From positions 1 through 64,000 of IMG/VR virus record IMGVR_UViG_3300024264_000015: 64,000 nt of DNA; one strand, written 5' to 3'. This document shows, in pieces, positions 1-64,000 of this stretch. Source of the stretch: a virus. The number at the start of each line of letters is the position of its first letter. The first letter of the stretch is position 1. The position numbers were made by a program, and so were the translations under genes. Below the pieces are notes generated by a model. It saw only the letters and a list, made by a program, of their open reading frames with translations. It did not search any database and was not told the DNA's origin.

Positions 1-1
1 A

Positions 2-173
2 GTGATGCGAAATAAGCAGTGCACCTTCGATTGAAGTTTGTAATATCCATCACCTCTAGTTACGCAGTGGACAGGTTCGTGAGTAATTCCAACACGACCA
101 CTTTAAACAACAAAAACTTTGGATGGAGAGCGAAGTAGTAGGGCAAGTCCCACGCTTTTCTCTCCATTTTTTT
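2..173 (+). ncRNA. 3' part of a structured non-coding RNA or UTR ending in an intrinsic terminator (truncated by window start)
   Basis: Stems gtgatg(2-7)/catcac(48-53), agtgg..tcgtg(66-81)/cacga.ccact(93-102), atggagag(123-130)/ctctccat(160-167) followed by a T-run; no ORF. Confidence 0.4.
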
Positions 174-215
174 GCTTCACACTTCCTTAACATCAAAATT
201 CTTTATGTTAATTCA

Positions 216-253
216 AAATAGTTCTTGACAAACCCCTCAAACATCTGTATAAT
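216..253 (+). promoter_or_regulatory. sigma70-type phage promoter
   Basis: aaaatagttcTTGACA(225-230)-17 nt-TATAAT(248-253); the same extended motif recurs through the window. Confidence 0.9.
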
Positions 254-378
254 ATCTATATGAAAAGAAAAAGGAAACCACATTTTCCTAGATGAATGAG
301 TGTGGAGGTTATGTCTGAACATACACTGAGGGATGAAAATGCCCTCCCCAATTTAACAATATAACAAAGGAGAGCATT

Positions 379-600
379 ATGCCAATAAAATTTAAACCAA
401 GTGCAAAGAAATACGTCAGAGGCGTACCAGCAAGTAAATTACCTATGGAACACTTCTACATCAAAAACACACCAAAACAAGAGTTGTTTGAGTACATCAA
501 CGACAGAGGTTCAAACATGAAACCTAAAGTAAGACAGAAGTGTCTAAACGAACTAGTCCGCAGAGGTATAGTTATCGAGTGGAGCGAGGTGCAGTCATGA
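379..600 (+). CDS. hypothetical protein
   Basis: ORF with AAGGAG SD. Confidence 0.8.
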   Translation: MPIKFKPSAKKYVRGVPASKLPMEHFYIKNTPKQELFEYINDRGSNMKPKVRQKCLNELVRRGIVIEWSEVQS

Positions 601-734
601 AATGGGGTGGTAAAGCAAAACACGTAAGCATAGTGAAGAAAACATCACAAGGCGATTCACATAGAAATATGTCCCTCAACAAGAACAAACACAAGAAGCG
701 TTCGTTCAAGAAGTACAGAGGACAGGGCAGATAA
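597..734 (+). CDS. small basic protein (KKTSQG...KKYRGQGR)
   Basis: ATG at 597 overlaps the upstream stop (ATGA); start moved from the ORF-track value. Confidence 0.75.
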   Translation: MKWGGKAKHVSIVKKTSQGDSHRNMSLNKNKHKKRSFKKYRGQGR

Positions 735-952
735 TGGGAATTGTAATTCAGTTTCCAGACAGGAAGAAATTACAACTCCTTGAACTACAGGAAGAACTCA
801 AGGTGCAGGAAGAAGAAATTCAAATGTGCCTTGACGACTTACAAGATTTAAACGAACATATAGTAGAGTTGACAATGGAGTACGAAACTCTGTTGAACCA
901 CTTATGTAAATTACAGGGCATTAAATTGCCTGAGGAAAGATTCAATGACTAA
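734..952 (+). CDS. hypothetical coiled-coil protein
   Basis: TAATG-coupled ORF, heptad L/E-rich. Confidence 0.75.
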   Translation: MGIVIQFPDRKKLQLLELQEELKVQEEEIQMCLDDLQDLNEHIVELTMEYETLLNHLCKLQGIKLPEERFND

Positions 953-1073
953 AAAAGCAAAACAATTAGAACAGCACATACGAGATATGAAGTATCGTAT
1001 GGAACTAGTAAGAACAATAGTGCCAGTATTAGTACTAATTCTACAGGTTTTTATACTTGGGAAAATACTATGA
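945..1073 (+). CDS. 42-aa membrane peptide (not in ORF track)
   Basis: MTKKAKQLEQHIRDMKYRMELVRTIVPVLVLILQVFILGKIL; fills the gap, coupled to both neighbours, C-terminal TM. Confidence 0.7.
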   Translation: MTKKAKQLEQHIRDMKYRMELVRTIVPVLVLILQVFILGKIL

Positions 1074-1348
1074 AGCAAGGCAGTATGCAGTATGACCAGT
1101 ATGGTCGTAAAAGAAAAGTAGGTCATCTCTACAAGAGTACAAAAGCGAAACCAAGTTTCGATGTACAGATGAAGAAAAAATTTAGAGAAGTGAGTGATAT
1201 CCCGAGTGCACCAGTGGGAGAATATACTGTGCCTAAGGATAACTCATACAAACAAGACATCAGTAAGCAATACACGGTATCGATTGCTTATAACAAAGGT
1301 GCATATCAAGTGATACCTAAAGGAGAAGTGAAAGACATTGGCAAATAA
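1070..1348 (+). CDS. hypothetical protein (AYNKGAYQVI motif)
   Basis: Coupled ORF in the operon. Confidence 0.75.
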   Translation: MKQGSMQYDQYGRKRKVGHLYKSTKAKPSFDVQMKKKFREVSDIPSAPVGEYTVPKDNSYKQDISKQYTVSIAYNKGAYQVIPKGEVKDIGK

Positions 1349-1595
1349 ATATAATAGACACTATGCAGTAGGCATGGAAGCGAATGGTAGTAAAATAAAG
1401 TCCATTAACTACCCTTTAGACACCGAACGTAAATTTCCACACTGGGATTGTCCAGCAAGGAACTGTAAACATATGTGGATAGAGTTAAAAAATGGCAATA
1501 TACTAAGAGATGATGAACTTATACTCAAAAAAGAGTGGGATATGATTGAGAAAGCAGAGAAGTTCATATCTGAAATTAGTGGAGGTGTAGCATAA
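1338..1595 (+). CDS. hypothetical protein
   Basis: ORF in the operon. Confidence 0.7.
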   Translation: MANKYNRHYAVGMEANGSKIKSINYPLDTERKFPHWDCPARNCKHMWIELKNGNILRDDELILKKEWDMIEKAEKFISEISGGVA

Positions 1596-2029
1596 TGAGT
1601 AAGATTAATGATTACGCTAGGTTTGTTGACAGTTGCACATCTGAAACAAGTAAAGATACGACTAAAATGTGTGATAGATTGGACAAACTAATGGGAAACC
1701 ATACAGTGCAGAACGGTAAACTAATAGAGTGCGAAATCGACATGGCAAGATTGATGACTGCACTGATAGGAATGATGGCAGAGTCAGGAGAATTTGCTGA
1801 GGTAGTGAAAAAGAAAGTATTTCAGAACAATACACAGTTCACAAACGATGAGATTTTTCACATGAAAAGAGAGTTGGGTGACGTACTTTGGTACTGGGTT
1901 CAAGGGTGTATAGCACTTGGGTTTACTCCAGACGAAGTAATGGACGAGAACATTAATAAACTAGAGAGTAGATATCCGAATGGATTTGAAATCATACGCT
2001 CAGAAGTAAGAGCAGAGGGAGACATATAA
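1595..2029 (+). CDS. mazG: MazG-like nucleotide pyrophosphohydrolase
   Basis: ESGEFAEVVKK...ELGDVLWY...NINKLESRYPNGF. Confidence 0.85.
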   Translation: MSKINDYARFVDSCTSETSKDTTKMCDRLDKLMGNHTVQNGKLIECEIDMARLMTALIGMMAESGEFAEVVKKKVFQNNTQFTNDEIFHMKRELGDVLWYWVQGCIALGFTPDEVMDENINKLESRYPNGFEIIRSEVRAEGDI

Positions 2030-2661
2030 TGGCAAATCATGTATATTTTACAATACACATAGAAGGTATTGAAGATGAGCAGTTCAATAACTCAGTAATA
2101 AGTGAGAAAAGGACTAGAAAGGACTATGATGGCAACCCCTATGAAGTAACAGAGTTGGTTGAGATAGAACATCAACCATTCATGTCCGAAGTAGGAAAAC
2201 GATTGGACAAAGATGGAGAGTTAGAAGACTCATACAACTGGTACTGTGAAGAAGTAGGTGCTAAATGGTGTTGCATTGACGAAATGCAAGATGGATATAT
2301 TGCTGGCTACAGTGCTTGGAGACAACCACATGAGTTAGTAATAAATATAATTGAATACTTTGCAAAGAAGTATGATACTGAAGTGACTGCAAGTATGACT
2401 TATGAAGATGAGTTTAGAAACTTCATGGGTAAGCAGTACTATGGTTCTGACAAGTGCGAAGAGGATGGTTGGTATGGACATGACGGAGACTACAGCGAGA
2501 CTGATGGTGATGAACTCTTAGAACAGTTTAAGGAATTATATCCTAGTATCGACACTGAAGATGAAGACTTTTGGAGTAACGAGTACGAAGTCGAAGGAGA
2601 AAAGATATATCCTAGTGAAGTGCTAGATGAATTAGCAGACCAATTCTGGGAGAGAGCATAA
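2029..2661 (+). CDS. acidic protein, DUF1281/YubB ferredoxin-like fold (tentative)
   Basis: MANHV start; W..GAKW; SAWxxP; TYEDE motifs. Confidence 0.5.
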   Translation: MANHVYFTIHIEGIEDEQFNNSVISEKRTRKDYDGNPYEVTELVEIEHQPFMSEVGKRLDKDGELEDSYNWYCEEVGAKWCCIDEMQDGYIAGYSAWRQPHELVINIIEYFAKKYDTEVTASMTYEDEFRNFMGKQYYGSDKCEEDGWYGHDGDYSETDGDELLEQFKELYPSIDTEDEDFWSNEYEVEGEKIYPSEVLDELADQFWERA

Positions 2662-2906
2662 TGACGGAACATACAGACATAGTAGAAAAACGAAGACTCT
2701 ATCTAGAAGCAGAAGATTGGGGTAATAAAATATCCCAACACTACTGTACTAAAGGTGGTAGAGGAGACTTAGGTTTTGGAATGGGTTACTTTGTATATTA
2801 TAACAATGGAGCAGTACATAAACTAGAAGGAAAGAGGATAAGTATAGTGCAAGTTCCTAAGAGTATAGAAGAAGTCATTGACGACTACGGAAGGAGTCAA
2901 GCATGA
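2661..2906 (+). CDS. hypothetical protein
   Basis: Coupled ORF. Confidence 0.7.
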   Translation: MTEHTDIVEKRRLYLEAEDWGNKISQHYCTKGGRGDLGFGMGYFVYYNNGAVHKLEGKRISIVQVPKSIEEVIDDYGRSQA

Positions 2907-3217
2907 TTAACTACACACAAGACCAAGTAGAGTATATAACTAACCAATATAGACTTAAACCTGATAGAGATACAGTAGAAAAACTAGCAGAAGAACTAGA
3001 TAAGAGTGTAAAATCGATTATAGGTAAACTATCAAGAGAAGGAGTCTATAGAAAGACTGAATATACAACCAAAGCGGGTGAGAAACCAGTCACGAAACTA
3101 GAAATAGTCCAAGAAATGGCTGACCTACTAGAAATACCAGTAGAAAAACTATTAGGACTAGAAAAATCACCAAAAACAGTACTAAAACTATTAAGAAATT
3201 CACTAGGAGAAGAATAA
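2903..3217 (+). CDS. T5 A2-like DNA-binding protein
   Basis: NYT..VEKLAEELDKSVKSIIGKLSREGVY..LEKSPKTVL resembles the T5-like A2 family. Confidence 0.6.
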   Translation: MINYTQDQVEYITNQYRLKPDRDTVEKLAEELDKSVKSIIGKLSREGVYRKTEYTTKAGEKPVTKLEIVQEMADLLEIPVEKLLGLEKSPKTVLKLLRNSLGEE

Positions 3218-3426
3218 TGAGATTATGTAAGTTAGTAAAAGCTGGAGAGAACATGAAAATCATAGGTGAGCATGGATTATATGCAGAAGTGATAGAGTTG
3301 TTCGAAAGTCCCAGCGGGTATAAAGCACGACTAAAGTTCGGAGATGATTGGAAAACTGAGCTAAGTGTGAAGCGTCTAAGAATGATACAAGACCCCAACG
3401 TGGTAAGAAGTCCTCATGCAATCTAA
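3217..3426 (+). CDS. hypothetical protein
   Basis: Coupled ORF with GGAG SD. Confidence 0.7.
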   Translation: MRLCKLVKAGENMKIIGEHGLYAEVIELFESPSGYKARLKFGDDWKTELSVKRLRMIQDPNVVRSPHAI

Positions 3427-3459
3427 AGGCTAAGGGACAAATTTACGAAAGTTACCTAT

Positions 3460-3484
3460 AACCCACTCTTGCAGTGGGTTTTTT
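3460..3484 (+). terminator. intrinsic terminator
   Basis: aacccact-cttgc-agtgggtt then T-run, after the last + strand gene. Confidence 0.85.
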
Positions 3485-3489
3485 ATTGC

Positions 3490-3762
3490 CTCAAAAAAAT
3501 TTTGAATTGGCGAAAGTTTATAGAATTTTAGATAAGTTTTTAGTAATTGTTGATTAGATTGAAAGTTAATGGACTTTAGAGTTAAGTCCAGTTGATACTT
3601 GGTTGTATCTTGTTGATATTGATTATACAATTAACACTCTGTTCTTGTCCCAGATTAGATGCTCAGCTGTCACTCTCGCTTACGCTTCGTTCCAGCTTCT
3701 CAGCATCAGTTAGGACTAACGAGTGTAATCGGTAGTTCGTATTGACTGTATATCAAATTTAT
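3490..3762 (-). ncRNA. candidate structured ncRNA or origin-like element
   Basis: Own - strand promoter; long stem-loop 3634-3726 plus smaller hairpins; no credible ORF. Confidence 0.45.
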
Positions 3763-3768
3763 GAATAT

Positions 3769-3797
3769 ATTTTATCACACTTTTTATCATAATGCAA
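3769..3797 (-). promoter_or_regulatory. sigma70-type promoter (variant)
   Basis: On - strand cttcTTGCAT-17 nt-TAAAAT. Confidence 0.7.
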
Positions 3798-3921
3798 GAA
3801 GTGTTTTTCGAAGGGGTATGATTTTGTTTGTTGTTTTGCCTTTAGCGAATGATAAAATATTTTCTTTTATGAGGGATAGTTGAGTTGTTATGTGATTTTG
3901 TTCTATTGATTTTCATGGAGG

Positions 3922-4149
3922 TCACGAACGTTTTGTAATTCTACGAAATCTCTCGCGTTCAAAGAGTTTTCGTGCCTCTAATTCTCGTGAACGCTTTCGA
4001 TAATTGTTCGTTTCATTTCTTTTAGCGTTGGGTTTTATGTAATATTTTCTGTTTCTGCACTCCTCTTTTATCCCAGCGTTATCACACTTTTTCCGAAAGA
4101 TTCGAAGTCCTTTTTCGAAACTCATTCCTTTTAACTCAACTTTTGGCAT
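3922..4149 (-). CDS. rpsU: 30S ribosomal protein bS21
   Basis: MPKVELKGMSFEKGLRIFRKKCDNAGIKEECRNRKYYIKPNAKR; AGGAGG SD before ATG 4149. Confidence 0.85.
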   Translation of the reverse strand: MPKVELKGMSFEKGLRIFRKKCDNAGIKEECRNRKYYIKPNAKRNETNNYRKRSRELEARKLFERERFRRITKRS

Positions 4150-4312
4150 TTGCCCTCCTGTGAAAAGTCCATCCACGTTTTCGTAGATAGTATACTTGTG
4201 AGGCGATTTGTGACGTACTTCTGTCCAGCTGTTTTGCAATATCTTCTGTTGACATACGATTGTAGTGTCTTTTCAAAAAATCTTTTTCTACCATTGTCCA
4301 TGTTTTATTCAT
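4136..4312 (-). CDS. 58-aa HTH/Myb-like protein (not in ORF track)
   Basis: MNKTWTMVEKDFLKRHYNRMSTEDIAKQLDRSTSQIASQVYYLRKRGW; overlaps both neighbours. Confidence 0.75.
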   Translation of the reverse strand: MNKTWTMVEKDFLKRHYNRMSTEDIAKQLDRSTSQIASQVYYLRKRGWTFHRRANAKS

Positions 4313-4811
4313 AAATTGTTACCACCATCATTGTTCTATGTCCCACTTTCGGATAGTAATGAAAGTGAGTACGGTTTTTAAATAAAAGTGCTTTCCATTG
4401 CTCTGGATAGCAAACGTGTTCTATTTTGCCATCATCTCCAATTACAACGGTTGCACTCGTGTTATCGAGTGGTTGATTGAGACAAAGTAGAAAATTATAA
4501 TATTCTCCACTGTGGTCTCTGTGAGGTAAACATTTGACTTGTCCATTGGGAAAAGTATTGTTTATACGAAATGTTTCTATTTTATCTAGGTCTACTTCTT
4601 TTCCAAAGTGTTTTTGCCAAAAAGCATCGAGAACATCAATCCACTCTGTTTCGTGTTCATCAATTAGGTGCATTTTGTCAGCAACAAAGAAAGGACTCAG
4701 GTGAACTGGGTCAACGTTCCAAGGTAATAATCTAAATAGAGTTTGGTCAGTATAAGTAGTAATCTGCTCTTTTAGTTCTTTTGATAAGAAATTTTTATCC
4801 TCAATTATCAT
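4305..4811 (-). CDS. 2OG-Fe(II) oxygenase-like protein
   Basis: HRD...H...R pattern; IIEDKNFL N-terminus. Confidence 0.65.
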   Translation of the reverse strand: MIIEDKNFLSKELKEQITTYTDQTLFRLLPWNVDPVHLSPFFVADKMHLIDEHETEWIDVLDAFWQKHFGKEVDLDKIETFRINNTFPNGQVKCLPHRDHSGEYYNFLLCLNQPLDNTSATVVIGDDGKIEHVCYPEQWKALLFKNRTHFHYYPKVGHRTMMVVTIYE

Positions 4812-5340
4812 AGTAAAATGTTCCTACAAGTACTACTCTTATTCCTTTTTTGGGTAATAAAAATGTATGTTTCAGATTAGAGAAAAGAAGTGAAGCTCCT
4901 GCTTTTGCTGGAAACTTATGTTCTTTGCCTTCTTCATCAAAAACGATAGTAGACAATTCAGGATTATTTGTTATATAAGTAATCATACTATAACAGTTTT
5001 TCTGATTCCAATGAAAGTCTCTGTGTATATTGACATCTACATCTCTAGAATAGTTTACATTGATACAAAGTCTGTTAACGTAATCTGGTTTTGGCATACC
5101 CATCTTTTCTAGTATACCATACCATATATCTACCATCTGTTGTCTATCTTCTTCTATGTTTACTGGATAATCTCTTAAAGGTTCTCTTGCTGGTTCATTT
5201 TTAGTAATAAAATGAGATGCAAACATTCCAAGTTCATCATCATCTGTAAAATTTAAAGAGAATTGATACCTTAATTTATCAAAGAATAGCCCGAAATGCG
5301 ATTCCGTTATATTTAGTGTATTTTCTAGATATTTTATCAT
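4801..5340 (-). CDS. 2OG-Fe(II) oxygenase-like protein, leaderless
   Basis: HRD...KH...RVVLV; ATG 5340 lies 7 nt past the -10 box. Confidence 0.65.
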   Translation of the reverse strand: MIKYLENTLNITESHFGLFFDKLRYQFSLNFTDDDELGMFASHFITKNEPAREPLRDYPVNIEEDRQQMVDIWYGILEKMGMPKPDYVNRLCINVNYSRDVDVNIHRDFHWNQKNCYSMITYITNNPELSTIVFDEEGKEHKFPAKAGASLLFSNLKHTFLLPKKGIRVVLVGTFYYDN

Positions 5341-5346
5341 ACGAAT

Positions 5347-5385
5347 ATTATACAAAAATTTTTAATTGCTGTCAAGAACTATTTT
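5347..5385 (-). promoter_or_regulatory. sigma70 promoter of the oxygenase-rpsU operon
   Basis: - strand aaaatagttcTTGACA(5370-5375)-17-TATAAT(5347-5352). Confidence 0.9.
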
Positions 5386-5406
5386 TAGATATGTTATAGA
5401 TTATTC

Positions 5407-5435
5407 TTGACTTATGCTCGCAAAGTTGCTATAAT
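5407..5435 (+). promoter_or_regulatory. sigma70 promoter, divergent partner
   Basis: TTGACT-17-TATAAT. Confidence 0.85.
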
Positions 5436-5441
5436 ATATCT

Positions 5442-5588
5442 ATGAATGAAAATGATATATACTATTTATTTTTCCTAGTGATGTGTGTACATATTGCTTA
5501 CTCATTAGGAAAACAATTCGGAATACAAACCACGATAGACTATTTAGAAAAGGAAGGAATTTTAGAGTTCGATGACTCTGAAAAATAG
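5442..5588 (+). CDS. 48-aa membrane peptide, leaderless (not in ORF track)
   Basis: MNENDIYYLFFLVMCVHIAYSLGKQFGIQTTIDYLEKEGILEFDDSEK. Confidence 0.7.
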   Translation: MNENDIYYLFFLVMCVHIAYSLGKQFGIQTTIDYLEKEGILEFDDSEK

Positions 5589-5620
5589 TTCTTGACATCA
5601 AGGTTAATTTTTGATATAAT
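5582..5620 (+). promoter_or_regulatory. sigma70 promoter of the hsp20/lysis region
   Basis: aaaatagttcTTGACA(5592-5597)-17-TATAAT(5615-5620). Confidence 0.9.
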
Positions 5621-5626
5621 TATTTT

Positions 5627-5699
5627 GTAAGTGATAGTTTCACTTGCATATTGGTGCGTCTACCGAAAGGAGACGTGAATTATTTACTGAAAAGGAATT
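5627..5699 (+). promoter_or_regulatory. three-hairpin 5' UTR, candidate RNA thermometer
   Basis: gtaagtga/tcacttgc; gcgtct..gaaa..agacgt; weak aattattt/aaaggaatt stem over the SD. Confidence 0.45.
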
Positions 5700-6092
5700 A
5701 TGGAGAAAAATATGAGTATAGATTTAAGCAAATTTTGGCTTGGATTGGATATGCCCACATTACCGTCTTACACGGATGCAGCATATCCACGATATAACTT
5801 AATCGAAAAGGCAGGAGACTATCGTATAGAAGTCGCAGTGCCAGGATGGAGCAAAGATGAGTTGGAGATTGTTTTTGATAACAAAGAACTCCACATCAAG
5901 GGTAAAAAAGAAACAAAACTAGGAGAAGATGAGAATTTTATTCATCAAGGACTAAGTCTAAAATCTTTTGAACGAAGATTTATTCTAAACGCCGACCTAC
6001 AAGTAGAGAAAGTAAGTCTACAAGACGGATTGTTGACAATCACACTGTTACGAACTCCAGATTCCAAGAGAAAAATCTTGGAGATTAGTTGA
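5700..6092 (+). CDS. small heat-shock protein Hsp20 (IbpA-like)
   Basis: YPRYNLIE..YRIEVAVPGW..HQGLS..FERRF..LQDGLLTI. Confidence 0.92.
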   Translation: MEKNMSIDLSKFWLGLDMPTLPSYTDAAYPRYNLIEKAGDYRIEVAVPGWSKDELEIVFDNKELHIKGKKETKLGEDENFIHQGLSLKSFERRFILNADLQVEKVSLQDGLLTITLLRTPDSKRKILEIS

Positions 6093-6220
6093 TGAGAACA
6101 TTATCAAAAGTTCGTGATAGTATATGTGAGAATGGAGAGTTTTGCAACATGATTGCAAATGCAACTCTAGCGTGTGCCTTTGGAGGCATAATGGTGAATT
6201 CCATTGCCATTCTTACTTAA
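6092..6220 (+). CDS. 42-aa hydrophobic peptide (not in ORF track)
   Basis: TGATG-coupled to hsp20; MRTLSKVRDSICENGEFCNMIANATLACAFGGIMVNSIAILT. Confidence 0.6.
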   Translation: MRTLSKVRDSICENGEFCNMIANATLACAFGGIMVNSIAILT

Positions 6221-6272
6221 ACTGTCAGAATGTATTAGGGGAGCTTTGGCTCCCCAACCTATAAAGGAAAAT

Positions 6273-6716
6273 ATGAAAATATCAGAAGAAGGAAAAAGTT
6301 TAATTAAAAAATTTGAAGGCTGTGAATTAGAAGCATATAAGTGTGCTGCTGGTGTGTGGACTATTGGTTATGGTCACATCAAAACAGCTGTAGAGGGAAT
6401 GAAAATCGACCAAGCAACAGCAGATGAATTGTTTGATGAGGAAATAGTAGAGTATGAAAACTATGTGAACACAGCAGTATCTGTTCCACTATCTCAGAAT
6501 CAATTCGATGCAATTGTGTCTTGGGTGTTCAATCTCGGTAATGGCAACCTTCAAGCTTCAACTATGTTGAAAGTCCTCAACTCTGGCGACCATGCCGGAG
6601 TACCAGCTCAAATCAAAAGGTGGAACAAAGCTGGTGGTAAAGTACTAGAAGGACTCATTAGAAGAAGGGAAGCAGAAGCATTACTTTACGAAGGTAACGA
6701 GTGGAGCCATATCTAA
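6273..6716 (+). CDS. endolysin, GH24 lysozyme
   Basis: FEGCELEAYKCAAGVWTIGYGH..QFDAIVSWVFNLG..GLIRRREAE; AAGGA SD. Confidence 0.93.
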   Translation: MKISEEGKSLIKKFEGCELEAYKCAAGVWTIGYGHIKTAVEGMKIDQATADELFDEEIVEYENYVNTAVSVPLSQNQFDAIVSWVFNLGNGNLQASTMLKVLNSGDHAGVPAQIKRWNKAGGKVLEGLIRRREAEALLYEGNEWSHI

Positions 6717-7312
6717 ACTGGTTAGTAGATTATACTGACGAAGTATGGATGAATGGAAAAGTAATTCGTAGGGATTACTCAACCACTTTACCAAGAGGGA
6801 AGGAAATACTAAGTGAATTACTTAGCGTATTTCCCAATGTGATTTATGATGAAATAAATATTATTGGGAAGTATGATGGATATAGAAAACCTTATAAAGA
6901 ACCTAGTATTAGTTTATACAGATATGGTAAAAGACCTCCACTAGAAGAATATGGAATAGAAGGAGTGGGTTTAAATAGACCTTTACATTATGGACTTAAG
7001 TATGGACTAAATAGTAAGGAAATAATACTAAAAATACTAGTCAAACACCTAAAAACAAGTATAAAACTACCCAAACATTCAGAAGTTTGGTGCTATAGTA
7101 GAACTTATAGTAAAGAACAAGAGTATAATCAAAGTGATATATTTATAAAAACACATCACCACTACGAAGTAAGAAAATGGTGTGATGAAATGGGTATAGA
7201 ATACCCACACTCAATAAGTATGAGACCTTGGTGTTATGGAATACTGTTTAATAGAGATACTGATAAAGTAGTATCAATTAAAGGATATATAAAATATTAT
7301 GCAAGAATTTAG
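6701..7312 (+). CDS. hypothetical protein
   Basis: 203-aa coupled ORF. Confidence 0.75.
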   Translation: MEPYLNWLVDYTDEVWMNGKVIRRDYSTTLPRGKEILSELLSVFPNVIYDEINIIGKYDGYRKPYKEPSISLYRYGKRPPLEEYGIEGVGLNRPLHYGLKYGLNSKEIILKILVKHLKTSIKLPKHSEVWCYSRTYSKEQEYNQSDIFIKTHHHYEVRKWCDEMGIEYPHSISMRPWCYGILFNRDTDKVVSIKGYIKYYARI

Positions 7313-7538
7313 AGAAAAATTAAAAGAGTGGTGGAACTGGTTTAAGTCCCTGTTCATTACATATTATAAACTAGATGTTAGTTATAATCACACATGGGGC
7401 GACGCAGATGACCAGAGCTTTGTAGTTAAAAAATTCCACAAAAAACAAGAAAAATTCCTCTCATTCACTACACAAGATGGTGAGTTAGTAGAAATACGAG
7501 GTGCAGATGGATTAAACTATAGGATATCAGAACTATGA
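7299..7538 (+). CDS. hypothetical protein
   Basis: Coupled ORF. Confidence 0.7.
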   Translation: MQEFREKLKEWWNWFKSLFITYYKLDVSYNHTWGDADDQSFVVKKFHKKQEKFLSFTTQDGELVEIRGADGLNYRISEL

Positions 7539-7921
7539 ATCAATTAACAATAGGTGGATTGGTTGTATTAGGAGGTCTATGCTACTTTCTATACAGTCAG
7601 AATGAAACCTTAAAAGAAAACAATATTAAGTTAGAAAACGCAGTACAAGCCCAACAAGAGGCAATGGACACATTAAGAGAATCTTATGAAAAACAAGGTA
7701 AATCTTTAATGAATATGTCTAGAAGAAACTCAGAAATAGAAGCTGAGAAAGCAGAGTACCTTGCAATATTTAGCAGACACAATTTAGATATGTTAGCATT
7801 GAAAAAGCCTGGACTTATGTCAAACAGGTTCAACAATGGTAGTGAAAAAGTGATGGAGGGAATGGAAGATGATACAGAAAAGTTATACGAGCTTACTGTG
7901 CCTAGCACTGACGATAAGTAG
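7535..7921 (+). CDS. i-spanin (Rz-like)
   Basis: N-terminal TM plus coiled coil; overlaps a lipoprotein gene. Confidence 0.7.
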   Translation: MNQLTIGGLVVLGGLCYFLYSQNETLKENNIKLENAVQAQQEAMDTLRESYEKQGKSLMNMSRRNSEIEAEKAEYLAIFSRHNLDMLALKKPGLMSNRFNNGSEKVMEGMEDDTEKLYELTVPSTDDK

Positions 7922-8354
7922 TTGTAGTTTACTTCCTACTAAGAAAGTAGAGATAGTATCTAAACCACTAGAAATTGATATAATGCAACCAGACTTACCC
8001 CGACCACTAGAACTTACAGCTCCTAAATGGTGGGTAGTATCAGAAGCAAGGATAACAAATCCTTGTATCAAAAGAGTGCAAGATGATGGCAGTATGAAAA
8101 GACCTAAATCTTGTCTCAAAGAAGATACAGAAAATCCAGATTGGCCTGAAGGTTATACCTACCTAGACCAGTTTTTGGATGAAATGAAAGAACAAAACAA
8201 TGGAGAAGTACTTTTTGTAGGAACAACCATTGGAGATTATAAAGTCATGTCAGAAGATATGCAAGAGTTAAAAAGGTACATCAATCAACTAGGAGAAGTA
8301 GTAATATACTATCGAACAGTTACAGCTCCAAGCGAGATAAAAGATGAGAAATGA
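7869..8354 (+). CDS. o-spanin (Rz1-like lipoprotein)
   Basis: Lipobox LTISSC; Pro-rich segment. Confidence 0.7.
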   Translation: MIQKSYTSLLCLALTISSCSLLPTKKVEIVSKPLEIDIMQPDLPRPLELTAPKWWVVSEARITNPCIKRVQDDGSMKRPKSCLKEDTENPDWPEGYTYLDQFLDEMKEQNNGEVLFVGTTIGDYKVMSEDMQELKRYINQLGEVVIYYRTVTAPSEIKDEK

Positions 8355-9121
8355 TAAAACAAGTAAATGTTCAAAATTATAGACTATTACAACATTGTGA
8401 TGTAATGGTAGAGAGGTTATTAAAATTACCTCAAACTTTTAAATCAGTACCAATGCCAAATAATAGTTTTCATAGACTTAGAGAGCTTATGGCAGTTAAT
8501 GATGGTAGAATAGAAGAAACTAATACTAATGATTATGCAGATAGAATTGGTTATACTGTAAAAACTAACAAGGAACAAGCTAATTTTAATTTTACCTATC
8601 CTTGGGCTAGACCTATTAGAGATTATGCTAAGTATAAATTTATACAGTACTTTAACGAAGAACTTTTAACAGGCAGTTGGTATTGGGATAGCTATGAAGT
8701 ACAACCTCCTAAGTATGGATGGACTGCTTGGCACAGCTCAAAGAATAAACCTAGATATTTTATAAGATTCATTTGGAACAGTGGAGAAGGTTATACAACT
8801 TATGTAGAGAATGGTAAGTCTACAAAAATAAACGACAGACATGAGACTAACCCAGGAATGACAAATTGGACAGTTTTAGCAGGAACTCTTGATGGAAACC
8901 AATGGTTATCTGATAGAAATTTAGGAGATTATCCGAGAATAGTACTCGATATGTCAATTGCTAGTACAAAACATGATGAATTTAATGAAGCTGTTGATTT
9001 GCTAGAGCAATATGTAGAAGAAATTATGACAATGGTGCCTGAAAACAGAGAATTAGAAACTCCAATATTTACTGTTCAAGAAGAAGAAAACCAATATAGA
9101 ATACCTGCACAACCAAAATAA
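8351..9121 (+). CDS. cupin/2OG-oxygenase-like protein
   Basis: PPKYGWTAWHS..RFIWNSGEG; C-terminal PRIVL. Confidence 0.45.
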   Translation: MIKQVNVQNYRLLQHCDVMVERLLKLPQTFKSVPMPNNSFHRLRELMAVNDGRIEETNTNDYADRIGYTVKTNKEQANFNFTYPWARPIRDYAKYKFIQYFNEELLTGSWYWDSYEVQPPKYGWTAWHSSKNKPRYFIRFIWNSGEGYTTYVENGKSTKINDRHETNPGMTNWTVLAGTLDGNQWLSDRNLGDYPRIVLDMSIASTKHDEFNEAVDLLEQYVEEIMTMVPENRELETPIFTVQEEENQYRIPAQPK

Positions 9122-9300
9122 TGTTTAAACATTTATTTCAAATGCTCAAGTGGAAAAAAGAAATGCAGAAACAAGCAGATTGGTTTGATGAAAACGAACC
9201 AGCACAAGCAAGATTTGAAGAAAACGAAGATTGGTTAGAAGAATTAGAAGATAGAATAATTAAACTGGAAGAATTTAATGGCAAAAACAACACTAGATGA
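9121..9300 (+). CDS. 59-aa acidic protein (not in ORF track)
   Basis: TAATG-coupled; MFKHLFQMLKWKKEMQKQADWFDENEPAQARFEENEDWLEELEDRIIKLEE. Confidence 0.7.
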   Translation: MFKHLFQMLKWKKEMQKQADWFDENEPAQARFEENEDWLEELEDRIIKLEEFNGKNNTR

Positions 9301-9994
9301 CTTACTCACACATGACGTCAATGGCGAAGTAGAAACCTTGCCTGAGATAGAGAAGAAAAGAAAAGAATATCCTCGCAGTGCTGGTCCAGGAAGCCCTGCT
9401 CAAGAAGTTGTCTCATTATACAGAGACATAGCTAAGATTTTTAAGAGTACTACATACTTAAATTTAGGACAAAGAAATCCTGATTTTATACATGGAGACT
9501 CTTTTCAAATATACTACTCCCACCCAAACTATAAAAGCACCCCCTATATTTCAAGTTATCCTCCTATAAAGAAAGCGATAAAAAGTATATTATGGGCTTG
9601 TAATATGCAAAACCAACAACCCGCTTCAGAGTTAGAAGAACCTTTAGTAAGAAGTGCTAGACTGAATAATTATGATAGACCTATGAGAATAGAAGTTATA
9701 AAATTATATAAAGATGTAACAGTCACAGTACCTAAGAAAAGAAAATCAGCTATATTTTTATTAGAAGGAGATATATGGGTACTTACATCTAAAACCAGTA
9801 GTGTCGAACAAATGCTGTATATATCAGATATAAGACATGGTGAACAAGGGTTATGGTTAAAAGCTCTGCGAGAAAGAGAAATGTTCCCTAGAAGAATATT
9901 AGGAGAAAACACAGGCGTACTTACAGGAAATATATTAAAAACTACCATAGTACCAGAAAAAGACTCATCAATAGTAGTGGTAGATTATGCTTAA
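9278..9994 (+). CDS. hypothetical protein
   Basis: 238-aa coupled ORF. Confidence 0.7.
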   Translation: MAKTTLDDLLTHDVNGEVETLPEIEKKRKEYPRSAGPGSPAQEVVSLYRDIAKIFKSTTYLNLGQRNPDFIHGDSFQIYYSHPNYKSTPYISSYPPIKKAIKSILWACNMQNQQPASELEEPLVRSARLNNYDRPMRIEVIKLYKDVTVTVPKKRKSAIFLLEGDIWVLTSKTSSVEQMLYISDIRHGEQGLWLKALREREMFPRRILGENTGVLTGNILKTTIVPEKDSSIVVVDYA

Positions 9995-10742
9995 AATATT
10001 TATAGGAACAAGCGAACACCAAGACACAGCAGCAGAAAGGGTGCTTGTGTATTCATTACATAGAAATACTAATTATAACTTAGATATAACATTTTTAAGA
10101 CCTAGTATGTTTCCTGATTGGGATAGAAGTACTTGGGGTACTCCTTTTTCATACTTTAGGTATGCTATACCAGAGTTGTGTAATTGGAAAGGCAAAGCTA
10201 TATACATGGATGTAGACCAATTAAATTTTAGAAATATAGGAGACTTGTGGAATACAGATTTAGAAGGAAAGCCTTTTGGTATGTGCTGGGAAGCGGATAA
10301 CTGGAATGGTGGAAAGCATAGAGGAACACCTCTTGAGAGAGGTTGGTATTCTGATAGCGTAATGGTAATAGATTGTGAAAAAGCAAAAGAGTGGGTAGAT
10401 GAGATACATCATATTAGAGATATAAATAATGTAGGCGACACTTACAAGTATGTATTTTTTGCTAAGTGCGGAGCTCCCTACAAAGAAAAAGCAACTATGA
10501 TACATGAGATAGATGCAAGGTGGAATAGTTTTGATGGAACAAATACTAGCATTGCTGGTGCAAATACACACTATGATATACAGGATATATGGCATGTACA
10601 CTTTACAGGATTAAGTTATCAGCCGTGGCATCCAAATTACATCTATTCTCTAAAAGGAACTCATGAAAGAAGCGACATAACAAATGTTTGGTGGAAATAT
10701 CACAAGATTATAAATGATGAGTTATTATTAAATGAGATTTGA
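9987..10742 (+). CDS. GT8-like glycosyltransferase
   Basis: IFIG..TPFSYFRYAIP..AIYMDVD (DxD)..SVMVIDC..WN..HFT..PW. Confidence 0.8.
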   Translation: MLKIFIGTSEHQDTAAERVLVYSLHRNTNYNLDITFLRPSMFPDWDRSTWGTPFSYFRYAIPELCNWKGKAIYMDVDQLNFRNIGDLWNTDLEGKPFGMCWEADNWNGGKHRGTPLERGWYSDSVMVIDCEKAKEWVDEIHHIRDINNVGDTYKYVFFAKCGAPYKEKATMIHEIDARWNSFDGTNTSIAGANTHYDIQDIWHVHFTGLSYQPWHPNYIYSLKGTHERSDITNVWWKYHKIINDELLLNEI

Positions 10743-11421
10743 AGAGCTACTAAGCCCCATCGGGGTAGAAAAGTTTTATAAAGAACTTAAACATAAGAAG
10801 GCATTTTATATCAAGTCAGATAAAAATATCTTTGAAAATTATTTTAGTTGGGAAGAACTAGATAATTATATGAATCAAAATAAGATTGGTGCATGGGACA
10901 GAACTCCACAATTACAAATGGTTATGCCAAGTGGTAGAAAGTGGTGTAAGAAAAAGTCCCAAAAGAAAAGAAGTAGAAAAGAAATATTTGATTTATGGAA
11001 TCAAGGCAGTAGCATGATACTTACATTGAGTGAGTTCTTAAATGAAACCATGTGGAAACAATGTCAAGAGTTTGAAAAACATTATGGAGTTGGGCAGGCA
11101 AACATATATTGCAGTAAGCAAGCAAAAGCTAAGACCTTTCCAATCCATGCAGATAGTACCGATAACTTTCTCTTTCATGTAAGAGGAAAAATTCGTTGGT
11201 ACATATATAAAGAGTTCGTAACTGATAACTATCACCCCAAAGAAGAGGAGGTAACTGTCAGTCGAATAATAGAGCTGGACGAAGGTGATTTTCTTTACAT
11301 TCCGAAAGGTCTATTTCATAGGGTAGAAACCCTAAGTCCAAGAATATCAATTAGTTTTCACTTTCGAGAGAAAGGAGACAAACCTTACATAAGAAATGAT
11401 TGGTATGATTGGAAGCCGTAG
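10732..11421 (+). CDS. JmjC/cupin-4 (RoxA/YcfD-like) 2OG oxygenase
   Basis: ANIYCS..HADSTDNFLFHVRGKIRW..GDFLYIPKGLFH. Confidence 0.8.
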   Translation: MRFEELLSPIGVEKFYKELKHKKAFYIKSDKNIFENYFSWEELDNYMNQNKIGAWDRTPQLQMVMPSGRKWCKKKSQKKRSRKEIFDLWNQGSSMILTLSEFLNETMWKQCQEFEKHYGVGQANIYCSKQAKAKTFPIHADSTDNFLFHVRGKIRWYIYKEFVTDNYHPKEEEVTVSRIIELDEGDFLYIPKGLFHRVETLSPRISISFHFREKGDKPYIRNDWYDWKP

Positions 11422-11430
11422 GAGAACAAT

Positions 11431-11802
11431 ATGGCAGACGAACGATTCAGTGGAGATATGTCAAGGAATGAAGTAGAAATAGACCTTAATAAGTTTATGG
11501 AACTCGTTACTGAAAACAGTAATCTGAAAGCTGAAATATTAAAGTTAGAAAACGATAAAGAACCTGAGAATCCGTGGCAACGCTGGATTTGGCTATCTTC
11601 AATGATAGACGCTTGGAGAATCTTCCCCCGTTTATTTCTAACTGTGTACATTGTACTACTCTATAAATGTACAATATGGTTTATGGATTTACCAGACCCT
11701 TCAATGGAACAATCAGGTTTGATTAGTATTGTTGTTGGTGCAGGTGCGGCTTGGTTTGGTCTTTACGCTGGTACAGCAAAGGACAAAATTAACGGCAAGT
11801 AA
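11431..11802 (+). CDS. two-TM membrane protein, possible holin
   Basis: WRIFPRLF TM1; LISIVVGAGAAWFGLY TM2. Confidence 0.5.
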   Translation: MADERFSGDMSRNEVEIDLNKFMELVTENSNLKAEILKLENDKEPENPWQRWIWLSSMIDAWRIFPRLFLTVYIVLLYKCTIWFMDLPDPSMEQSGLISIVVGAGAAWFGLYAGTAKDKINGK

Positions 11803-11805
11803 ACC

Positions 11806-11910
11806 ATGGAGTCGATGTGGAAACACTATTGCAAGTGGGTACGTAATATAGTTTATGTACCCATTAGCATGAGGTGTCCATATTGTAAGAAATCAGAAAA
11901 TAATACTTGA
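11806..11910 (+). CDS. 34-aa Zn-ribbon-like peptide (not in ORF track)
   Basis: MESMWKHYCKWVRNIVYVPISMRCPYCKKSENNT. Confidence 0.55.
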   Translation: MESMWKHYCKWVRNIVYVPISMRCPYCKKSENNT

Positions 11911-11935
11911 CATATGCTTATAATTTTAGTATAAT
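11907..11935 (+). promoter_or_regulatory. sigma70 promoter
   Basis: TTGACA-17-TATAAT. Confidence 0.9.
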
Positions 11936-11941
11936 ATACAT

Positions 11942-12100
11942 ATGAAAAATACAGAATACAACGAACACAAAACAGTTAATATGTGGAACTCAGAAACAAA
12001 AGAGTTTGAAACATACCATTACGGAGAGTGCAAACACTGTGGGACATCAATACAGTCAGACAATGGCGAATGTCCTCAGTATAAATGCTGGATTGCGTAA
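11942..12100 (+). CDS. 52-aa Cys4 peptide, leaderless (not in ORF track)
   Basis: CKHC..CPQYKC; stop overlaps the next ATG. Confidence 0.7.
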   Translation: MKNTEYNEHKTVNMWNSETKEFETYHYGECKHCGTSIQSDNGECPQYKCWIA

Positions 12101-12699
12101 TGAATTTATTTTATTTAGATGAAAACCTAGACAAGTGCGCAGAGTATCATGTCGACAAGCACATAGTAAAGATGCCTCTCGAGGCAGCACAACTCTTATG
12201 TACTGCGATATGGATTGATGCCAAACTAGGTTTTGTACCCCGTGCGCTTGACAAGGACGAACGTGAGGTACTAAATAGTGAGAAAGCCAAGATTAAGCAC
12301 CTACCGCTTGACCAGCGACCGCTCACGCCATACCTACCGATGATGTATAATCATCCGTGTACGATATGGGTAAGGTCGAGCTTGGATAACTTTGAGTGGA
12401 CTCATTGTTACGCTAACGCGTTAAATGATGAGTACCACTATCGTTATGGCAAACAACACAAATCTATAGTAGAAGTAGTAAACAAACTACCTGAGCCAAA
12501 GAATATGCCCAGACTAGGATTTACAGAATTTGGATTGGCAATGCCAGATGAGTTGAAAGACTACGATAATCCTATACAGAGTTATCGAGATTATTATCAT
12601 CTTGACAAAGCTACATTTGCAGCATGGTCTCACAGAGACAAGCCTCATTGGTGGAATGAAGATTACGCCGATTATGAGGAGAGAATAACAGCAAAATGA
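12100..12699 (+). CDS. pyrimidine-dimer DNA glycosylase/DenV-like protein
   Basis: MNLFYLD..AEYHVDKHIVKMPLEAAQLL..NHPCTIW..AMPDE..YRDYY. Confidence 0.75.
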   Translation: MNLFYLDENLDKCAEYHVDKHIVKMPLEAAQLLCTAIWIDAKLGFVPRALDKDEREVLNSEKAKIKHLPLDQRPLTPYLPMMYNHPCTIWVRSSLDNFEWTHCYANALNDEYHYRYGKQHKSIVEVVNKLPEPKNMPRLGFTEFGLAMPDELKDYDNPIQSYRDYYHLDKATFAAWSHRDKPHWWNEDYADYEERITAK

Positions 12700-12890
12700 T
12701 TAAGAAAGAAGCTGGAGGATATACCTTCACATTTAACGATGGCACTTCCGAGAAAGCTATGGAAGAAGCTATCAAAACATATTTAAAAAGAGGAAACTAC
12801 TTTAGAAATATCGTCATGCGAAAGTCTGATGGTAGCGAAGTACACCTAGGAAATGGAGTGAGAAAACATGGCAAAAGACACACCTCTTAG
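12696..12890 (+). CDS. hypothetical protein
   Basis: Coupled ORF. Confidence 0.65.
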   Translation: MIKKEAGGYTFTFNDGTSEKAMEEAIKTYLKRGNYFRNIVMRKSDGSEVHLGNGVRKHGKRHTS

Positions 12891-13083
12891 TAAATTACTA
12901 GGAATAACAGACGAGCCACTAGAAACTATGTCTAAATCTGATATGCTTTTAAGTAATTTAGAAACACAACAAGCAAAGACTAGACAAGAGATACATTTAT
13001 TAGAAGAAGACTTAGCTGATAAGAAAGAGTATCTATTAAAAATAGTTGGTGGTATTGAAACTTTAAATGAATTACAAAAGTGA
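12868..13083 (+). CDS. hypothetical coiled-coil protein
   Basis: ORF with SD. Confidence 0.7.
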   Translation: MAKDTPLSKLLGITDEPLETMSKSDMLLSNLETQQAKTRQEIHLLEEDLADKKEYLLKIVGGIETLNELQK

Positions 13084-13736
13084 GAATAGTAGTCCAAGAT
13101 AATTTCTACCCTGAACCTGATAAAGTGAGAGAACAGGCACTTGCTATGTTCTTTCACCCAGGTCAAATGGGTATGCAAACAAAGTTCCCAGGTCAGCGAA
13201 CTAGAGGAACATTCTCGAAAGAGAACAGGATATATGTTAGGAATAAATTATCACATATGTTAAATAGAAACATGATAAACTTTCCTCACAATACTAGCAA
13301 CGCTGCGTTTACACTAGGAACTATTAGAGATAAGTCTCCTCAAAATTGGATTCATCATGATGCAACCTATATGGACAGGGAGAATAGACTTGGAGGTACA
13401 GAGTATGCCGCAGTTATATATCTATCCCCTGAGCCAGACCCTACAGCGGGTACTGCATTTTTTAGAAGTAGAAAATCAAAAACAATTTGGAAAACAAAAG
13501 AAGTGACTTTTGATAACTCTACAGGATTTAAAGATGTTTGGAAAGGACACCCTAACTTTGATTTACATATGTTCTCAGCAAATATATACAATAGAGCATT
13601 AGTATACCCTGCAAGATATTGGCATGCGCCTTCAAATGCAGGTTGGGGTTATGACAAAAAGACAGGCAGACTTGTACAAGTTTGCTTTTTTATGGTAGAA
13701 AGAGGGGAGTATGATGACAGAATACAACAGCAATAA
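13080..13736 (+). CDS. 2OG-Fe(II) oxygenase-like protein (DUF6445-like)
   Basis: VQDNFYPEPD..FPGQR..WIHHD..AAVIYLSP..GTAFF..YNRALVY..H..RLVQVCFF. Confidence 0.75.
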   Translation: MRIVVQDNFYPEPDKVREQALAMFFHPGQMGMQTKFPGQRTRGTFSKENRIYVRNKLSHMLNRNMINFPHNTSNAAFTLGTIRDKSPQNWIHHDATYMDRENRLGGTEYAAVIYLSPEPDPTAGTAFFRSRKSKTIWKTKEVTFDNSTGFKDVWKGHPNFDLHMFSANIYNRALVYPARYWHAPSNAGWGYDKKTGRLVQVCFFMVERGEYDDRIQQQ

Positions 13737-14031
13737 GTTTAACGAGGACGAAGCACTCAAAACGCTTCAAACCTATATTGAATCCACGTACGGTGGACAT
13801 TATAGTATGAATAAAATACAGTCTACTGAGTTCATATTTGACGCAGGGCATGGAGAAAGTTTCTGTCTAGGAAACATAATAAAGTATGCACAGAGATATG
13901 GAAAGAAAGAAGGAAAGAACACAGCAGACTTATTAAAGATTTTACATTACGGAATAATTTTACTAGGGGCAACATATGAGAACGAAAAAACACGAAAATC
14001 TTACACAGGCAAATATAACCAAGGTAATTGA
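13711..14031 (+). CDS. DUF3310 / T7 gp1.7-like protein
   Basis: HYS..FCLGNIIKYAQRYGKKEG..DLLKILHY. Confidence 0.75.
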   Translation: MMTEYNSNKFNEDEALKTLQTYIESTYGGHYSMNKIQSTEFIFDAGHGESFCLGNIIKYAQRYGKKEGKNTADLLKILHYGIILLGATYENEKTRKSYTGKYNQGN

Positions 14032-14635
14032 GTTATTAAATCCAACGGATGGTAGTAAACCCATTACCAAGAAGGAAGCTTGTGGTATATTAAATATTGC
14101 TTACAACACAACAAGATTAAGTAATATTATAACAGAATTTAACGAGACTATGGAGTTTCGTGCAAAACGAAAAGCACAGAACAAAGGTAAAGCAGCAACA
14201 CCACAAGAGATTTCATCCGCAGTAGCGATGTACTTGGACGGAGCTACAATATCAGATATAGCCAAAGGGTTGTATCGTTCTCCTGCTTTCGTAAAAGGTA
14301 TCATTGATAGAATTGGAGTACCTCAAAAGCTCTCAATGACAGACTATGAAGGAAGAAGAAATGCTATGTTACCAGAACAGTGTGTAGCAGAGGAGTTTAA
14401 ACCCGAAGAAAAAGTTTGGGCAATTAGACAAAACTATCCTGCTATAGTTAAGAGAGAACTGAAGCCTGAATTGGCAGATGAAAGAGGGTACAGAGTGTAT
14501 TTAGTAGATACAATAGAGTGTACACAAGAAGATTTAAAAGATACGTACTTTCCATATCTAAGTTTTGCAGGCAAACAATATTGTCTAGCATCTTATGAGA
14601 TGGGCAGTCTAAGACATTTACGAGAGTATATGTAA
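13976..14635 (+). CDS. D2: T5 D2-like protein
   Basis: TKKEACGILNI..YLDGATISDIAKGLYRS..LPEQCVAEEF..YEMGSLRHL; synteny. Confidence 0.8.
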   Translation: MRTKKHENLTQANITKVIELLNPTDGSKPITKKEACGILNIAYNTTRLSNIITEFNETMEFRAKRKAQNKGKAATPQEISSAVAMYLDGATISDIAKGLYRSPAFVKGIIDRIGVPQKLSMTDYEGRRNAMLPEQCVAEEFKPEEKVWAIRQNYPAIVKRELKPELADERGYRVYLVDTIECTQEDLKDTYFPYLSFAGKQYCLASYEMGSLRHLREYM

Positions 14636-14646
14636 TAAGGACATTT

Positions 14647-14892
14647 ATGTCAGAATATATTATAGCCATGTGGCTTTCTGCATGGTTATTACAACTTTAC
14701 ACAATTTATTATCCCGTAATGAGGAGAGTACCTCATGGGCATATAGTAAGAAAACAATGGTTTGTTTCCTACAGCGTAGTATTTATCTTCGCTATCTTGC
14801 TAGTACCATTTTCACTACCAGCTATGCTAAGTGAGAATCACAGGATTAGATATCAGAATGGATTTCTGAAAGGATTATTAGGAGAAGAATAA
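14647..14892 (+). CDS. small membrane protein
   Basis: Two hydrophobic segments; AAGGA SD. Confidence 0.7.
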   Translation: MSEYIIAMWLSAWLLQLYTIYYPVMRRVPHGHIVRKQWFVSYSVVFIFAILLVPFSLPAMLSENHRIRYQNGFLKGLLGEE

Positions 14893-15104
14893 TGGCGTAT
14901 ATAGGAAACCCCTACTACGATGCACTCGAAGCAAAGTATATAGCACAGATTAAAGAAGCACAAGCAGTGCTACAAACATACTTTCAAAACTCAGTAGGTA
15001 TTGGAGAACACTCTGATTTATTACCTGAGTTTGATAAGTGGGTAGAACAACTTGCAAGTGCTGATGAAAAGCTACAAGCTTTACGCAAGTTGCTTAAAAG
15101 ATGA
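14892..15104 (+). CDS. hypothetical protein (VGIGEH motif)
   Basis: Coupled ORF. Confidence 0.7.
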   Translation: MAYIGNPYYDALEAKYIAQIKEAQAVLQTYFQNSVGIGEHSDLLPEFDKWVEQLASADEKLQALRKLLKR

Positions 15105-15457
15105 ATCAAGTACTAATACTAGAAATAGGGAGTACAAAGATAGGTGTCATAAGAAACCCTTATGAACGTGCTGTCTTTCATTATATGCACGGACTAAATT
15201 GGATTGGATTTGATAAGTGGATTCAAGAAAATAATTTAGTTAGTCAAGTAGAGGCTTATAAACAATGTATAGAACTAATTGCATTTGATGACTGGGAAAA
15301 TGAATTAAAAAATTTAAAGCTAGATGTAAAAGATACATCAGTTATGCAAGGTCAAAAAACAATAACGGACTGGAGAAGTTGGTACACTTTAAAAAGTAAA
15401 CAAGTAATTACTGAAGTATTCAAAGATGATATACTTACCTACGGTTTTAGCTACTAA
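15101..15457 (+). CDS. short sulfotransferase-2-like protein
   Basis: VIRNPYERAV and C-terminal DILTYGFSY; no N-terminal PAPS loop seen. Confidence 0.45.
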   Translation: MNQVLILEIGSTKIGVIRNPYERAVFHYMHGLNWIGFDKWIQENNLVSQVEAYKQCIELIAFDDWENELKNLKLDVKDTSVMQGQKTITDWRSWYTLKSKQVITEVFKDDILTYGFSY

Positions 15458-15496
15458 AAAATAGTTCTTGACTCATGCTTAAAATTCTTGTATAAT
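15458..15496 (+). promoter_or_regulatory. sigma70 promoter
   Basis: aaaatagttcTTGACT(15468-15473)-17-TATAAT(15491-15496). Confidence 0.9.
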
Positions 15497-15520
15497 ATAT
15501 TTATATTAAGGAAATAAGCA

Positions 15521-15988
15521 ATGAGTGACAGATTTTACCAACAAATGCTAGAGACCACAGGTTGGGCTCCAGGTTATCGTAATACCTCAACTCTTGCCGA
15601 ATACAAACAAAACTACACATTAAAAAGGAAAAGAAACATGGCGTGGACAGACGAAAGTAAAGAACAAGCAGTTGAAATGTATACTGCTGAAGAACCAACT
15701 CCAGAGAATAGCATGGAAGTTGTACAGATGATTGCTGAAGAATTAGGCGAGAGCCCAAATGGTGTCAGAATGATTCTAACAAAAGCAGGTGTTTATGTTA
15801 AGAAAACACCAGCAGTCAAATCCTCATCAGGTGGAGGCGGTGGCAGAGTAAATGTCGCAGCTGCACAAGATGGTTTGATTAAAGCTATTAGTGATATGGG
15901 CGAAGAAGCAGATAGTGCTATTGTAAGTAAACTTACAGGTAAAGCAGCAGTATACTTCACTAACTTAATCAACAAACTTAACGATTAA
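15521..15988 (+). CDS. D3: T5 D3-like DNA-binding protein (second start at 15638)
   Basis: MAWTDESK..PTPENSME..GESPNGVRMILTKAGVYVKK..KLTGKAAVYF. Confidence 0.8.
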   Translation: MSDRFYQQMLETTGWAPGYRNTSTLAEYKQNYTLKRKRNMAWTDESKEQAVEMYTAEEPTPENSMEVVQMIAEELGESPNGVRMILTKAGVYVKKTPAVKSSSGGGGGRVNVAAAQDGLIKAISDMGEEADSAIVSKLTGKAAVYFTNLINKLND

Positions 15989-15999
15989 TACCCCTGGAA

Positions 16000-16032
16000 T
16001 GTGGGCAGTCTTCGGACTGTCCGCACTTTTTT
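16000..16032 (+). terminator. intrinsic terminator
   Basis: tgtgggcagtc-TTCG-gactgtccgca then T-run. Confidence 0.9.
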
Positions 16033-16108
16033 ACATCTAAAGGAATCACCTTACAGAGTGACACCATGATTGGACGGTAATAGATATTAACCTACCAACA
16101 GGAATCAC

Positions 16109-16381
16109 ATGAAGAAAGAAGATTTTGTTAGAAAATTAGACGATGCTGGGGATGCAATCGTCACATACAGAAGTCAAAACAGTCGTAGGCTAAAATATAA
16201 CGTATGCACGAGTGACTTTGACAATAAGTATATACAATCTAAAAGAAATAGAGCAAAACCAAATAATAAACAAGTATTATTATTTTGTTGGGATACTGAC
16301 TCTTATAGATTGTTAGTCCCTGACAATGTAACTTCTATTGTACCTCTATCAAGGATATTGAAAAATGATAGAACTACATGA
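16109..16381 (+). CDS. conserved T5-like hypothetical protein (WYL-like)
   Basis: YNVCT..FCWDTDSYRLL; synteny. Confidence 0.65.
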   Translation: MKKEDFVRKLDDAGDAIVTYRSQNSRRLKYNVCTSDFDNKYIQSKRNRAKPNNKQVLLFCWDTDSYRLLVPDNVTSIVPLSRILKNDRTT

Positions 16382-16667
16382 AGCACCAGCTGTCTATGAA
16401 AAAGAAATAAGTTATAACGAAGCAAAATCTGAAAAAGTATTCGTTATGATAAATACTTTTCGTGGAACAGAGTATCTACATATTAGAAAGTATTATCAAG
16501 ACTTTGATGAAGAATGGAAACCTACCAAGGACGGCATTGCCATGCCTTTAGACTTTAATAATAGTCGTGGACTATTTGAGGCGTTGGTTGAGATTCTTTC
16601 AATATCAGAGGTCAAAGGAGTGCTAGAAACTCATTTCAAAGAAGTTCTCGATAAGATATACCTATAG
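16365..16667 (+). CDS. PC4-like ssDNA-binding protein
   Basis: FRGTEYLHIRKYYQDFDEEWKPTKDGI. Confidence 0.8.
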   Translation: MIELHEAPAVYEKEISYNEAKSEKVFVMINTFRGTEYLHIRKYYQDFDEEWKPTKDGIAMPLDFNNSRGLFEALVEILSISEVKGVLETHFKEVLDKIYL

Positions 16668-16683
16668 CTCTAAAAAATAATAC

Positions 16684-16712
16684 TTGACAAATCCTTAAAA
16701 ATTCTGTATAAT
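16684..16712 (+). promoter_or_regulatory. sigma70 promoter (leaderless ligA)
   Basis: TTGACA-17-TATAAT, ATG at 16719. Confidence 0.9.
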
Positions 16713-16718
16713 ATATCT

Positions 16719-17687
16719 ATGAATAAGACAGAATACCTAGAATTATGTAATCAGAAGTATGCAGAGGGTAATCCTATATTACCTGACGAAGTATACGATA
16801 GACTCGTAGAGAATACCGCATTAGAAACACAAGTAGGATATAAACCTCAAGACACATGCTTTCGCGGCTTTGCACCTCTAGATTCACGATTCAAACATCC
16901 TTACCCAATGTATTCATTACAGAAAGTCTTTATCGGAGAAGATAAAGAACCAGATTGGGATTCCAAACAACCACACATTATGACTGCCAAGTTGGATGGC
17001 GCAGCTGTGTCTATTACATACATAGATGGCGAACTAACACAGGCATTAACTCGTGGAGATGGCAGAGAAGGATTAGATATTACTGGAAAAATGAAAACTT
17101 TAGTACCAAATCAAATATGGAGTAAAGGACTGAAACAGATTACTGGAGAAGTCGTTGCACCAAAAGAAATACCAAACGCTAGAAACTATGCGAGTGGTGC
17201 TTTGAATCTAAAGGACTTAGAAGAATTTAAATCTCGTAATCTTACATTTATATCTTATGGTATTCAACCAGCAATTTGTGTTGATTGGATTGAAGATATG
17301 ACTATGGTAAAAGATATGGGATTTAACACTGTCACAGAAAGTGATTGGACTGAATTTCCTCACGATGGTAAAGTTGTAAGGGTCGACTCTAATATATATT
17401 TTGAAACATTAGGCCACACCTCACACCATCCAAGAGGAGCTTTCGCTCTGAAGACAAGACAGGCAGGAGTAGTTACTCGACTCTTAGATGTTGAATGGAA
17501 TGTCGGGAAGTCAGGTGCTGTTTCACCAGTCGCAATCTTAGAGCCATGTGTGATAGGAGAGGCAACAGTTAGCCGTGCCACCTTACACAATATCGGATAT
17601 ATCGAAGCACTAGACCTAGAGATAGGGTGTAATGTAGAAGTTATTCGTAGTGGAGAAATCATACCTCGAATTGTAAAACGAGTATAA
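16719..17687 (+). CDS. ligA: NAD-dependent DNA ligase, subunit A
   Basis: MYSLQK, KLDG, TRGDG, RNYASG, DGKVV, VGKSG, RATLHN, RSGEIIP. Confidence 0.92.
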   Translation: MNKTEYLELCNQKYAEGNPILPDEVYDRLVENTALETQVGYKPQDTCFRGFAPLDSRFKHPYPMYSLQKVFIGEDKEPDWDSKQPHIMTAKLDGAAVSITYIDGELTQALTRGDGREGLDITGKMKTLVPNQIWSKGLKQITGEVVAPKEIPNARNYASGALNLKDLEEFKSRNLTFISYGIQPAICVDWIEDMTMVKDMGFNTVTESDWTEFPHDGKVVRVDSNIYFETLGHTSHHPRGAFALKTRQAGVVTRLLDVEWNVGKSGAVSPVAILEPCVIGEATVSRATLHNIGYIEALDLEIGCNVEVIRSGEIIPRIVKRV

Positions 17688-17690
17688 TAC

Positions 17691-18071
17691 ATGGGTGGTG
17701 GAGTATATAATAAAACTTTTTTTGAAAACCATCCGTGGGAAAAAGAAAAAGAAGGCGTCCTCTATGGGATAGTGCTAGTAAATAAGGCAACATGGGAACG
17801 AGAAACAATAAAAGTCGGAATCGCAAAAGGGCGAACATTCAAAGACGTAGTAAAACGAGGGCGTGGATTTACAAACTACGACATCAGAATACAGAGGATT
17901 TGGACAGGAACGATATACAACTGTTGGAGATGGGAACAGAAACTACACAAAATGTACAAGAATGACAGACACAAAACCGCCCACCATTTTGGAGGGCATA
18001 CGGAATGCTTTACAATGGACTCGAAAATCTTACACAGCTTCCCCAAGAAAGATGAAATTTACAGGGATTAG
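17691..18071 (+). CDS. T5orf172/GIY-YIG-like putative endonuclease
   Basis: GVLY..IKVGIA..WEQKLH..FGGHTECF. Confidence 0.55.
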   Translation: MGGGVYNKTFFENHPWEKEKEGVLYGIVLVNKATWERETIKVGIAKGRTFKDVVKRGRGFTNYDIRIQRIWTGTIYNCWRWEQKLHKMYKNDRHKTAHHFGGHTECFTMDSKILHSFPKKDEIYRD

Positions 18072-19383
18072 TGAAGGGTTTCACGATGCATCTATTGCAG
18101 TCGTAGAAGGAAACCAAATACTCTTTGCCGCACAAGCGGAGAGGTACACTCGTGTCAAAAATGATAAACGTCTACCTTTAAACTTAAGAAAGTTAACAGC
18201 AAATACTACAACCATATTCTACGAAGATACTAAATTAAAGAATGAACGTAGAAAGAAATACGGAATGTTACCTAGTTCTGCTGGTCAATATATACACACT
18301 CACATGAAACACCATGAAAGCCATATGGCTGCAGCGTATTATACAGCGCCTTTCGTACCAGATGCTACAGTAGTAATTGATGCGATTGGAGAGTATGATA
18401 CAGCAAGTATATGGGTTGATGGAGAAAAAGTATGGAGTCGAGAATACCCTTGGTCATTAGGATTATTTTATAGTGCTATAACTAAACGTATAGGACTTAA
18501 ACCTAATGAAGATGAGTACATAACTATGGGTATGGCTGCGTATGGTAGTCCTTGTATAAATATGAGTGATATTATACATACAAATTTACACAAAGGCATC
18601 CCTTGGAAAAAGTGGATGTTTAGAGCACCTGAGGACATCGCTGCCTCAGCACAGCTACATTTAGAGTATGAAATCGAACAGATATTCGATAGAGCCGCAA
18701 GGTATGGAGATAACGTTGCGTATGGTGGAGGAGTTGCACTGAACTGTGTAGCAAACTCTAAGATTCGTAAGAAGTTTAAAAATATGTGGATATTTCCAAA
18801 TCCAGGGGATGCAGGTAGTGCACTAGGTTGCATACTAGCACATACAAAAAGGCGAGTAGAATTTAAAGATATGTTTTTAGGATATAATATACAAAGAAAT
18901 ATAAATCCTTTAGATGTAGTAAGAGAACTAAGTAACAATAGACTATGTGGAGTAGCAAATGGAAAAGCAGAATTTGGACCTCGTGCGCTGGGTAATCGTA
19001 GTCTTCTTGGTGACTGTCGTTATGACATCAAAGACACAGTCAATGATGTTAAGAAACGGCAAAAGTTTAGACCCTTCGCTCCCGCGATATTGGAGGAGTT
19101 TGTAGATGAATACTTTGAAGGGCATTGCAATGAGTATATGCAATATGTTGCGAAAGCTAAACATGATTACAACTCAGTCACTCACGTTGACGGAACAGCA
19201 AGAGTACAAGTGGTTAGAAAAGACTCTAAGTCAATACTACGACCTATACTAGAAGAATGGTACGAACTTACTAAAGTACCAATGTTATTGAATACAAGTT
19301 TAAATATAAAAGGACAGCCAATGGTAAATACATGGGAACATGCCCAGCAATTTGAAGAGAGGTATAAAGTAAAAGTTTTATGA
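18052..19383 (+). CDS. O-carbamoyltransferase (NodU/CmcH/TobZ family)
   Basis: HDASIA, HHESH, GGVALNC, GDAGSALG, EFGPRALGNRS, RPFAP, HVDGTARVQ, LNTSLN. Confidence 0.93.
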   Translation: MKFTGISEGFHDASIAVVEGNQILFAAQAERYTRVKNDKRLPLNLRKLTANTTTIFYEDTKLKNERRKKYGMLPSSAGQYIHTHMKHHESHMAAAYYTAPFVPDATVVIDAIGEYDTASIWVDGEKVWSREYPWSLGLFYSAITKRIGLKPNEDEYITMGMAAYGSPCINMSDIIHTNLHKGIPWKKWMFRAPEDIAASAQLHLEYEIEQIFDRAARYGDNVAYGGGVALNCVANSKIRKKFKNMWIFPNPGDAGSALGCILAHTKRRVEFKDMFLGYNIQRNINPLDVVRELSNNRLCGVANGKAEFGPRALGNRSLLGDCRYDIKDTVNDVKKRQKFRPFAPAILEEFVDEYFEGHCNEYMQYVAKAKHDYNSVTHVDGTARVQVVRKDSKSILRPILEEWYELTKVPMLLNTSLNIKGQPMVNTWEHAQQFEERYKVKVL

Positions 19384-20132
19384 TATATTGGAATGGGTGC
19401 AGTTTTGTACAAGGAATGGAGTTAGTACATCCGATGGAAGATGGATTTCCGCATTTAGTAAGTAAACACTTTAACGTAAAATGCAGAAAACAATCTAAAG
19501 TAGGTGGAAGTAATGAAAGAATATTTAGAACATCAACACATTATTTAGCAACTCATAAACCAACACTTGCTGTATTTGTTTGGACAACTCCAAACAGATT
19601 CGAGTATTTAGCTGAAGGAAATTTATGGAGAAATGCTGGGTGGTCTTCATTCGGTTTTGATAGAAGAAAACTTCAAATCAATCCTGAGTTTAGTCAAATA
19701 GTGAAACATCCAGATATGACTAGACAACATCATTTAGGTTTGTCGAATTATGGAATTTATGTGAGAAACATAAGGTATAACCTAATACAAACGCTTACTT
19801 TTATTAATGCAATGAAAAAATATTGTAAGGCACTAGATATACCTAGCTTACATTATTTTGTATCTAAGGGACAATTGACCCATGCATTACATACACTAGA
19901 TGAAAAGTATTACGAAGCTACGAACATTATATGGGAAGAGACTTCGTTAAGTAGACAACAGTGGTTGGAATTGATACCTGAGTTAAAAACAGAAGACTTC
20001 TATACCATGTGTCAAAGACACAAAGCAGCATTTGGCCCAAAAGACCACCCACTTGAGGATGGTCACCAACTAATGGCTGACAGAATAATAAAGGATATTT
20101 ATGATAAAGAATTGGATAAACAGATTAGTTAA
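19380..20132 (+). CDS. SGNH/GDSL-like protein
   Basis: NGCSFVQG, GGSNERIFR, C-terminal DHPLEDGH. Confidence 0.7.
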   Translation: MIYWNGCSFVQGMELVHPMEDGFPHLVSKHFNVKCRKQSKVGGSNERIFRTSTHYLATHKPTLAVFVWTTPNRFEYLAEGNLWRNAGWSSFGFDRRKLQINPEFSQIVKHPDMTRQHHLGLSNYGIYVRNIRYNLIQTLTFINAMKKYCKALDIPSLHYFVSKGQLTHALHTLDEKYYEATNIIWEETSLSRQQWLELIPELKTEDFYTMCQRHKAAFGPKDHPLEDGHQLMADRIIKDIYDKELDKQIS

Positions 20133-20208
20133 AAAAGTAAAAGCGATATACTTTTACTATAAACACAGAAACATTGAAATGGAAACTCATATCTATGAGG
20201 AAGATTAA
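20101..20208 (+). CDS. 35-aa peptide (not in ORF track)
   Basis: MIKNWINRLVKKVKAIYFYYKHRNIEMETHIYEED; AAGGA SD. Confidence 0.6.
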   Translation: MIKNWINRLVKKVKAIYFYYKHRNIEMETHIYEED

Positions 20209-20233
20209 AAATTTGGTTTGGTGTTTTTCCGTT

Positions 20234-20281
20234 ACCTCATCAAAAAAAGTTCTTGACATGAGGTTAAACTTTTTGTATAAT
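20234..20281 (+). promoter_or_regulatory. sigma70 promoter with an inverted repeat around -35
   Basis: TTGACA(20253-20258)-17-TATAAT(20276-20281); acctcat/atgaggt IR. Confidence 0.85.
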
Positions 20282-20308
20282 ATATTATATATTTGAGAGA
20301 GAAAAGAA

Positions 20309-21067
20309 ATGACAACAATTATACCACCGACTAACTGTCCTTGCTGTGACTCCATACTGGAGTTAGTAAACGAGCAGTTGTTCTGCAGAAACACGAAGTG
20401 TCCTGCGCAGTGGAGTAAAAAGTTAGAGTCCTTTTCATCTTCTCTTAAAATTAAAGGGCTTGGGCCAGCAACTATCAATAAGTTAGGTGTTGAATCATTG
20501 CCCGAGCTTTATGAACTTACTGTATCTGACGTACAAGATAGATTAGGGTCTCAAAGATTAGCTGAGAAACTCATTGATGAACTAGAAAAGTCAAAGAGTA
20601 GCAAGCTGGTAGATATTCTGCCTGCTTTCTCAATACCACTTATTGGTCGGTCGGCTTCTCAAAAATTATGCGATACAATATCAAACATCGAAGATATTAG
20701 CGAGAACAGTTGTACTGAGGCAGGTATCGGACCAAAAGCATCAGCTAACTTGGTAAACTTTATGGAGACTGAATTTTATCCTAACAGATACAAAGACACG
20801 TTACCCTTCAATTGGAATAATAAAATTAATAAAAAGAAAGAGGTCACAGGTGTTGTATGTATATCAGGTAAGTTAAAAAGCTACCCTACAAAGGCTCATG
20901 CTACGCAAGTACTAGAGTCATACGGATTTGTAGTAAAATCAAGTCTGACAAAAGAATGTACTCATCTTATAAATGAGTCAGGCATTGAGTCAGCAAAAAC
21001 ACAGACAGCTCGTGACCGAGGTGTTTTAATAATAACAAATATAAAACATTTAATAGAGGAATATTAA
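20309..21067 (+). CDS. ligB: NAD-dependent DNA ligase, subunit B (Zn finger-HhH-BRCT)
   Basis: CPCC..CRNTKC, IKGLGPATI, IPLIG, VCISGK BRCT. Confidence 0.9.
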   Translation: MTTIIPPTNCPCCDSILELVNEQLFCRNTKCPAQWSKKLESFSSSLKIKGLGPATINKLGVESLPELYELTVSDVQDRLGSQRLAEKLIDELEKSKSSKLVDILPAFSIPLIGRSASQKLCDTISNIEDISENSCTEAGIGPKASANLVNFMETEFYPNRYKDTLPFNWNNKINKKKEVTGVVCISGKLKSYPTKAHATQVLESYGFVVKSSLTKECTHLINESGIESAKTQTARDRGVLIITNIKHLIEEY

Positions 21068-21068
21068 A

Positions 21069-21785
21069 ATGGCATTACCAAAATGGACAGATGAAAGAAC
21101 TCAACAATTGACAGACTTCATCGGTGGAGAAAGCCCTGTATCACAGGCAACTGTAGCTAACGCTGCAGAAGAACTAGAAACTTCAGTAAGAAGTGTTAGT
21201 TCAAAACTAAGAAAGATGGGTTTTGATGTTGAACTAGCTTCAGCTTCAGCAACTAAATCTTTCTCAGATGAGCAAGAATCAACTCTTGCAAACTTTGTGC
21301 AAGACAACAGTGGTTCTTACACATATGCAGAAATTGCATCAAACTTTGAAGGCGGAGCTTTTTCAGCTAAGTCAATTCAAGGTAAAATCCTTTCTATGCA
21401 GTTAACAGAACATGTTAAACCTGCACCTAAAGTTGAGACTGTTAAGTCTTATAACGAACAGGAAGAAGGACAGTTCGTATCATTAGTTAATGATGGTGCG
21501 TTTATTGAGGATATCGCAGAAGCTTTAGGCAGAAGTGTTAACTCAATCAGAGGAAAAGCTTTATCACTCTTAAGAGCTGGTGAAATCAATGCTATTCCTA
21601 AGCAGAAAGAAACCAAAGGTTCAAGCAAAGCTGACCCTTTAGCAGGTGTCGACATTGACGGCATGACTGTTGAAGAAATTGCTGATGAAATCGGCAAAAC
21701 AGTAAGAGGCGTGAAAACAATGCTTACTAGAAGAGGCTTACAGTGCTCAGACTATAACGGAGCTGCTAAAAAAGAAATAGGCTAA
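21069..21785 (+). CDS. D5: T5 D5-like DNA-binding protein
   Basis: Repeated HTH units; GKTVRGVKTMLTRRGL; synteny. Confidence 0.85.
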   Translation: MALPKWTDERTQQLTDFIGGESPVSQATVANAAEELETSVRSVSSKLRKMGFDVELASASATKSFSDEQESTLANFVQDNSGSYTYAEIASNFEGGAFSAKSIQGKILSMQLTEHVKPAPKVETVKSYNEQEEGQFVSLVNDGAFIEDIAEALGRSVNSIRGKALSLLRAGEINAIPKQKETKGSSKADPLAGVDIDGMTVEEIADEIGKTVRGVKTMLTRRGLQCSDYNGAAKKEIG

Positions 21786-21800
21786 TACCTATACTTCGCG

Positions 21801-21835
21801 GGCGAGCTTTCCTTCGGGATTGCCTCGCCTTTTTT
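21801..21835 (+). terminator. intrinsic terminator
   Basis: ggcgag...ctcgcc then T6. Confidence 0.8.
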
Positions 21836-21865
21836 ATAACTTAATAATTGTTTTGGGAGATTCAA

Positions 21866-23227
21866 TTGACATTAGAAAGTGCATTACTTAAGCAAATACT
21901 TGCGAATGGTGATTTTAATACTTGGAACGGGTTAAAAGAACACTACTTCCCTGAAGGTGAATACCGAAAACTGTGGAAGATAGTAGACAAACACGTACAT
22001 AAGTATCATGACTTGCCTACATTTGAAGACTTAAAACTAGAGGTTCGTTCAAGAGAACTTCAGGAAAAGATATATGCTATTGAAACAGTAGAAACAGATG
22101 TTCCCTCAGAATTATTATTAGATTATCTAAAAAATCAATTTACACAAAGTGAGATTCTTACGAGAATCGAATCTTTTGTAGAAAACCAAATAGCTATCGG
22201 CGATGCTCGTGAGAACATTGACTTGTTGCAAGAGATTGTAGTACAAGTAGAAGATAGGGTAGAAACCAACGACGAAAACGAAAGTATGGATTCTATCGAG
22301 CTATTTGATAGTGAGGAAGATTACGCTAAGTATCTACCTCTGGGTCTTAATCACGAATATGATTTTGACTATAAATTCTCTCCCAAAGACCTGGTCGTTG
22401 TTGGCGGAAGTCGTGGTGGAGGTAAATCATTTACTTGTTGTAATGTTGCAGTATCGGCAGCCGAAAAAGGTAAGTCGTCTTTGTACTTTACAATCGAAAT
22501 GGAACCAAGACAGATTCTTCAAAGAGTCTGTGCTATGGCATGTAATATTCCTATCAAACGAATCAATACTAAAAATCTATCTCCTATGGAGTGGCATAAA
22601 GTAGCTGATTGGTGGGCAGGAAGATTCGAGAATGGAGATGAAGCTAGGAAAGGATTCAATGAACACGAAGATTTTGATAAGTTCCATTATCAGTTGACTC
22701 GTAATCCTTTGCGCACAGATGTTCCTCAAATAGACATCTACTATGACCCAAGTCTTACACTAGCTAAAATTATTAGTGTAGTAAGACAGAAGGTTGCGAA
22801 TACTCCAGACCTTGGCATAGTTATTGTGGATTACCTAAACCAAGTCAGACGCCACAACGCTCCCAGTCGTGGTGGTCAGTACGAATGGACTGAACAAATA
22901 GAGATATCCAAAGGGTTAAAATCACTAGCCCAAGAGAACAATGTCCTTGTTCTTTCAGCATTTCAAACAAACGAAAAAGGAGAAGCACGATTCGCCAAGG
23001 GTATCCTTGATGCAGTTGATGCTGCCTACAGTATTCAGCATTGGGGCGATACAGAACCAGCAATTAAGTTGAAATGTGATAAGATGAGAAATGGAAAAGT
23101 AGAAGGGTTTGTTTCTTCTATGAACTGGGATAGTTTGAGAATCGGCCCTCAGACTGAAATAGACCCAGACGAAAGAGCCGAAATGAAAGAGGCAATGAGT
23201 ACAGGAGAAAGCGCATATGACATTTAA
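21866..23227 (+). CDS. DnaB-like replicative helicase (T5 D6)
   Basis: GSRGGGKS Walker A, FTIEM, IVDYLNQ, KMRNG; TTG start with GGGAG SD. Confidence 0.9.
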   Translation: MTLESALLKQILANGDFNTWNGLKEHYFPEGEYRKLWKIVDKHVHKYHDLPTFEDLKLEVRSRELQEKIYAIETVETDVPSELLLDYLKNQFTQSEILTRIESFVENQIAIGDARENIDLLQEIVVQVEDRVETNDENESMDSIELFDSEEDYAKYLPLGLNHEYDFDYKFSPKDLVVVGGSRGGGKSFTCCNVAVSAAEKGKSSLYFTIEMEPRQILQRVCAMACNIPIKRINTKNLSPMEWHKVADWWAGRFENGDEARKGFNEHEDFDKFHYQLTRNPLRTDVPQIDIYYDPSLTLAKIISVVRQKVANTPDLGIVIVDYLNQVRRHNAPSRGGQYEWTEQIEISKGLKSLAQENNVLVLSAFQTNEKGEARFAKGILDAVDAAYSIQHWGDTEPAIKLKCDKMRNGKVEGFVSSMNWDSLRIGPQTEIDPDERAEMKEAMSTGESAYDI

Positions 23228-23417
23228 GGATAAAATACAGAAAAGATTAGATGTATTACAATTCATGATGGAAAATAATATACACCTATCAGACCCCAAC
23301 GGGTGCATGGAATATACGCTAACTATCAGCAAATTTTGGTCAGTTCTCTCAGAAGAAGATAGAGATTATATCCAAGGATGTCAGTCTTCAATCGAAGAAG
23401 GATGGGAGTGGAAATGA
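23217..23417 (+). CDS. hypothetical protein
   Basis: Coupled ORF (ISKFWSVLSEEDRDYI). Confidence 0.7.
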   Translation: MTFKDKIQKRLDVLQFMMENNIHLSDPNGCMEYTLTISKFWSVLSEEDRDYIQGCQSSIEEGWEWK

Positions 23418-23587
23418 TTTTGTACACAGAAACACAATTAAAAGTAGCTTATACAACGTATCTACAGAGTTTAATAGTATCAAACAGACAAGGAATAGAA
23501 GTACCGTTTCCTACACTAGAAGAATTTAGAAAGATTTATGAAGATGAATGGAATCAAAAATACAAGGAAATGAATGAGGGATTATAA
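23414..23587 (+). CDS. hypothetical protein (PTLEEFR motif)
   Basis: ATGA overlap with the upstream gene. Confidence 0.7.
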   Translation: MILYTETQLKVAYTTYLQSLIVSNRQGIEVPFPTLEEFRKIYEDEWNQKYKEMNEGL

Positions 23588-24308
23588 TAAATTACTATTG
23601 TTAAGTCCTGGTAGAACAGGTAGTAGTAGATTGATGGGAGCTTTATGTGAAAGATATGGTTTAGGAGGAATTTCTGAGCCTTTTAACTGGGAACGTAGAT
23701 ACCAAAACATGAAAGTAGATGGATTCACTTTTCCAGAACGAGTTGAACATTGGAGAAATGTACCTGATAGAAAAGTAGTAAAATGTTTGTCTCATTATAC
23801 ACAGTTTCCAAATAATATGGCAAATGAAAGAATGGGCAAAGACCCTATGAGATTTTATCATGAAGTATATTTAAAACATCATGGTTTTCAAGAAAAGTTA
23901 CATTTCTATTTAAAATATATGAGAGAGTTTGATAGAACAATACTATTATCTAGACAAGATTTTGCAGATTGTTTTAGAAGTCATTTACTAGCTCAATATC
24001 ATAGAACTGCTTCTAGTAACTATGAATGGAGTTACAGTTCTTACTATGAAGATAGAGATGTTCCGTTTACTAAAGATTCTCAGTGGATTTTAAATTTATG
24101 TCTAGACTCTTTCAGATTAGTAGAAGAAGTATCTAGGCGTATGGAAATACCTATATTGTATTATGAAGATTTGTATACAGACGAAGAAAGATTTTTAAAA
24201 ACAAACAAAAAATTTAATTTAGGATTAGAGGATTACTATGAAAAAATGTTTAATCCTGAGTTAAGATTAAGATTACCAAAGGAGACACCATGGCGTACGA
24301 CAGAATAA
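23574..24308 (+). CDS. sulfotransferase-like P-loop protein (Stf0-like)
   Basis: LLSPGRTGSSRL, EPFN, LSR..S, YEDL. Confidence 0.65.
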   Translation: MRDYNKLLLLSPGRTGSSRLMGALCERYGLGGISEPFNWERRYQNMKVDGFTFPERVEHWRNVPDRKVVKCLSHYTQFPNNMANERMGKDPMRFYHEVYLKHHGFQEKLHFYLKYMREFDRTILLSRQDFADCFRSHLLAQYHRTASSNYEWSYSSYYEDRDVPFTKDSQWILNLCLDSFRLVEEVSRRMEIPILYYEDLYTDEERFLKTNKKFNLGLEDYYEKMFNPELRLRLPKETPWRTTE

Positions 24309-24775
24309 GTAGAGAAACAGCAGAACTAGTACCATTACCTCCACATACTTGGTATGTAAGAACGGTTGGATGGTTGCTAGAACAAGAAAAAGTAAAAGAG
24401 AACATACAGAATGTTCCAATAAATGAAAAGTTAAGGGAAAGTTTGGCAGAAGACGGAGTAAAATCTCCCATACTCTGTATGCCAAACTGGTACCCCATAG
24501 CAGGGAGTCAGAGGATGAGATGTCTTCAGGAACTCCCTGCCCTACATGGGCAAGAGATAAGAGTATGCCGATTCGATAAAGAATGGTGGTTAGTATTCTA
24601 TCTATGGGGTCAGACAGAAGAAAGAAACAGAATAGTAGCAATCTATTTCCAAATGCTAGAATTAGTATGGAAGTCAATGTATTACGAGGAGAATGGTGTA
24701 GACTCTATGGGAACAGATTATAAAGAGTTTGAAAAGATAGGCGATGAACTAGAAGGATGGAAACATAAACAATGA
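24290..24775 (+). CDS. ParB/Srx-like protein
   Basis: SLAEDGVKSPIL..IAGSQRMR. Confidence 0.45.
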   Translation: MAYDRISRETAELVPLPPHTWYVRTVGWLLEQEKVKENIQNVPINEKLRESLAEDGVKSPILCMPNWYPIAGSQRMRCLQELPALHGQEIRVCRFDKEWWLVFYLWGQTEERNRIVAIYFQMLELVWKSMYYEENGVDSMGTDYKEFEKIGDELEGWKHKQ

Positions 24776-25719
24776 GATATGTAATTACAGGAGGCGGAGG
24801 GTTTATTGGCTCTCACTTAGCAGAACACTTAAAAGATAGAGTGAATGATGAAATAGTTATTGTAGATAAAATATCTAACCACAGTAAAACTCACAACTTA
24901 AATACGAATGAGTACACTTACTACTTAGTTGATATAGCAGATGCAAATATAATGATGAAGATTTTACAGAAAGATGATGTAGTATTTCATCTTGCAGCTC
25001 AACCTCATGTAGATTTATCATACATCAGTCCTATGGAAACAACAATCAGTAATGTACTAGGAACACATAGTGTTTTAAACTCTTGCTTGAAAAATGAAGT
25101 AAAAAGTCTAACAGTTATGAGTACTGATGAAGTATATGGTTCTACAAATGTAATAGATGAGAATACAAAACTAGACCCAACTAATCCTTATAGTGCAACA
25201 AAAGCAGCTGCAGATATGTTAGTTAATAGTTTCAAACATATGTATCCTGACATGAAGATAAATACTCTAAGGTCTAATAATATAATCGGACCTCGTCAGT
25301 TTATAAGAAATATAATACCAAGGTTTTCTCTCCAAGCCCTAACGGGTAGGAATATAACTTTGCACGGCAAAGGAGAAGCTGAGAGAAGATATCTGTGGGT
25401 AAAAGATGCTGCAGAAGCTCTGTGGTTAATTTCTAAGAGTGACTACAATCACAAGATATATAACATCGGACATCCTGAAGTCTACTCTAACTTAGATATT
25501 GCAGAAATGATTTGCGACCACTTAGATATAGGACACGAAATAATACAAACAACAGAAGACAGAATATATAACGATACAATATATCCATATAATCCAACTG
25601 ATATTCAAAGAGACTTAGGTTGGAAACATTCATTAAACCCTGATATATCTATTCCAATTACAATAGATTGGTACAAAGACAATCTATCTTACTTCGAGGA
25701 GTACTATAATATACTATGA
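24772..25719 (+). CDS. NDP-sugar 4,6-dehydratase (RmlB-like)
   Basis: TGGGGFIG, HLAAQPHVD, STDEVYG, YSATK. Confidence 0.88.
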   Translation: MRYVITGGGGFIGSHLAEHLKDRVNDEIVIVDKISNHSKTHNLNTNEYTYYLVDIADANIMMKILQKDDVVFHLAAQPHVDLSYISPMETTISNVLGTHSVLNSCLKNEVKSLTVMSTDEVYGSTNVIDENTKLDPTNPYSATKAAADMLVNSFKHMYPDMKINTLRSNNIIGPRQFIRNIIPRFSLQALTGRNITLHGKGEAERRYLWVKDAAEALWLISKSDYNHKIYNIGHPEVYSNLDIAEMICDHLDIGHEIIQTTEDRIYNDTIYPYNPTDIQRDLGWKHSLNPDISIPITIDWYKDNLSYFEEYYNIL

Positions 25720-26264
25720 GTGAGTATGAAAAATTAAATGGAGGTATGAGATTTGCCCCAGACCCGAAGTGGGTAAACAATAAGTTTAATCATCATTGGA
25801 TGGGTTTATGTCATTTAATAGCTAAGTTGCAAATACAGCAAGGAAAGATGATAGAGATAGGAACATATGCTGGAGAAAGTACATCAATGTTTGCCTCTAG
25901 TGGTAAGTTCATAAGTATTGATACGATTGACCCTTATTATTGGCCAGGTAGTTATGAAGTAGAAATGCAGTACAAAGTAAATGTTCGATATTGGGATTAT
26001 ATAAAACTACACAAACATTACAGTCAAGACATTCACAATAGGTTTGACAACAACCAATACGACTTTGTATATATTGATGGAGACCACAGCGGAGAAAATG
26101 TAGCAAGAGACATAAAACAATACTTTCCAAAAGTAAAACCTGGCGGGTATATCGGTGGACATGATTACAACAAACACCACTGGCCCGAAGTATGCGCTGC
26201 AGTAGATAACGTATTTCCTCAAGTTGATACGTTTGCAGATACAAGTTGGTTATGCCAAAAATAG
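25716..26264 (+). CDS. SAM methyltransferase (Methyltransf_24-like)
   Basis: EIGTYAGES, DFVYIDGDH, KPGGYIGGHDY. Confidence 0.85.
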   Translation: MSEYEKLNGGMRFAPDPKWVNNKFNHHWMGLCHLIAKLQIQQGKMIEIGTYAGESTSMFASSGKFISIDTIDPYYWPGSYEVEMQYKVNVRYWDYIKLHKHYSQDIHNRFDNNQYDFVYIDGDHSGENVARDIKQYFPKVKPGGYIGGHDYNKHHWPEVCAAVDNVFPQVDTFADTSWLCQK

Positions 26265-26296
26265 TTCTTGACAAATCCTTAAAATTTTGATATAAT
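26258..26296 (+). promoter_or_regulatory. sigma70 promoter of primase-polymerase
   Basis: aaaatagttcTTGACA(26268-26273)-17-TATAAT(26291-26296). Confidence 0.9.
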
Positions 26297-26306
26297 ATAT
26301 TTAATT

Positions 26307-27146
26307 ATGATAGCAGAAGACTTATTAAGAGAGAAGAAAATTGATTATCGCATAAGCGGACAAGATGCCGTAGTGTCTTGCCTTAATCCAGAACATGATG
26401 ACAGTAATCCGTCTATGCGTATAGATAGGGTAACTGGCGTGTTCAATTGTTTCTCATGCGGTTATAAAGGTAATCTGTTTACATACTTTGGTGCACCTGC
26501 TTCTCCACTAGAAGTTCGTATGCACAGAATTAAAGAATCAATCAACAAAGTCAGGTCAGCAACTGTCGGTATCCAACTCCCAAAGGATAGACTATCGTGG
26601 AAAGGTGGTGGTATTCGGAATATTTCCGAAGAAACTCTCGCTAAATGGGATGCGTTCACATGGAACGTTCCTAAGTTTGAGAATCGCATCATCTTTCCGA
26701 TACGAGATATCACAGGCAAGACGGTGGCTTTAATAGGCAGAAGCATAGATGACTTCAATCCTAACAAATATTACATTTACCCTAACGGAGTGGAAATGCC
26801 TTTCTGTCCCGCTAAGGTAAAACCAATACAAAACAGAGTTATCCTTGTAGAAGGAATCTTTGATGCACTTAACTTATGGGATAAAGGGCTCAAGAATACT
26901 GTATGTTGTTTTGGTACACAGCAGGTAAACTGGGTTAAGCTTAGTTTATTAAAACTCCAAGGGATAACTGGTATAGATATCATGTTTGATGGAGATGAAG
27001 CAGGAAGGCAGGCTGGTGAGAAAGCCAAAGACCTTGCAGAGAAACTAGAGATGTCTGCAAGAGTAGTAAAATTACGAGATAACATAGACCCTGGCAACTT
27101 AACAAGACCAGAGATAGAAAGATTAAAGGAAAAATTATATGGCTAA
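26307..27146 (+). CDS. DNA primase
   Basis: CLNPEH..CFSC Zn finger; VEGIFD; FDGD TOPRIM. Confidence 0.92.
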   Translation: MIAEDLLREKKIDYRISGQDAVVSCLNPEHDDSNPSMRIDRVTGVFNCFSCGYKGNLFTYFGAPASPLEVRMHRIKESINKVRSATVGIQLPKDRLSWKGGGIRNISEETLAKWDAFTWNVPKFENRIIFPIRDITGKTVALIGRSIDDFNPNKYYIYPNGVEMPFCPAKVKPIQNRVILVEGIFDALNLWDKGLKNTVCCFGTQQVNWVKLSLLKLQGITGIDIMFDGDEAGRQAGEKAKDLAEKLEMSARVVKLRDNIDPGNLTRPEIERLKEKLYG

Positions 27147-29400
27147 TGTAGCACTAATAGAAACAACAATGTCCAGCACGAACTGGAATAAATACTTTGA
27201 GTTTGAATTCGATAGGTTTGCCCTGTGTTCAGATAGTTCAAAGAAGAAAATTTTGAAAAGAGATGTTGATATCGAAATCGATATTGATGCGTACGAATGG
27301 CTCATAGTTGTGGGTTCCGAACCTTTCAAAATGTTTACAAAAAAGACATCAATAACTGAGTACAATGGAAAAGTTGTTGATTCTAAGTTTTTGGCAATAA
27401 TCAATCCCGCAATGATAAAGTTCAGACCAGAAGCAAAGAAGTCGTTCGAGGAAGCCGTTGAGAGCATAACGGGATATGTTAGCGGAGAACTACAACAAAT
27501 GACCATACCAAAAGATAAATGTTATGGCATACAAGACACAGAAGAATTAAACGCTTGGTTACAGAAAGCACTAGATGCACCAGGCGATTTTATTGCACTT
27601 GACTCAGAGACTTCAGCACTATATTGTCGTGATGGCTATATGCTAGGATTCTCTATGTCATATGAACCTGAGCATGGTATCTATGGAGACTGTGATTGCA
27701 TGGATGAAGAATCAGAAAGACTCATGCAGGAAATATTCAACAAGAAAAGAGTCGTCTTTCATAATGCAAAGTTTGACTTACAATGGTTTGAGTATCATTT
27801 CAACTTTGAGTTTCCACAGTTTGAAGACACTATGCTTATGCACTATATGTTTGATGAAAGACCAGGCACACATGGCTTGAAGACACTAGCAATCAAGCAT
27901 ACTCCATATGGAGACTATGAAGCAGAACTCTCAAACTGGATTGCAGACTTCAAGAAAAGAACAGGTATACTCAAAGATTCATTTGATTATAGTATGGTTC
28001 CCTTTGATGTTATGCAGAACTATGCTGGTATGGACGCTATTGTAACGTACTTACTATTTGAAAAGTTTGAAAAAGCATTGAAAACAAATGACAAACTATA
28101 TGGAGTATACAAAAGAATATTAATAGAAGGTTGTAGATTTCTAAAATGTATTGAGAGCAATGGTGTTCCATTCGACAAGACTCGTCTAGAATTTGGACAG
28201 AAGCGTATGGGCGAAGACATTGACACAGCAGTTCAAGCTTTGAATGAGTTTCCTGAAGTAAAAAGATTTATTGCAGATAATCAAGGATTCAATCCAAATA
28301 GTACACTACAACTTAGAACTTTATTGTTTGATTATTGTGGACTTAAATCTGACAAGAAAACCGCAACGGGTGCACTCAGCACAGATGCTGAAGTACTTGG
28401 TAATCTTGCAGAAGAACATGGAGTACCAAAACATATTCTTGAAGTTCGTCAAAAAGTTAAAATTAAGAATACATATCTTGATAAAATTATACCAAACCTA
28501 GATAGAGATGGTAGACTTCGTACAGGTTTCAATCTTCATGGTACAACCAGTGGTAGATTGAGTAGTAGTGGTAAACTGAATATGCAACAGCTTCCAAGAG
28601 ATAATCCCACCGTAAAAGGTTGTATCAAAGCAAAAGCTGGAAACAAAATAGTTGCGATGGACTTAACAACAGCAGAGGTATACTGTGCGGCTGTACTTGC
28701 AGATGACAAAGGACTTATGAATGTATTTAAGTCTGGTGGTAATTTTCATAGTACGATTGCGAAACAAGTATTCAGACTGCCAGGGGATGTTGACGACATA
28801 GCAACAAACTTTGGTGCACAAAGACAACAAGCAAAAGCTGTTACCTTTGGTATCATGTATGGAGCGGGACCGAAAAAGATTAGTGAACAAGTAACAAAGG
28901 ATAGTGGAGAATACTTCAGTATGCAAGACGCAGCAAATACTATCAAAGATTATTTCGAGGCGTTCCCTAAACTTCGTGAATGGCTAGACAACCAAAAGAA
29001 ATTTATTCAAGCGAATGGATTTGTTTACAGTAGGTTTGGCAGAAAGAGAAGATTACCTGATGTCCATTCACAGGACAAAGGAATCGCCTCACATGAAGTG
29101 CGTAGTGGAATCAACTTCTTAGTACAATCTGTTGCATCTGATATTAACCTTATGGGCGGTATCGATATGCAGAGATATATAGAAAAGACAGGTATGAAAG
29201 CGAAGATATTTGCACTTGTTCACGATTCCGTACTAGCAGAAGTGCCTGAAGATGAGATAGAACATTATTCAGAAAAGCTTCAAGAGTTTATACAAAAAGA
29301 TAGAGGATTATCAATCCCAGGCGCTCCAGTTGGATGTGACTTTGATGTTGCAGACGACTATTCATTAGGAAAGTTTGAGAAATTATATGGCATTTCATGA
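27139..29400 (+). CDS. family A DNA polymerase (T5-type)
   Basis: DSET exo I, HNAKFD, TTSGRLSS, RQQAKAVTFGIMYG, VHDS. Confidence 0.95.
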   Translation: MANVALIETTMSSTNWNKYFEFEFDRFALCSDSSKKKILKRDVDIEIDIDAYEWLIVVGSEPFKMFTKKTSITEYNGKVVDSKFLAIINPAMIKFRPEAKKSFEEAVESITGYVSGELQQMTIPKDKCYGIQDTEELNAWLQKALDAPGDFIALDSETSALYCRDGYMLGFSMSYEPEHGIYGDCDCMDEESERLMQEIFNKKRVVFHNAKFDLQWFEYHFNFEFPQFEDTMLMHYMFDERPGTHGLKTLAIKHTPYGDYEAELSNWIADFKKRTGILKDSFDYSMVPFDVMQNYAGMDAIVTYLLFEKFEKALKTNDKLYGVYKRILIEGCRFLKCIESNGVPFDKTRLEFGQKRMGEDIDTAVQALNEFPEVKRFIADNQGFNPNSTLQLRTLLFDYCGLKSDKKTATGALSTDAEVLGNLAEEHGVPKHILEVRQKVKIKNTYLDKIIPNLDRDGRLRTGFNLHGTTSGRLSSSGKLNMQQLPRDNPTVKGCIKAKAGNKIVAMDLTTAEVYCAAVLADDKGLMNVFKSGGNFHSTIAKQVFRLPGDVDDIATNFGAQRQQAKAVTFGIMYGAGPKKISEQVTKDSGEYFSMQDAANTIKDYFEAFPKLREWLDNQKKFIQANGFVYSRFGRKRRLPDVHSQDKGIASHEVRSGINFLVQSVASDINLMGGIDMQRYIEKTGMKAKIFALVHDSVLAEVPEDEIEHYSEKLQEFIQKDRGLSIPGAPVGCDFDVADDYSLGKFEKLYGIS

Positions 29401-29863
29401 GATAAATTGGTATTGTGATACTGACTATATGAAAGATGTATGGGAAAAGTGTGGTCGTAAACAAACGACTCTAAAAGACCCAAACATAAGTGAGTTTATG
29501 CAACCTCTTTTAACAGTATTTGATAATGCGCTTAAAGAGAAAAAATATAAATTAGGAATAATGCAAATAGTAAATGACAAAACAACTGTGTCGGGCCCTA
29601 ACTGGAAATCAGTATATGTTTGGGGTTTTGACCCTTTTCATGTAAGTATAAATGGATGGAAAGTACATTCCGCAATATGTGATGTAACTAAACCTATAGA
29701 TATTGTCGGGCCTCACTTAGCAGTATACACAAATTTAAAGTTTGAAGCATTAAAGTTAGGGTATGATAAATATTGGGGTAAAAGTCAAGTTCAAAGAAAA
29801 GTAGTAACAACACAAGAGGTTTTTGGTGGCAATGTACGTACAGACAACATTGACGTTATGTAA
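29387..29863 (+). CDS. hypothetical protein
   Basis: Coupled ORF. Confidence 0.65.
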   Translation: MAFHEINWYCDTDYMKDVWEKCGRKQTTLKDPNISEFMQPLLTVFDNALKEKKYKLGIMQIVNDKTTVSGPNWKSVYVWGFDPFHVSINGWKVHSAICDVTKPIDIVGPHLAVYTNLKFEALKLGYDKYWGKSQVQRKVVTTQEVFGGNVRTDNIDVM

Positions 29864-30320
29864 GTTTCCTATGTATGTTCTTTCAGAAGAACCAGAACTA
29901 GTAGATGGTTTAGTATGGATTAATGACGAAGTAGTAGATGATAGAAATATGTTAGGAAAAACTATAGGACATAGAAGGCTACAAACACCAATGAAAAGTT
30001 TATATCCTTTACATAGACAAATAAACGAACCTAGTAATGTATATAAACATAGAGGGAAGCATTTTATAGATACCGAAGGTACATATTATTATAAAGAGTT
30101 AAAACCAATAGGAACAATAAAATATCATAAGATAGCTTCTATAAAAGAAAAACAAGGTATTAGAACCATAAGATGTCGTGACTTGGCTATAACATTAAAG
30201 ACACTTACTCCGCAACCAACTAATGCAAAATGGTGCGGAGTTTTGTATGTAAAAAATATGCCTTGGACTTTATGGGAATATAGCGAAACTAAAAAGAAAA
30301 ACAGAAAAAGAAACGTATGA
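29823..30320 (+). CDS. conserved T5-like hypothetical protein
   Basis: VDDRNMLGKTIGHRRL; follows pol as in T5-like phages; start uncertain. Confidence 0.65.
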   Translation: MVAMYVQTTLTLCKFPMYVLSEEPELVDGLVWINDEVVDDRNMLGKTIGHRRLQTPMKSLYPLHRQINEPSNVYKHRGKHFIDTEGTYYYKELKPIGTIKYHKIASIKEKQGIRTIRCRDLAITLKTLTPQPTNAKWCGVLYVKNMPWTLWEYSETKKKNRKRNV

Positions 30321-30928
30321 TACATTTAAATATACATAACTTTGTCAATCCTTATGAAGTACAAAGACTAGAAGAAGTCATTGAAAGAGACGAAGACCAA
30401 ATATTAGGTATACCAAATGATAATATACATAGATTTTATCCTGCACTTACAAGTCAGTATCATGTATATAACTGGTTACAAAATGATGCAGTTGCTTCAT
30501 TAGACTTACCTGATAGATTTTTTAATATGAAAGCACTAGAATCTTATAATGAATTGTATATTCAATGTTGGTGTAACATAGTAAGAGAAGGGGAAAAATT
30601 AAGTAAACATGTTCATGCAGGAATGAAAAGTCACAATAAATTTTATGCCGCAAACTTATTTATATCAGGAAATACAAAACCAGGTACTTGGTATGAAGGA
30701 ATAGGTACAGTAGAAAATACACCAGGTACATTAACATTTTTTGATTGTAGATTCCCTCACGCAGTTCCTGTGAATAAAACAAAAACACACAGAATCAGTA
30801 TGGCATTTGATATTTGGTACGAAAAACCACCAGGATATGAAGAGCCTCGTTGGCTTACATTTAAAAGAGAAGAATTAATAACTGACCCTATGGGTCGATG
30901 CTGGCCCGATTGGCCACCTGGAGAATAA
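30317..30928 (+). CDS. 2OG-Fe(II) oxygenase-like protein
   Basis: WCNI..HVH..PHAV..RISMAFD. Confidence 0.75.
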   Translation: MIHLNIHNFVNPYEVQRLEEVIERDEDQILGIPNDNIHRFYPALTSQYHVYNWLQNDAVASLDLPDRFFNMKALESYNELYIQCWCNIVREGEKLSKHVHAGMKSHNKFYAANLFISGNTKPGTWYEGIGTVENTPGTLTFFDCRFPHAVPVNKTKTHRISMAFDIWYEKPPGYEEPRWLTFKREELITDPMGRCWPDWPPGE

Positions 30929-30929
30929 T

Positions 30930-31178
30930 ATGGTAGACATTGAAAAATTAAAAAAGAAATTAGAGAGTAGTATAGTTTTGATAACTTTTGAATCTCTAAA
31001 AAGTGGAGAAATATACAATAGAGAGTACACTCTTTCTAAAAACTATTTACCTTTACCTAATCATATATCTAGACAGTCTGGAGATAGACTTATAGTATGG
31101 GATGTAGAGTTTCAGAAATGGGAAGACTTACTCCTTACGACAATACTAGAATGGAAAACCATGGTGGACATTGACTAA
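30930..31178 (+). CDS. hypothetical protein (WYL/SH3-like)
   Basis: VWDVEFQKWED. Confidence 0.6.
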   Translation: MVDIEKLKKKLESSIVLITFESLKSGEIYNREYTLSKNYLPLPNHISRQSGDRLIVWDVEFQKWEDLLLTTILEWKTMVDID

Positions 31179-32692
31179 TGTGCGGATTCGTAGTATCAAA
31201 TAAATCAGGTGTAGTTAGAGAAGCACTTATCAGACAAAGGCATCGAGGCCCTGACGCGGTTTCTATGTGGAAAGGTCAAGGATTAGAAATGGGACATGTT
31301 TTGCTAGATATAAATGGTAGTAAAACAATACAGCCTTACACAACAAAGAAAGGAAATGTATTAGTATTCAATGGCGAAATGTATAACTGTCCAATAGAGA
31401 ATGATACTGCTTGGCTAGGAGAAGGTATGGATAGATATGGCATACGTTTCTTAGAGTATAATAATTGGCATGGCGCAGTTGCATATCTAAATATAGAGAA
31501 GAACGAACTACTAGTAACAAGAGACCACTTTGGTGCTAAGCCTCTATGGTTTCAAATGCTATCTCCAACAGAGTGGATGTTTAGTACAAGTTTAAGAAGT
31601 ATGGTACATAAAAAAGTTGATGAAAAACACAAACCTTCTTTCTTGTTTAATCCTATATGGCAGGGAACAAGTTGTCCGTACCAAAATACTTGGAAAGTAG
31701 CACCTGGTCAGACCTTTAAGTTTGACTTAAATAATCCAGGAGAAAGAGTACATAAAAATTTATGGGATTATTATAGAATAGAATCTAGAAGATTTAAAAA
31801 GGAAAGAGTTAGAGAAAAATTAATAACAAGTATACAATCTATTGCTAAGAATAAACAAAAAACAGGAATATTTTTAAGTGGCGGACTAGATAGTACGTTT
31901 GCTTTGGCAGCTGTAAAAGATATGGGATTAGACCTTACAGCTTATATATTGGCATATGATGAAAAGAAAGGGTCTATACAAGACCATAATACTTTTAGAA
32001 ATGAATCTAAGATGGCGATACAGACTTGCAAAGAATGGAATATACCATATAAAGTTGCAACTCTACATGAAGAAAATGTAGAGCATTATGGTAAGATGTG
32101 GATGAATTATACTCACTTTCCTTGGACTGATAGACTAAGACAAGCACCTAGATTTTTATTAGCAAAGACTGCTTCTGAAGATGGGTGTAAGGTCATACTT
32201 ACAGGAGATAGTGCAGACGAGTTATTCACAGGATATTATCATCACGACAAAAGATTTGAAGAAGGGTACGATGATGAGACAGTAAAAAGAGCAGAAAAGA
32301 TGAACTGGACTCCGAATAAAATATGGCATAAAACAGACCACTGGAATAATGGTTTATTTTATGATTTATTAGTAACATCAGAACAAAACGTACTTGCAGC
32401 TGACCAGACCTGTGGTATGTTTGGTATGGAGTCAAGACCTGTATTTTTACAACAAGATTTTGTAAGATGGATATTTGAGCAAGATGGAGAAATTAAGTTC
32501 AAAACACACCCCGATTATCCTAAAGGAACATATAAGTATATTTTAAGAGATTTACTAGGTGATATGTTGCCTGAGCATGTACGAAACAGAAAACAAAAAA
32601 CAGGGTGGTCAAGTCCTTGGAACAATAATATAAAAAAATTACAACAAAAATGGAGGAATCAAGATTGGGAAACACTGAAAAGTTATCAATAG
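31178..32692 (+). CDS. asparagine-synthetase-like glutamine amidotransferase
   Basis: Cys2, HRGPD, FNGEMYN, RDHFGAKPL, LSGGLDS, TGDSADELF. Confidence 0.9.
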   Translation: MCGFVVSNKSGVVREALIRQRHRGPDAVSMWKGQGLEMGHVLLDINGSKTIQPYTTKKGNVLVFNGEMYNCPIENDTAWLGEGMDRYGIRFLEYNNWHGAVAYLNIEKNELLVTRDHFGAKPLWFQMLSPTEWMFSTSLRSMVHKKVDEKHKPSFLFNPIWQGTSCPYQNTWKVAPGQTFKFDLNNPGERVHKNLWDYYRIESRRFKKERVREKLITSIQSIAKNKQKTGIFLSGGLDSTFALAAVKDMGLDLTAYILAYDEKKGSIQDHNTFRNESKMAIQTCKEWNIPYKVATLHEENVEHYGKMWMNYTHFPWTDRLRQAPRFLLAKTASEDGCKVILTGDSADELFTGYYHHDKRFEEGYDDETVKRAEKMNWTPNKIWHKTDHWNNGLFYDLLVTSEQNVLAADQTCGMFGMESRPVFLQQDFVRWIFEQDGEIKFKTHPDYPKGTYKYILRDLLGDMLPEHVRNRKQKTGWSSPWNNNIKKLQQKWRNQDWETLKSYQ

Positions 32693-33081
32693 GATTTACT
32701 TGTGGAGCCTTTGACTTACTTCATGCAGGGCATATAGTAATGCTCAAAGAAGCAAAAGAAAACTGCGACTATTTAATAGTAGGATTACAGACAGACCCTA
32801 GTCTAGATAGACAAGAAAAGAATATACCTGTTCAATCTGTATTTGAAAGATATATACAACTACGAGCAGTGAAGTACATAGACGAAATTATTCCATATGA
32901 TACAGAACAAAGTCTACTAGACTTACTAGAGGCTACAGAAATACATCTTCGATTTGTCGGAGAGGATTATGTCGACAGACATTTTACAGGCAAAGGACTG
33001 CATGAGATTTTTTACACAAGTAGACAGCACTCTTTTTCTAGTACGAATTTGAGAAATAAGATACATGAAAGCAGTTCTTAG
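32650..33081 (+). CDS. TagD-like cytidylyltransferase
   Basis: GAFDLLHAGH, VGLQTD, SST. Confidence 0.88.
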   Translation: MEESRLGNTEKLSIGFTCGAFDLLHAGHIVMLKEAKENCDYLIVGLQTDPSLDRQEKNIPVQSVFERYIQLRAVKYIDEIIPYDTEQSLLDLLEATEIHLRFVGEDYVDRHFTGKGLHEIFYTSRQHSFSSTNLRNKIHESSS

Positions 33082-34345
33082 TAACAGAATATATTTAGAA
33101 GTAAATAAAGAAACACATAATTCTATCGAGAAGGAACTTACTTATACAATTCCTGCTCGTATGCCTCAAGACCCTCCTTTAGTATTTAAAACAATTAGAT
33201 ACATAAAAGAAGGTTTAATCTCCATACCTATTGGAAGAGTGGATTTAATACCAGATGATTACGAAGTAATCGATAAGCGTGTTACCTCACCAACAGAACA
33301 TGCAGATTTTAAGTTTGATTTACGACCTTCCCAAAAAGCGGTTCATGACGAGATAGATGACAATGCTATAGTAAACGCATGGGTAAGTTGGGGCAAGACA
33401 TTTACAGGTTTAGCTATCGCAGCGAAGCTTGGTCAGAAAACATTAGTTGTTACCCACACAACTAACTTAAGAAATCAGTGGGAAAAAGAGGTAGAAAAAT
33501 GCTTTGGAATTAAACCAGGCAGAATAGGTAGTGGAGACTTTAACACTAATGCTCCTATAGTTATTGGGAATATTCAGAGTTTATACCGAAAAATGACTGA
33601 CATTAAAAAGATATTCGGGACAGTTATTTTAGATGAAATGCACCACGTCAGCAGTCCAACTTTTACACGAATTGTAGATGAAATGCCTGCTCGTTATAAG
33701 ATAGGCCTCACAGGAACACTAGAACGAAAAGATGGGCGTCATGTGGTGTTTAGAGATTACTTTGGGCACAATGTATTTAAACCGCCTAAAGAGAACTATT
33801 TAATACCAAAGATTCATATTGTAAAGTCAGATGTAATATTTCTTGATGGGGCGTATACTCCATGGGCAGAACGTATAAATCATCTAGCGTACAATGAAGA
33901 ATATGTACATAGCGTAGCTCTGATTGCATCAAAGTATGCAGCACTAGGGCACAAAGTATTAGTAGTATCAGATAGAGTTGCATTTCTAAAAGCCTGTGCA
34001 AGATTGTGCGGGGATAATGCAGTATCAATCACTGGAGATATGGATTTTGAAGAAAGAGAAAATACTATGCAACTAATAAAAGAAGATAAAAATATTTTAT
34101 TTGGAACACAGTCAATCTTTTCTGAAGGCATATCTTTGAATGATTTGAGTTGCCTAGTACTAGGTACTCCAGTCAATAATGACCCCCTTCTTACACAGTT
34201 AATTGGTAGGGTTATAAGAGATAAAGAAGGAAAACAACAACCAGTAGTGGTTGATATACATTTAAAAGGAAAAACAGCAGCTCGACAAGCAAATGCTAGA
34301 ATGGGCTACTATATAAAACAAGATTACGAGGTAAAAATATTATGA
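33065..34345 (+). CDS. D10: SF2 helicase (T5 D10)
   Basis: WGKT, DEMHH, GLTGT, QLIGRVIR. Confidence 0.9.
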   Translation: MKAVLSNRIYLEVNKETHNSIEKELTYTIPARMPQDPPLVFKTIRYIKEGLISIPIGRVDLIPDDYEVIDKRVTSPTEHADFKFDLRPSQKAVHDEIDDNAIVNAWVSWGKTFTGLAIAAKLGQKTLVVTHTTNLRNQWEKEVEKCFGIKPGRIGSGDFNTNAPIVIGNIQSLYRKMTDIKKIFGTVILDEMHHVSSPTFTRIVDEMPARYKIGLTGTLERKDGRHVVFRDYFGHNVFKPPKENYLIPKIHIVKSDVIFLDGAYTPWAERINHLAYNEEYVHSVALIASKYAALGHKVLVVSDRVAFLKACARLCGDNAVSITGDMDFEERENTMQLIKEDKNILFGTQSIFSEGISLNDLSCLVLGTPVNNDPLLTQLIGRVIRDKEGKQQPVVVDIHLKGKTAARQANARMGYYIKQDYEVKIL

Positions 34346-35238
34346 GTGTAGAAGTACAACTTAACTTAGAAAAAATGAGGCAGATGAAGATATTTCTTGC
34401 AACTCCAATGTATGGAGGTATGTGTCATGGTCTATACACAAAATCTTTAATGGACACAACAAATGTAGCAATGCAGTACGGAATACCTATTCAGATTTAT
34501 TATTTGTTTAATGAATCTTTAATTACTAGAGCAAGGAATTATTGTGTAGCAAACTTTTTAAAATCAGATGCTACGCATTTACTTTTTATAGATAGCGATA
34601 TACATTGGAGCGCAATGGACTTGATGTATATGTTACATATTGTAACAGAAAAACCAGAACTATATAGAATTATGTGTGCATTATATCCTAAGAAAACTAT
34701 TGCTTGGGAGAAAGTATTGAAAGCAGCAAAGTCAGGAGAGTATGATGAAAAACCATGGGAACTAGAAAGATTAGGAGGGGATATGGTATTTAATCCGTTA
34801 CCTGATGAGTACCCTGATGGAAGAGCACCTATCAATGAACCAGTAAAAATTAAAGAAGGTGCTACTGGATTTATGTTAATAGAAAGAAGTGTTTTTGAAG
34901 AGTATGCAGAAGCTCACCCCGAGTTACTATATACTCCTGACCATTTAAGAGAAGGAGAGTTTGCTTTAAATGAGAAGATTCATGCTTTCTTTGATTGTAT
35001 TATAAATGACCAAAACAGGTATCTATCGGAAGACTACATGTTCTCCGAGTATTGTAGAAATCTAGGTATGGACATATGGGCATTACCTATGATAGAGCTA
35101 ATGCATTGTGGTAGTTACGTATTTAAAGGTAGCATAGCAAGAATGGCGCAAGCCGATGTTCATGCTACAGTTGACGAGGAAACTATAATAAAAATGCAAA
35201 AGGCTAAAGCTGAAAAAGCTCAGAAAAATAGTTCTTGA
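34342..35238 (+). CDS. GT-A fold glycosyltransferase-like protein
   Basis: ATPMYGG, ESLITRARN, FIDSDI, TGFMLI, SEDYMF. Confidence 0.7.
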   Translation: MSVEVQLNLEKMRQMKIFLATPMYGGMCHGLYTKSLMDTTNVAMQYGIPIQIYYLFNESLITRARNYCVANFLKSDATHLLFIDSDIHWSAMDLMYMLHIVTEKPELYRIMCALYPKKTIAWEKVLKAAKSGEYDEKPWELERLGGDMVFNPLPDEYPDGRAPINEPVKIKEGATGFMLIERSVFEEYAEAHPELLYTPDHLREGEFALNEKIHAFFDCIINDQNRYLSEDYMFSEYCRNLGMDIWALPMIELMHCGSYVFKGSIARMAQADVHATVDEETIIKMQKAKAEKAQKNSS

Positions 35239-35263
35239 CACGCGCTTAAAAATTTGTTATAAT
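35225..35263 (+). promoter_or_regulatory. sigma70 promoter
   Basis: aaaatagttcTTGACA(35235-35240)-17-TATAAT(35258-35263). Confidence 0.88.
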
Positions 35264-35656
35264 ATGTTACTATTTAATTGGAATAAGATAATAAGAGTAA
35301 GCAACGGAAATGTTGATGATATGATTCAGATACTTAGAATCATTACTTACAAGATTCAACCAAAAAATTATTACGATAAAACATTTAAGTTTTATAAGCA
35401 TAAATTCGGAGGCTCTAGCTTCATCCTAAACCCAAAGGATTTGCTAGAACGAGGAAGGGCATTGAGTGATAGAGAGGTTGTGGAGTATGCAGGTGTCGCA
35501 TCATTCCGCAACTATTACGACTATGTCCGCACAAAAGACACCACACTAGACCTCTTTGACTGTGAAGTTAGTGAGGAAATTATAAATAATAACAGACTGC
35601 TTGAGTTAAAAGATGGAAGGGTACACTTTTTATTCGAGGAGACAATGGAGAAATAA
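35264..35656 (+). CDS. conserved T5-like hypothetical protein
   Basis: MLLFNWNKI..GSSFILNP..ASFRNY; precedes D11. Confidence 0.7.
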   Translation: MLLFNWNKIIRVSNGNVDDMIQILRIITYKIQPKNYYDKTFKFYKHKFGGSSFILNPKDLLERGRALSDREVVEYAGVASFRNYYDYVRTKDTTLDLFDCEVSEEIINNNRLLELKDGRVHFLFEETMEK

Positions 35657-35657
35657 A

Positions 35658-36290
35658 ATGGCAATTGGATTCAACCAAACCAAGGGCTCAGCCCAAAAAA
35701 ACAAAATAGAAACATATAACTACGCAGGTAGAGAAGACCACCACGTAAGACTGGTAGGAGACTTACTTCCTAGATATGTGTACTGGATTAAAGGAGAAAA
35801 TGGCAAAAACATTCCTATGGAGTGCTTATCTTTTGACAGAAACTCTGAAACATTCAACAATGTAGAACATGACCATGTTCGAGACTTTTACCCTGATTTA
35901 AAATGTGGATGGTCTTATGCCGTTCAGTGCATAGACTACGCTGATAAATCTGTAAAAGTTCTTAATTTAAAAAGAAAGTTGTTCGACCAAGTTATAGTAG
36001 CTATGGAAGAGTTGGGTGACCCAACAGACCCAGTTACTGGTTATGACATTCATTTCAAAAGAAAGAAAACTGGTCCGCAGGTATTTAATGTCGAGTATCA
36101 ATTACAAGTTCTAAAGTGTAAACCAAGAGAACTTGAAGATTGGGAAAAAGAATTAACTTCAGGACTTAAGTCTATGGACGAAATTCTTGTTAGACCAACA
36201 GCAGACGCTCAGTTAGAACTACTAAGAAGAGTTAACGATTCTGGTAGTGAAACACCTAGCGAAGTATCAGAGGAGTTTGACGTATCATGA
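35658..36290 (+). CDS. D11: T5 D11-like (putative ssDNA-binding) protein
   Basis: RLVGDLLPRYVYW..GDPTDPVTGYD..KTGP; acidic tail; synteny. Confidence 0.8.
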   Translation: MAIGFNQTKGSAQKNKIETYNYAGREDHHVRLVGDLLPRYVYWIKGENGKNIPMECLSFDRNSETFNNVEHDHVRDFYPDLKCGWSYAVQCIDYADKSVKVLNLKRKLFDQVIVAMEELGDPTDPVTGYDIHFKRKKTGPQVFNVEYQLQVLKCKPRELEDWEKELTSGLKSMDEILVRPTADAQLELLRRVNDSGSETPSEVSEEFDVS

Positions 36291-36808
36291 TTGGAGTAGG
36301 AGAGAAGTTCCCTGCCTTTACACTGCAGGGTGTAGACAAAGATAATAACTTTGTACAAGTATCTGTCACAGAACAGTACGAACCTTTGAAAAAAGATTAC
36401 ACAGTTATATACTTCTATCCAAAAGACTTTACTTTTATATGTCCAACAGAAATTGCTGGAATGGATATATTAGTAGAAGAAGCTAATGTTATTGGTATTA
36501 GTGGTGATAATGAGTTTTGTAAATTAGCTTGGAAACAAGACAATGAACTTATAGGAAATATACAACATTCCTTAGCGGCAGATTGCGGCTTAGGACTATC
36601 TTCTAAACTAGGAATAGTTCACGAAGAAGTAGGAGTATGTTTTAGAGCTACTTATATTATAGACAGAAATGATATAATACAACATGTAAGTGTTAACGCA
36701 CTTGACACAGGCAGAAATGCTCATGAAGTTCTTAGAACTTTACAAGGCATTAAAGCAGGTGGATTAACAGGGTGTGAATGGACACCTGGGGATGAACTAT
36801 TAGGATGA
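36287..36808 (+). CDS. ahpC: 2-Cys peroxiredoxin
   Basis: FYPKDFTFICPTE, GRNAHEVLR. Confidence 0.9.
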   Translation: MIGVGEKFPAFTLQGVDKDNNFVQVSVTEQYEPLKKDYTVIYFYPKDFTFICPTEIAGMDILVEEANVIGISGDNEFCKLAWKQDNELIGNIQHSLAADCGLGLSSKLGIVHEEVGVCFRATYIIDRNDIIQHVSVNALDTGRNAHEVLRTLQGIKAGGLTGCEWTPGDELLG

Positions 36809-37758
36809 TTTTATTTACAGCAGATTGGCATATTAAATTAGGACAAAAGAACGTACCAGTAGCGTGGGCTTGCTCTCGTTATCAAATGTTCTTTGAACAA
36901 GTGCAGGAAGCTGTAGATAATCATGAAGTTAATCTTCACATCATAGGCGGGGACTTGTTTGACCGAGTCCCTTCTATGGATGAGCTTACTTTGTACTTTG
37001 ATTTTGTAAAAAGAACAAAAGTAAGAACAATTATCTATGATGGCAACCATGAAGCCACTAGAAAAAATAAAACTTTCTTTGATAATTTAAAGAGAGTAAC
37101 AAATGAATTAAATCCTCTAGTAAAAGTTATAACAGAAACTTACTATGAGGATGATTGGGCAATCTTACCTTATGCAGACTTGCATAAAAAGAAAAGTATA
37201 GAAATGATAGATGCAGACTATTTATTTACTCATGTAAGAGGTGAGATACCTCCTCATGTTATGCCCGAAGTAGAACTAGAAAGATTTGATAAGTTTAAGG
37301 AAGTGTACGCAGGAGATTTACATGCTCACGAGAATACTCAACGAAACATTGTATATCCTGGCAGTCCAATGACAACATCATTTCATAGAAATATTGTAAA
37401 AACTGGGTACTTAATAATAGACGATAACTGGGATTGGACATGGTATGAATTTGATTTACCACAACTAATTCGTAAGACTATCGAAGACCCAGCGGATATG
37501 GAACAAACTGACTTTCACCATACTATTTATGAAGTCACAGGAGATGTACAAGATTTAGCAAAAGTTAAAAACTCAGACCTTCTTGACAAAAAAGTAGTAC
37601 GTAGAGAAGTTGATGCTAGATTAGATTTGAGCGGAGATTTAACTATGTCAGAAGAGCTTATAAAATATTTACAAGAAATATTATCGCTTGATGATGAAAA
37701 AGTTAGACAAATTATAGGAGTGTTTAATGATTATTCTTCAGAAGCTGAAGTGGGATAA
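36805..37758 (+). CDS. D12: SbcD/Mre11-like nuclease (T5 D12)
   Basis: ADWH, GGDLFD, GNHE, GDLH, YPGSP. Confidence 0.9.
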   Translation: MILFTADWHIKLGQKNVPVAWACSRYQMFFEQVQEAVDNHEVNLHIIGGDLFDRVPSMDELTLYFDFVKRTKVRTIIYDGNHEATRKNKTFFDNLKRVTNELNPLVKVITETYYEDDWAILPYADLHKKKSIEMIDADYLFTHVRGEIPPHVMPEVELERFDKFKEVYAGDLHAHENTQRNIVYPGSPMTTSFHRNIVKTGYLIIDDNWDWTWYEFDLPQLIRKTIEDPADMEQTDFHHTIYEVTGDVQDLAKVKNSDLLDKKVVRREVDARLDLSGDLTMSEELIKYLQEILSLDDEKVRQIIGVFNDYSSEAEVG

Positions 37759-39541
37759 TTGCTTCTCGTACGGAGAAGGTAATGAGTTGAATTTATCAGA
37801 TGCAACTCTTACACAGTTAGTCGGAACAAACGGCGTGGGTAAATCCTCTATACCCCTTATATTAGAGGAAGTCTTATTTAACAAAAATAGTAAAAATGTT
37901 AAGAAGGCAGATATAGCGAACAGATATGTTAACAAAGGATATGATATTAGCCTTGAGTTTAGTGTCGACAGTGATTTATATAATATTGCTGTTAGTAGGC
38001 GTACAAATCTCAAATGCAAATTAACTAAAAATGGAGAGGATATATCTTCTCACACTGCGTCTAATACCTATAAAACACTAGGAGATATTTTAGGTATAGA
38101 CTTTAAAACGTTTAGTCAATTAGTGTATCAGAATACTAATGCATCATTACAATTTTTAACAGCAACAGATACAAACCGTAAAAAGTTCTTAATCGACCTA
38201 TTAAAACTAGACGATTATGTTTCATACTTTGAAGTTTTTAAAGAAGCTGTACGTAACGTATCTAGTATGGTAACAACAGAGGAAGCCAAAATTGCAACTA
38301 TTCAAAAATGGTTGACAGACAATATTCTCGAAGATAGTTCCATACTCGAAAAGAAAATTTTACCAAAAATTAATGAAAAAGATGAAGAATCTTTACGTTC
38401 TTTACAAGTAGAGTTTGCAAATATCTCGGAAAAGAATAAAAATATAAATTTAAATGAAAATCTGAAACAACAGTTAAACTCAATAGATTTGCACGAAGCC
38501 AAAAGACTTATGGCTTTACATCCTGAGTTGAAAGATACCAAAGTTATATTGGAGGGTTTAGGAACGTGGCGTGCTGAAGAAATGCATGAACAACAAATGT
38601 TGAAGAAATATCAAGACCTAGCGGGTATGGAAAACATGGAGTGTCCAACTTGTGAAGGTGCGATTGATATTGACTTTGTAAATAGAATGATTGCTGAACA
38701 TTCAGAAAGAGTTGAACAAACACAACAATTCGCAGCAAAAGATAGACAAAATTTAGAAGAGGCAGAGGCAGATAATGAGATACATAGGAAAGCAAAGAAA
38801 GACATCGAGACTTGGGAAACTCTCTACAGGGACATTGACAGGGAACTCCCAACTAAAGTCCTCAATGCAGAACAACTCCAAGAGCAGATTTCGGAACTTC
38901 GTACAAAGATTACCACTGCTAGGGAAACTTTTCAAGAGGTAATAGATGAGAATGAAAAAATTGAAAGACATAACACAAGAATTGGAATTATTCTTGAACA
39001 AACGGAACAGTTTGAGAGCGACCTTAGTAACAGCGAGTCTAAACTTAAGAGTGCAGAAACAAAACTGGCGGTACTTGAAACACTTAAAAAAGCGTTCTCA
39101 ACCAATGGACTCCTCGCGTACAAGATAGAAAGTTTAGTAAAAGAGTTAGAGATTCTCACAAACGAATATCTAGCAGAGTTTAGTGATGGTAGATTTGCCA
39201 TCAATTTTGTAGTGGAGAATGATAAATTAAATGTGGAAGTCTCAGACAATGGCAATATTATTGACATCCTTGCTCTTTCTAGCGGCGAGTTAGCCAGAGT
39301 AAATATTGCAACACTAGTATCAATTAGGAAGTTAATGACTTCAATTAGTAGAAGTCAAATTAATGTTCTTTTCCTTGACGAAGTAAACCAGGCGTTAGAC
39401 GAAGTCGGAAAAGAAAAAGTAGTAGAAGTGTTATTAAAAGAAGAAACCTTAAATACTTATATGGTATCACATGGTTGGACACACCCTCTACTAGAGAAAA
39501 TAGAAATAACAAAAGAGGATAACATTAGTTATCTTGAATAG
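37727..39541 (+). CDS. D13: SbcC/Rad50-like ATPase (T5 D13)
   Basis: GTNGVGKS, CPTC hook, LSSGE, FLDE. Confidence 0.92.
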   Translation: MIILQKLKWDNCFSYGEGNELNLSDATLTQLVGTNGVGKSSIPLILEEVLFNKNSKNVKKADIANRYVNKGYDISLEFSVDSDLYNIAVSRRTNLKCKLTKNGEDISSHTASNTYKTLGDILGIDFKTFSQLVYQNTNASLQFLTATDTNRKKFLIDLLKLDDYVSYFEVFKEAVRNVSSMVTTEEAKIATIQKWLTDNILEDSSILEKKILPKINEKDEESLRSLQVEFANISEKNKNINLNENLKQQLNSIDLHEAKRLMALHPELKDTKVILEGLGTWRAEEMHEQQMLKKYQDLAGMENMECPTCEGAIDIDFVNRMIAEHSERVEQTQQFAAKDRQNLEEAEADNEIHRKAKKDIETWETLYRDIDRELPTKVLNAEQLQEQISELRTKITTARETFQEVIDENEKIERHNTRIGIILEQTEQFESDLSNSESKLKSAETKLAVLETLKKAFSTNGLLAYKIESLVKELEILTNEYLAEFSDGRFAINFVVENDKLNVEVSDNGNIIDILALSSGELARVNIATLVSIRKLMTSISRSQINVLFLDEVNQALDEVGKEKVVEVLLKEETLNTYMVSHGWTHPLLEKIEITKEDNISYLE

Positions 39542-39558
39542 CAACACAAAAGTATATC

Positions 39559-39587
39559 TTGACATGAAACTTATTTTCTGTTATAAT
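39559..39587 (+). promoter_or_regulatory. sigma70 promoter
   Basis: TTGACA-17-TATAAT. Confidence 0.88.
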
Positions 39588-39607
39588 ATATATCTTATGG
39601 AGAAAAA

Positions 39608-39835
39608 ATGAAAGTAGAAATTTATAGTATACCAAATTGTACTTATTGCAAGAAGGCTAAGTTTTTAGCTGACCATGTAGATGAAGTAACAGAGGTGTCA
39701 TATAAAATGATTGGCAAAGATTTTTCTGCGTCTGATGTTAGAGAACTATTTCCTGGTGCTAGGACATTCCCACAAATACTTGTAGACGATAAGCACATTG
39801 GCGGCTACATAGAACTGGAGAAGTTAATTGGTTAA
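39608..39835 (+). CDS. glutaredoxin
   Basis: CTYC, TFPQI, IGGY. Confidence 0.9.
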   Translation: MKVEIYSIPNCTYCKKAKFLADHVDEVTEVSYKMIGKDFSASDVRELFPGARTFPQILVDDKHIGGYIELEKLIG

Positions 39836-40316
39836 TGGTAGACAGAAAGGTAATAACGCAGAAATAAAAGTAGCAGAAATGTTACACAGATATACAGGAG
39901 AAGCTTTTGTACAAACCCCAGGCTCAGGTAGTGGTAAGATAAAAGGCGACTTAATGGTAGCACACAAAGAAAACTTGTTTGCTATAGAAGTAAAGTTCTA
40001 TAGAGATATGTCTTTTAACCACAAAATGTTTACACAAAAAAGTAATAAATTTGTAAACTGGTGGAGTAAGATAGTGAAACAAGCTGAGCAAATGAAACAA
40101 GAACCTATATTGTTCTTCAAAGAAAACCACTCACAATGGTATGTGGCAACGACAAGAAAGCCACTTTACAAAAAACATATGTACTTTAATTGGCTAGGTT
40201 GCTATGTAACTTTAGCTGATAAATTTTTAGAAACACAAAACATGGAATTTACAAATGGCGATACAATTTATGAACCATGGAAAGCCGACCCCGAATGGGA
40301 ACTTATTGATTGTTGA
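39828..40316 (+). CDS. D14: T5 D14-like resolvase/nuclease
   Basis: GRQKG..E..PGSG..GDL..IEVK. Confidence 0.8.
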   Translation: MVNGRQKGNNAEIKVAEMLHRYTGEAFVQTPGSGSGKIKGDLMVAHKENLFAIEVKFYRDMSFNHKMFTQKSNKFVNWWSKIVKQAEQMKQEPILFFKENHSQWYVATTRKPLYKKHMYFNWLGCYVTLADKFLETQNMEFTNGDTIYEPWKADPEWELIDC

Positions 40317-41106
40317 TGGACTCAATCTGGCTTTTCGATGGAAACACCAAGGTAATACTGACTTCGAGCATGATTATGTAAGAACTGTTCAGTCTTTGGC
40401 AAAGTCCTATAACTGTGGAGAGATAGTCGTTTTAGGCGACGGCGGTAGTAACTATCGTAAGGAAATCTATCCAGAGTATAAAGCAAATCGTAAAGAACGA
40501 TATGCAGAACAAACAGAAAAAGAAGCAAAAGAATTTGAAATGTTCTTAGCAGAATTTTCAACTACTTTAAGTGCGTTAAAGCGTAAGGGATATCTTACGC
40601 TTAAATATCCTGGAGTAGAAGCTGATGATATTGCAGCTCTTATTTGTCAAAACAGAGAAGAGTTAGGTCTCGATGAGATTTGGATGATATCTTCAGATAG
40701 AGACTGGGATTTACTAGTCGATGGTAATATAAGTAGATTTTCTACAGTTACCAGAAAAGAAACAACACTCCTAAATTGGGACGAGCATTATGACTTTGAC
40801 CCTGAGTACTTTTTAACATATAAGTGCTTAACTGGAGATAAAGGAGATAACGTTCCTGGTGTTGATGGAATCGGGCCTAAAAGAGCCACACAGATTATAC
40901 AACAGTATGGAGATATCTTTGATATTATGGCGAGTTTGCCAATGGAAGGAAAGTACAAATTCATTCAGAACTTAAATGAGTTCGGAGAAGAAGGACTAGA
41001 GATTGGTATTAAACTCATGGATTTAACTTATGACGTAGACGGTGCTGTCTTAGGTCATGCAGAAGAAATTATAGGATTAGTAGAAGATTATGTCAGTAAA
41101 AATTGA
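40255..41106 (+). CDS. D15: flap endonuclease / 5'-3' exonuclease (T5 D15)
   Basis: VDGLNLAFR, YKANR, EADD, SSDRDW, GDKGDNVPGVDGIG. Confidence 0.93.
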   Translation: MAIQFMNHGKPTPNGNLLIVDGLNLAFRWKHQGNTDFEHDYVRTVQSLAKSYNCGEIVVLGDGGSNYRKEIYPEYKANRKERYAEQTEKEAKEFEMFLAEFSTTLSALKRKGYLTLKYPGVEADDIAALICQNREELGLDEIWMISSDRDWDLLVDGNISRFSTVTRKETTLLNWDEHYDFDPEYFLTYKCLTGDKGDNVPGVDGIGPKRATQIIQQYGDIFDIMASLPMEGKYKFIQNLNEFGEEGLEIGIKLMDLTYDVDGAVLGHAEEIIGLVEDYVSKN

Positions 41107-42862
41107 TTTTAGTAAAGACAAACTTTTAGATGATTTTGCATTAGCAACTCTAAAAGATAGATATATGGTAGGTGATGAAACTTCACCACAAGAAGCTTTT
41201 GCTCGTGCTGCAATGGCTTTTGCAGATGATGACGACCATGCACAAAGGTTATATGATTATGTAAGTAAACTATGGTTTATGTTTGCTACGCCTGTATTAT
41301 CAAATGGAGGTACTCGCAGAGGACTTCCCATTAGTTGTTTTTTGAACTATGTAGACGATAGTAGAGAAGGAATAACAGACCATTTTACAGAAAATGCGTT
41401 CTTAAGTTCTTTCGGTGGTGGTATCGGAGGACATTGGTCTGATGTTAGGTCTATGGGAAGTAAAACTTCTAAAGGGTCTGAATCGACTGGTGTGATACCA
41501 TTCATGAAAGTGGTAGATGCAGAAATGCTTGCTTTCTCACAAGGGGTTACAAGAAGAGGAAGTTATGCAGCGTATCTACATATTAGTCACCCAGAAATAG
41601 AGGAGTTCTTAGATGGAAGAAAACCCACTGGTGGAGATGTTAATAGGAAGTTCACTAATCTGCATCATGGTATTGTTATACCTGATGCTTTTATGGAACT
41701 AATTCATAGAGCAAGTAAAGAAGAAGGCTTTGATGACTCTTGGGAATTAATTGACCCACATTCAAAAGAAGTAAAAAAAGTAGTATCTGCTAGAGCCTTA
41801 TGGGTAAAGATATTACAAAATAGAATAGAAACAGGAGAGCCCTATGTAATGTATGAAGATGCAGTGCAAAATGGATTACCTGAGTTTCAAAAAAGAAAGG
41901 GGTTACAAGTACATCACTCTAATTTATGTAGCGAAATTACTCTTGCTACTAATGAGGAAAGAACAGCAGTATGTTGTCTTTCTAGTGTAAATTTAGAGTA
42001 TTATGATGAATGGAAAAATCACCCTTCTTTTATCCCTGACTTAGTTAGGATGTTAGATAATGTATTAACATACTTTATTGAAAATGCACCTAGCCAATTA
42101 GATAAAGCTAAGTTTAGTGCTTACAGGGAGAGAAGCATTGGACTTGGCGCTATGGGGTTTCATGCATACCTGCAAAAGAATGGTATTCCATTTGAGAGTG
42201 CTATGGCAGGCGGTACTAATTTAGAGATGTTTGCGTTTATAAAAAGACACGCAGACAACGAAACCAGAAAACTAGCAGCAGAAAGAGGCGCTTGTCCAGA
42301 TGATGATTCTTGCACAGTAAGAAATGCTCATCTATTAGCGATTGCTCCTAATGCTAGTTCTAGTATTATTTGTGGAAACACAAGTCCAAGTATTGAGCCA
42401 TTTAGAGCCAATGCTTATACACAGAAAACAAAAACAGGAAGTAACCTAGTAAAGAACAAGTACTTAGATGCAATCATCAAAGAAAAAGTTACTCCTGAAC
42501 TGTATGATGAAACATGGTCTAGTATAGTTGCGAACAAAGGAAGTGTTCAGCACTTAGATATACTAGACGAGTGGGAGAAAGATGTATTCAAAACAGCAGT
42601 TGAAATCAACCAGGCATGGGTAGTGGAACACGCTTCAGTCAGACAAGAATTTATTTGTCAGTCTCAAAGTGTGAATCTATTCTTTCCACCTGATGTAAAT
42701 AAAGGGGATTTGCACAATGTACATATGTTAGCATGGGCAAAGAACTTAAAAACATTATATTACCTAAGAAGTGAAGCTATCGGACGTGCCGATAATGTAT
42801 CTTCTCAGGCTAAAAGAGAGATAATCTTTGAACAATCAGATTGTCTAAGTTGCGAGGGATAA
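41090..42862 (+). CDS. nrdA: class I ribonucleotide reductase alpha (no ATP cone)
   Basis: ATPVLSN, ISCF, NLCSEI, IAPNASSS, KTLYY, CLSC. Confidence 0.95.
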   Translation: MSVKIDFSKDKLLDDFALATLKDRYMVGDETSPQEAFARAAMAFADDDDHAQRLYDYVSKLWFMFATPVLSNGGTRRGLPISCFLNYVDDSREGITDHFTENAFLSSFGGGIGGHWSDVRSMGSKTSKGSESTGVIPFMKVVDAEMLAFSQGVTRRGSYAAYLHISHPEIEEFLDGRKPTGGDVNRKFTNLHHGIVIPDAFMELIHRASKEEGFDDSWELIDPHSKEVKKVVSARALWVKILQNRIETGEPYVMYEDAVQNGLPEFQKRKGLQVHHSNLCSEITLATNEERTAVCCLSSVNLEYYDEWKNHPSFIPDLVRMLDNVLTYFIENAPSQLDKAKFSAYRERSIGLGAMGFHAYLQKNGIPFESAMAGGTNLEMFAFIKRHADNETRKLAAERGACPDDDSCTVRNAHLLAIAPNASSSIICGNTSPSIEPFRANAYTQKTKTGSNLVKNKYLDAIIKEKVTPELYDETWSSIVANKGSVQHLDILDEWEKDVFKTAVEINQAWVVEHASVRQEFICQSQSVNLFFPPDVNKGDLHNVHMLAWAKNLKTLYYLRSEAIGRADNVSSQAKREIIFEQSDCLSCEG

Positions 42863-43825
42863 ATGAGCAAACTATTAGAAGAAAGAGATTATTATAAACC
42901 TTTTGATTATCCTTGGGCATTTGAGTTTTACAAAAAACAACAACAAATGCATTGGCTACCTGAAGAAGTGCCACTCCAAGATGACATCAAAGATTATAAT
43001 GTAAAACTATCAGAAGGCGAGAGGAAACTTATAGATAACATATTTAAGTTTTTTACACAAGCCGATGTAGATGTATGTTGTGGATATGCAAAGCATTATC
43101 TTCCAACATTTAAAGTACCAGAAATAAGAATGATGCTAGTAAGTTATGCTGCTATGGAAGCAGTACACCAAGAAGCGTATTCTTTATTGCTGGAGACATT
43201 AGGAAAATCAGATGACCAATACACAGAGTTTTTTGAAATACAAGCTATGGCAGAAAAGCATGAGTATTTAACTGATTTTAATATGTCAAACCCACACGAG
43301 ATTGCAAAGACAATGGCAGTCTATAGTGGTTTTACAGAAGGAGTACAACTATTTAGTAGTTTTGCTATCCTTTTAAACTATCCAAGACATAATCTTATGA
43401 AAGGTATGGGGCAGATAGTAACATGGTCTATAAGAGACGAGTCACTTCACGTTGAAGGATTATCAAAACTCTTTAGGGCTTTCATTGCAGAAAATCCAGA
43501 AATATGGACAGATAAACTAAAATATGAGATATATTGTGCAGCAGAGCGCGTTGTTGAATTAGAAGATAAGTTTATTGATGTTTGTTTTGATAAAGCAGAT
43601 ATCAAAGATTTAACAGCAAAAGAAGTGAAAGAATACATAAGATACATCGCCGATAGACGATTATTAGGTCTTGGTATGAAAGCAATATTCCATAGTACAG
43701 TTAATCCACTTCCTTGGATTGATATGCAAGTAAATGCAGTTGAGCATACCAACTTTTTTGAAAACCGTGCTACTGAGTATGCTAAGGCTAGTACACAAGG
43801 CAATTGGCAGGATATATTTAAATAA
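42863..43825 (+). CDS. nrdB: class I ribonucleotide reductase beta
   Basis: W.PEE, EAVHQEAY, EGVQLFSSF, DESLH, NFFE. Confidence 0.95.
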   Translation: MSKLLEERDYYKPFDYPWAFEFYKKQQQMHWLPEEVPLQDDIKDYNVKLSEGERKLIDNIFKFFTQADVDVCCGYAKHYLPTFKVPEIRMMLVSYAAMEAVHQEAYSLLLETLGKSDDQYTEFFEIQAMAEKHEYLTDFNMSNPHEIAKTMAVYSGFTEGVQLFSSFAILLNYPRHNLMKGMGQIVTWSIRDESLHVEGLSKLFRAFIAENPEIWTDKLKYEIYCAAERVVELEDKFIDVCFDKADIKDLTAKEVKEYIRYIADRRLLGLGMKAIFHSTVNPLPWIDMQVNAVEHTNFFENRATEYAKASTQGNWQDIFK

Positions 43826-44037
43826 TGAATAATTTACCAGAGTCCATAGAAATCGATGGTGTAACGTATTATACTGATGATATGGCAGAAAACCAAAGGC
43901 TTATTCTACTAGCTATAAGTCAATGTGATATAGAGTTAGATAGAGCAAAGCACATGATGGCTATTTGCCAAACAGCGAGACAAGCATATATAAATGATTT
44001 AGGTACACAACTTAAAGAAGATGCAAAAGAATCTTAG
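43825..44037 (+). CDS. hypothetical protein
   Basis: Coupled ORF. Confidence 0.7.
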   Translation: MNNLPESIEIDGVTYYTDDMAENQRLILLAISQCDIELDRAKHMMAICQTARQAYINDLGTQLKEDAKES

Positions 44038-45340
44038 ATTTTATATATTAGTAACTCATACTTTACACAAGGTTCAAAGACACTTTTCTTACTCAGGAAT
44101 ACAACCTAAGGAAGCTATGGTAGTTATAAATACTACTAATGATGTTTTCTATAAACAATGTAGCAACTGGTGTGAATCGCAAGGCATACCATGGATTCGT
44201 ACAGAATCTGATGGTACACCTGCGACTGGAAAGAATAGTGTCTTGGATTTGTTTTTAAAAAGTAAAGATGATTATATGGTAGCTGTAGATGGTGATGATT
44301 ATATCACTAAATATGGCTATGCTTATTATAAAAATGTTGTAAACCAAGATAACACCCCCGATAGTTTATGTCTATATAAACAACAATCCCAACTAATCAC
44401 CATTTTTGGTCAAAGAATATGGATTAATCTTATGGGACTCCCCACAGATTTAGATACTGAAATGCATATACGTAGAAGTCATTTAATGGGAGAAGTGTAC
44501 GCACACCATTTAAAAGATTATTATGAAGAAAAGTATGGAGACCTAGAACTATATGTAGAAGATTGTTTGAAACATACAAAAGAAAATTTATATTATGTCT
44601 ATAAGTATTATGAAAGATATAAAATATATGATAACGATTTTGCAGAATCTCATTGTAGACCTGTATTGTTTTCCAAAGCAGCAGCAAAAGAATGTCATTT
44701 TCCTAGTAATGTACCTGTAGGAGAAGATACTTTAGTATATTTACAACTTAAAAATGCACATTTTCAAGGAAGAATACATACTGAACTAGTAGATGAACTA
44801 AAAGAAAATATGACTTATCTTTATGACTGTATAAAAGCGGACGGAGACGATTTAGGAGCTATGCTAGGAATTACTCTTAATCAGACAGACTATACTTGGG
44901 TACGTTTAATAAATATAAAATTAAAAGAAATGGAACAAAAAGGAGAGTTACATGCTATTCCGCTACCTGTAAATAATTGTTTACCAAGTAAGTGGAAAAA
45001 AGATAACATAATACCTGCAAGACCCCAGTTTCCTCTTGATTTTAATTTAAAGAAATGGGATGAAAGATGGGAAGACAAACCCCAATACGATAAACCAAGT
45101 GATAAAGCTATGGAATTAATAGATAATATAAGAATGTGTGAGTATTATGCGTCTACGGAATCTGGAGTAGTATTGCAAATAATAGAACAACAAAAAGAAA
45201 ACAAAAAACAATTATTAGAAGTTTTAGGCCTAAGTCCTAATGCTATGGTCAAGTTTCCTAAAGGCTACTTTAAAAACTCTAGACCTTACTTTCACCACGC
45301 TACTCCTCAAGAAGTAGCACAACTTTATCCAAAATCATGA
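44021..45340 (+). CDS. GT-A-like protein
   Basis: ESDGTPATGKNSV, VDGDD (DxD), VGEDT. Confidence 0.5.
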   Translation: MQKNLRFYILVTHTLHKVQRHFSYSGIQPKEAMVVINTTNDVFYKQCSNWCESQGIPWIRTESDGTPATGKNSVLDLFLKSKDDYMVAVDGDDYITKYGYAYYKNVVNQDNTPDSLCLYKQQSQLITIFGQRIWINLMGLPTDLDTEMHIRRSHLMGEVYAHHLKDYYEEKYGDLELYVEDCLKHTKENLYYVYKYYERYKIYDNDFAESHCRPVLFSKAAAKECHFPSNVPVGEDTLVYLQLKNAHFQGRIHTELVDELKENMTYLYDCIKADGDDLGAMLGITLNQTDYTWVRLINIKLKEMEQKGELHAIPLPVNNCLPSKWKKDNIIPARPQFPLDFNLKKWDERWEDKPQYDKPSDKAMELIDNIRMCEYYASTESGVVLQIIEQQKENKKQLLEVLGLSPNAMVKFPKGYFKNSRPYFHHATPQEVAQLYPKS

Positions 45341-45966
45341 AAATCTTTATAGGTTATGAATCTGCATACCCACAAATGTTTGACGTCTGTGCAAAAAGCA
45401 TAAATCGTTACAATTCCAATCATGAAATCATACCACTCAAAAAATCGGAAATATCCGAATATACTCGTCCTTTTCAGAACGAGAGTACAGAGTTTGCCTT
45501 TACTCGTTTTCTAGTACCACAGCTCTGTGACTACGAAGGGGAAGCTTTATTCTGTGATGGAGATTTCTTATGGCTCTGTGACCCTGAAGAAGTTATGGAT
45601 TATTTTTCCGATGAACATACAGTTCATGTGGTAAAACATCCTAGTTTCCTCGTCAAACCTAAGAAAATGAAAAACAAGAAAAACCATGCTTATCCTAGAA
45701 AATACTGGTCAAGTCTTATGCTTTTCAATAATCCTAAGTGTAAAGAACTTACTTATGATTATGTAAACCAAGCCCCAGCGGGTGCATTGCATGAGTTACA
45801 TTGGGCAGATAGTATAGGGGAACTTCCTGCGCAGTATAATGCCATGGTAAATTATTACAAATTCAAGAGACCAAAAGCACTCCACTATACAGACGGCGGG
45901 CCTTGGTTAAATATAAACGAGTGTTCGGAGTACACAGCAAAATGGATGACACTTTACAAAAGTTAA
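45337..45966 (+). CDS. GT8-like glycosyltransferase (paralogue of 9987-10742)
   Basis: IFIGY, STEFAFTRFLVP, FCDGD, WSSLML, HYTDGGPW. Confidence 0.82.
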   Translation: MKIFIGYESAYPQMFDVCAKSINRYNSNHEIIPLKKSEISEYTRPFQNESTEFAFTRFLVPQLCDYEGEALFCDGDFLWLCDPEEVMDYFSDEHTVHVVKHPSFLVKPKKMKNKKNHAYPRKYWSSLMLFNNPKCKELTYDYVNQAPAGALHELHWADSIGELPAQYNAMVNYYKFKRPKALHYTDGGPWLNINECSEYTAKWMTLYKS

Positions 45967-46592
45967 CAGAAGATAAAAATATTATACTTGTGGGAAATTC
46001 AGTGGAAATGTTGGAGCATGAGTATGGGGAGTACATAGAAAAGTTTGATACAATTGTACGATTTGGAAATGGTATACCTGATAAACACCCTAAGAATATG
46101 GGCACTCGCACAGATATATGGATTACAGGGTGGCTTCGTATGATTAAACATAAACATTTTCCAACCGCGTATAAATTATTCAATCGTTGCAGAATACACT
46201 TGGATATAAAACCTAAAGAAATGAAACCTGAGTTTGAATATGAGACTATGTTCGATGATGACGAATTAAAAAATATTTATAAAATGGTAGGGGCAAAGAA
46301 TAATGTGAAGATGGGAAATAGACCGAGTGCAGGTTTCTTAGGTATATTATTTTTTCTTACTAAAACCAATCCTAAGTCAATTACTCTAATTGGCTTTGAC
46401 TTTTTCTCTAAAAAATTACCTTTTAAAAGTGGCAATGATTACCCTGCAAGTTGGCATCTACCACACAATTCACAAGAGGCTAGTCCGCATAATATTATGG
46501 AAAAACCACTTGTGCAAAAATGGGCAAAGGAAGGTAAGTTGAAATGGAAAATCTTATCTGACTTGAACGAAGAGTTCTTAGATTTTTCCTAG
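45942..46592 (+). CDS. GT29 (sialyltransferase)-like protein
   Basis: IILVGNS..YGEYIEKFDTIVRF..GTRTD (motif L-like); RPSAG..GFDF..H..E (S/VS-like). Confidence 0.65.
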   Translation: MDDTLQKLTEDKNIILVGNSVEMLEHEYGEYIEKFDTIVRFGNGIPDKHPKNMGTRTDIWITGWLRMIKHKHFPTAYKLFNRCRIHLDIKPKEMKPEFEYETMFDDDELKNIYKMVGAKNNVKMGNRPSAGFLGILFFLTKTNPKSITLIGFDFFSKKLPFKSGNDYPASWHLPHNSQEASPHNIMEKPLVQKWAKEGKLKWKILSDLNEEFLDFS

Positions 46593-47558
46593 TTTATATC
46601 CGACTTCAATTAATTTTCTTGATACTTGTTTCTGTTTATTTGATTTAAATAATAGAAGTTCGTTGAGTCTAGCATTTCTTAAATTTACAGGTATGTTCGG
46701 TATCTGTGCAGTCCACAAATCCCAAGGTATTCCTAATTGTACTCCTGCAGGTAGATACTCATATTTTTTAAGTAACCACTCTGGTTTTACATGGACACTA
46801 AATGCTTTTCTCATAATTACATTGTGATTAATAAAGTCTTTTGTATTTAGTGCTTCGTAAGTAAGAAGTTTATCATTTTTACCGTTTACATAAACTGGCA
46901 TTGCTTTTCCTCTGTAATGAAACTTCTCAAAGAAAGACTGATTCCAACTACCCATAACTCTTCTATCTATATGATGTGGATAGAGTACAGGATTGATTCT
47001 ATTAGTCTGACCTCTTGCAAATAGTAATTTTTCATCGAAAGTAACCATTTTATCCCAATTTATAATAAAGAACTGGGGGTCAACCATACCTTTACTTACA
47101 GTTTCTTTTCTACCTACATGCTCTTCTTCAAACATTTGACTTTTCCAACCTAAAATATCATAGTACTTTTTATAAGTAGGATGGTCTTTATAGACATGAT
47201 TATGGCTATATAAAACAAATTTATCATCAAAGTATTTATTATCAGGTAATTCGTTTTTCCAATTATTTCTTAAGAATATTCTTGCACCACCTGCGTACAT
47301 AACTCTTTTGTTTAGTCCGCCTTTATCTTTCCAATACTCTTTTAAGTATCTTATAGCTCTAGCTTGTTCTTCACCTTTCCAGAAACTTTGATATACTTTT
47401 ACGTTTTCTATATTACTTATTACCCACTCTACTACACTTTTATCCCAGTCATCTTCGTGAATAAATAAATGCAAGCGAAAGTCCTCGTCTTTCTCAATCA
47501 GAGAAGCAAGTGTAAATAAACTAAAATCTTTTATGTATGTATGTACTATCTCAATCAT
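46578..47558 (-). CDS. putative glycosyltransferase-like protein
   Basis: GT8-like N-terminus (FTLASL..LHLF) and FFIINWD; no clear DxD. Confidence 0.35.
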   Translation of the reverse strand: MIEIVHTYIKDFSLFTLASLIEKDEDFRLHLFIHEDDWDKSVVEWVISNIENVKVYQSFWKGEEQARAIRYLKEYWKDKGGLNKRVMYAGGARIFLRNNWKNELPDNKYFDDKFVLYSHNHVYKDHPTYKKYYDILGWKSQMFEEEHVGRKETVSKGMVDPQFFIINWDKMVTFDEKLLFARGQTNRINPVLYPHHIDRRVMGSWNQSFFEKFHYRGKAMPVYVNGKNDKLLTYEALNTKDFINHNVIMRKAFSVHVKPEWLLKKYEYLPAGVQLGIPWDLWTAQIPNIPVNLRNARLNELLLFKSNKQKQVSRKLIEVGYKLGKI

Positions 47559-48462
47559 CTTGTTTTTTATATTCCCAAAAATTATTTATAAACCTTTCAA
47601 GTCTTTCTTCAGCATCGTCATCAAAATCAAATATGATTCCTGAATTTTTTGCTGATAGAATCTTACGTATAGTATGCGAGGCTTTTGTCCCAGATACTGC
47701 ATGGTAAATGCTTTCGTATGTTAATAAATTCTTTTCTCTTTCTTTTTTAGTATGACTTATCATACCAAGTTTTTTGTTTAATAATAATGCTACTATGCCC
47801 ATTTCACTGTTTGGCATTGTAGCAACTTCTTTACAGTTGTATAAAATTTCATGCCCACTTTGTTTTTTATTTAATACTTTATCTGCTCCAAAATCTTTTT
47901 TAAATTTAGCCATATAAAGTGCATTAGTGATAGGATGTGGTTTTATTACATAACCTTGTTTTATGTATTCTCTCATTCTACCCCAATGTATAACTCTATC
48001 TTTACATATTAAATTACTACCTGGTGGAAAAATTACTTTATCATAATGTTCTTGTGTTTGTGCTAAAATGTATTTATCTTCTATACAATTTAGTATTTTT
48101 TCTATTCTTTCTTCGTCAATTTCTATATCTGAATTAGCAATAGATAGCATTAACTTATCGTTAATTTTTATGGAATTTGTTTTTACATAAATTCCTCTAC
48201 CTAAAAAATCTGTGTATAACCACTTTCGTATTGTAAACAATTCATTTGTGTTAAACCAAACGTCATATTCAAATCTAACACCTTCTCTCCACTCTGGTAT
48301 TACTCTTTGTTTGAACTTTAGTAATGCGTCTCTTTGATGGTCGGGTCTATAGCAAGAGCCTGATTTCATAAAGTGAGTAACCTTATCTCCAAGACTCTCA
48401 TTACTTGCCATCGGAACTAATTTATCTTTTTTGACTGGACTTTTATTTATTTTTAGTTCCAT
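47551..48462 (-). CDS. GT-B capsule-biosynthesis-like (KpsC/KpsS-like) protein
   Basis: VIKPHP and NSEMGIVALLLNK motifs. Confidence 0.5.
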   Translation of the reverse strand: MELKINKSPVKKDKLVPMASNESLGDKVTHFMKSGSCYRPDHQRDALLKFKQRVIPEWREGVRFEYDVWFNTNELFTIRKWLYTDFLGRGIYVKTNSIKINDKLMLSIANSDIEIDEERIEKILNCIEDKYILAQTQEHYDKVIFPPGSNLICKDRVIHWGRMREYIKQGYVIKPHPITNALYMAKFKKDFGADKVLNKKQSGHEILYNCKEVATMPNSEMGIVALLLNKKLGMISHTKKEREKNLLTYESIYHAVSGTKASHTIRKILSAKNSGIIFDFDDDAEERLERFINNFWEYKKQDD

Positions 48463-48601
48463 TCTTTAACTCAAATAATTGTGTTTCTATATTTTTTAAT
48501 CTATCTTCTTGTTCTACGATTGTGTCCATTAGTGCTACAACGATGCTTTCTAGTTTATCGTTGACATACTTGGGGGTTATATCTTTGTCCTTTAGTTTCA
48601 T
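48443..48601 (-). CDS. 52-aa coiled-coil peptide (not in ORF track)
   Basis: MKLKDKDITPKYVNDKLESIVVALMDTIVEQEDRLKNIETQLFELKNGTKNK; abuts the upstream stop. Confidence 0.7.
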   Translation of the reverse strand: MKLKDKDITPKYVNDKLESIVVALMDTIVEQEDRLKNIETQLFELKNGTKNK

Positions 48602-51600
48602 TTATTCTGTCCATGTTGAACCGTCCCAGTAACTTGCACTAAAGTCGCTTATACTTGCGACTTCCGTGTCAAAGATTGTACCCGCCTGAGACGCTGTTAT
48701 TCTTTCAAATACTGTGGTACTCGTATTAAATGTAGTTGTGGTAAGGTGGTCAGTATCTCTAGTAGTTTCTGTTACCTTACCTGTGGCAAATGTTGTGGTT
48801 GTTGTTTTGCCTGTTTCAAATTCTGTTGTTCTAGTAGTTTCAAAAGTAGTTGTTGTGTCATACGCTGTAGACTTAGATGTCGTTGTAGACCTATTTGTCT
48901 CAAATGTAGATACTGTACTTCTGCTTGATGCTGTATCTCTTGCAGTAAGTGTTGCTCTAGCAGTATTAAATGTACTTGTAGTTTCTCTACTAGATTGCGT
49001 AGCTCTAGTGGTTATTGTTCCTAAAGTTGTAGCATATACTGTTGTTGTATCTCTACTTGTAGTTGTTCCTCTAGCTGTATTGAACGTAGTAGTAGTTGCT
49101 CTAGAAGTTCCTGTTACTCTTTGTGAGCCTCTACTTGTTAAGTATGCTGTTTCATATGCAGTACTTCTTGATGTGTTTGTATTTCTAGTAGTTCCGAATG
49201 ATGTATTATCTACATACGCTGTTGTTCTTGAAGTTTCTGTTCCTCTGCTTGTATTTGTGCTTCTACTTGTATTTGTACTTCTGCTTGTTGTAAATACTGT
49301 ATTATCTACATATGCTGTTGTATAGTTTGTATTTACTAAGAATACAGTAGTGAAATTAGTACTATCTACGTATGCGGTTGTTCTTGTAGTATTCGTATTT
49401 CTTGTAGTTGCAAAACTTGTATTATCTACATAGGCTGTTGTTCTACTTGTTTCAGTAGTTCTAGAAGTGTTTGTTGCTTGTGTAGTTGTATATGCAGTTT
49501 CATTTGTAAATGATGTATTATCTACATATGCTGTTGTAAATGATGTATTATCTACATACGCTGTTGTTCTTGAAGTATTTGTGCTTCTTGTAGTTGAGAA
49601 TGAAGTATTATCTACATAAGCTGTTGTAAATGATGTATTATCTACATACGCGGTTGTTCTAGCTGTATTTGTACTTCTTGTAGTTGAGAATGAAGTATTA
49701 TCTACATATGCTGTTGAGAAACTTGTATTATCTACATATGCTGTTGTTCTAGCTGTATTTGTGTTTCTTGTAGTTGCAAATGCAGTGTTATCTACATATG
49801 CTGTTGTAAATGAAGTGTTATAACTTGTGTTGTTTGTAAATCCTGTATCTCTACTTGTGTTAGTGGCTTGTGTTGTATTATATGCTGTGCTATTTGTAAA
49901 CCCAGTATTTCTACTTGTATTCGTTGCTTGTGTTGTATTATATGAAGTAGAGTTTGTAAAGCCTGTATTTCTACTTGTATTTGTAGCCTGTGTAGTTGTT
50001 CTAGATGTATTCGTGTTTCTAGAAGTGTTTGTGTTTCTACTTGTATTTGTTGCTTGCGTAGTATTGTAAGCAGTATTTCTAGAAGTATTCGTGTTTCTAC
50101 TTGTATTCGTTGCTTGTGAAGTATTGTAAGCAGTATTAAATGAAGTATTATTTGCAAATCCTGTAGACCTAGTTGTATTATATGAAGTATTACGTGCACC
50201 AGTTGCTCTAGTTGTATTTACTTGTCTAAATGCTGAACTTGCAGAAGTACCTGTTCTTCTTTGATAAGTTCCAGAATATCCACTATTCTGACCACCACCC
50301 CAGCCGGAATAATAGTTTCCTGGGCTAGACCAGTATACTGTAGTAATTCTATTGTAGTAATAAGTCAGGTATGAAGTAGAGTCTGTAGTTGACCTTGTAG
50401 TTCCATAAGAAGTATTCCTACTAGTATTTGTACCTCTAATTGTACCTCTACTTGTACCAAATGATGTGTTATCTACATAAGCTGTACTGTTTGTAAATCC
50501 TGTACCTCTAGTTGTTCCGAATGAAGTGTTGTCTACATATGCTGTACTATTTGTAAATGAAGTAGAGTTTGTAAATGAAGTACTAAAAGATGTGTTGTCT
50601 ACATATGCAGTGCCTCTAGTTGTATTTGTATTTCTTGTTGTACCAAATGAAGTGTTATCTACGTATGCAGTACTTCTACTTGTGTTTGTATTTCTACTTG
50701 TTCCAAAAGAGGTGTTATCTACATAAGCAGTAGACCTACTTGTATTTGTACTTCTTGTTGTGCTTCTTGTTGTACTTCTCGATGTATTTGTTGCTTGAGT
50801 AGTTGTATACGAAGTAGAGTTTGTAAATCCTGTAGACCTAGAAGTATTTGTAGATTGTGTAGTTGTTCTAGATGTATTTGTTGCTTGAGTAGTTGTATAC
50901 GAAGTATTATTAGTAAATCCTGTACTTCTACTTGTATTCGTAGACTGTGTAGTTGTTCTACTCGTATTAGTAGATTGTGTAGTATCATAACTTGTATTGT
51001 TACTAAATCCTGTACTTCTACTTGTGTTAGTAGACTGTGTAGTTGTTCTACTTGTGTTTGTACTTCTAGCTGTATTTGTATTTCTTGTTGTACCAAATGA
51101 AGTGTTGTCTACATATGCTGTTGCTGTTCCATATACAGTAGTTCTAGAAGTGTTTGTTGCTTGTGTAGTTGTATACGAAGTAGAGTTTGTAAATCCTGTG
51201 TCTCTTGATGTATTTGTATTTCTACTTGTAGTTACACTTGTATTAGAAGCTCTAGAAGTTGTTCTACTCGTATTAGTAGATTGTGTAGTATCATAACTTG
51301 TATTATTCGTAAATCCTGTATTATCTACATAAGCTGTTGATGTATTATATACAGTAGTTCTAGAAGTGTTTGTTGCTTGTGTAGTTGTATACGCTGTCTG
51401 GTTTGTAAATCCTGTAGACCTAGATGTACCAATTACAGTATCAAAACTTGTAACATATGTTGTAGTTGTATTGTAGTTGGTAGTAGTGCTACGTGCGGTA
51501 TTAAAGGTCGTAGTAGTTGTATACGTAGTAGTAGTATCGTGACTTGTTAAAAAAGTGGTTGTAGTTGTATACGCTGTTGTAGTATTAAATACTGTTGTAG

Positions 51601-52018
51601 TACCTTGTGTAGTTGTAAAGGTAGTTGTAGTATTGAATGTTGTAGTAGTTGTAAATAGAGTTGTAGTTGTAGTGGTTGTATTATATGTTGTAGTCGTATT
51701 GTGAGTAGTGCTTCTACTTGTATTCGTAGCTCTATCCGTATCAAATGTTGTTACTCTATCTGTGTTATATGTTGTTGTTGTGCCACGAGTTGTATCAAAT
51801 CCAGTAGTCGTATTAAACGCTGTTACCTGTACACCTGATATGGTAGTTCTAGCTGTTGCTGTATTTCTTGAAGTTTCGTGAACGACAGAAAATGGCCCTT
51901 CTAGAGCACCACTATCGTTTACGTATACTTCATTAACCCTTCGTATTGTGCCATTGTCGTTGATGGCGAGAAAGGATATCTGACGTAATGTACCATTGTC
52001 ATTAACATATATTGCCAT
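48602..52018 (-). CDS. Thr-rich self-complementary beta-hairpin fibre protein
   Basis: 1138 aa of 4/6-residue Thr repeats; antiparallel complementarity i+j=1155; unique central insert; in the tail operon. Confidence 0.8.
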   Translation of the reverse strand: MAIYVNDNGTLRQISFLAINDNGTIRRVNEVYVNDSGALEGPFSVVHETSRNTATARTTISGVQVTAFNTTTGFDTTRGTTTTYNTDRVTTFDTDRATNTSRSTTHNTTTTYNTTTTTTTLFTTTTTFNTTTTFTTTQGTTTVFNTTTAYTTTTTFLTSHDTTTTYTTTTTFNTARSTTTNYNTTTTYVTSFDTVIGTSRSTGFTNQTAYTTTQATNTSRTTVYNTSTAYVDNTGFTNNTSYDTTQSTNTSRTTSRASNTSVTTSRNTNTSRDTGFTNSTSYTTTQATNTSRTTVYGTATAYVDNTSFGTTRNTNTARSTNTSRTTTQSTNTSRSTGFSNNTSYDTTQSTNTSRTTTQSTNTSRSTGFTNNTSYTTTQATNTSRTTTQSTNTSRSTGFTNSTSYTTTQATNTSRSTTRSTTRSTNTSRSTAYVDNTSFGTSRNTNTSRSTAYVDNTSFGTTRNTNTTRGTAYVDNTSFSTSFTNSTSFTNSTAYVDNTSFGTTRGTGFTNSTAYVDNTSFGTSRGTIRGTNTSRNTSYGTTRSTTDSTSYLTYYYNRITTVYWSSPGNYYSGWGGGQNSGYSGTYQRRTGTSASSAFRQVNTTRATGARNTSYNTTRSTGFANNTSFNTAYNTSQATNTSRNTNTSRNTAYNTTQATNTSRNTNTSRNTNTSRTTTQATNTSRNTGFTNSTSYNTTQATNTSRNTGFTNSTAYNTTQATNTSRDTGFTNNTSYNTSFTTAYVDNTAFATTRNTNTARTTAYVDNTSFSTAYVDNTSFSTTRSTNTARTTAYVDNTSFTTAYVDNTSFSTTRSTNTSRTTAYVDNTSFTTAYVDNTSFTNETAYTTTQATNTSRTTETSRTTAYVDNTSFATTRNTNTTRTTAYVDSTNFTTVFLVNTNYTTAYVDNTVFTTSRSTNTSRSTNTSRGTETSRTTAYVDNTSFGTTRNTNTSRSTAYETAYLTSRGSQRVTGTSRATTTTFNTARGTTTSRDTTTVYATTLGTITTRATQSSRETTSTFNTARATLTARDTASSRSTVSTFETNRSTTTSKSTAYDTTTTFETTRTTEFETGKTTTTTFATGKVTETTRDTDHLTTTTFNTSTTVFERITASQAGTIFDTEVASISDFSASYWDGSTWTE

Positions 52019-52021
52019 TTT

Positions 52022-52243
52022 TTAACTCGAATAGACAAACCATACATGACCGTCACTCGTTCCTGAAGTATTTGTTGGTGCTGTTGTTGTTATTGTAAAA
52101 GGTAGTCTAGCTTTTGCGATAGTACCAGAGCCAATCTTTCCTGATGCGACCGCTCCTTGAAAGTTTCTGCTAGAGTCAACTACCTGTGTTCCATCAATCT
52201 TGATACCTGCGTCTTCGATGTTAAAATCTAATTTTTGTCCCAT
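52022..52243 (-). CDS. small fibre adaptor-like protein
   Basis: C-terminal TTAP..SDGHVWF motif typical of tail accessory proteins. Confidence 0.55.
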   Translation of the reverse strand: MGQKLDFNIEDAGIKIDGTQVVDSSRNFQGAVASGKIGSGTIAKARLPFTITTTAPTNTSGTSDGHVWFVYSS

Positions 52244-52244
52244 T

Positions 52245-55200
52245 TTATACCTCTATTGTTGTTCTTATGAACTTGTATGCCATTGTGTCTGCACTTGCTG
52301 GCGTTACTCTTAATCTTACATTACCTGCACTTACATCTGCGTCAAATGTTGCTTGTGCTCCATTGTCAAAGATAGACGCGTACTGTGTTAAGTATACATC
52401 TGACCCATCATGGAATAGGAAAATTTCTAATGCTTGATAATCTGAATCTGTTGTGTTTTTAATCTGTACTACATATTTAGCAGTTCTAAATACAGTAGTT
52501 GCAAAACTATCTAGTGTAAATACTGTCGTTGCAGATGAACTTCCTGTACCAACATCCATACCAGCTACTTCGTCTATGTGAAGTTTTTGTGGTGGATTAG
52601 TGTCTTGAATACCTATGCTACCTGCTACATTTACTTTATTAGATGTGCTTCCACCAAACCCTAAATCTCCTCCAAATGTAATACTTCCTGTCATTGTTTT
52701 ACCACCAAGTGCTGCACTTGATAATTGTGTAGTTGTTATAGAGTTATTTGCAATCTCACTTGACCCAATAGCGTTTGCTGCTATTTTACTGGCGTCTATA
52801 GCATTGTCTTGAATTTTTGCAGTTGTTACTGAATTACCAGCTAATTGTGCTGTATTAATTAGACCATCTTGTATAAAGCTAACGCTATTTATTGCGTTTG
52901 CAGCTAGTTGTGTTGCTGTGATAGAAGCGTTTGGTATTTTTGCAGAAGTAATAGCATTATCAGCTATCTCTACTGCTGTTATTGTACCATTTGGTATTTT
53001 AGCACCTGATACAGAGTTATCAGCTAATTTACCTACTGTTACTGCTCCTGTGCCTATTTGTTCTTCTGTTACTGCACCTGAAGCTATTTTGTTTACTGTT
53101 ACGGAGTTAGAACCAAGTTTTGCTTCTGTTACAGAACCAGTTGATAAATGAATAGCATCTATACTTCCTGTTACTAACTCTGCTGAATCAACGGAGTTAG
53201 AAGCAATATGTCTGGCTAGTACAGCGTCTGTTGCTAGTTTAGTAGCATCTATTGAGTTGTCAGCCATATTGCCTGTAGCAATAGTATTGGCTGCTATTTT
53301 TCCTGTTGTGACCGAGGCGTCTGCTAGATGCTCGTTATCTATACTTCCTGCAACATAATGTTCTGAATTTATAACATCATCTGCTATTTTTGTGCCGTCT
53401 ACTATGTCTGCGGCTAAATGTATTCTGTCTATACTGCCTGATACGAGTTCTGAACTGTCTACAGAGTTTGCTGCTAAGTGTAATGCTCCTACAGAGCCAG
53501 TAATTAATTCTGAAGCTCCGACAGCATTTGCTGCTATCTTACTAGCGTCTACAGCATTTGTTCCTATTTTTGCACTTATTACTGCACCAGAAGCTAACTG
53601 TGTAGAGCCTACTGCTCCTCCAGCTATTTCTGCAGCTCCTACAGCATTGTCTGCTATATGAGAAGCATCAATAGACCCTGTTGATATTTTATTAGCATTT
53701 ATTGCGTTATTTGCAATGTTTGGCCCTGTAATAGTTTCTGAGCCTACTTTGGCACCAGTGACTGCGTCATCTGCTAAGTGTATAGTATCAATGCTACCTG
53801 TCACTAATTCTGCTGAATCTACTGAGTTTGCTGCTAGTTCACTTGCTGTTATGCTTCCTGCGACTATCTTACTTGCATTTACTGTGTTGTTTGCAATCGC
53901 ACTTGCTGTTCCTGTTAAGTTACCTGTAACGTTGCCTTCTACATTTGCTACTATAGTACCTGTTGTAATTGTTAGGTCACCTGTTGAAGCACCTGTAAAT
54001 GTGCCTGTACCTACTTTAAATTTATCTTCACTTTCATCAAATCCTATAAATGCGTTATTTGAATCTCCTCTTTCAATTACTATACCAGCGTCTCCATTTG
54101 GAGACCCTGTTGTACCTGTACCTAATTCTAATAATGGGTCAGATATTGTAGTTGTAGTAGAGTTAACAGTCGTTGTTGTACCGTTTACTGTTAAGTTTCC
54201 TGAAAGTGTAACGTTTCCTGTGAATGTTTGACCACCTAATGCATCTGATTTAAGTTCAGAAGCTGATACTGCATTTGCTGATATTTCACTGTTACCAACT
54301 GCATTTGCGGCTATCTTTGCTCCTGTTACAGCATTGCCTGCTATATGTATTGCATCAATAGAGCCAGAGATTAATTCTGCGCTGTCTACTGAATTGTCTG
54401 CTAGTTCGCTTGAACCTACAGCACCTGCATTGATGTGTCTTGCTAGTATTTGGTCTGTTGCAATTTTTGCTGAAGTAACTTGGTTAGCTGCAATATGTAT
54501 TGTGTCAATACTACCAGTTGCTATTTCTGAACTATCTATTGAGTTTTCAGCTATATGTGTTACATCTATAACACCTGTACCTATTTTTGCAGCAGTGATT
54601 GAATTATCCCCTAAATGTATAGTATCTATACTACCTGTTACTAACTCTGCTGAATCTACTGAGTTTGCTCCTAAGTGGTCTGCTGTTATTGTTGCTGTAG
54701 GTATGTGTCTTGCAACGATTGAATTTTGTGCTATCTTAGTTCCGTCTACTGCGTTATCTGCAATATTGGCTAAGGCTATTGTATTGGCGGCTATTTTTGC
54801 GCCTGTTACTTGTAAGTTTCCTATATGTGCAGTATCTATACTACCATCTACTAAATGTTCTGAATCTATTGAGTCATCTGCAATTTTTGAGCCACTTACT
54901 GCATCCGCTCCTATTTTTCCACTAGTTACTGCTCCTGTACCTATTTTTGCTTCTGTTACTTGTGAAGCTCCAATATGTATAGTATCAATGCTACCTGATA
55001 CAAGTTCAGAACTATCAATAGAGTTTGCAGCTATTTGTGTAGAACCTACACTATTAATTCCTACATTGGAACTATTTACTATTGCTGTCCAACCCATGTT
55101 AGCGTGTGCTGAACATTGGTAATACAATATTTGAGGAGTAGTACTCGTAACGGCAATTTCTGTGTATGCACCTGAACTTCCTGCTGTTCCGTTATTTGTA

Positions 55201-56120
55201 ACTCCTGTAGTATAAGCCGTTGTTTTATTGGCTTCTAAATAAAATCTGAAAGGATGGTTAGCGTTTGACGAGTCATCTTGCTTAAATTTATAGGTATTCC
55301 CAGGTTGTAATACTAATACTGGAGACTCTTTGCTTTCGAACTTATATCCTAGAGTGCTACCATTTCCGTAGTCACCATGTGCGGAAGTTTTTGTAACAAC
55401 CGTTACATCATATTCATAAGTTCCAAATTCTTGAATTGATTTTGCGTTCTTGTGTATTTCACTTGAAGTAACATTATCAGCAACTATTTTTGCTGTACTC
55501 ACTGAATTTGTGCTTAGTTTTGCACCTGTTACTTGTAAAGCTCCAATATGTATAGTGTCAATACTACCTGTTATTAGTTCGCTAGAGTCTACTGAGTTTG
55601 CGCCAAGTTGTGTTGAAGTAATACTCCCATCAGCAATATGATGAGCAGTAACTGCATTTTGGGCAATCCTCGCTGTTGTTATTTGATTTTCAGCAATCTT
55701 GTCTGTAGTTACAGCATTATCAGCTATCTGTAATGTTTCGATTGCGTTTGTTGCTATCTCTGAAGTGTCTACTGAGTTTGCAGCTATCTCGTTGGAAGTA
55801 ACAGCGTTAGCAGCTATTTTGGCTGTTGTGACTTGTCCTGTTCCAAGGTGAATAGTATCAATAGAACCACTTACTAACTCACTTGAATCTACTGAGTTTG
55901 CAGATATACCTGCGTTTGTTACTGAGTTATCTCCTACACCTGTTACCGCACTAGCTTGTAGCTGTGCAGCTCCAACAGAGTTTGTAGCAAGTTCTGAGGT
56001 GGTAATAGCATTAACTGCTATTTCAGAAGCACCAATAGCATTTGCAGCTATCTTTGATGCTACTACACTATTGTTTCCTATTGAATCTTGTTGTACTAAA
56101 AATTTACCGATTAGTGGCAT
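52245..56120 (-). CDS. long repeat tail-fibre protein with an inserted cupredoxin-like domain
   Basis: 5/10-residue repeats (NAVTxAKIA, GSIDTIHL, NSVDSAEL); HPF..YYQCSAHANMG insert. Confidence 0.75.
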   Translation of the reverse strand: MPLIGKFLVQQDSIGNNSVVASKIAANAIGASEIAVNAITTSELATNSVGAAQLQASAVTGVGDNSVTNAGISANSVDSSELVSGSIDTIHLGTGQVTTAKIAANAVTSNEIAANSVDTSEIATNAIETLQIADNAVTTDKIAENQITTARIAQNAVTAHHIADGSITSTQLGANSVDSSELITGSIDTIHIGALQVTGAKLSTNSVSTAKIVADNVTSSEIHKNAKSIQEFGTYEYDVTVVTKTSAHGDYGNGSTLGYKFESKESPVLVLQPGNTYKFKQDDSSNANHPFRFYLEANKTTAYTTGVTNNGTAGSSGAYTEIAVTSTTPQILYYQCSAHANMGWTAIVNSSNVGINSVGSTQIAANSIDSSELVSGSIDTIHIGASQVTEAKIGTGAVTSGKIGADAVSGSKIADDSIDSEHLVDGSIDTAHIGNLQVTGAKIAANTIALANIADNAVDGTKIAQNSIVARHIPTATITADHLGANSVDSAELVTGSIDTIHLGDNSITAAKIGTGVIDVTHIAENSIDSSEIATGSIDTIHIAANQVTSAKIATDQILARHINAGAVGSSELADNSVDSAELISGSIDAIHIAGNAVTGAKIAANAVGNSEISANAVSASELKSDALGGQTFTGNVTLSGNLTVNGTTTTVNSTTTTISDPLLELGTGTTGSPNGDAGIVIERGDSNNAFIGFDESEDKFKVGTGTFTGASTGDLTITTGTIVANVEGNVTGNLTGTASAIANNTVNASKIVAGSITASELAANSVDSAELVTGSIDTIHLADDAVTGAKVGSETITGPNIANNAINANKISTGSIDASHIADNAVGAAEIAGGAVGSTQLASGAVISAKIGTNAVDASKIAANAVGASELITGSVGALHLAANSVDSSELVSGSIDRIHLAADIVDGTKIADDVINSEHYVAGSIDNEHLADASVTTGKIAANTIATGNMADNSIDATKLATDAVLARHIASNSVDSAELVTGSIDAIHLSTGSVTEAKLGSNSVTVNKIASGAVTEEQIGTGAVTVGKLADNSVSGAKIPNGTITAVEIADNAITSAKIPNASITATQLAANAINSVSFIQDGLINTAQLAGNSVTTAKIQDNAIDASKIAANAIGSSEIANNSITTTQLSSAALGGKTMTGSITFGGDLGFGGSTSNKVNVAGSIGIQDTNPPQKLHIDEVAGMDVGTGSSSATTVFTLDSFATTVFRTAKYVVQIKNTTDSDYQALEIFLFHDGSDVYLTQYASIFDNGAQATFDADVSAGNVRLRVTPASADTMAYKFIRTTIEV

Positions 56121-56121
56121 T

Positions 56122-56454
56122 TTATGTTTGCTCCAAATAAGATAGAACTACGTCTATCGAGCTTGACGTGTTTGACTGTACTTTAATTGCATCACCAGCT
56201 TCTAATACTACTTTTGCGTCTCCACCAATTGGTGCGAGTGTTGAACCTGCTGGTATTTCTATTCCATGAACTATACTGATGTGATTAGTTGTACTTGCGT
56301 CATAAAATTGAGCAGTAGCATTTATATCTGCGCCGCCAACATTACATAGATATAAACCTATAATCGTTGTTGTTGTTGAACTAGGACAAGTGTATACTGT
56401 AGATAAACTTGTTCCTATGTCATTTCCTGTTGCTGTTTTAAATGCTGATGCCAT
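56122..56454 (-). CDS. small virion structural protein
   Basis: VYTCPS..KVVLEAGDAIKV; in the tail operon. Confidence 0.6.
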   Translation of the reverse strand: MASAFKTATGNDIGTSLSTVYTCPSSTTTTIIGLYLCNVGGADINATAQFYDASTTNHISIVHGIEIPAGSTLAPIGGDAKVVLEAGDAIKVQSNTSSSIDVVLSYLEQT

Positions 56455-56458
56455 AATC

Positions 56459-56668
56459 TTATCCTAATGCTATCGAGAAAGCTACTAGGTCATCTGTTGT
56501 TAATGCTCCTGGTACATGACTGGCTATAGTTATTATTGAGCCGTCTGCTTTCTTTGTATAAATCTTTTGGTCAGCCACATTCATAGCAAGTTCATGTGTT
56601 TGTAAATCGCTTGACTGTGGCACAGATAATGCTGTTTCTGACCTTTTTGGTTTAATAACGTGAGACAT
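56459..56668 (-). CDS. small protein with a fibre-attachment N-terminal domain
   Basis: IKPKRS..P..L..ELAMN..KIY, similar to the N-terminus of the upstream fibre. Confidence 0.55.
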   Translation of the reverse strand: MSHVIKPKRSETALSVPQSSDLQTHELAMNVADQKIYTKKADGSIITIASHVPGALTTDDLVAFSIALG

Positions 56669-56670
56669 TC

Positions 56671-58314
56671 TTAGAAAGTACCTCCGTCTAATGTGTTAGT
56701 CCATGTTATTGTTCCGTTGTTTCCTACTTGTAATACTTGTCCTACAGAGTGTGTAGAGTCGTATGTTCCGATTGATAAAGAAGCAAAAGAGCTACCACCA
56801 TTTGCACCATATAATAGTGTACCTTCTGGTAGTGCGCTTACTCCTTTTAATCTTGCTGTGTCTGAATTAAGTTCTATTGTAGTATTATCTACATTTACAG
56901 ATAATGTATTTCCTGATTTTGCTAAACCGTTTCCTGCTGTAACACTACCAGCTCCTGAGAACTGTGTAAATGTTAAACTATCTGTACCAATGGAAGCTGA
57001 GCCAGTTATGTTTGAAAGTACAAAACCTGCATCTGCATCACTACCTTCTTCAACAAATGTAAACATACCACCAGTAACTTCTGCTGCACTGTCTGCATCT
57101 GTTGTTCTTGTAAGAACGTATGGGTTTCCAACATCACCTACTGTTGTTACAGAGTAGATACCGTTTTGTTTTCCGTCTGTCTGTGCTTTTACAAGTACTC
57201 TGTCTCCAGATGTTAAGTTAGTGCTATCTATAGAAACCGCACCATTACCACTTGCTGTAAGTGTTGCACCGACGCCACTAGTACCATTATTATAAGTTGT
57301 ATTTAAATTACTCTGTGAGCCAACTCTTACTGAATCTTTGATATCTAGTGCTTGTTTTACAGAATCAACATATGCTTTAGTTGTAGCATCAGTTGCTTGT
57401 GCTGGAGTACCAATATTAGTTATTTTGTTACCGCCCATATCAACTGTTTGTGAGCCTGCGACTGTTAAGCCACCATCAAAGTCAGCTGATTGTGTGAATG
57501 TTGCTGTACCAGTAACTGTTACTGTATCTCCTGAATTATCTCCAAGAATAACATTACCGTCTGCTTTTAACTGTCCGTCTACTTCTAAGTTTGAAGAGAA
57601 AGTCGCATTATTAGTTACTGCTAATGTACCTGCGATTGCTGTATTACCTTCTCCGCTTGTTACTGTGAATTTGTCTGTGTTAATTGTTAAGTTACCAGCA
57701 GCTGATATAGCTCCATTAGAAGATAAAGAATTAACTGTTGCAGAACTTGATACATCTAAAGTACCATTTAAATCTACGTTCTTGCCAAGTTCAATTTCTT
57801 CACTACCGTTTGTGGTAATTAATTTAATATAAGAAGTACCGCCTTCATTAATATCTAACGCTGCTGCATTATCATCTAAGATAGTGATTGAGTTAGATTG
57901 TGAGGCTAAAGATAAAGTACCTCCATGAGTGACTGTTACTGTACCAGCTGCATTTAATCCTAATGCTCCTGCTGATGAAATTGTTATGTCGCCACTTGTT
58001 ACTGTTTTTAAAGTAAGTGCTGAAGCTGAAGTTGCTAATGTATTGTTAGCACCTGTAATTGCTGTAGCCCCAGTAAGTATTCTATCTATTTTACTATCTG
58101 AGCCAACAATAACTGCTGAGTTAGCTGTTAAAGTCCCATGTGCATGGTCGAGCATTGCAACATACAAATCTCCACCGATTGTTGTTACTGCTGAACTACT
58201 AGGGTGACCTATAAATAGCTTTTGCGAATTAGAAGAATACGCTAACTCACCAGCACCTAACGAGGTAGGAGCAGCGGTGGAACTACTTCTTTTGATTTTA
58301 ATGGTTTGTGCCAT
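56671..58314 (-). CDS. tail fibre protein
   Basis: IKIKRS..GELAY; DATTKAYVD; GDRVLVKAQT..NGIY; C-terminal DGGTF. Confidence 0.75.
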   Translation of the reverse strand: MAQTIKIKRSSSTAAPTSLGAGELAYSSNSQKLFIGHPSSSAVTTIGGDLYVAMLDHAHGTLTANSAVIVGSDSKIDRILTGATAITGANNTLATSASALTLKTVTSGDITISSAGALGLNAAGTVTVTHGGTLSLASQSNSITILDDNAAALDINEGGTSYIKLITTNGSEEIELGKNVDLNGTLDVSSSATVNSLSSNGAISAAGNLTINTDKFTVTSGEGNTAIAGTLAVTNNATFSSNLEVDGQLKADGNVILGDNSGDTVTVTGTATFTQSADFDGGLTVAGSQTVDMGGNKITNIGTPAQATDATTKAYVDSVKQALDIKDSVRVGSQSNLNTTYNNGTSGVGATLTASGNGAVSIDSTNLTSGDRVLVKAQTDGKQNGIYSVTTVGDVGNPYVLTRTTDADSAAEVTGGMFTFVEEGSDADAGFVLSNITGSASIGTDSLTFTQFSGAGSVTAGNGLAKSGNTLSVNVDNTTIELNSDTARLKGVSALPEGTLLYGANGGSSFASLSIGTYDSTHSVGQVLQVGNNGTITWTNTLDGGTF

Positions 58315-58334
58315 GATTATTTCCTATCGAGCTA

Positions 58335-58715
58335 TTAAAAGCTCCCTGCGTCTACCGTGTCTGAGTCGGCTGAATTGTTACCTATCATTATAGGGACAAA
58401 TTCAAAGTTTCCACTCGATGTTTCACGGTAAATCTTTAACTGATTATCATCAGTATCATAAAATAAATCTCCTTCAGCCAAGTCTGTTGTACTTGATGTA
58501 GGAGCTGTTGTTGAGACAAAGAATTGATTTGCTAGAAAGTTAAGTGCACCTTCTACAGTCGTTTCACTTGCCAGTGTACCTACAGGATTAGAGAGACTAA
58601 TTCCTGCAGCGTCATCAGCTGTACCAGCAATTGCGTTAGATATTGTTAGAGTTGTACTTTGAGATGTAGCACTGATGCTTGTATTATTAGGAGTAATAGT
58701 TATCGTTGTTGCCAT
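58335..58715 (-). CDS. tail accessory protein
   Basis: EGDLFYDTDD; C-terminal DAGSF. Confidence 0.6.
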   Translation of the reverse strand: MATTITITPNNTSISATSQSTTLTISNAIAGTADDAAGISLSNPVGTLASETTVEGALNFLANQFFVSTTAPTSSTTDLAEGDLFYDTDDNQLKIYRETSSGNFEFVPIMIGNNSADSDTVDAGSF

Positions 58716-59053
58716 TATCTTGTTACATTTGGTGTAACTCTTGCTACACCCTCGATTAATCTAGTCATGCTTGAGGCTGATGAATTGAATAATTCTAAAT
58801 CATAGTAATACTTTCCTGCCGCAACGTTTGCTGTTACAGTATAAGGCAAAGCCATTTTTATAGTTCCATTGGCGGAGTCTATAACTGTACAGGTAAATGT
58901 TGCTGAGAGAGTATTTGAAGTAGGAGTAGGTCTTAATTGTGCAGTTGCGGTGTGATTTGATAAGTTTATTGGTTCGCCATCTTGGGCAAGACTGAGCGAC
59001 AAAGCGAAATCTGCGCCCTGGTCGATAACTATATCATATTTTCCTGCTGCCAT
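58715..59053 (-). CDS. Ig-like tail/baseplate accessory protein
   Basis: DIVIDQGADF..GKYYYDLE..RLIEG..V.P.VTR. Confidence 0.65.
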   Translation of the reverse strand: MAAGKYDIVIDQGADFALSLSLAQDGEPINLSNHTATAQLRPTPTSNTLSATFTCTVIDSANGTIKMALPYTVTANVAAGKYYYDLELFNSSASSMTRLIEGVARVTPNVTR

Positions 59054-59074
59054 ATTTGTACTCCTATATGCTAA

Positions 59075-59113
59075 ATTATATCAAAAACTTGAGGTGGTGT
59101 CAAGAACTATTTT
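59075..59113 (-). promoter_or_regulatory. internal sigma70 promoter heading the fibre + glycosyltransferase unit
   Basis: - strand aaaatagttcTTGACA(59098-59103)-17-TATAAT(59075-59080). Confidence 0.88.
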
Positions 59114-59132
59114 TGAGGGGTATATGCTTAAC

Positions 59133-59318
59133 CTACGAGTTTGGGAATTTATCTTTGACGGCCTTTCTAGCTAGATAAAATTGTCCAGTTTTTGCTGCGT
59201 CACCAAACTTGCCATCATCTATATCGTGGTATAGTAAATCCAATTGCTCTCTTAGCATTGTATAGTATTTTGCTCTTTGTTGTGCTGGAGTGTCCCCTTT
59301 ACTTAAATTTATATTCAT
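59133..59318 (-). CDS. small tail-associated protein
   Basis: EQLDLLYHDID..AVKDKFP. Confidence 0.65.
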   Translation of the reverse strand: MNINLSKGDTPAQQRAKYYTMLREQLDLLYHDIDDGKFGDAAKTGQFYLARKAVKDKFPNS

Positions 59319-59734
59319 TGTCCGTACCTCTTTACATTTACTGTTGTTCCACTATGTTGTTTATAATGGAGTTTTTTAAATTTTATTACGTATTGCCCTG
59401 GTTCTTGTATTGTTAATGTTAGGGTAGTATCTGACATAACTCCCATAGATTCGCCATCTTTAAATACTTCTGTACCTACTGGAACTCCAGTTACATTAAC
59501 TACTTCGTCTATTGCAGGTGTAGTTGTAGAAAAAGTAAAATCAAATATTGATTTCTCTACTAAAGCAGTTGCGTCACTATTTAAATGAAAATCACCATCG
59601 GGTAAATTTTCAGATTCTAAGGCAACGTGACTGTTTCCTAAATCTGATTGTGCACTTTTTATTGCATCATTTATTAGTCCTGTAGTAGACCACACTATTT
59701 CTTTATTACTATTATAAAATATATTATATATCAT
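59315..59734 (-). CDS. tail-associated hypothetical protein
   Basis: ATGA overlap start at 59734. Confidence 0.65.
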   Translation of the reverse strand: MIYNIFYNSNKEIVWSTTGLINDAIKSAQSDLGNSHVALESENLPDGDFHLNSDATALVEKSIFDFTFSTTTPAIDEVVNVTGVPVGTEVFKDGESMGVMSDTTLTLTIQEPGQYVIKFKKLHYKQHSGTTVNVKRYGQ

Positions 59735-60351
59735 AAACTTTCTCCGTTTAAAAAATTCTCTGCTGTAAATATTATACAACTCCAAAAATAACGAGCATTA
59801 GTATTAACAGAACCAGCTGACATAAACCCAGTACCTGCATTTGGGTTAAAATCATCATCATGATACTGGCCCACGCTGTTGTGTAATACTATAGTGTTAT
59901 TTGTTGTGCTACTTACTTGTAATCCGCTATACGCCCCCATACCTGGAAATACTACTTCATCTCCATCTTCGTCTCCTTCTTCAGTACGCTCACTCAAATC
60001 AATATTATAACTAAAAGGAGGGTAAGTTTCAGTTGCTACTCCACTGCTGATTTGATTAAAAGTACACCATCTGACTGCAAAACAAGGTACATAACCTAAA
60101 TTATGTGTTATTGTAGTTGTATGTTGATTATAAGTAACATTATTATAAGTAAAACTAATTTGTGTTCCGTTATATGTTTGAACATTTGGGACTAATATTC
60201 CTTGTGAAGCAGAATGTACAATAAGACTTTCTGCAGCTCTTGAATCAAATCCTAAAGGTTGATTAGAATTTGTTACATCTTGTCCTGCCCTAGAAACAAA
60301 TAGACCATAATCTGTACTTCCTCTTTTTCCTAATAATACTCTATTTGCCAT
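59731..60351 (-). CDS. tail protein, MANR-paralogue 3
   Basis: MANRVLLG..YGLFVSRAGQDVT. Confidence 0.65.
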   Translation of the reverse strand: MANRVLLGKRGSTDYGLFVSRAGQDVTNSNQPLGFDSRAAESLIVHSASQGILVPNVQTYNGTQISFTYNNVTYNQHTTTITHNLGYVPCFAVRWCTFNQISSGVATETYPPFSYNIDLSERTEEGDEDGDEVVFPGMGAYSGLQVSSTTNNTIVLHNSVGQYHDDDFNPNAGTGFMSAGSVNTNARYFWSCIIFTAENFLNGESL

Positions 60352-60833
60352 TAGAATATCGCCAAGTTTGAGTATCTAGGTACTACAAATGATTTTACAT
60401 TTACAGATAGAGTTCCTGTATTTTCTATGCTTATTGTTTCTAAAGACTCACTTACACTGAAATCATACGATAGTGCACCAGATGCAGAACTATATGTTGT
60501 TGGGGCTAAAAGTCCGAAACCTATAAAACCAAAATCAATTCCAAAATCTATACTACTTAAATCTAAAGTTGCTGTACTTCCTGCACTAACAGTAGTGGTG
60601 ACTGTAGTAGTGGTTCCTCCTCCTACTACAGGTATAGGAGCAAGTTGGTACATAGATATTATTCTTCCTAAACTAGTTCCTACCCCGTTGTCAGTATTAA
60701 ATATTAATTCATCTGCCGTACAAGTGGTTACATCTTTCCCAGGTCTTGATATGTATAATCCATACCCAGGACTTCCAGCACTATGTCCGTGATTGCTATT
60801 TATATTTTTTCCTAATATTAATCTATTTGCCAT
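60351..60833 (-). CDS. tail protein, MANR-paralogue 2
   Basis: MANRLILG..YGLYISRPGKDVT. Confidence 0.65.
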   Translation of the reverse strand: MANRLILGKNINSNHGHSAGSPGYGLYISRPGKDVTTCTADELIFNTDNGVGTSLGRIISMYQLAPIPVVGGGTTTTVTTTVSAGSTATLDLSSIDFGIDFGFIGFGLLAPTTYSSASGALSYDFSVSESLETISIENTGTLSVNVKSFVVPRYSNLAIF

Positions 60834-60835
60834 AA

Positions 60836-61738
60836 TTATCCAAAGTAAGTGCTTGTCATATATCCATAAGCACAGGGTATTCTTAATACAAAGAAACTTG
60901 CATTAATCATTTCTGTTTGTTGTGGTATCTCTGCATTATTATAAGTATAATTTCTTCCAATAGAAACAGGAGCTCCTACGTCAGTACCATTTGCACCTTG
61001 AGAAGTTGGACTATCTGCAGCAGCTTCTACTGGGTACATTGTACTAGAAGTTGTTTTAAATAAACTTAGTCTATTTACAGATTCATATATTTCTTCTTCT
61101 TCCTCTTCACCTTCGTAGCCTCCTCCGTGTTGTTCTGATAAAACTATTAAAGGTACATACCCTAAACTCGGCTTTATTGTCCCCGAACCAGTTAGAAAAT
61201 TTACTCCAGTAGAAGATAGCTCTGGATAATCATAAGTTCCTCCAGCTATTCCTATAAATGTTTCTAGAGAATTGGATGCAGGATAACTTATTACCATATC
61301 AGAGGTTGTTTTCATAAGTGTTAATCTATGGTCGACACTAGAAAGATTGCTTGTAAGAGCTGTTACTCCTGATATACTTGCAGCATTAATATCTGCTTTC
61401 ATATTGTCTACAGTAGTAAAAGTGACACCAGACGATGTTGTTGTTGTGCTAAGAGTTACTGTTGTTCCATCTATTATTATTTTCTTTCCTGTTAAATTTA
61501 CTGGGTTAGTAAATGCTGTACCAAATCTATTGACTGAGCCTCTTACATATGCTTCTTGGTCTGCTGAGTAGTCTACAAAATTTAATCCTGCACCTCCTGC
61601 ATATATTTGTCCTGTTCTATTTTTTGTGGAGTCAAAAATCATATCTTTATCTGCTCCAGTAGTAACGTCAGTACCTGCTCTAGATACTTTTAATCCATAG
61701 GTGCTTCCTATGTCTCCTAATAATACTCTATTTGCCAT
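60836..61738 (-). CDS. tail protein, MANR-paralogue 1
   Basis: MANRVLLG..YGLKVSRAGTDVT. Confidence 0.65.
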   Translation of the reverse strand: MANRVLLGDIGSTYGLKVSRAGTDVTTGADKDMIFDSTKNRTGQIYAGGAGLNFVDYSADQEAYVRGSVNRFGTAFTNPVNLTGKKIIIDGTTVTLSTTTTSSGVTFTTVDNMKADINAASISGVTALTSNLSSVDHRLTLMKTTSDMVISYPASNSLETFIGIAGGTYDYPELSSTGVNFLTGSGTIKPSLGYVPLIVLSEQHGGGYEGEEEEEEIYESVNRLSLFKTTSSTMYPVEAAADSPTSQGANGTDVGAPVSIGRNYTYNNAEIPQQTEMINASFFVLRIPCAYGYMTSTYFG

Positions 61739-63999
61739 TAGTCTGTAATTAAAATCCTCCCATTTGTTCCGTCTATTGTTATATTTCCTACTACTATGCT
61801 TCCTCCAGAAGCAACACTCATACTTGAAGTTACGTTTCCTGATGAATTTATAGCAGTGCCATTGTGTGTGGCTTTTCGTACACTTGCTACATTTATACCA
61901 CTTGAATCTGATGTTATTTGAGCATCCGCTGCTGTTAGTGTTATATCATTATTTGAGCCATTATTTAATCTTAAAAGCCCTGTACTTGGTCTGCTAAAAC
62001 TAATTTGGTCATTTTTTAATGCGCTTGGAGCTCCTGCGCTTTGTATAACAGTAGTTCCTTTCTTAATTCTAACTGTAGTTCCACTATAGTCAATATCTAA
62101 ATCACTGTTTCTTACGTCAACGTCACTCAATACAGTACCATTAGCTTGTTTAAGGTTAGTACCTGCTATAGCTCCTACTGTAGCTCCACTAGCTGGTAGT
62201 GTACTAAATACTTTACCACTTCCTGATATATCTGAAGATACAATACTAGCATTCTTTAAAGCATCAGGAGCTCCTGCGCTTTGTATAACAGTAGTTCCTT
62301 TCTTAATTCTAACTGTAGTTCCACTATAGTCAATATCTAAATCACTGTTTCTTACGTCAACGTCACTCAATACAGTACCATTAGCTTGTTTAAGGTTAGT
62401 ACCTGCTATAGCTCCTACTGTAGCTCCACTAGCTGGTAGCGTACTAAATACTTTACCACTTCCTGATAAATTGGTAGATATTATTTTATCATTTGAAAGT
62501 ACTACACTATTAAATGCGGAACTTGCTCCTGTTATTTTTCCATTACTATCTATACTAATACCGTCATTTTTTACAGCACCTTGTGAAGCTCCGTCAATAA
62601 ATAAATTATTACCTGTTACTGCTGTTTCATTTGCGTTGTTTGATACTCCTGATAAATTTATTAAACTTTGGGTTAAACCTCCAGTACTACCATTTGTTAT
62701 TGTTGTACTTCCAAATTTTATTTTTAAAGAAGTTCCATCTTGGAAAAGATTTAATTGTTCGTTACTTATTTTGTCAGGTATATTACTCTCAGAAAATTGT
62801 TTTACGTCATCTACATTAGTAAGTCCAACGTCTGCTTTTCCAAGTCCAACATCAGTATTTGCTCCTGTATTTGTAAGTCTAATTTGTCCGTTTACTTTAC
62901 TTAAAACGATTTCGTCATTTCTGTATTTATCAGTAATTACAGCTTCTTTATAAGTTATAGAATTATCGGGTCTAAATTTAATTTTATTATTAGTATCATC
63001 TATAACAATATCTATGTTATCTGGGTCAAAGATTTCCCACTTACCTCCTGCTGGTCTAACAGGGCCTGAAGTAATTGTTAAGCCAGTTGTACTGTCAAAA
63101 GTAGCCTCTTTTACTGTAAAAGTTGCATGGGCAAAAGGAACTACTCCTAAAGTCTGTGACCATCCGCTTGTAAGTCCTGATAAAGTTTTTGTTGTAAAAT
63201 TAAAGCCTGTTGCAGTTGGAGCGCTTGGTAAAGCACCATATGCCCAAGCATCGTAAAATACTTGTACTGTTTCTGTTCTTGGTTGTTGTGCTTCTGACTG
63301 TATTGCTGGTGTTGACCATTCGCCTGTTGCAACAACATCTGTTGCTGTGTTTGAGGTTGCAGTTGCAGAACAACTCCATAAATATTGAGCTGTACCTGTC
63401 GGTACTTCATTTAATGACCATCCATCTAAGTCTGCTGTGTTTGTTACTGAAGAACTAGCGAATGTATATGTTACATTTCCATTTGGTACTGCCGGTGCAG
63501 AACTTCCACTAGTACTTCTTTTATAAAGTGTTAGAGTTGCTGTATTATTACCATCTGTACCATTTGAACCTTCTATTCTTGTAGGTTCTTGCCATGTAGT
63601 TTTGAATCCATAATTTCCGCTTACTATACTAAACTGTGTTGTTCCTTTGGATACCCATATTGGATTACTACCTGAAGGTACATCTCCTATATCATTATAC
63701 CAGTTAGTTGGTATAACAGGAAAGTTTGTTATAGCAGGCGCATTTGGTTGAGTTGCACCTCTTTGAAATATAAACTCTACCTGATTTTGTGGACTCTTAG
63801 AATTACCTGGTGCAGACCAGGATAAACTTCCAGAAGTATTAGCTGTTGAACTTTCTGTAGCAAGAGCTTCTGATGTCCAATAAATTGCCCCCTCTGCATC
63901 TTCGGGTATTGCTTGTTGCCATCCTGAAGATATACTTGCTATGACTCCATTACCAAAATAATATACTCCAGAACTAGGAGCTGTTGGTAGTGTAAATGA
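61738..63999 (-). CDS. C-terminal part of a large tail (central fibre/tip-like) protein; start beyond window
   Basis: Same frame reads as S/T/G-rich protein near the window end (SFTLPTAPSSGVYYFG...) and around 62370-62550; ends ITIDGTNGRILITD; ORF track caught only an internal TTG. Confidence 0.75.
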   Translation of the reverse strand, partial: SFTLPTAPSSGVYYFGNGVIASISSGWQQAIPEDAEGAIYWTSEALATESSTANTSGSLSWSAPGNSKSPQNQVEFIFQRGATQPNAPAITNFPVIPTNWYNDIGDVPSGSNPIWVSKGTTQFSIVSGNYGFKTTWQEPTRIEGSNGTDGNNTATLTLYKRSTSGSSAPAVPNGNVTYTFASSSVTNTADLDGWSLNEVPTGTAQYLWSCSATATSNTATDVVATGEWSTPAIQSEAQQPRTETVQVFYDAWAYGALPSAPTATGFNFTTKTLSGLTSGWSQTLGVVPFAHATFTVKEATFDSTTGLTITSGPVRPAGGKWEIFDPDNIDIVIDDTNNKIKFRPDNSITYKEAVITDKYRNDEIVLSKVNGQIRLTNTGANTDVGLGKADVGLTNVDDVKQFSESNIPDKISNEQLNLFQDGTSLKIKFGSTTITNGSTGGLTQSLINLSGVSNNANETAVTGNNLFIDGASQGAVKNDGISIDSNGKITGASSAFNSVVLSNDKIISTNLSGSGKVFSTLPASGATVGAIAGTNLKQANGTVLSDVDVRNSDLDIDYSGTTVRIKKGTTVIQSAGAPDALKNASIVSSDISGSGKVFSTLPASGATVGAIAGTNLKQANGTVLSDVDVRNSDLDIDYSGTTVRIKKGTTVIQSAGAPSALKNDQISFSRPSTGLLRLNNGSNNDITLTAADAQITSDSSGINVASVRKATHNGTAINSSGNVTSSMSVASGGSIVVGNITIDGTNGRILITD
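62027..62468. repeat. 202-bp direct repeat, period 240 bp, 1 mismatch
   Basis: 62027-62228 equals 62267-62468 except 62200 t vs 62440 c. Confidence 0.92.
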
Positions 64000-64000
64000 G

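Follow-up and report, generated by a model that had tools for sequence, protein, structure and literature searches.

Several systems are known in which fibrous proteins are coated with sugars by dedicated glycosyltransferases (GTs). In flagellin O-glycosylation, cytoplasmic GTs (Maf, FlmG) put CMP-activated nonulosonic acids on Ser/Thr of the filament protein, and giant viruses coat their own fibrils via a virus-encoded GT cluster. The streptococcal serine-rich repeat adhesins are Ser/Thr-rich fibrillar proteins encoded beside several cytoplasmic GTs (GtfA/GtfB plus GT8 enzymes such as GlyE); of these, GtfB is a non-catalytic partner and an example of a GT-fold pseudo-enzyme that chaperones its substrate. 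The retaining beta-Kdo GTs KpsC/KpsS (GT107), WbbB (GT99) and KrkA (GT140) act on glycolipid or O-antigen. The motif (K/R)xHP binds CMP in enzymes of GT29/38/42/52/80 and GT99/107, and QxxxD, which supplies the Asp nucleophile and a carboxylate-binding Gln, defines the retaining Kdo transferases (PMC12887879). For phages, there is a precedent in mycobacteriophages, where phage-encoded GTs glycosylate virions (Freeman et al. 2023, Cell Host Microbe, via PMC12582341 and PMC12894461); the GT genes are neighbours of structural genes there, and the targets are proposed to be virion proteins.

Here we analysed a 64,000-nt window of viral DNA (IMGVR_UViG_3300024264_000015:1-64000) from a 90-kb contig. 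A preliminary description of the window had proposed a virion-glycosylation system, in which a Thr-rich hairpin fibre is transcribed with, and flanked by, GT-like genes. Its observations were confirmed and its interpretation was partly supported. The best explanation of the region is a lateral-fibre operon of a marine siphovirus, which meets end-to-end a small island of genes for glycan building whose content varies. In our preferred reading, to which we give a probability of roughly 50%, the GT-like protein E, helped by the small protein F, O-glycosylates the hairpin protein G with a donor that is probably a host CMP-sugar, and the variable GT-like set A, B, C and D extends the glycan.

Organisation of the locus

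The fibre operon is headed by a consensus sigma-70 promoter with an extended -10 (59075-59103, minus strand; TTGACA-17-TATAAT, with TG before the -10 and a 17-nt spacer), which matches the consensus at 12/12 positions. AGGAG lies 3′ of it, 7 nt ahead of the start codon (ATG, 59053) with which the first gene begins. The 90-kb genome has 11 perfect sites of this kind, every one with a 17-nt spacer; by our own estimate from base composition, about 0.2 would occur by chance. The promoter leads a minus-strand run of eleven genes, as tightly packed as the preliminary description had indicated, with intergenic distances from 20-bp gaps down to 20-bp overlaps.

The first seven genes of the run mostly resemble fibre genes. 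N112 (58715-59053) is an LtfC-like fibre adaptor (phrog_1084, 6e-28; phrog_3304 'L-shaped tail fiber protein assembly', 2e-19; Pfam LtfC, 1e-4, under the cut-off), and M126 (58335-58715) is a small fibre-associated protein with a weak match to tail-fibre PHROG families. They are followed by L547 (56671-58314), a fibre or decoration-like protein (phrog_30390, 4e-49, plus tail-fibre and head-decoration families), by K69 (56459-56668), a small protein whose motif matches tail-fibre PHROG families at their N-termini (E 1e-8 to 6e-4), and by J110 (56122-56454), a small conserved protein that is syntenic in relatives (phrog_26609, 3.5e-13). I1291 (52245-56120) is a long repeat-rich tail fibre protein (phrog_892 'tail fiber protein', 8e-125). 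The small protein H73 (52022-52243), for which Pfam and PHROG searches gave no family match, is present in 56/80 related loci at 63-100% identity, and G lies directly downstream in all 56. The run then continues with G (48602-52018), F (48443-48601), E (47551-48462) and D (46578-47558). D and E share the orientation of the hairpin gene and follow it closely, so that co-transcription with G is probable. The overlapping start and stop codons with which E is packed behind G and F suggest a single mRNA.

On the plus strand, nrdA, nrdB and a 70-aa ORF (41090-44037; ribonucleotide reductase Pfam matches of 7e-109 for the large subunit and 4e-76 for the small subunit) precede A (44021-45340), B (45337-45966) and C (45945-46592). 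Start/stop codon overlaps run end to end from nrdAB through C, and the closest promoter on this strand with a perfect match lies at 39559-39587. The end of this operon converges on the end of the minus-strand run, where C and D share the 15-bp overlap noted earlier (46578-46592), which is also present in relatives.

The hairpin gene is packed and co-oriented with D and E, in agreement with the proposed arrangement, whereas A, B and C are linked to the fibre genes only by adjacency, since they belong to the nrdAB operon, A is present in about half of the relatives and B occurs without E. Overall, GT genes adjoin structural genes, with D and E inside the fibre operon and A-C abutting it, as in the mycobacteriophage systems. 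In contrast to the capsid and tail-tube acceptors given there, the candidate acceptor here is a hairpin fibre that is Thr-rich and dedicated. Other differences are a host that is presumably Gram-negative and enzymes from other families (KxHP GT-B, GT29-like and GT8-like), and the phage is known only from metagenomes.

The Thr-rich hairpin protein G

G has 1138 aa (T 34.9%, S 12.5%, N 10.5%) and contains the repeats TNTSR (28 copies) and DNTSF (14 copies). Aromatic residues are mirrored by Arg, Gln or Lys in 91 pairs at i+j=1153, compared with 8.8 ± 6.2 (sd) at other centres, with approximately 480 mirrored positions per arm. The same signal was found in G homologues of 914-1621 aa, where its centre follows protein length. 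Conservation is confined to the N- and C-terminal ends of the protein, whereas the tip varies. Judged by these mirrored pairs, G really is folded back on itself as a hairpin, which we read as a beta-hairpin. It would form a very long two-stranded beta-ribbon, with Thr and aromatic-Arg/Gln cross-strand pairs on one face and Asn, Ser, Thr and small residues on the other. Relative to the aromatic/Arg/Gln ladder residue, offset -2 is Thr in 95% of cases, offset -1 is S/T/A and offset -3 is N/T/S. If the chain is a beta-strand, this pattern places the N and S of TNTSR opposite the ladder, as previously suggested. A separate consideration runs counter to our preferred reading: a dense coat of sugars might disturb the close pairing between strands that is implied by the hairpin signal.

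The preliminary description had also drawn on the dozens of N-x-S/T sequons in G, and we counted 87 of them, compared with 57 ± 5.3 in composition-preserving shuffles. N-linked glycosylation of these sequons would be compatible with the position of Asn and Ser on the non-ladder face and with the sequon density maintained in G relatives (54-80 per 1000 aa). However, the excess is a consequence of NTS/NTT units being repeated in a protein rich in T, S and N, and is therefore not independent evidence. By Pfam and fold, none of the five GT-like ORFs is a GT41 (HMW1C/NGT-type) or oligosaccharyltransferase-like protein, and the Thr-rich partners of E in Caulobacter phages contain few Asn. The argument from sequons was thus not upheld, and we consider N-linkage very improbable. 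Linkage to the hydroxyls of Thr and Ser is the more plausible chemistry.

The putative glycosyltransferase E and its partner F

The GT-like nature of all five proposed ORFs, and the types guessed for them, are supported, albeit with unequal strength. E (303 aa), the KPHP-containing GT-B-like candidate, is nearest to the beta-Kdo transferases in fold and motif. With its structure model (AF2 pLDDT 85.6), the top Foldseek matches were WbbB, KpsC and KrkA (probability 1.0, E 1.6e-5), and ranks 1-11 were beta-Kdo GTs without exception. In VIA, E aligned with KpsC at Z 9.8 (216 residues, rmsd 4.2), compared with Z 7.7 for the next unrelated GT-B enzyme, a modest margin, and identity to the beta-Kdo GTs is just 10-15%. 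E is therefore predicted, from its model, to have the modified two-domain GT-B fold common to KpsC, WbbB and KrkA.

K174-P175-H176-P177 of E is invariant in 31 close homologues, and 8 distant homologues (21-34% identity) all have the K, H, P and T of KxHPxT and also keep an S/T-E-x-G segment, PG(S/T)N and one invariant Asp. Members of the E family match Pfam Capsule_synth and GT52 weakly. In contrast to the beta-Kdo GTs, neither QxxxD nor any conserved Gln was seen in the sequence alignments of close or distant E homologues, in which the stretch ahead of KxHP has the invariant PG(S/T)N instead. The donor and mechanism thus cannot be read from the fold. E differs further in being a phage gene beside a protein-coding partner rather than part of a polysaccharide locus, and in having a protein as its presumed acceptor. 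Neither this contig nor any of five other phage genomes with E yielded a gene for a CMP-sugar synthetase, NeuB or KdsA, which makes the donor sugar a guess and, for this contig, contrasts with the flagellin and giant-virus systems.

F is a 52-aa coiled-coil peptide whose gene overlaps the start of E by 20 bp. From its sequence, F is homologous to gp001 of Stenotrophomonas phage DLP_6 (36% identity over 42 aa, pairwise E 9e-8), and in four other lineages E is likewise accompanied by a similar peptide. In KVP40, in the DLP_6 group and in phages L108-L111, similar Glu/Lys-rich peptides of 53-72 aa lie ahead of the E homologue, and in Cr30 a 66-aa F-like peptide is encoded two genes upstream.

E follows Thr-rich proteins across phage lineages

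The preliminary description had put forward co-occurrence of the GTs with the hairpin protein as a check. This held for E: the F-E pair, or E alone, directly follows a Thr-rich protein in 5/6 phage lineages examined, a linkage that is new here. The five are the marine T5-like, Caulobacter T7-like, Caulobacter Cr30, Vibrio KVP40 and Stenotrophomonas DLP_6 lineages. The protein before the E homologue has 26-27% T in Caulobacter phages Lullwater and BL199, 19-20% in Cr30, 29% in KVP40, where it also forms a mini-hairpin with a score reached by 0/300 shuffles, and 12-15% in the DLP_6 group (1200-1400 aa). Such composition is rare, as only 6/189 sampled ORFs of at least 100 aa had at least 19% T, and each was just upstream of an E homologue. 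In Lullwater, a 44-kb podovirus, E sits between tail fibre genes and the holin, and is the sole one of the five GTs for which a homologue was found. The exception, which counts against our reading, is the lineage of L108, L109 and L111, where F-E has no adjoining Thr-rich gene. The co-occurrence did not extend to A, present in 41/80 related loci, or to B, found in phages that lack E.

Since E follows Thr-rich proteins in several unrelated phages, we predict that it probably sugar-coats the fibre. The same linkage would also be expected if E and F helped Thr-rich hairpin fibres to fold or assemble, either as a chaperone pair or with E binding its partner without modifying it, and if the other GT-like genes acted elsewhere. 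In favour of this, the conserved association is that of E/F with a Thr-rich protein and not with the other GTs, E lacks QxxxD, and F is a small coiled coil like phage fibre chaperones, of which T4 gp57A is a known example. However, the nucleotide-binding signature (KxHPxT, S/T-E-x-G, PG(S/T)N and the Asp) is invariant in homologues with only 21-34% identity, which argues for retained catalysis, and we regard a purely chaperone-like role as unlikely.

In the preferred reading, E would be a cytoplasmic GT-B enzyme using its KxHP, which serves for CMP binding in sialyl- and Kdo-transferases. Aided by F, it would transfer a CMP-activated acidic sugar to Ser/Thr hydroxyls of G, or to a primer sugar, either as the fibre assembles or earlier. 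Kdo or a related ulosonic acid may be the donor and would be taken from the host pool, since the phage does not carry genes for its synthesis. Shielding, solubility and adhesion have been suggested as roles of such a glycan coat, and these are speculation.

D and the plus-strand genes A, B and C

D (326 aa) has a predicted GT-A fold of the GT8/GT24 type. Its model (AF2 pLDDT 83.2) matched UGGT, LgtC, XXYLT1 and glycogenin in Foldseek (E 2e-7), and in VIA it reached Z 15.7 with WbbM, 15.2 with GlyE and 14.7 with LgtC; alignments at Z 14-15.7 over 216-247 residues assign it, as a model, to the GT8/GT24 clan. Pfam, PHROG and phage tblastn searches with D gave no match. A conserved Asp pair is absent, and 18 homologues have YAGG(A/N)R or a similar sequence on the strand where DxD is expected. 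D may work as an enzyme without metal or serve as a non-catalytic partner, and as a GT fold without DxD it recalls GtfB. The locus differs from the serine-rich repeat systems in lacking both a GT4 GtfA/B homologue and an accessory Sec system, in an acceptor that would be an ordered hairpin rather than a disordered repeat, and in belonging to a phage rather than a cell.

A (439 aa), a GT2-like GT-A candidate, has invariant DGDD (D90, D92, D93) and G234-E235-D236. Although Pfam and PDB profile searches with A itself were empty, 5/10 family members matched PF00535 weakly (best E 0.0055), and in the ESM Atlas A scored 0.95-0.97 to GT2 clusters. Elsewhere, A is absent or swapped for a radical SAM/SPASM gene and an SDR-like gene, variability that is as expected of a surface-glycan locus. 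The composition of G in relatives is the same whether A is present or missing. B (209 aa; phrog_28018, 4.5e-43) is GT8-like with an intact, invariant DxD (D74, D76). It scored 15 bits against PF01501 (GT8; cut-off 24.3), which 3/9 relatives match weakly, and has a weak Caps_synth match as well; in the ESM Atlas, it scored 0.99 to viral 'glycosyltransferase family protein' clusters, with GT8 in 13-14% of members.

C (approximately 215 aa; likely start at the ATG at 45945) is GT29-like. It matched PF00777 at 28.5 bits, above the cut-off of 23, and 13/15 relatives match this family too (best E 4.8e-9). The PDB profile search returned only the sialyltransferases ST6Gal1 and ST3Gal1 (E ~0.02), at motifs L and S; motif L aligned clearly (~50 residues, the only confident part of the alignment) and motif S weakly (rpsaGflgi against PSSGMLGI). 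Compared with GT29 sialyltransferases, C is short, soluble and phage-encoded.

The position of A-B-C in a nucleotide-metabolism operon, and of the B-C pair next to a glutaredoxin gene in DLP_6, would fit GTs that glycosylate modified bases of phage DNA, as the T4 glucosyltransferases do. However, neither a ThyA-family hydroxymethylase nor ThyX is encoded in the 90-kb contig, GT29 and KxHP enzymes are not known to act on DNA, and such a role would leave unexplained why E is linked with Thr-rich proteins, making this extremely improbable.

Alternatively, the GT genes could remodel envelope glycans (LPS or capsule) of the infected host, which might block superinfection or keep progeny from sticking to debris, with their proximity to fibre genes merely reflecting a common fast-evolving host-interaction region. 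This is supported by the single overlapping operon of A-B-C and nrdAB with its consensus sigma-70 promoter upstream, and by the nearest structural relatives of E and D, which build LPS or capsule. In agreement, a B homologue in Pelagibacter phage Mosig lies among methyl-, sulfo- and glycosyltransferases downstream of nrdAB, and another in Synechococcus phage S-SCSM2R is 1.4 kb from annotated KdsB/KdsA. Yet a role on the host envelope leaves unaccounted for the position of E behind a rare Thr-rich protein in five lineages, one of them that of the podovirus in which no homologue of the other four GTs was found. D and E also lie within the fibre operon with overlapping codons, and we consider the envelope role rather unlikely. 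Under O-glycosylation of G by E, further sugars would come from B, C and, where present, A. In favour of this, the homologues of B and C in DLP_6 adjoin each other in the same genome as E.

Organisation of the fibre operon

The minus-strand fibre genes are headed by an internal promoter at 59103-59075 (-), a sigma-70-type sequence with a 12/12 match and an extended -10; downstream come AGGAG and then the start codon (ATG) of the first gene. From this promoter to 46578, 11 genes are spaced by 20 bp or less or overlap; towards the end of the run, F (a 52-aa coiled-coil peptide) and E (a GT-B-like gene, 47551-48462) overlap by 20 bp, and E and D (46578-47558) by 8 bp. The first gene is LtfC-like and two further members, I1291 and L547, match tail-fibre families; judged by its sequence, the run is a lateral-fibre operon. 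It meets the plus-strand operon nrdA-nrdB-70aa-A-B-C, in which every member overlaps or abuts the next and C is last, and the ends of D and C share 15 bp (46578-46592). The promoter, the tight packing and the convergent overlap had all been noted in the preliminary description, and each is borne out here. Synteny with this arrangement held for each of the 80 related viral loci retrieved (E identity 58-98%). All non-redundant relatives checked also retain the C/D overlap, including those in which D is only ∼40% identical. Prediction gave no terminator-like hairpin at 46578-46592.

The Thr-rich protein G is predicted to form a mirrored hairpin

Gene G (48602-52018, minus strand) encodes a protein with 35% Thr. 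In a mirror test, residue i was paired with residue c-i and aromatic-to-Arg/Gln/Lys pairs were counted for each centre c. G gave 91 such pairs at c = 1153 (i+j = 1153), compared with 8.8 ± 6.2 at other centres, and the sequence is almost perfectly mirrored over ∼480 positions without indels. G homologues of 914-1621 aa displayed the same peak, with the centre always at about length+14; therefore, the two arms gain and lose repeats together. Ladder residues are 4 or 6 apart, and Thr fills the rest of their face (95% at offset -2); the opposite face consists of N/S/T/A/G/V. The reading of G as a predicted hairpin is thus well founded. The earlier placement of N and S of the TNTSR repeat on the side facing away from the ladder would hold for a chain in beta-strand conformation. 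A Tyr/Trp/Gly-rich turn (residues ∼546-605; 50210-50380) was found in only 7 of the 80 relatives, the N-terminal end of G in 56 and the C-terminal end in 79, as one would expect if a conserved base carried a variable receptor-binding tip.

E resembles CMP-sugar-dependent GT-B enzymes

The closest structures to the model of E (303 aa, pLDDT 85.6) were three retaining beta-Kdo transferases, WbbB, KpsC and KrkA (Foldseek probability 1.0; Z 9.8 over 216 residues for KpsC), and the K-P-H-P motif of E is invariant. The wider E family weakly matches Pfam Capsule_synth (E-value 0.0016) and GT52 (E-value 0.0005). In sialyltransferases and Kdo transferases, the (K/R)xHP motif is where CMP binds, and QxxxD provides the retaining Kdo enzymes with their Asp nucleophile (PMC12887879). 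Homologue alignments of E keep (K/R)xHP and have no trace of QxxxD; for this reason, membership in GT99, GT107 or GT140 was set aside. By motif and model, E appears to represent a new family of CMP-sugar-dependent GT-B enzymes. Its predicted fold is related to that of capsule and LPS Kdo transferases, but E would have a protein as its target.

E and F accompany Thr-rich proteins across phage lineages

A tblastn search with E against 50,697 phage records found 28 records in other lineages, and in every lineage inspected except one (L108, L109 and L111) the gene upstream of E, or of the F-E pair, is Thr-rich; that one has the coiled-coil peptide and E with no adjacent Thr-rich gene. In Caulobacter phages, Lullwater gp41 (T 26%) precedes the E homologue gp42, BL199 gp042 (T 27%) precedes gp043, and Cr30 gp90 and gp89 (T 19-20%) precede gp88, with the coiled-coil gp91 nearby. 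A scan with Lullwater gp42 alone returned only itself. In Vibrio phage KVP40, 0254 (197 aa, T 29%, S 19%) is followed by the coiled-coil 0255 (72 aa) and the E-like 0256 (L011 4878-6540); the C-terminal half of 0254 is a miniature Thr/aromatic/Arg hairpin like that of G, with a mirrored-pair score that none of 300 shuffles reached. In Stenotrophomonas phage DLP_6, gp001, a coiled coil homologous to F, and the E homologue gp002 come after an ORF that lacks annotation, spans the ends of the deposited record KU682439.2 (L095 9861-12261 joined to L010 1-1655) and is at least 1351 aa long (T 13%); seven metagenomic relatives repeat this layout. This ORF has a repetitive T/A/V/S-rich sequence that is Ig-like by eye, its C-terminus resembles a Hint/intein-type domain (...SHN), and it occupies the position of wac in T4.

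We then asked how common such a composition is. Among 189 ORFs of at least 100 aa from the contig and nine unrelated loci, only six had T ≥ 19%, and all six lie upstream of E homologues. Because of this count, the recurrent Thr-rich upstream genes and the homology of F to gp001, the distribution of E and F is clearly tied to that of Thr-rich proteins, which upholds for these two genes the association suggested from the sequence. F, H and the Thr-rich partners have no functional annotation in PHROGs. One main rival explanation is that E and F are chaperones; it would account for the pairing with Thr-rich proteins, and has to be set beside the invariant KxHP motif and the transferase-like model of E.

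The other glycosyltransferase-like genes, A-D

In agreement with the first assignment of five glycosyltransferase-like ORFs, A-D join E in having candidate motifs, family matches or predicted folds. The DGDD and GED motifs of A (44021-45340, 439 aa) are invariant across its family, of which 5/10 members weakly match Glycos_transf_2; the window protein itself had no Pfam match, and it lies beside GT2 clusters in the ESM Atlas (score 0.95-0.97). B (45337-45966, 209 aa) has weak matches to GT8 and Caps_synth and an invariant DxD, and its ESM Atlas neighbours (0.99) are named 'glycosyltransferase family protein'. C (45945-46592) probably starts at the ATG at 45945; it matched Pfam GT29 at 28.5 bits (threshold 23), 13/15 relatives match this family as well, and the sole hits of a PDB profile search were two mammalian enzymes, ST6Gal1 and ST3Gal1, through motifs L and S. 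The same search with E, A and B gave chance-level matches only (E-value 0.1 or higher). For D (326 aa), sequence searches yielded no match and the PDB profile search was empty; its AlphaFold model (pLDDT 83) has a GT-A fold of GT8/GT24 type (VIA-align Z 15.7 for WbbM, 15.2 for GlyE and 14.7 for LgtC), with YAGG(A/N)R on the strand expected to hold DxD. Searching cultured phages with D by tblastn gave no match, i.e. no homologue outside its phage group, and hhalign detected no relation to DLP_6 gp003.

The proposal that A-D are tied to the hairpin protein held only in part. A is present in 41/80 relatives; in some it is replaced by a radical SAM/SPASM and an SDR-like gene, and others have neither, so the modification island has swappable content. 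Two such replacements lie between C and B (L022 12464-13862 and L087 12467-13961; radical SAM/SPASM Pfam 8.6e-13 and 8.1e-9, with a short SDR-like gene). Presence of A did not covary with G composition or sequon density among relatives. B also occurs without E, in Caulobacter jumbo phages, Pelagibacter phage Mosig and Synechococcus phage S-SCSM2R, and D had no match outside its group. In favour of a link, DLP_6 has E and an adjacent pair of B and C homologues, 115 kb from E and beside a glutaredoxin gene and further glycosyltransferases. The second main rival is that the glycosyltransferase set remodels the host envelope.

In Mosig and S-SCSM2R, the genes behind the B homologues proved unrelated to C and lack a KxHP motif. 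The S-SCSM2R B homologue, annotated as GT24-family, lies 1.4 kb from annotated KdsB and KdsA (L178 6001-9526), a loose link of B's GT8-like family to Kdo metabolism.

A candidate fibre O-glycosylation module

The most economical explanation is that E and F modify Thr-rich hairpin proteins: together they would be a dedicated modifying enzyme, and the surrounding variable glycosyltransferases would elaborate its product. Glycosylation of the fibre, as originally proposed, is partly supported, by the tie of E/F to Thr-rich proteins but not by the sequon argument. N-linkage at N-x-S/T sequons is disfavoured, as none of the five ORFs is of a known sequon-using type and the excess of sequons in G (87 versus 57 ± 5) follows from its repeat units. 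O-linkage is favoured instead, since hydroxyl residues dominate both predicted faces of G and the Caulobacter partners are Asn-poor. DNA glycosylation is unlikely because the contig has neither a gene of the ThyA (hydroxymethylase) family nor a ThyX gene.

No donor genes (CTP_transf_3 cytidylyltransferase, NeuB, DAHP_synth_1/KdsA) scored above cut-off in the contig or in five other complete E-bearing phage genomes. Gram-negative bacteria, to which all known hosts of E-bearing phages belong, make CMP-Kdo; a host-derived donor sugar is possible.

Precedent for phage virion glycosylation comes from mycobacteriophages (Freeman et al. 2023, as cited in PMC12582341 and PMC12894461). Our full-text literature searches found no description of the present module, and it may credibly represent a novel type of virion glycosylation. 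The most far-reaching version of our reading is that a widespread module (Thr-ladder beta-hairpin fibre, coiled-coil peptide and new KxHP GT-B family) O-glycosylates the fibres of phages that infect Gram-negative bacteria with a host CMP-activated acidic sugar (Kdo-like), and that swappable extra GT and radical-SAM genes diversify the coat; we give this roughly a one-in-three chance. If true, virion glycosylation would be seen for the first time in phages with Gram-negative hosts, and E would represent a new class of ulosonic-acid transferase directed at proteins. Fibre glycosylation in itself would carry the phenomenon beyond mycobacteriophages, into abundant marine phages as well as culturable phages of Vibrio, Caulobacter and Stenotrophomonas, define an enzyme family with a Kdo-transferase-like fold and a protein target, and give a function to an unusual hairpin fibre with ∼480 mirrored positions per arm and aromatic-Arg pairs. 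Host range, particle stability and recognition by antibodies or grazers can all be affected when receptor-binding fibres have a glycan coat. As the module is present in laboratory phages (KVP40 0254-0256, Lullwater gp41-gp42), the proposal is directly testable.

Genome setting

A megablast search of the phage collection with this region gave no match. The contig contains 11 perfect TTGACA-N17-TATAAT promoters, always with a 17-nt spacer and mostly with TG ahead of the -10, on the plus strand at 225, 5592, 11907, 16684, 20253, 26268, 35235 and 39559 and on the minus strand at 5375, 59103 and 89088. They sit at operon starts in the replication and structural regions alike; therefore, timing classes are not readable from promoter type. 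The contig is an IMG/VR viral sequence (90.3 kb, 36% G+C, estimated completeness 86%), and the window covers its first 64 kb. The genes on the contig specify a large terminase, a protease-capsid fusion protein, major and minor tail proteins and, at the position of a tape measure, a 1247-aa ORF; the virus is accordingly a siphovirus. The contig also has a 2475-aa ORF. The apparent protease-capsid fusion is a 683-aa protein (L093 16163-18214; contig 80163-82214) that matches families of head maturation proteases as well as of major head proteins.

Follow-up and report, generated by a model that had tools for sequence, protein, structure and literature searches.

The locus and its genes

The window, that is, the whole stretch of 64,000 nucleotides analysed here (positions 1 to 64,000 of the IMG/VR record IMGVR_UViG_3300024264_000015), carries a siphovirus structural module in which the genes for terminase, portal, capsid, major tail, tape measure and tail fibre come first and the gene described here comes last, at the 3' end (Table 1). 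This gene directly follows a tail fibre gene, and the pair of genes downstream of it is found in all related loci whose sequence extends there. By its place among the tail and fibre genes of the module, the product is a candidate tail fibre; its presence in the virion and its binding to the host are putative. Glycosyltransferase-like genes are found in the neighbourhood (GT29, 28.1 bits with a cutoff of 23, and a weak match to GT8), and the 303-aa protein gives a weak lead to Capsule_synth-like proteins. Genes for sugar-nucleotide biosynthesis were sought at 30-41 kb and none was found, the region containing replication/repair and metabolic genes only.

Table 1. Position of the fibre gene, its modules and its neighbours in the window.
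Feature	Coordinates	Strand	Remarks
Tail fibre protein, 1291 aa, upstream neighbour	52245..56120	-	phrog_892 tail fiber, E 8e-125; syntenic in related loci
Self-complementary Thr-rich putative fibre protein gene, 1138 aa (P0001)	48602..52018	-	ORF list and translation
N-terminal module, residues 1-50	51869..52018	-	xYVNDNGTLRxIxx motif, three times; strongly conserved in all homologues
N arm, residues 51-546	50381..51868	-	strand 1 of the predicted ribbon; pairs with 1104-609, i+j=1155
N-arm tandem array, residues about 320-412	50782..51061	-	90 nt x 3.1 (TRF)
Central insert, residues 547-608	50195..50380	-	Y/W/G/S-rich; predicted distal tip; no complementarity within
C arm, residues 609-1104	48707..50194	-	strand 2 of the predicted ribbon, antiparallel; 1155 register
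C-arm tandem array, residues about 733-837	49509..49821	-	90 nt x 3.5 (TRF)
C-terminal module, residues 1105-1138, and stop codon	48602..48706	-	conserved in every homologue
Downstream pair of genes in the same direction, products of 303 and 326 aa	46578..48462	-	phrog_26179, function unknown

From a compositional perspective, the translated protein is 35% Thr, has only 2 Pro in its 1138 residues (the arms are devoid of both Pro and Cys) and 4 His (positions 47, 106, 160 and 1091), and contains 87 N-x-S/T motifs; glycosylation, if present, could coexist with the hairpin discussed below. The C-terminal module reads ERITASQAGTIFDTEV...SYWDGSTWTE. The N-terminal module is presumed to be the attachment or base module of the fibre. 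When this segment was scanned alone, residues 3-45 matched positions 5-47 of the 190 positions of phrog_13729 (E 4.8e-6), and the same triple repeat (xYVNDNGTLRxIxE) opens otherwise unrelated phage proteins of 160-210 aa and unknown function. In the phrog_13729 proteins, however, it is followed by a small globular domain rather than by a Thr-rich hairpin and, since only about 47 of the 190 positions match, the two share an N-terminal module and not family membership.

A single register of complementary anchors

Along the arms, bulky anchor residues (aromatic on one side, Arg, Gln or Lys on the other) recur every 4 or 6 residues, and the earlier note had proposed that the two halves of the protein face each other in mirror order with partners summing to one constant value. 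A scan of all registers gave a sole peak at i+j=1155, where 91 of 96 anchor pairs are complementary; the next registers, 1161 and 1149, reach 48 of 54 and 47 of 52 complementary anchors, respectively, and the median register has 9. These secondary peaks at +/-6 derive from 7-mers whose two anchors share one class. Pairing extends from R51/F1104 through D546/R609, with a gapless core of 479 rungs and 89 complementary anchors in which N-arm residues 66-544 face C-arm residues 1089-611.

The shuffle control suggested in the earlier note was carried out by permuting anchor identities with their spacing kept, in 2000 trials, each scored by its maximum across all registers. The permuted sequences had a mean best score of 46.7 (SD 4.7) and never exceeded 65, so that the observed value lies about 10 SD above them; when the C arm was shuffled in blocks of 10 residues, the score was 30.6 (SD 2.2, highest 41). 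The corresponding z is 10.1 for the fibre protein and about 0 for the other proteins of the same phage. Of the five unrelated repeat proteins scored, four likewise have a z of about 0, and one that is perfectly periodic has z 5.4, with its top two registers tied at 27. The details of the earlier reading were confirmed too, including all ten residue pairs that it quoted, its list of exceptions (I/Y, F/L, V/F, H/K, H/Y and T/F) and its block pairings, with YVDNTSF opposite QxTNTSR and FTNxTSY opposite RxTNTSR. An inverted repeat in the DNA was considered as the cause of the mirror pattern and ruled out, as the earlier note had maintained: the inverted repeats in the DNA are trivial, with lengths of 14-28 nt. 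The two tandem arrays lie opposite each other in the 1155 register (1155-412=743; 1155-320=835), and their period and copy number are thus matched between the arms.

Pairing rules and the two faces of the arms

All anchors of the gapless 479-rung core sit on one residue parity; in the N arm, 92 fall on even positions and 1 elsewhere. The anchor face is otherwise a nearly invariant Thr-Thr surface (97% conservation of its Thr), in which Asp often stands one rung from Arg, while the opposite face consists of small polar residues (T/S/N/A/G/V) and, throughout the core, has no aromatic residue and no Arg. The faces also differ in variability, the small-residue face showing 1.05-1.14 bits and the anchor face 0.34-0.41 bits. 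A conventional hydrophobic core is present on neither face, so that a free ribbon can only be presumed stable.

The pairs across the two arms are F:R, Y:R and F:Q. Pairs of the type F:F, Y:Y or R:R never occur and Y:Q is almost absent. The same rules have been found in 9 divergent homologues, where FR, YR and FQ pairs recur, QY pairs are nearly missing and homotypic pairs do not occur.

Homologues and mirrored length changes

The family is common: IMG/VR contains 208 related loci, and at least 12 studies contribute seawater runs. The phage of the window is known from marine metagenomes only. Among the related loci, 40 unique full-length relatives of 762-1621 aa were compared and all 40 peak at a register of their own, at L+15 to L+17, which implies that the two arms gain and lose residues in mirror fashion; in the best of them 130 of 132 anchors are complementary. 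The mirrored changes, counted arm against arm, are 22:22 (twice), 21:20, 20:20 and 10:10. The order of the anchors differs among homologues with complementarity retained and, in well-aligned columns, double flips are present at 150/1005 and 166/989; the paired indels and compensatory swaps that the earlier note expected of homologues are thus seen, the swaps in some cases. In longer homologues the register shifts periodically by +1, in steps that resemble beta-bulges.

Two relatives, L024 and L021, carry unpaired unit indels, L024 lacking one 30-aa unit in one arm; for both there is a sibling of about 100% identity in which pairing is complete. Repeat copy numbers derive here from metagenome assemblies in which short-read contigs end within the arrays, and the Logan contigs match the window exactly in its unique parts and break within the repeats, so that copy number is neither confirmed nor refuted by them.

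Across homologues the termini are conserved. The central loop, hypervariable in both length and sequence, ranges from a turn of 2-3 residues to about 70 aa or more. In L012 (886 aa, encoded at L012:6001-8658), L031/L035 and L009 the symmetry centre is an S-E-G, S|G or G-N turn, and pairing reaches up to the turn itself.

Database searches and structure prediction

Searches of Pfam, PHROG and PDB with the full protein gave no match, and the arms have no relative there. The protein homologue search with the full protein was equally empty, its candidates having been swamped by low-complexity word matches, and tblastn against GenBank phages found no match to the fibre protein. HMMER against 1.84 billion representatives recovered only N- and C-terminal fragments together with repeat proteins (P0002, P0012, P0017 and others), which on inspection were rejected as spurious. 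ESM Atlas yielded unnamed viral clusters only and no model, and PDB sequence searches with both downstream neighbours and with a phrog_13729 protein gave nothing useful. With AlphaFold2, the tip region (residues 470-685, single sequence) was predicted at a mean pLDDT of 38.7, and the full-length protein with a family alignment of 17 sequences at 29.5, with scattered local strands only. An ESMFold2 complex prediction of residues 1-110 with residues 1045-1138 gave an ipSAE of 0.01. None of the three predictions was usable as a model.

A probable hairpin fibre and its alternatives

The reading that we favour, with a probability of roughly 0.7, is that one chain forms an intramolecular antiparallel two-stranded beta-hairpin fibre, with its termini at the base and its loop at the tip. 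Residues from about 51 to 546 would zip antiparallel with residues 1104 to 609 into an uninterrupted beta-ribbon of about 480-495 rungs, which, for a straight ribbon, would measure about 160 nm (479 x 3.3 Å). The heterotypic pairs across the strands would rely on cation-pi and amide-pi chemistry, and the order in which aromatic residues fall on the N or the C arm, being aperiodic, would act as a barcode fixing one register; the same barcode would penalise slipped pairing as well as parallel in-register self-association, and the face opposite the anchors would be free to vary. The hairpin register would place the C-terminal module beside the N-terminal one, at a proximal end that is presumably attached to the virion, whereas the hypervariable loop would be the distal tip and the likely site of contact with a host receptor. 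The length of the arms would evolve through duplications and deletions of units, necessarily mirrored in both. Such a hairpin could work as a monomer or in a small bundle.

The earlier note had gone one step further and suggested that the ribbon might oligomerise into a six-stranded needle. Its long antiparallel pairing of the arms, its selection at the protein level and its termini at one end receive strong support here, while the needle is unsupported. Phage fibres are usually trimers. A homotrimer, in which three hairpins assemble into an antiparallel needle or tube of six strands, as at the tip of T4 gp37, would have the usual oligomeric state in its favour, tail fibres being described as trimeric in a tail-fibre atlas paper (PMC12143355), and the registers shifted by 6 could serve a staggered contact between chains. 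Those peaks, however, arise automatically from the 7-mers mentioned above, HxH metal motifs are absent, and the small-residue face, which would have to line the tube, is the variable one (about 1.1 against about 0.4 bits), whereas the F, Y and R of the conserved face seem, on geometric grounds, to need more room than the interior of such a tube offers. The N-terminal triple repeat is moreover internal to one chain, which would fit a monomer placed on a site of threefold symmetry. The hints therefore lean against the tube, and the homotrimer is considered unlikely.

Less probable still is a pairing in trans, in which the N arm of one molecule would bind the C arm of a second one, with a domain-swapped dimer, an open polymer or a network as the product. 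The constant i+j is satisfied equally well in this arrangement, and both the register scan and the gapless alignment fit cis and trans alike; but several homologues pair right up to a Gly-containing turn of 2-3 residues at the symmetry centre, and a centre that may have as few as 2 residues or more than 70 suits a free tip rather than a junction in the middle of a fibre. Closure in cis should also be favoured entropically for identical contacts, and a dimer would have two identical ends, an odd property for a virion appendage.

A beta-solenoid, or repeats of the TxT antifreeze or ice-nucleation type, was discarded since there is neither Pro nor a regular turn, the signal lies at i+j and not at i-j, and residue parity is unbroken over 479 residues. 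The abundance of Thr and of N-x-S/T motifs, the glycosyltransferase-like and Capsule_synth-like neighbours and the very low confidence of the predictors would all agree with a mucin-like surface protein rich in Thr, Ser and Asn, possibly glycosylated, largely disordered or solenoid-like, whose mirror pattern has no structural meaning. What this leaves unexplained is a single register that exceeds the permutations by about 10 SD and is kept across 40 proteins of very different length, the unbroken parity, the near absence of Pro and the conservation of the anchor-face Thr; a disordered S/T-rich region, which would have no positional order and is usually rich in Pro, is ruled against by the low Pro content, the strict parity, the register and the conserved Thr, and we regard the mucin-like reading as highly improbable.

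Comparison with known systems

The structure of the needle formed by the receptor-binding tip of the T4 long tail fibre protein gp37 was reportedly described by Bartual and colleagues in 2010. We know of no report of an aromatic:Arg register code for that protein. As predicted for the hairpin fibre, its chain runs out and back with antiparallel axial strands and a turn at the tip, which in gp37 binds the receptor. The gp37 needle, however, measures about 150 x 25 Å (PMC3004832), that is, about 15 nm in length as compared with about 160 nm here, and it is an obligate trimer with an iron core coordinated by the His of HxH motifs, a motif that the fibre protein lacks. Searches of Pfam, PHROG and PDB with the full protein revealed no similarity of the fibre protein to gp37 or to fibre families related to it.

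Folding back of a chain on itself is known from the arms of SMC, Rad50 and MukB, which are intramolecular antiparallel alpha-helical coiled coils of about 50 nm. There too the chain turns back, at its hinge or tip, so that its N- and C-terminal parts come together as the head, and indels co-vary because the arms have to stay equal in length, but those arms are built on heptads, whereas the fibre protein has none and shows instead a two-residue periodicity of the beta type with 35% Thr. In the stalk of streptococcal antigen I/II, longer than 50 nm, the alpha-helix of the A region pairs with the polyproline helix of the P region, so that distant and differing repeat regions of one chain form a stalk below a distal binding domain, an organization like that proposed here. 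In contrast to the fibre protein with its predicted beta/beta pairing, antigen I/II is an alpha/PPII bacterial adhesin and has no binary code. OspA and its engineered extensions are single-layer beta-sheets, and beta-hairpins with aromatic-cation pairs across strands have been designed. These structures share with the predicted ribbon the lack of a hydrophobic core, the use of high-propensity Thr and the pairing of side chains across strands, but their length ranges from a few residues to some tens and they are not natural fibres, whereas the fibre family would reach 400-700 rungs.

Significance of the proposed fibre design

No account of such a fibre came up in a search of the literature ('Tentaclins', followed as a lead, proved irrelevant), and the design, as it is read from sequence, is rated as categorically new. 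A more ambitious formulation, which we hold only tentatively, is that of a natural 'protein duplex', a free-standing two-stranded beta-ribbon of 125-235 nm in which a binary pairing code akin to that of nucleic acids sets the register and which would serve widespread marine siphophages as an ultralight, fishing-line fibre. If true, it would give a reach of about 1.6 Å per residue, several-fold above that of trimeric fibres, and its code would be directly reusable in programmable protein nanomaterials. The ribbon, if real, may further account for the way in which phages abundant in the sea could bear very long fibres for host capture at little protein cost.

If the ribbon itself is real, it would represent a new architecture among fibrous proteins, with hundreds of consecutive beta-rungs per chain and a register that heterotypic pairs across the strands, and not a hydrophobic core or trimerisation, would set. 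It would be about ten times as long as the longest beta-hairpins known. The failure of both AlphaFold2 and the ESMFold2 complex predictor on this protein marks a useful blind spot of structure prediction. A real ribbon would also offer an example of length change in a repeat protein under a two-sided constraint, and at least 40 natural variants, with their mirrored indels and flips, from which rules of cross-strand pairing could be learned.

Register and strand anatomy of the candidate fibre protein

The finding coincides with a single open reading frame (see table), whose product of 1138 amino acids (P0001) is rich in Thr (35%), Ser (12%), Asn (11%), Arg (7%), Tyr (5%) and Phe (5%), with two Pro and no Cys. 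A register score was computed by counting, for every S = i + j, the positions at which F/Y/W faces R/Q/K. P0001 gives a single peak at S = 1155, where 91 of 96 pairs between anchors (the F/Y/R/Q/K/H residues spaced along the Thr background) are complementary; the runner-up registers, 1161 and 1149, score 48 and 47, and the median register 9. When anchor identities were permuted 2000 times with positions fixed, the maximum over all registers was 46.7±4.7 (highest 65), while shuffling of C-arm blocks of 10 residues gave 30.6±2.2 (highest 41); P0001 has a z of 10.1 and one clear peak. Four other proteins from the same phage and four of five unrelated repeat proteins showed z ~0, and the fifth, the perfect tandem repeat P0002, reached 5.4 with its top two registers tied at 27. 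The single register at 1155 claimed in an earlier note thus holds against shuffled controls (at most 65), and the ten residue pairs (10/10), the unit pairings and the exceptions listed there are all correct.

A custom hairpin alignment joins N66-544 to C1089-611 without gaps over 479 rungs (cross-strand residue pairs). Complementary pairs span from R51/F1104 to R542/Y613, with D546/R609 one step further in. Over these rungs the N-arm anchors fall on one parity in 92 cases and on the other in one, always spaced 4 or 6 apart. T alone makes up 52% of the anchor face, the rest being R, F, Y, D and Q. Aromatic residues, Arg and Lys are missing from the opposite face, which consists of T, S, N, A, G and V. 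Anchor pairs are chiefly R:Y (42), R:F (29) and Q:F (16); F:F, Y:Y, F:Y, R:R and Q:Y are absent from the 479 rungs, and every anchor-face Asp (18/18) has an Arg one rung off on the opposite strand. The order of N-arm and C-arm aromatics along the hairpin is aperiodic, therefore one register is defined. The unbroken two-residue alternation, without punctuation by Pro or Gly turns, looks like a continuous beta-strand and speaks against a solenoid or a disordered mucin. A nucleic-acid palindrome is excluded because the gene strand is A-rich throughout; the DNA of the gene holds only trivial inverted repeats, in line with the earlier note's statement that it is not an inverted repeat.

Coordinates of the features discussed, in the window or, where stated, in protein residues
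Feature	Position	Strand	Remark
Fibre gene	48602-52018	-	P0001, 1138 aa; exactly one ORF
N-terminal module of P0001	51869-52018	-	3 tandem copies of xYVNDNGTLRxIxx
Antisense open frame in fibre gene	48714-49325	+	Example; rejected as a gene
Glycosyltransferase-like gene	45942-46592	+	
Glycosyltransferase-like gene	45337-45966	+	
Glycosyltransferase-like gene	47551-48462	-	
Asparagine synthase-like gene	31178-32692	+	
Gene of 2475-aa protein	61738-63999 and beyond	-	G000 61738-69165
Three small paralogous genes	59731-61738		After the 2475-aa protein
+1 register-step segment, homologue L015	Residues 434-541 vs 1108-1007		Example
Turn at symmetry centre, homologue L012	Q449-S-E-G-F453		
Turn at symmetry centre, homologues L031/L035	S470|G471		
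Turn at symmetry centre, homologue L009	G-N		

Mirrored length changes among homologues

Standard homology searches fail on the composition of P0001, and relatives were found in IMG/VR with back-translated patterns (40 loci) and a family alignment (208). From these, 40 unique full-length homologues of 762-1621 aa were extracted, and in 40/40 the best register is S=L+15, L+16 or L+17 (L being protein length), with up to 130/132 anchors complementary, so that the arms vary more than twofold in length yet stay equal. Insertions and deletions are mirrored between the arms, P0001 differing from homologue L009 by +22 at ~108 with +22 at ~1023 and by +22 at ~162 with +22 at ~983; the arm indels are 21:20 and 20:20 between L015 and L010, and 10:10 between L035 and L031. 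In the window gene, a 90-nt array of 3.1 copies in the N arm lies opposite one of 3.5 copies in the C arm, as do the 60-nt arrays of the two arms, repeat counts being subject to the caveat that short-read contigs break within the arm repeats. The barcodes diverge greatly with complementarity kept, and the compensatory swaps for which the earlier note proposed a test are seen as clean double flips in two column pairs (150/1005 and 166/989) of the well-aligned base-proximal region.

Longer homologues carry a segment with one extra N-arm residue per ~21, five or six in succession, the +1 register steps of L010, L015, L022 and L025 having an N unit of 21 and a C unit of 20; these look like periodic beta-bulges, which would bend or twist the ribbon. 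Unpaired unit indels occur in two sequences only, L024 and L021, each matching a fully paired sibling (L023 and L022, respectively) at 99.9-100% identity and differing from it in one arm (30 aa for L024/L023; 40 aa vs 20 aa for L021/L022). Either assembly has collapsed a repeat here, or slippage has very recently produced circulating variants whose arms do not pair in full. Synteny holds across all related loci as far as each extends; they therefore represent one phage lineage, in which the shared gene order is no independent evidence on function.

Polarity and putatively exposed face

The first ~50 and last 35-40 residues are highly conserved across all homologues, and the centre is hypervariable in length and sequence, being in P0001 a 62-residue insert rich in Y/W/G/S. 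In the shortest-tip homologues, complementary pairs continue up to a tight turn that contains Gly and lies exactly on the centre of symmetry. Because pairing extends to this turn and the centre is hypervariable, a closed intramolecular hairpin with a free, fast-evolving tip is favoured, and pairing in trans, as an antiparallel dimer, is less likely. In the closed hairpin the central turn would be the free tip, where host contact is expected. The N-terminal module matches the start of phrog_13729, and the triple tandem xYVNDNGTLRExxE also heads many unrelated phage proteins of 160-210 aa (phrog_13729), standing at the N-terminus of proteins P0022, P0032, P0033, P0035, P0036, P0042 and P0045; these three repeats on one chain may be a portable attachment module.

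Over the 135 well-aligned base-proximal rungs, column entropy is 0.34-0.41 bits on the anchor face, where Thr is 97% conserved, vs 1.05-1.14 bits on the small-residue face. The Thr ladder and the aromatic:Arg pairs are therefore the constrained element, and the small-residue face behaves as if exposed. This variability, together with the lack of any HxH motif in P0001, argues against the gp37-like needle previously proposed, a tight six-stranded tube with small residues inside; a free ribbon, or two ribbons packed anchor face to anchor face, would be compatible. AlphaFold2 gave a pLDDT of 38.7 for residues 470-685 and, when supplied with an alignment of 17 sequences, 29.5 for the whole protein, and a complex predictor returned 'no answer' on the two base-proximal ends; these outcomes weigh neither for nor against the hairpin.

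Proposed mechanism and known systems

A single chain would zip up into a two-stranded antiparallel ribbon, in which Thr would supply the beta propensity and the heterotypic pairs would add stability through putative cation-pi or amide-pi contacts and the Asp-Arg diagonal. Since the barcode is aperiodic and admits no homotypic pair, the same pairs would also specify the register and act, as negative design, against self-association in a slipped or parallel arrangement. At the base of the fibre would lie the termini and at its tip the loop, with length tuned through mirrored duplications of units, giving ~125-235 nm across the family if straight (3.3 A per rung); twist or coiling would shorten it.

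The T4 gp37 needle is nearest in kind, as a fold-back chain with its tip at the turn, but has a tenth of the length, forms a trimer and is stapled by iron, and no similarity between it and P0001 was found. Nearest in logic are SMC and Rad50, whose coiled-coil arms fold back, and streptococcal antigen I/II with its alpha/PPII stalk. Full-text literature searches brought up no fibre of this kind, and neither hairpin nor antiparallel ribbon is among the 16 tail-fibre classes of an atlas, as far as its text was searched (PMC12143355). The evidence for the proposed design consists of sequence statistics and comparison among homologues.

Genome setting and neighbouring genes

The window derives from a single 90,319-bp contig which is clearly a tailed phage. 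The plus strand encodes a DNA polymerase (43% identity to T5-like phage polymerases), a ribonucleotide reductase and a helicase; the minus strand carries a siphovirus structural module in the order terminase, portal, protease/capsid, major tail protein, tape measure (1247 aa), minor tail proteins and a 2475-aa protein. It ends in a tail fibre of 1291 aa (phrog_892, E 8e-125), encoded directly upstream of the P0001 gene. At least 12 studies have yielded seawater and marine metagenomes that contain the region 46000-53000. Antisense open frames of up to 203 aa within the fibre gene were rejected as genes, being a by-product of ACN/AAY-rich codon usage.

Glycosyltransferase-like genes flank the fibre gene. 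The 216-aa protein of 45942-46592 exceeds the Pfam cutoff for Glyco_transf_29, a sialyltransferase family (28.1 bits vs 23), the 209-aa protein of 45337-45966 has GT8 and Caps_synth matches, both below cutoff, and for the 303-aa protein of 47551-48462 one look-alike ESM Atlas cluster has Capsule_synth in 14% of members. The fibre itself bears 87 N-x-S/T motifs, every one of them on the variable face, and with these neighbours it may possibly be glycosylated. Elsewhere in the window, one gene product resembles asparagine synthase (Pfam Asn_synthase, 108 bits) and includes a glutamine amidotransferase domain, and the products of the three small paralogous genes start with MANRVLLGK/MANRLILGK.
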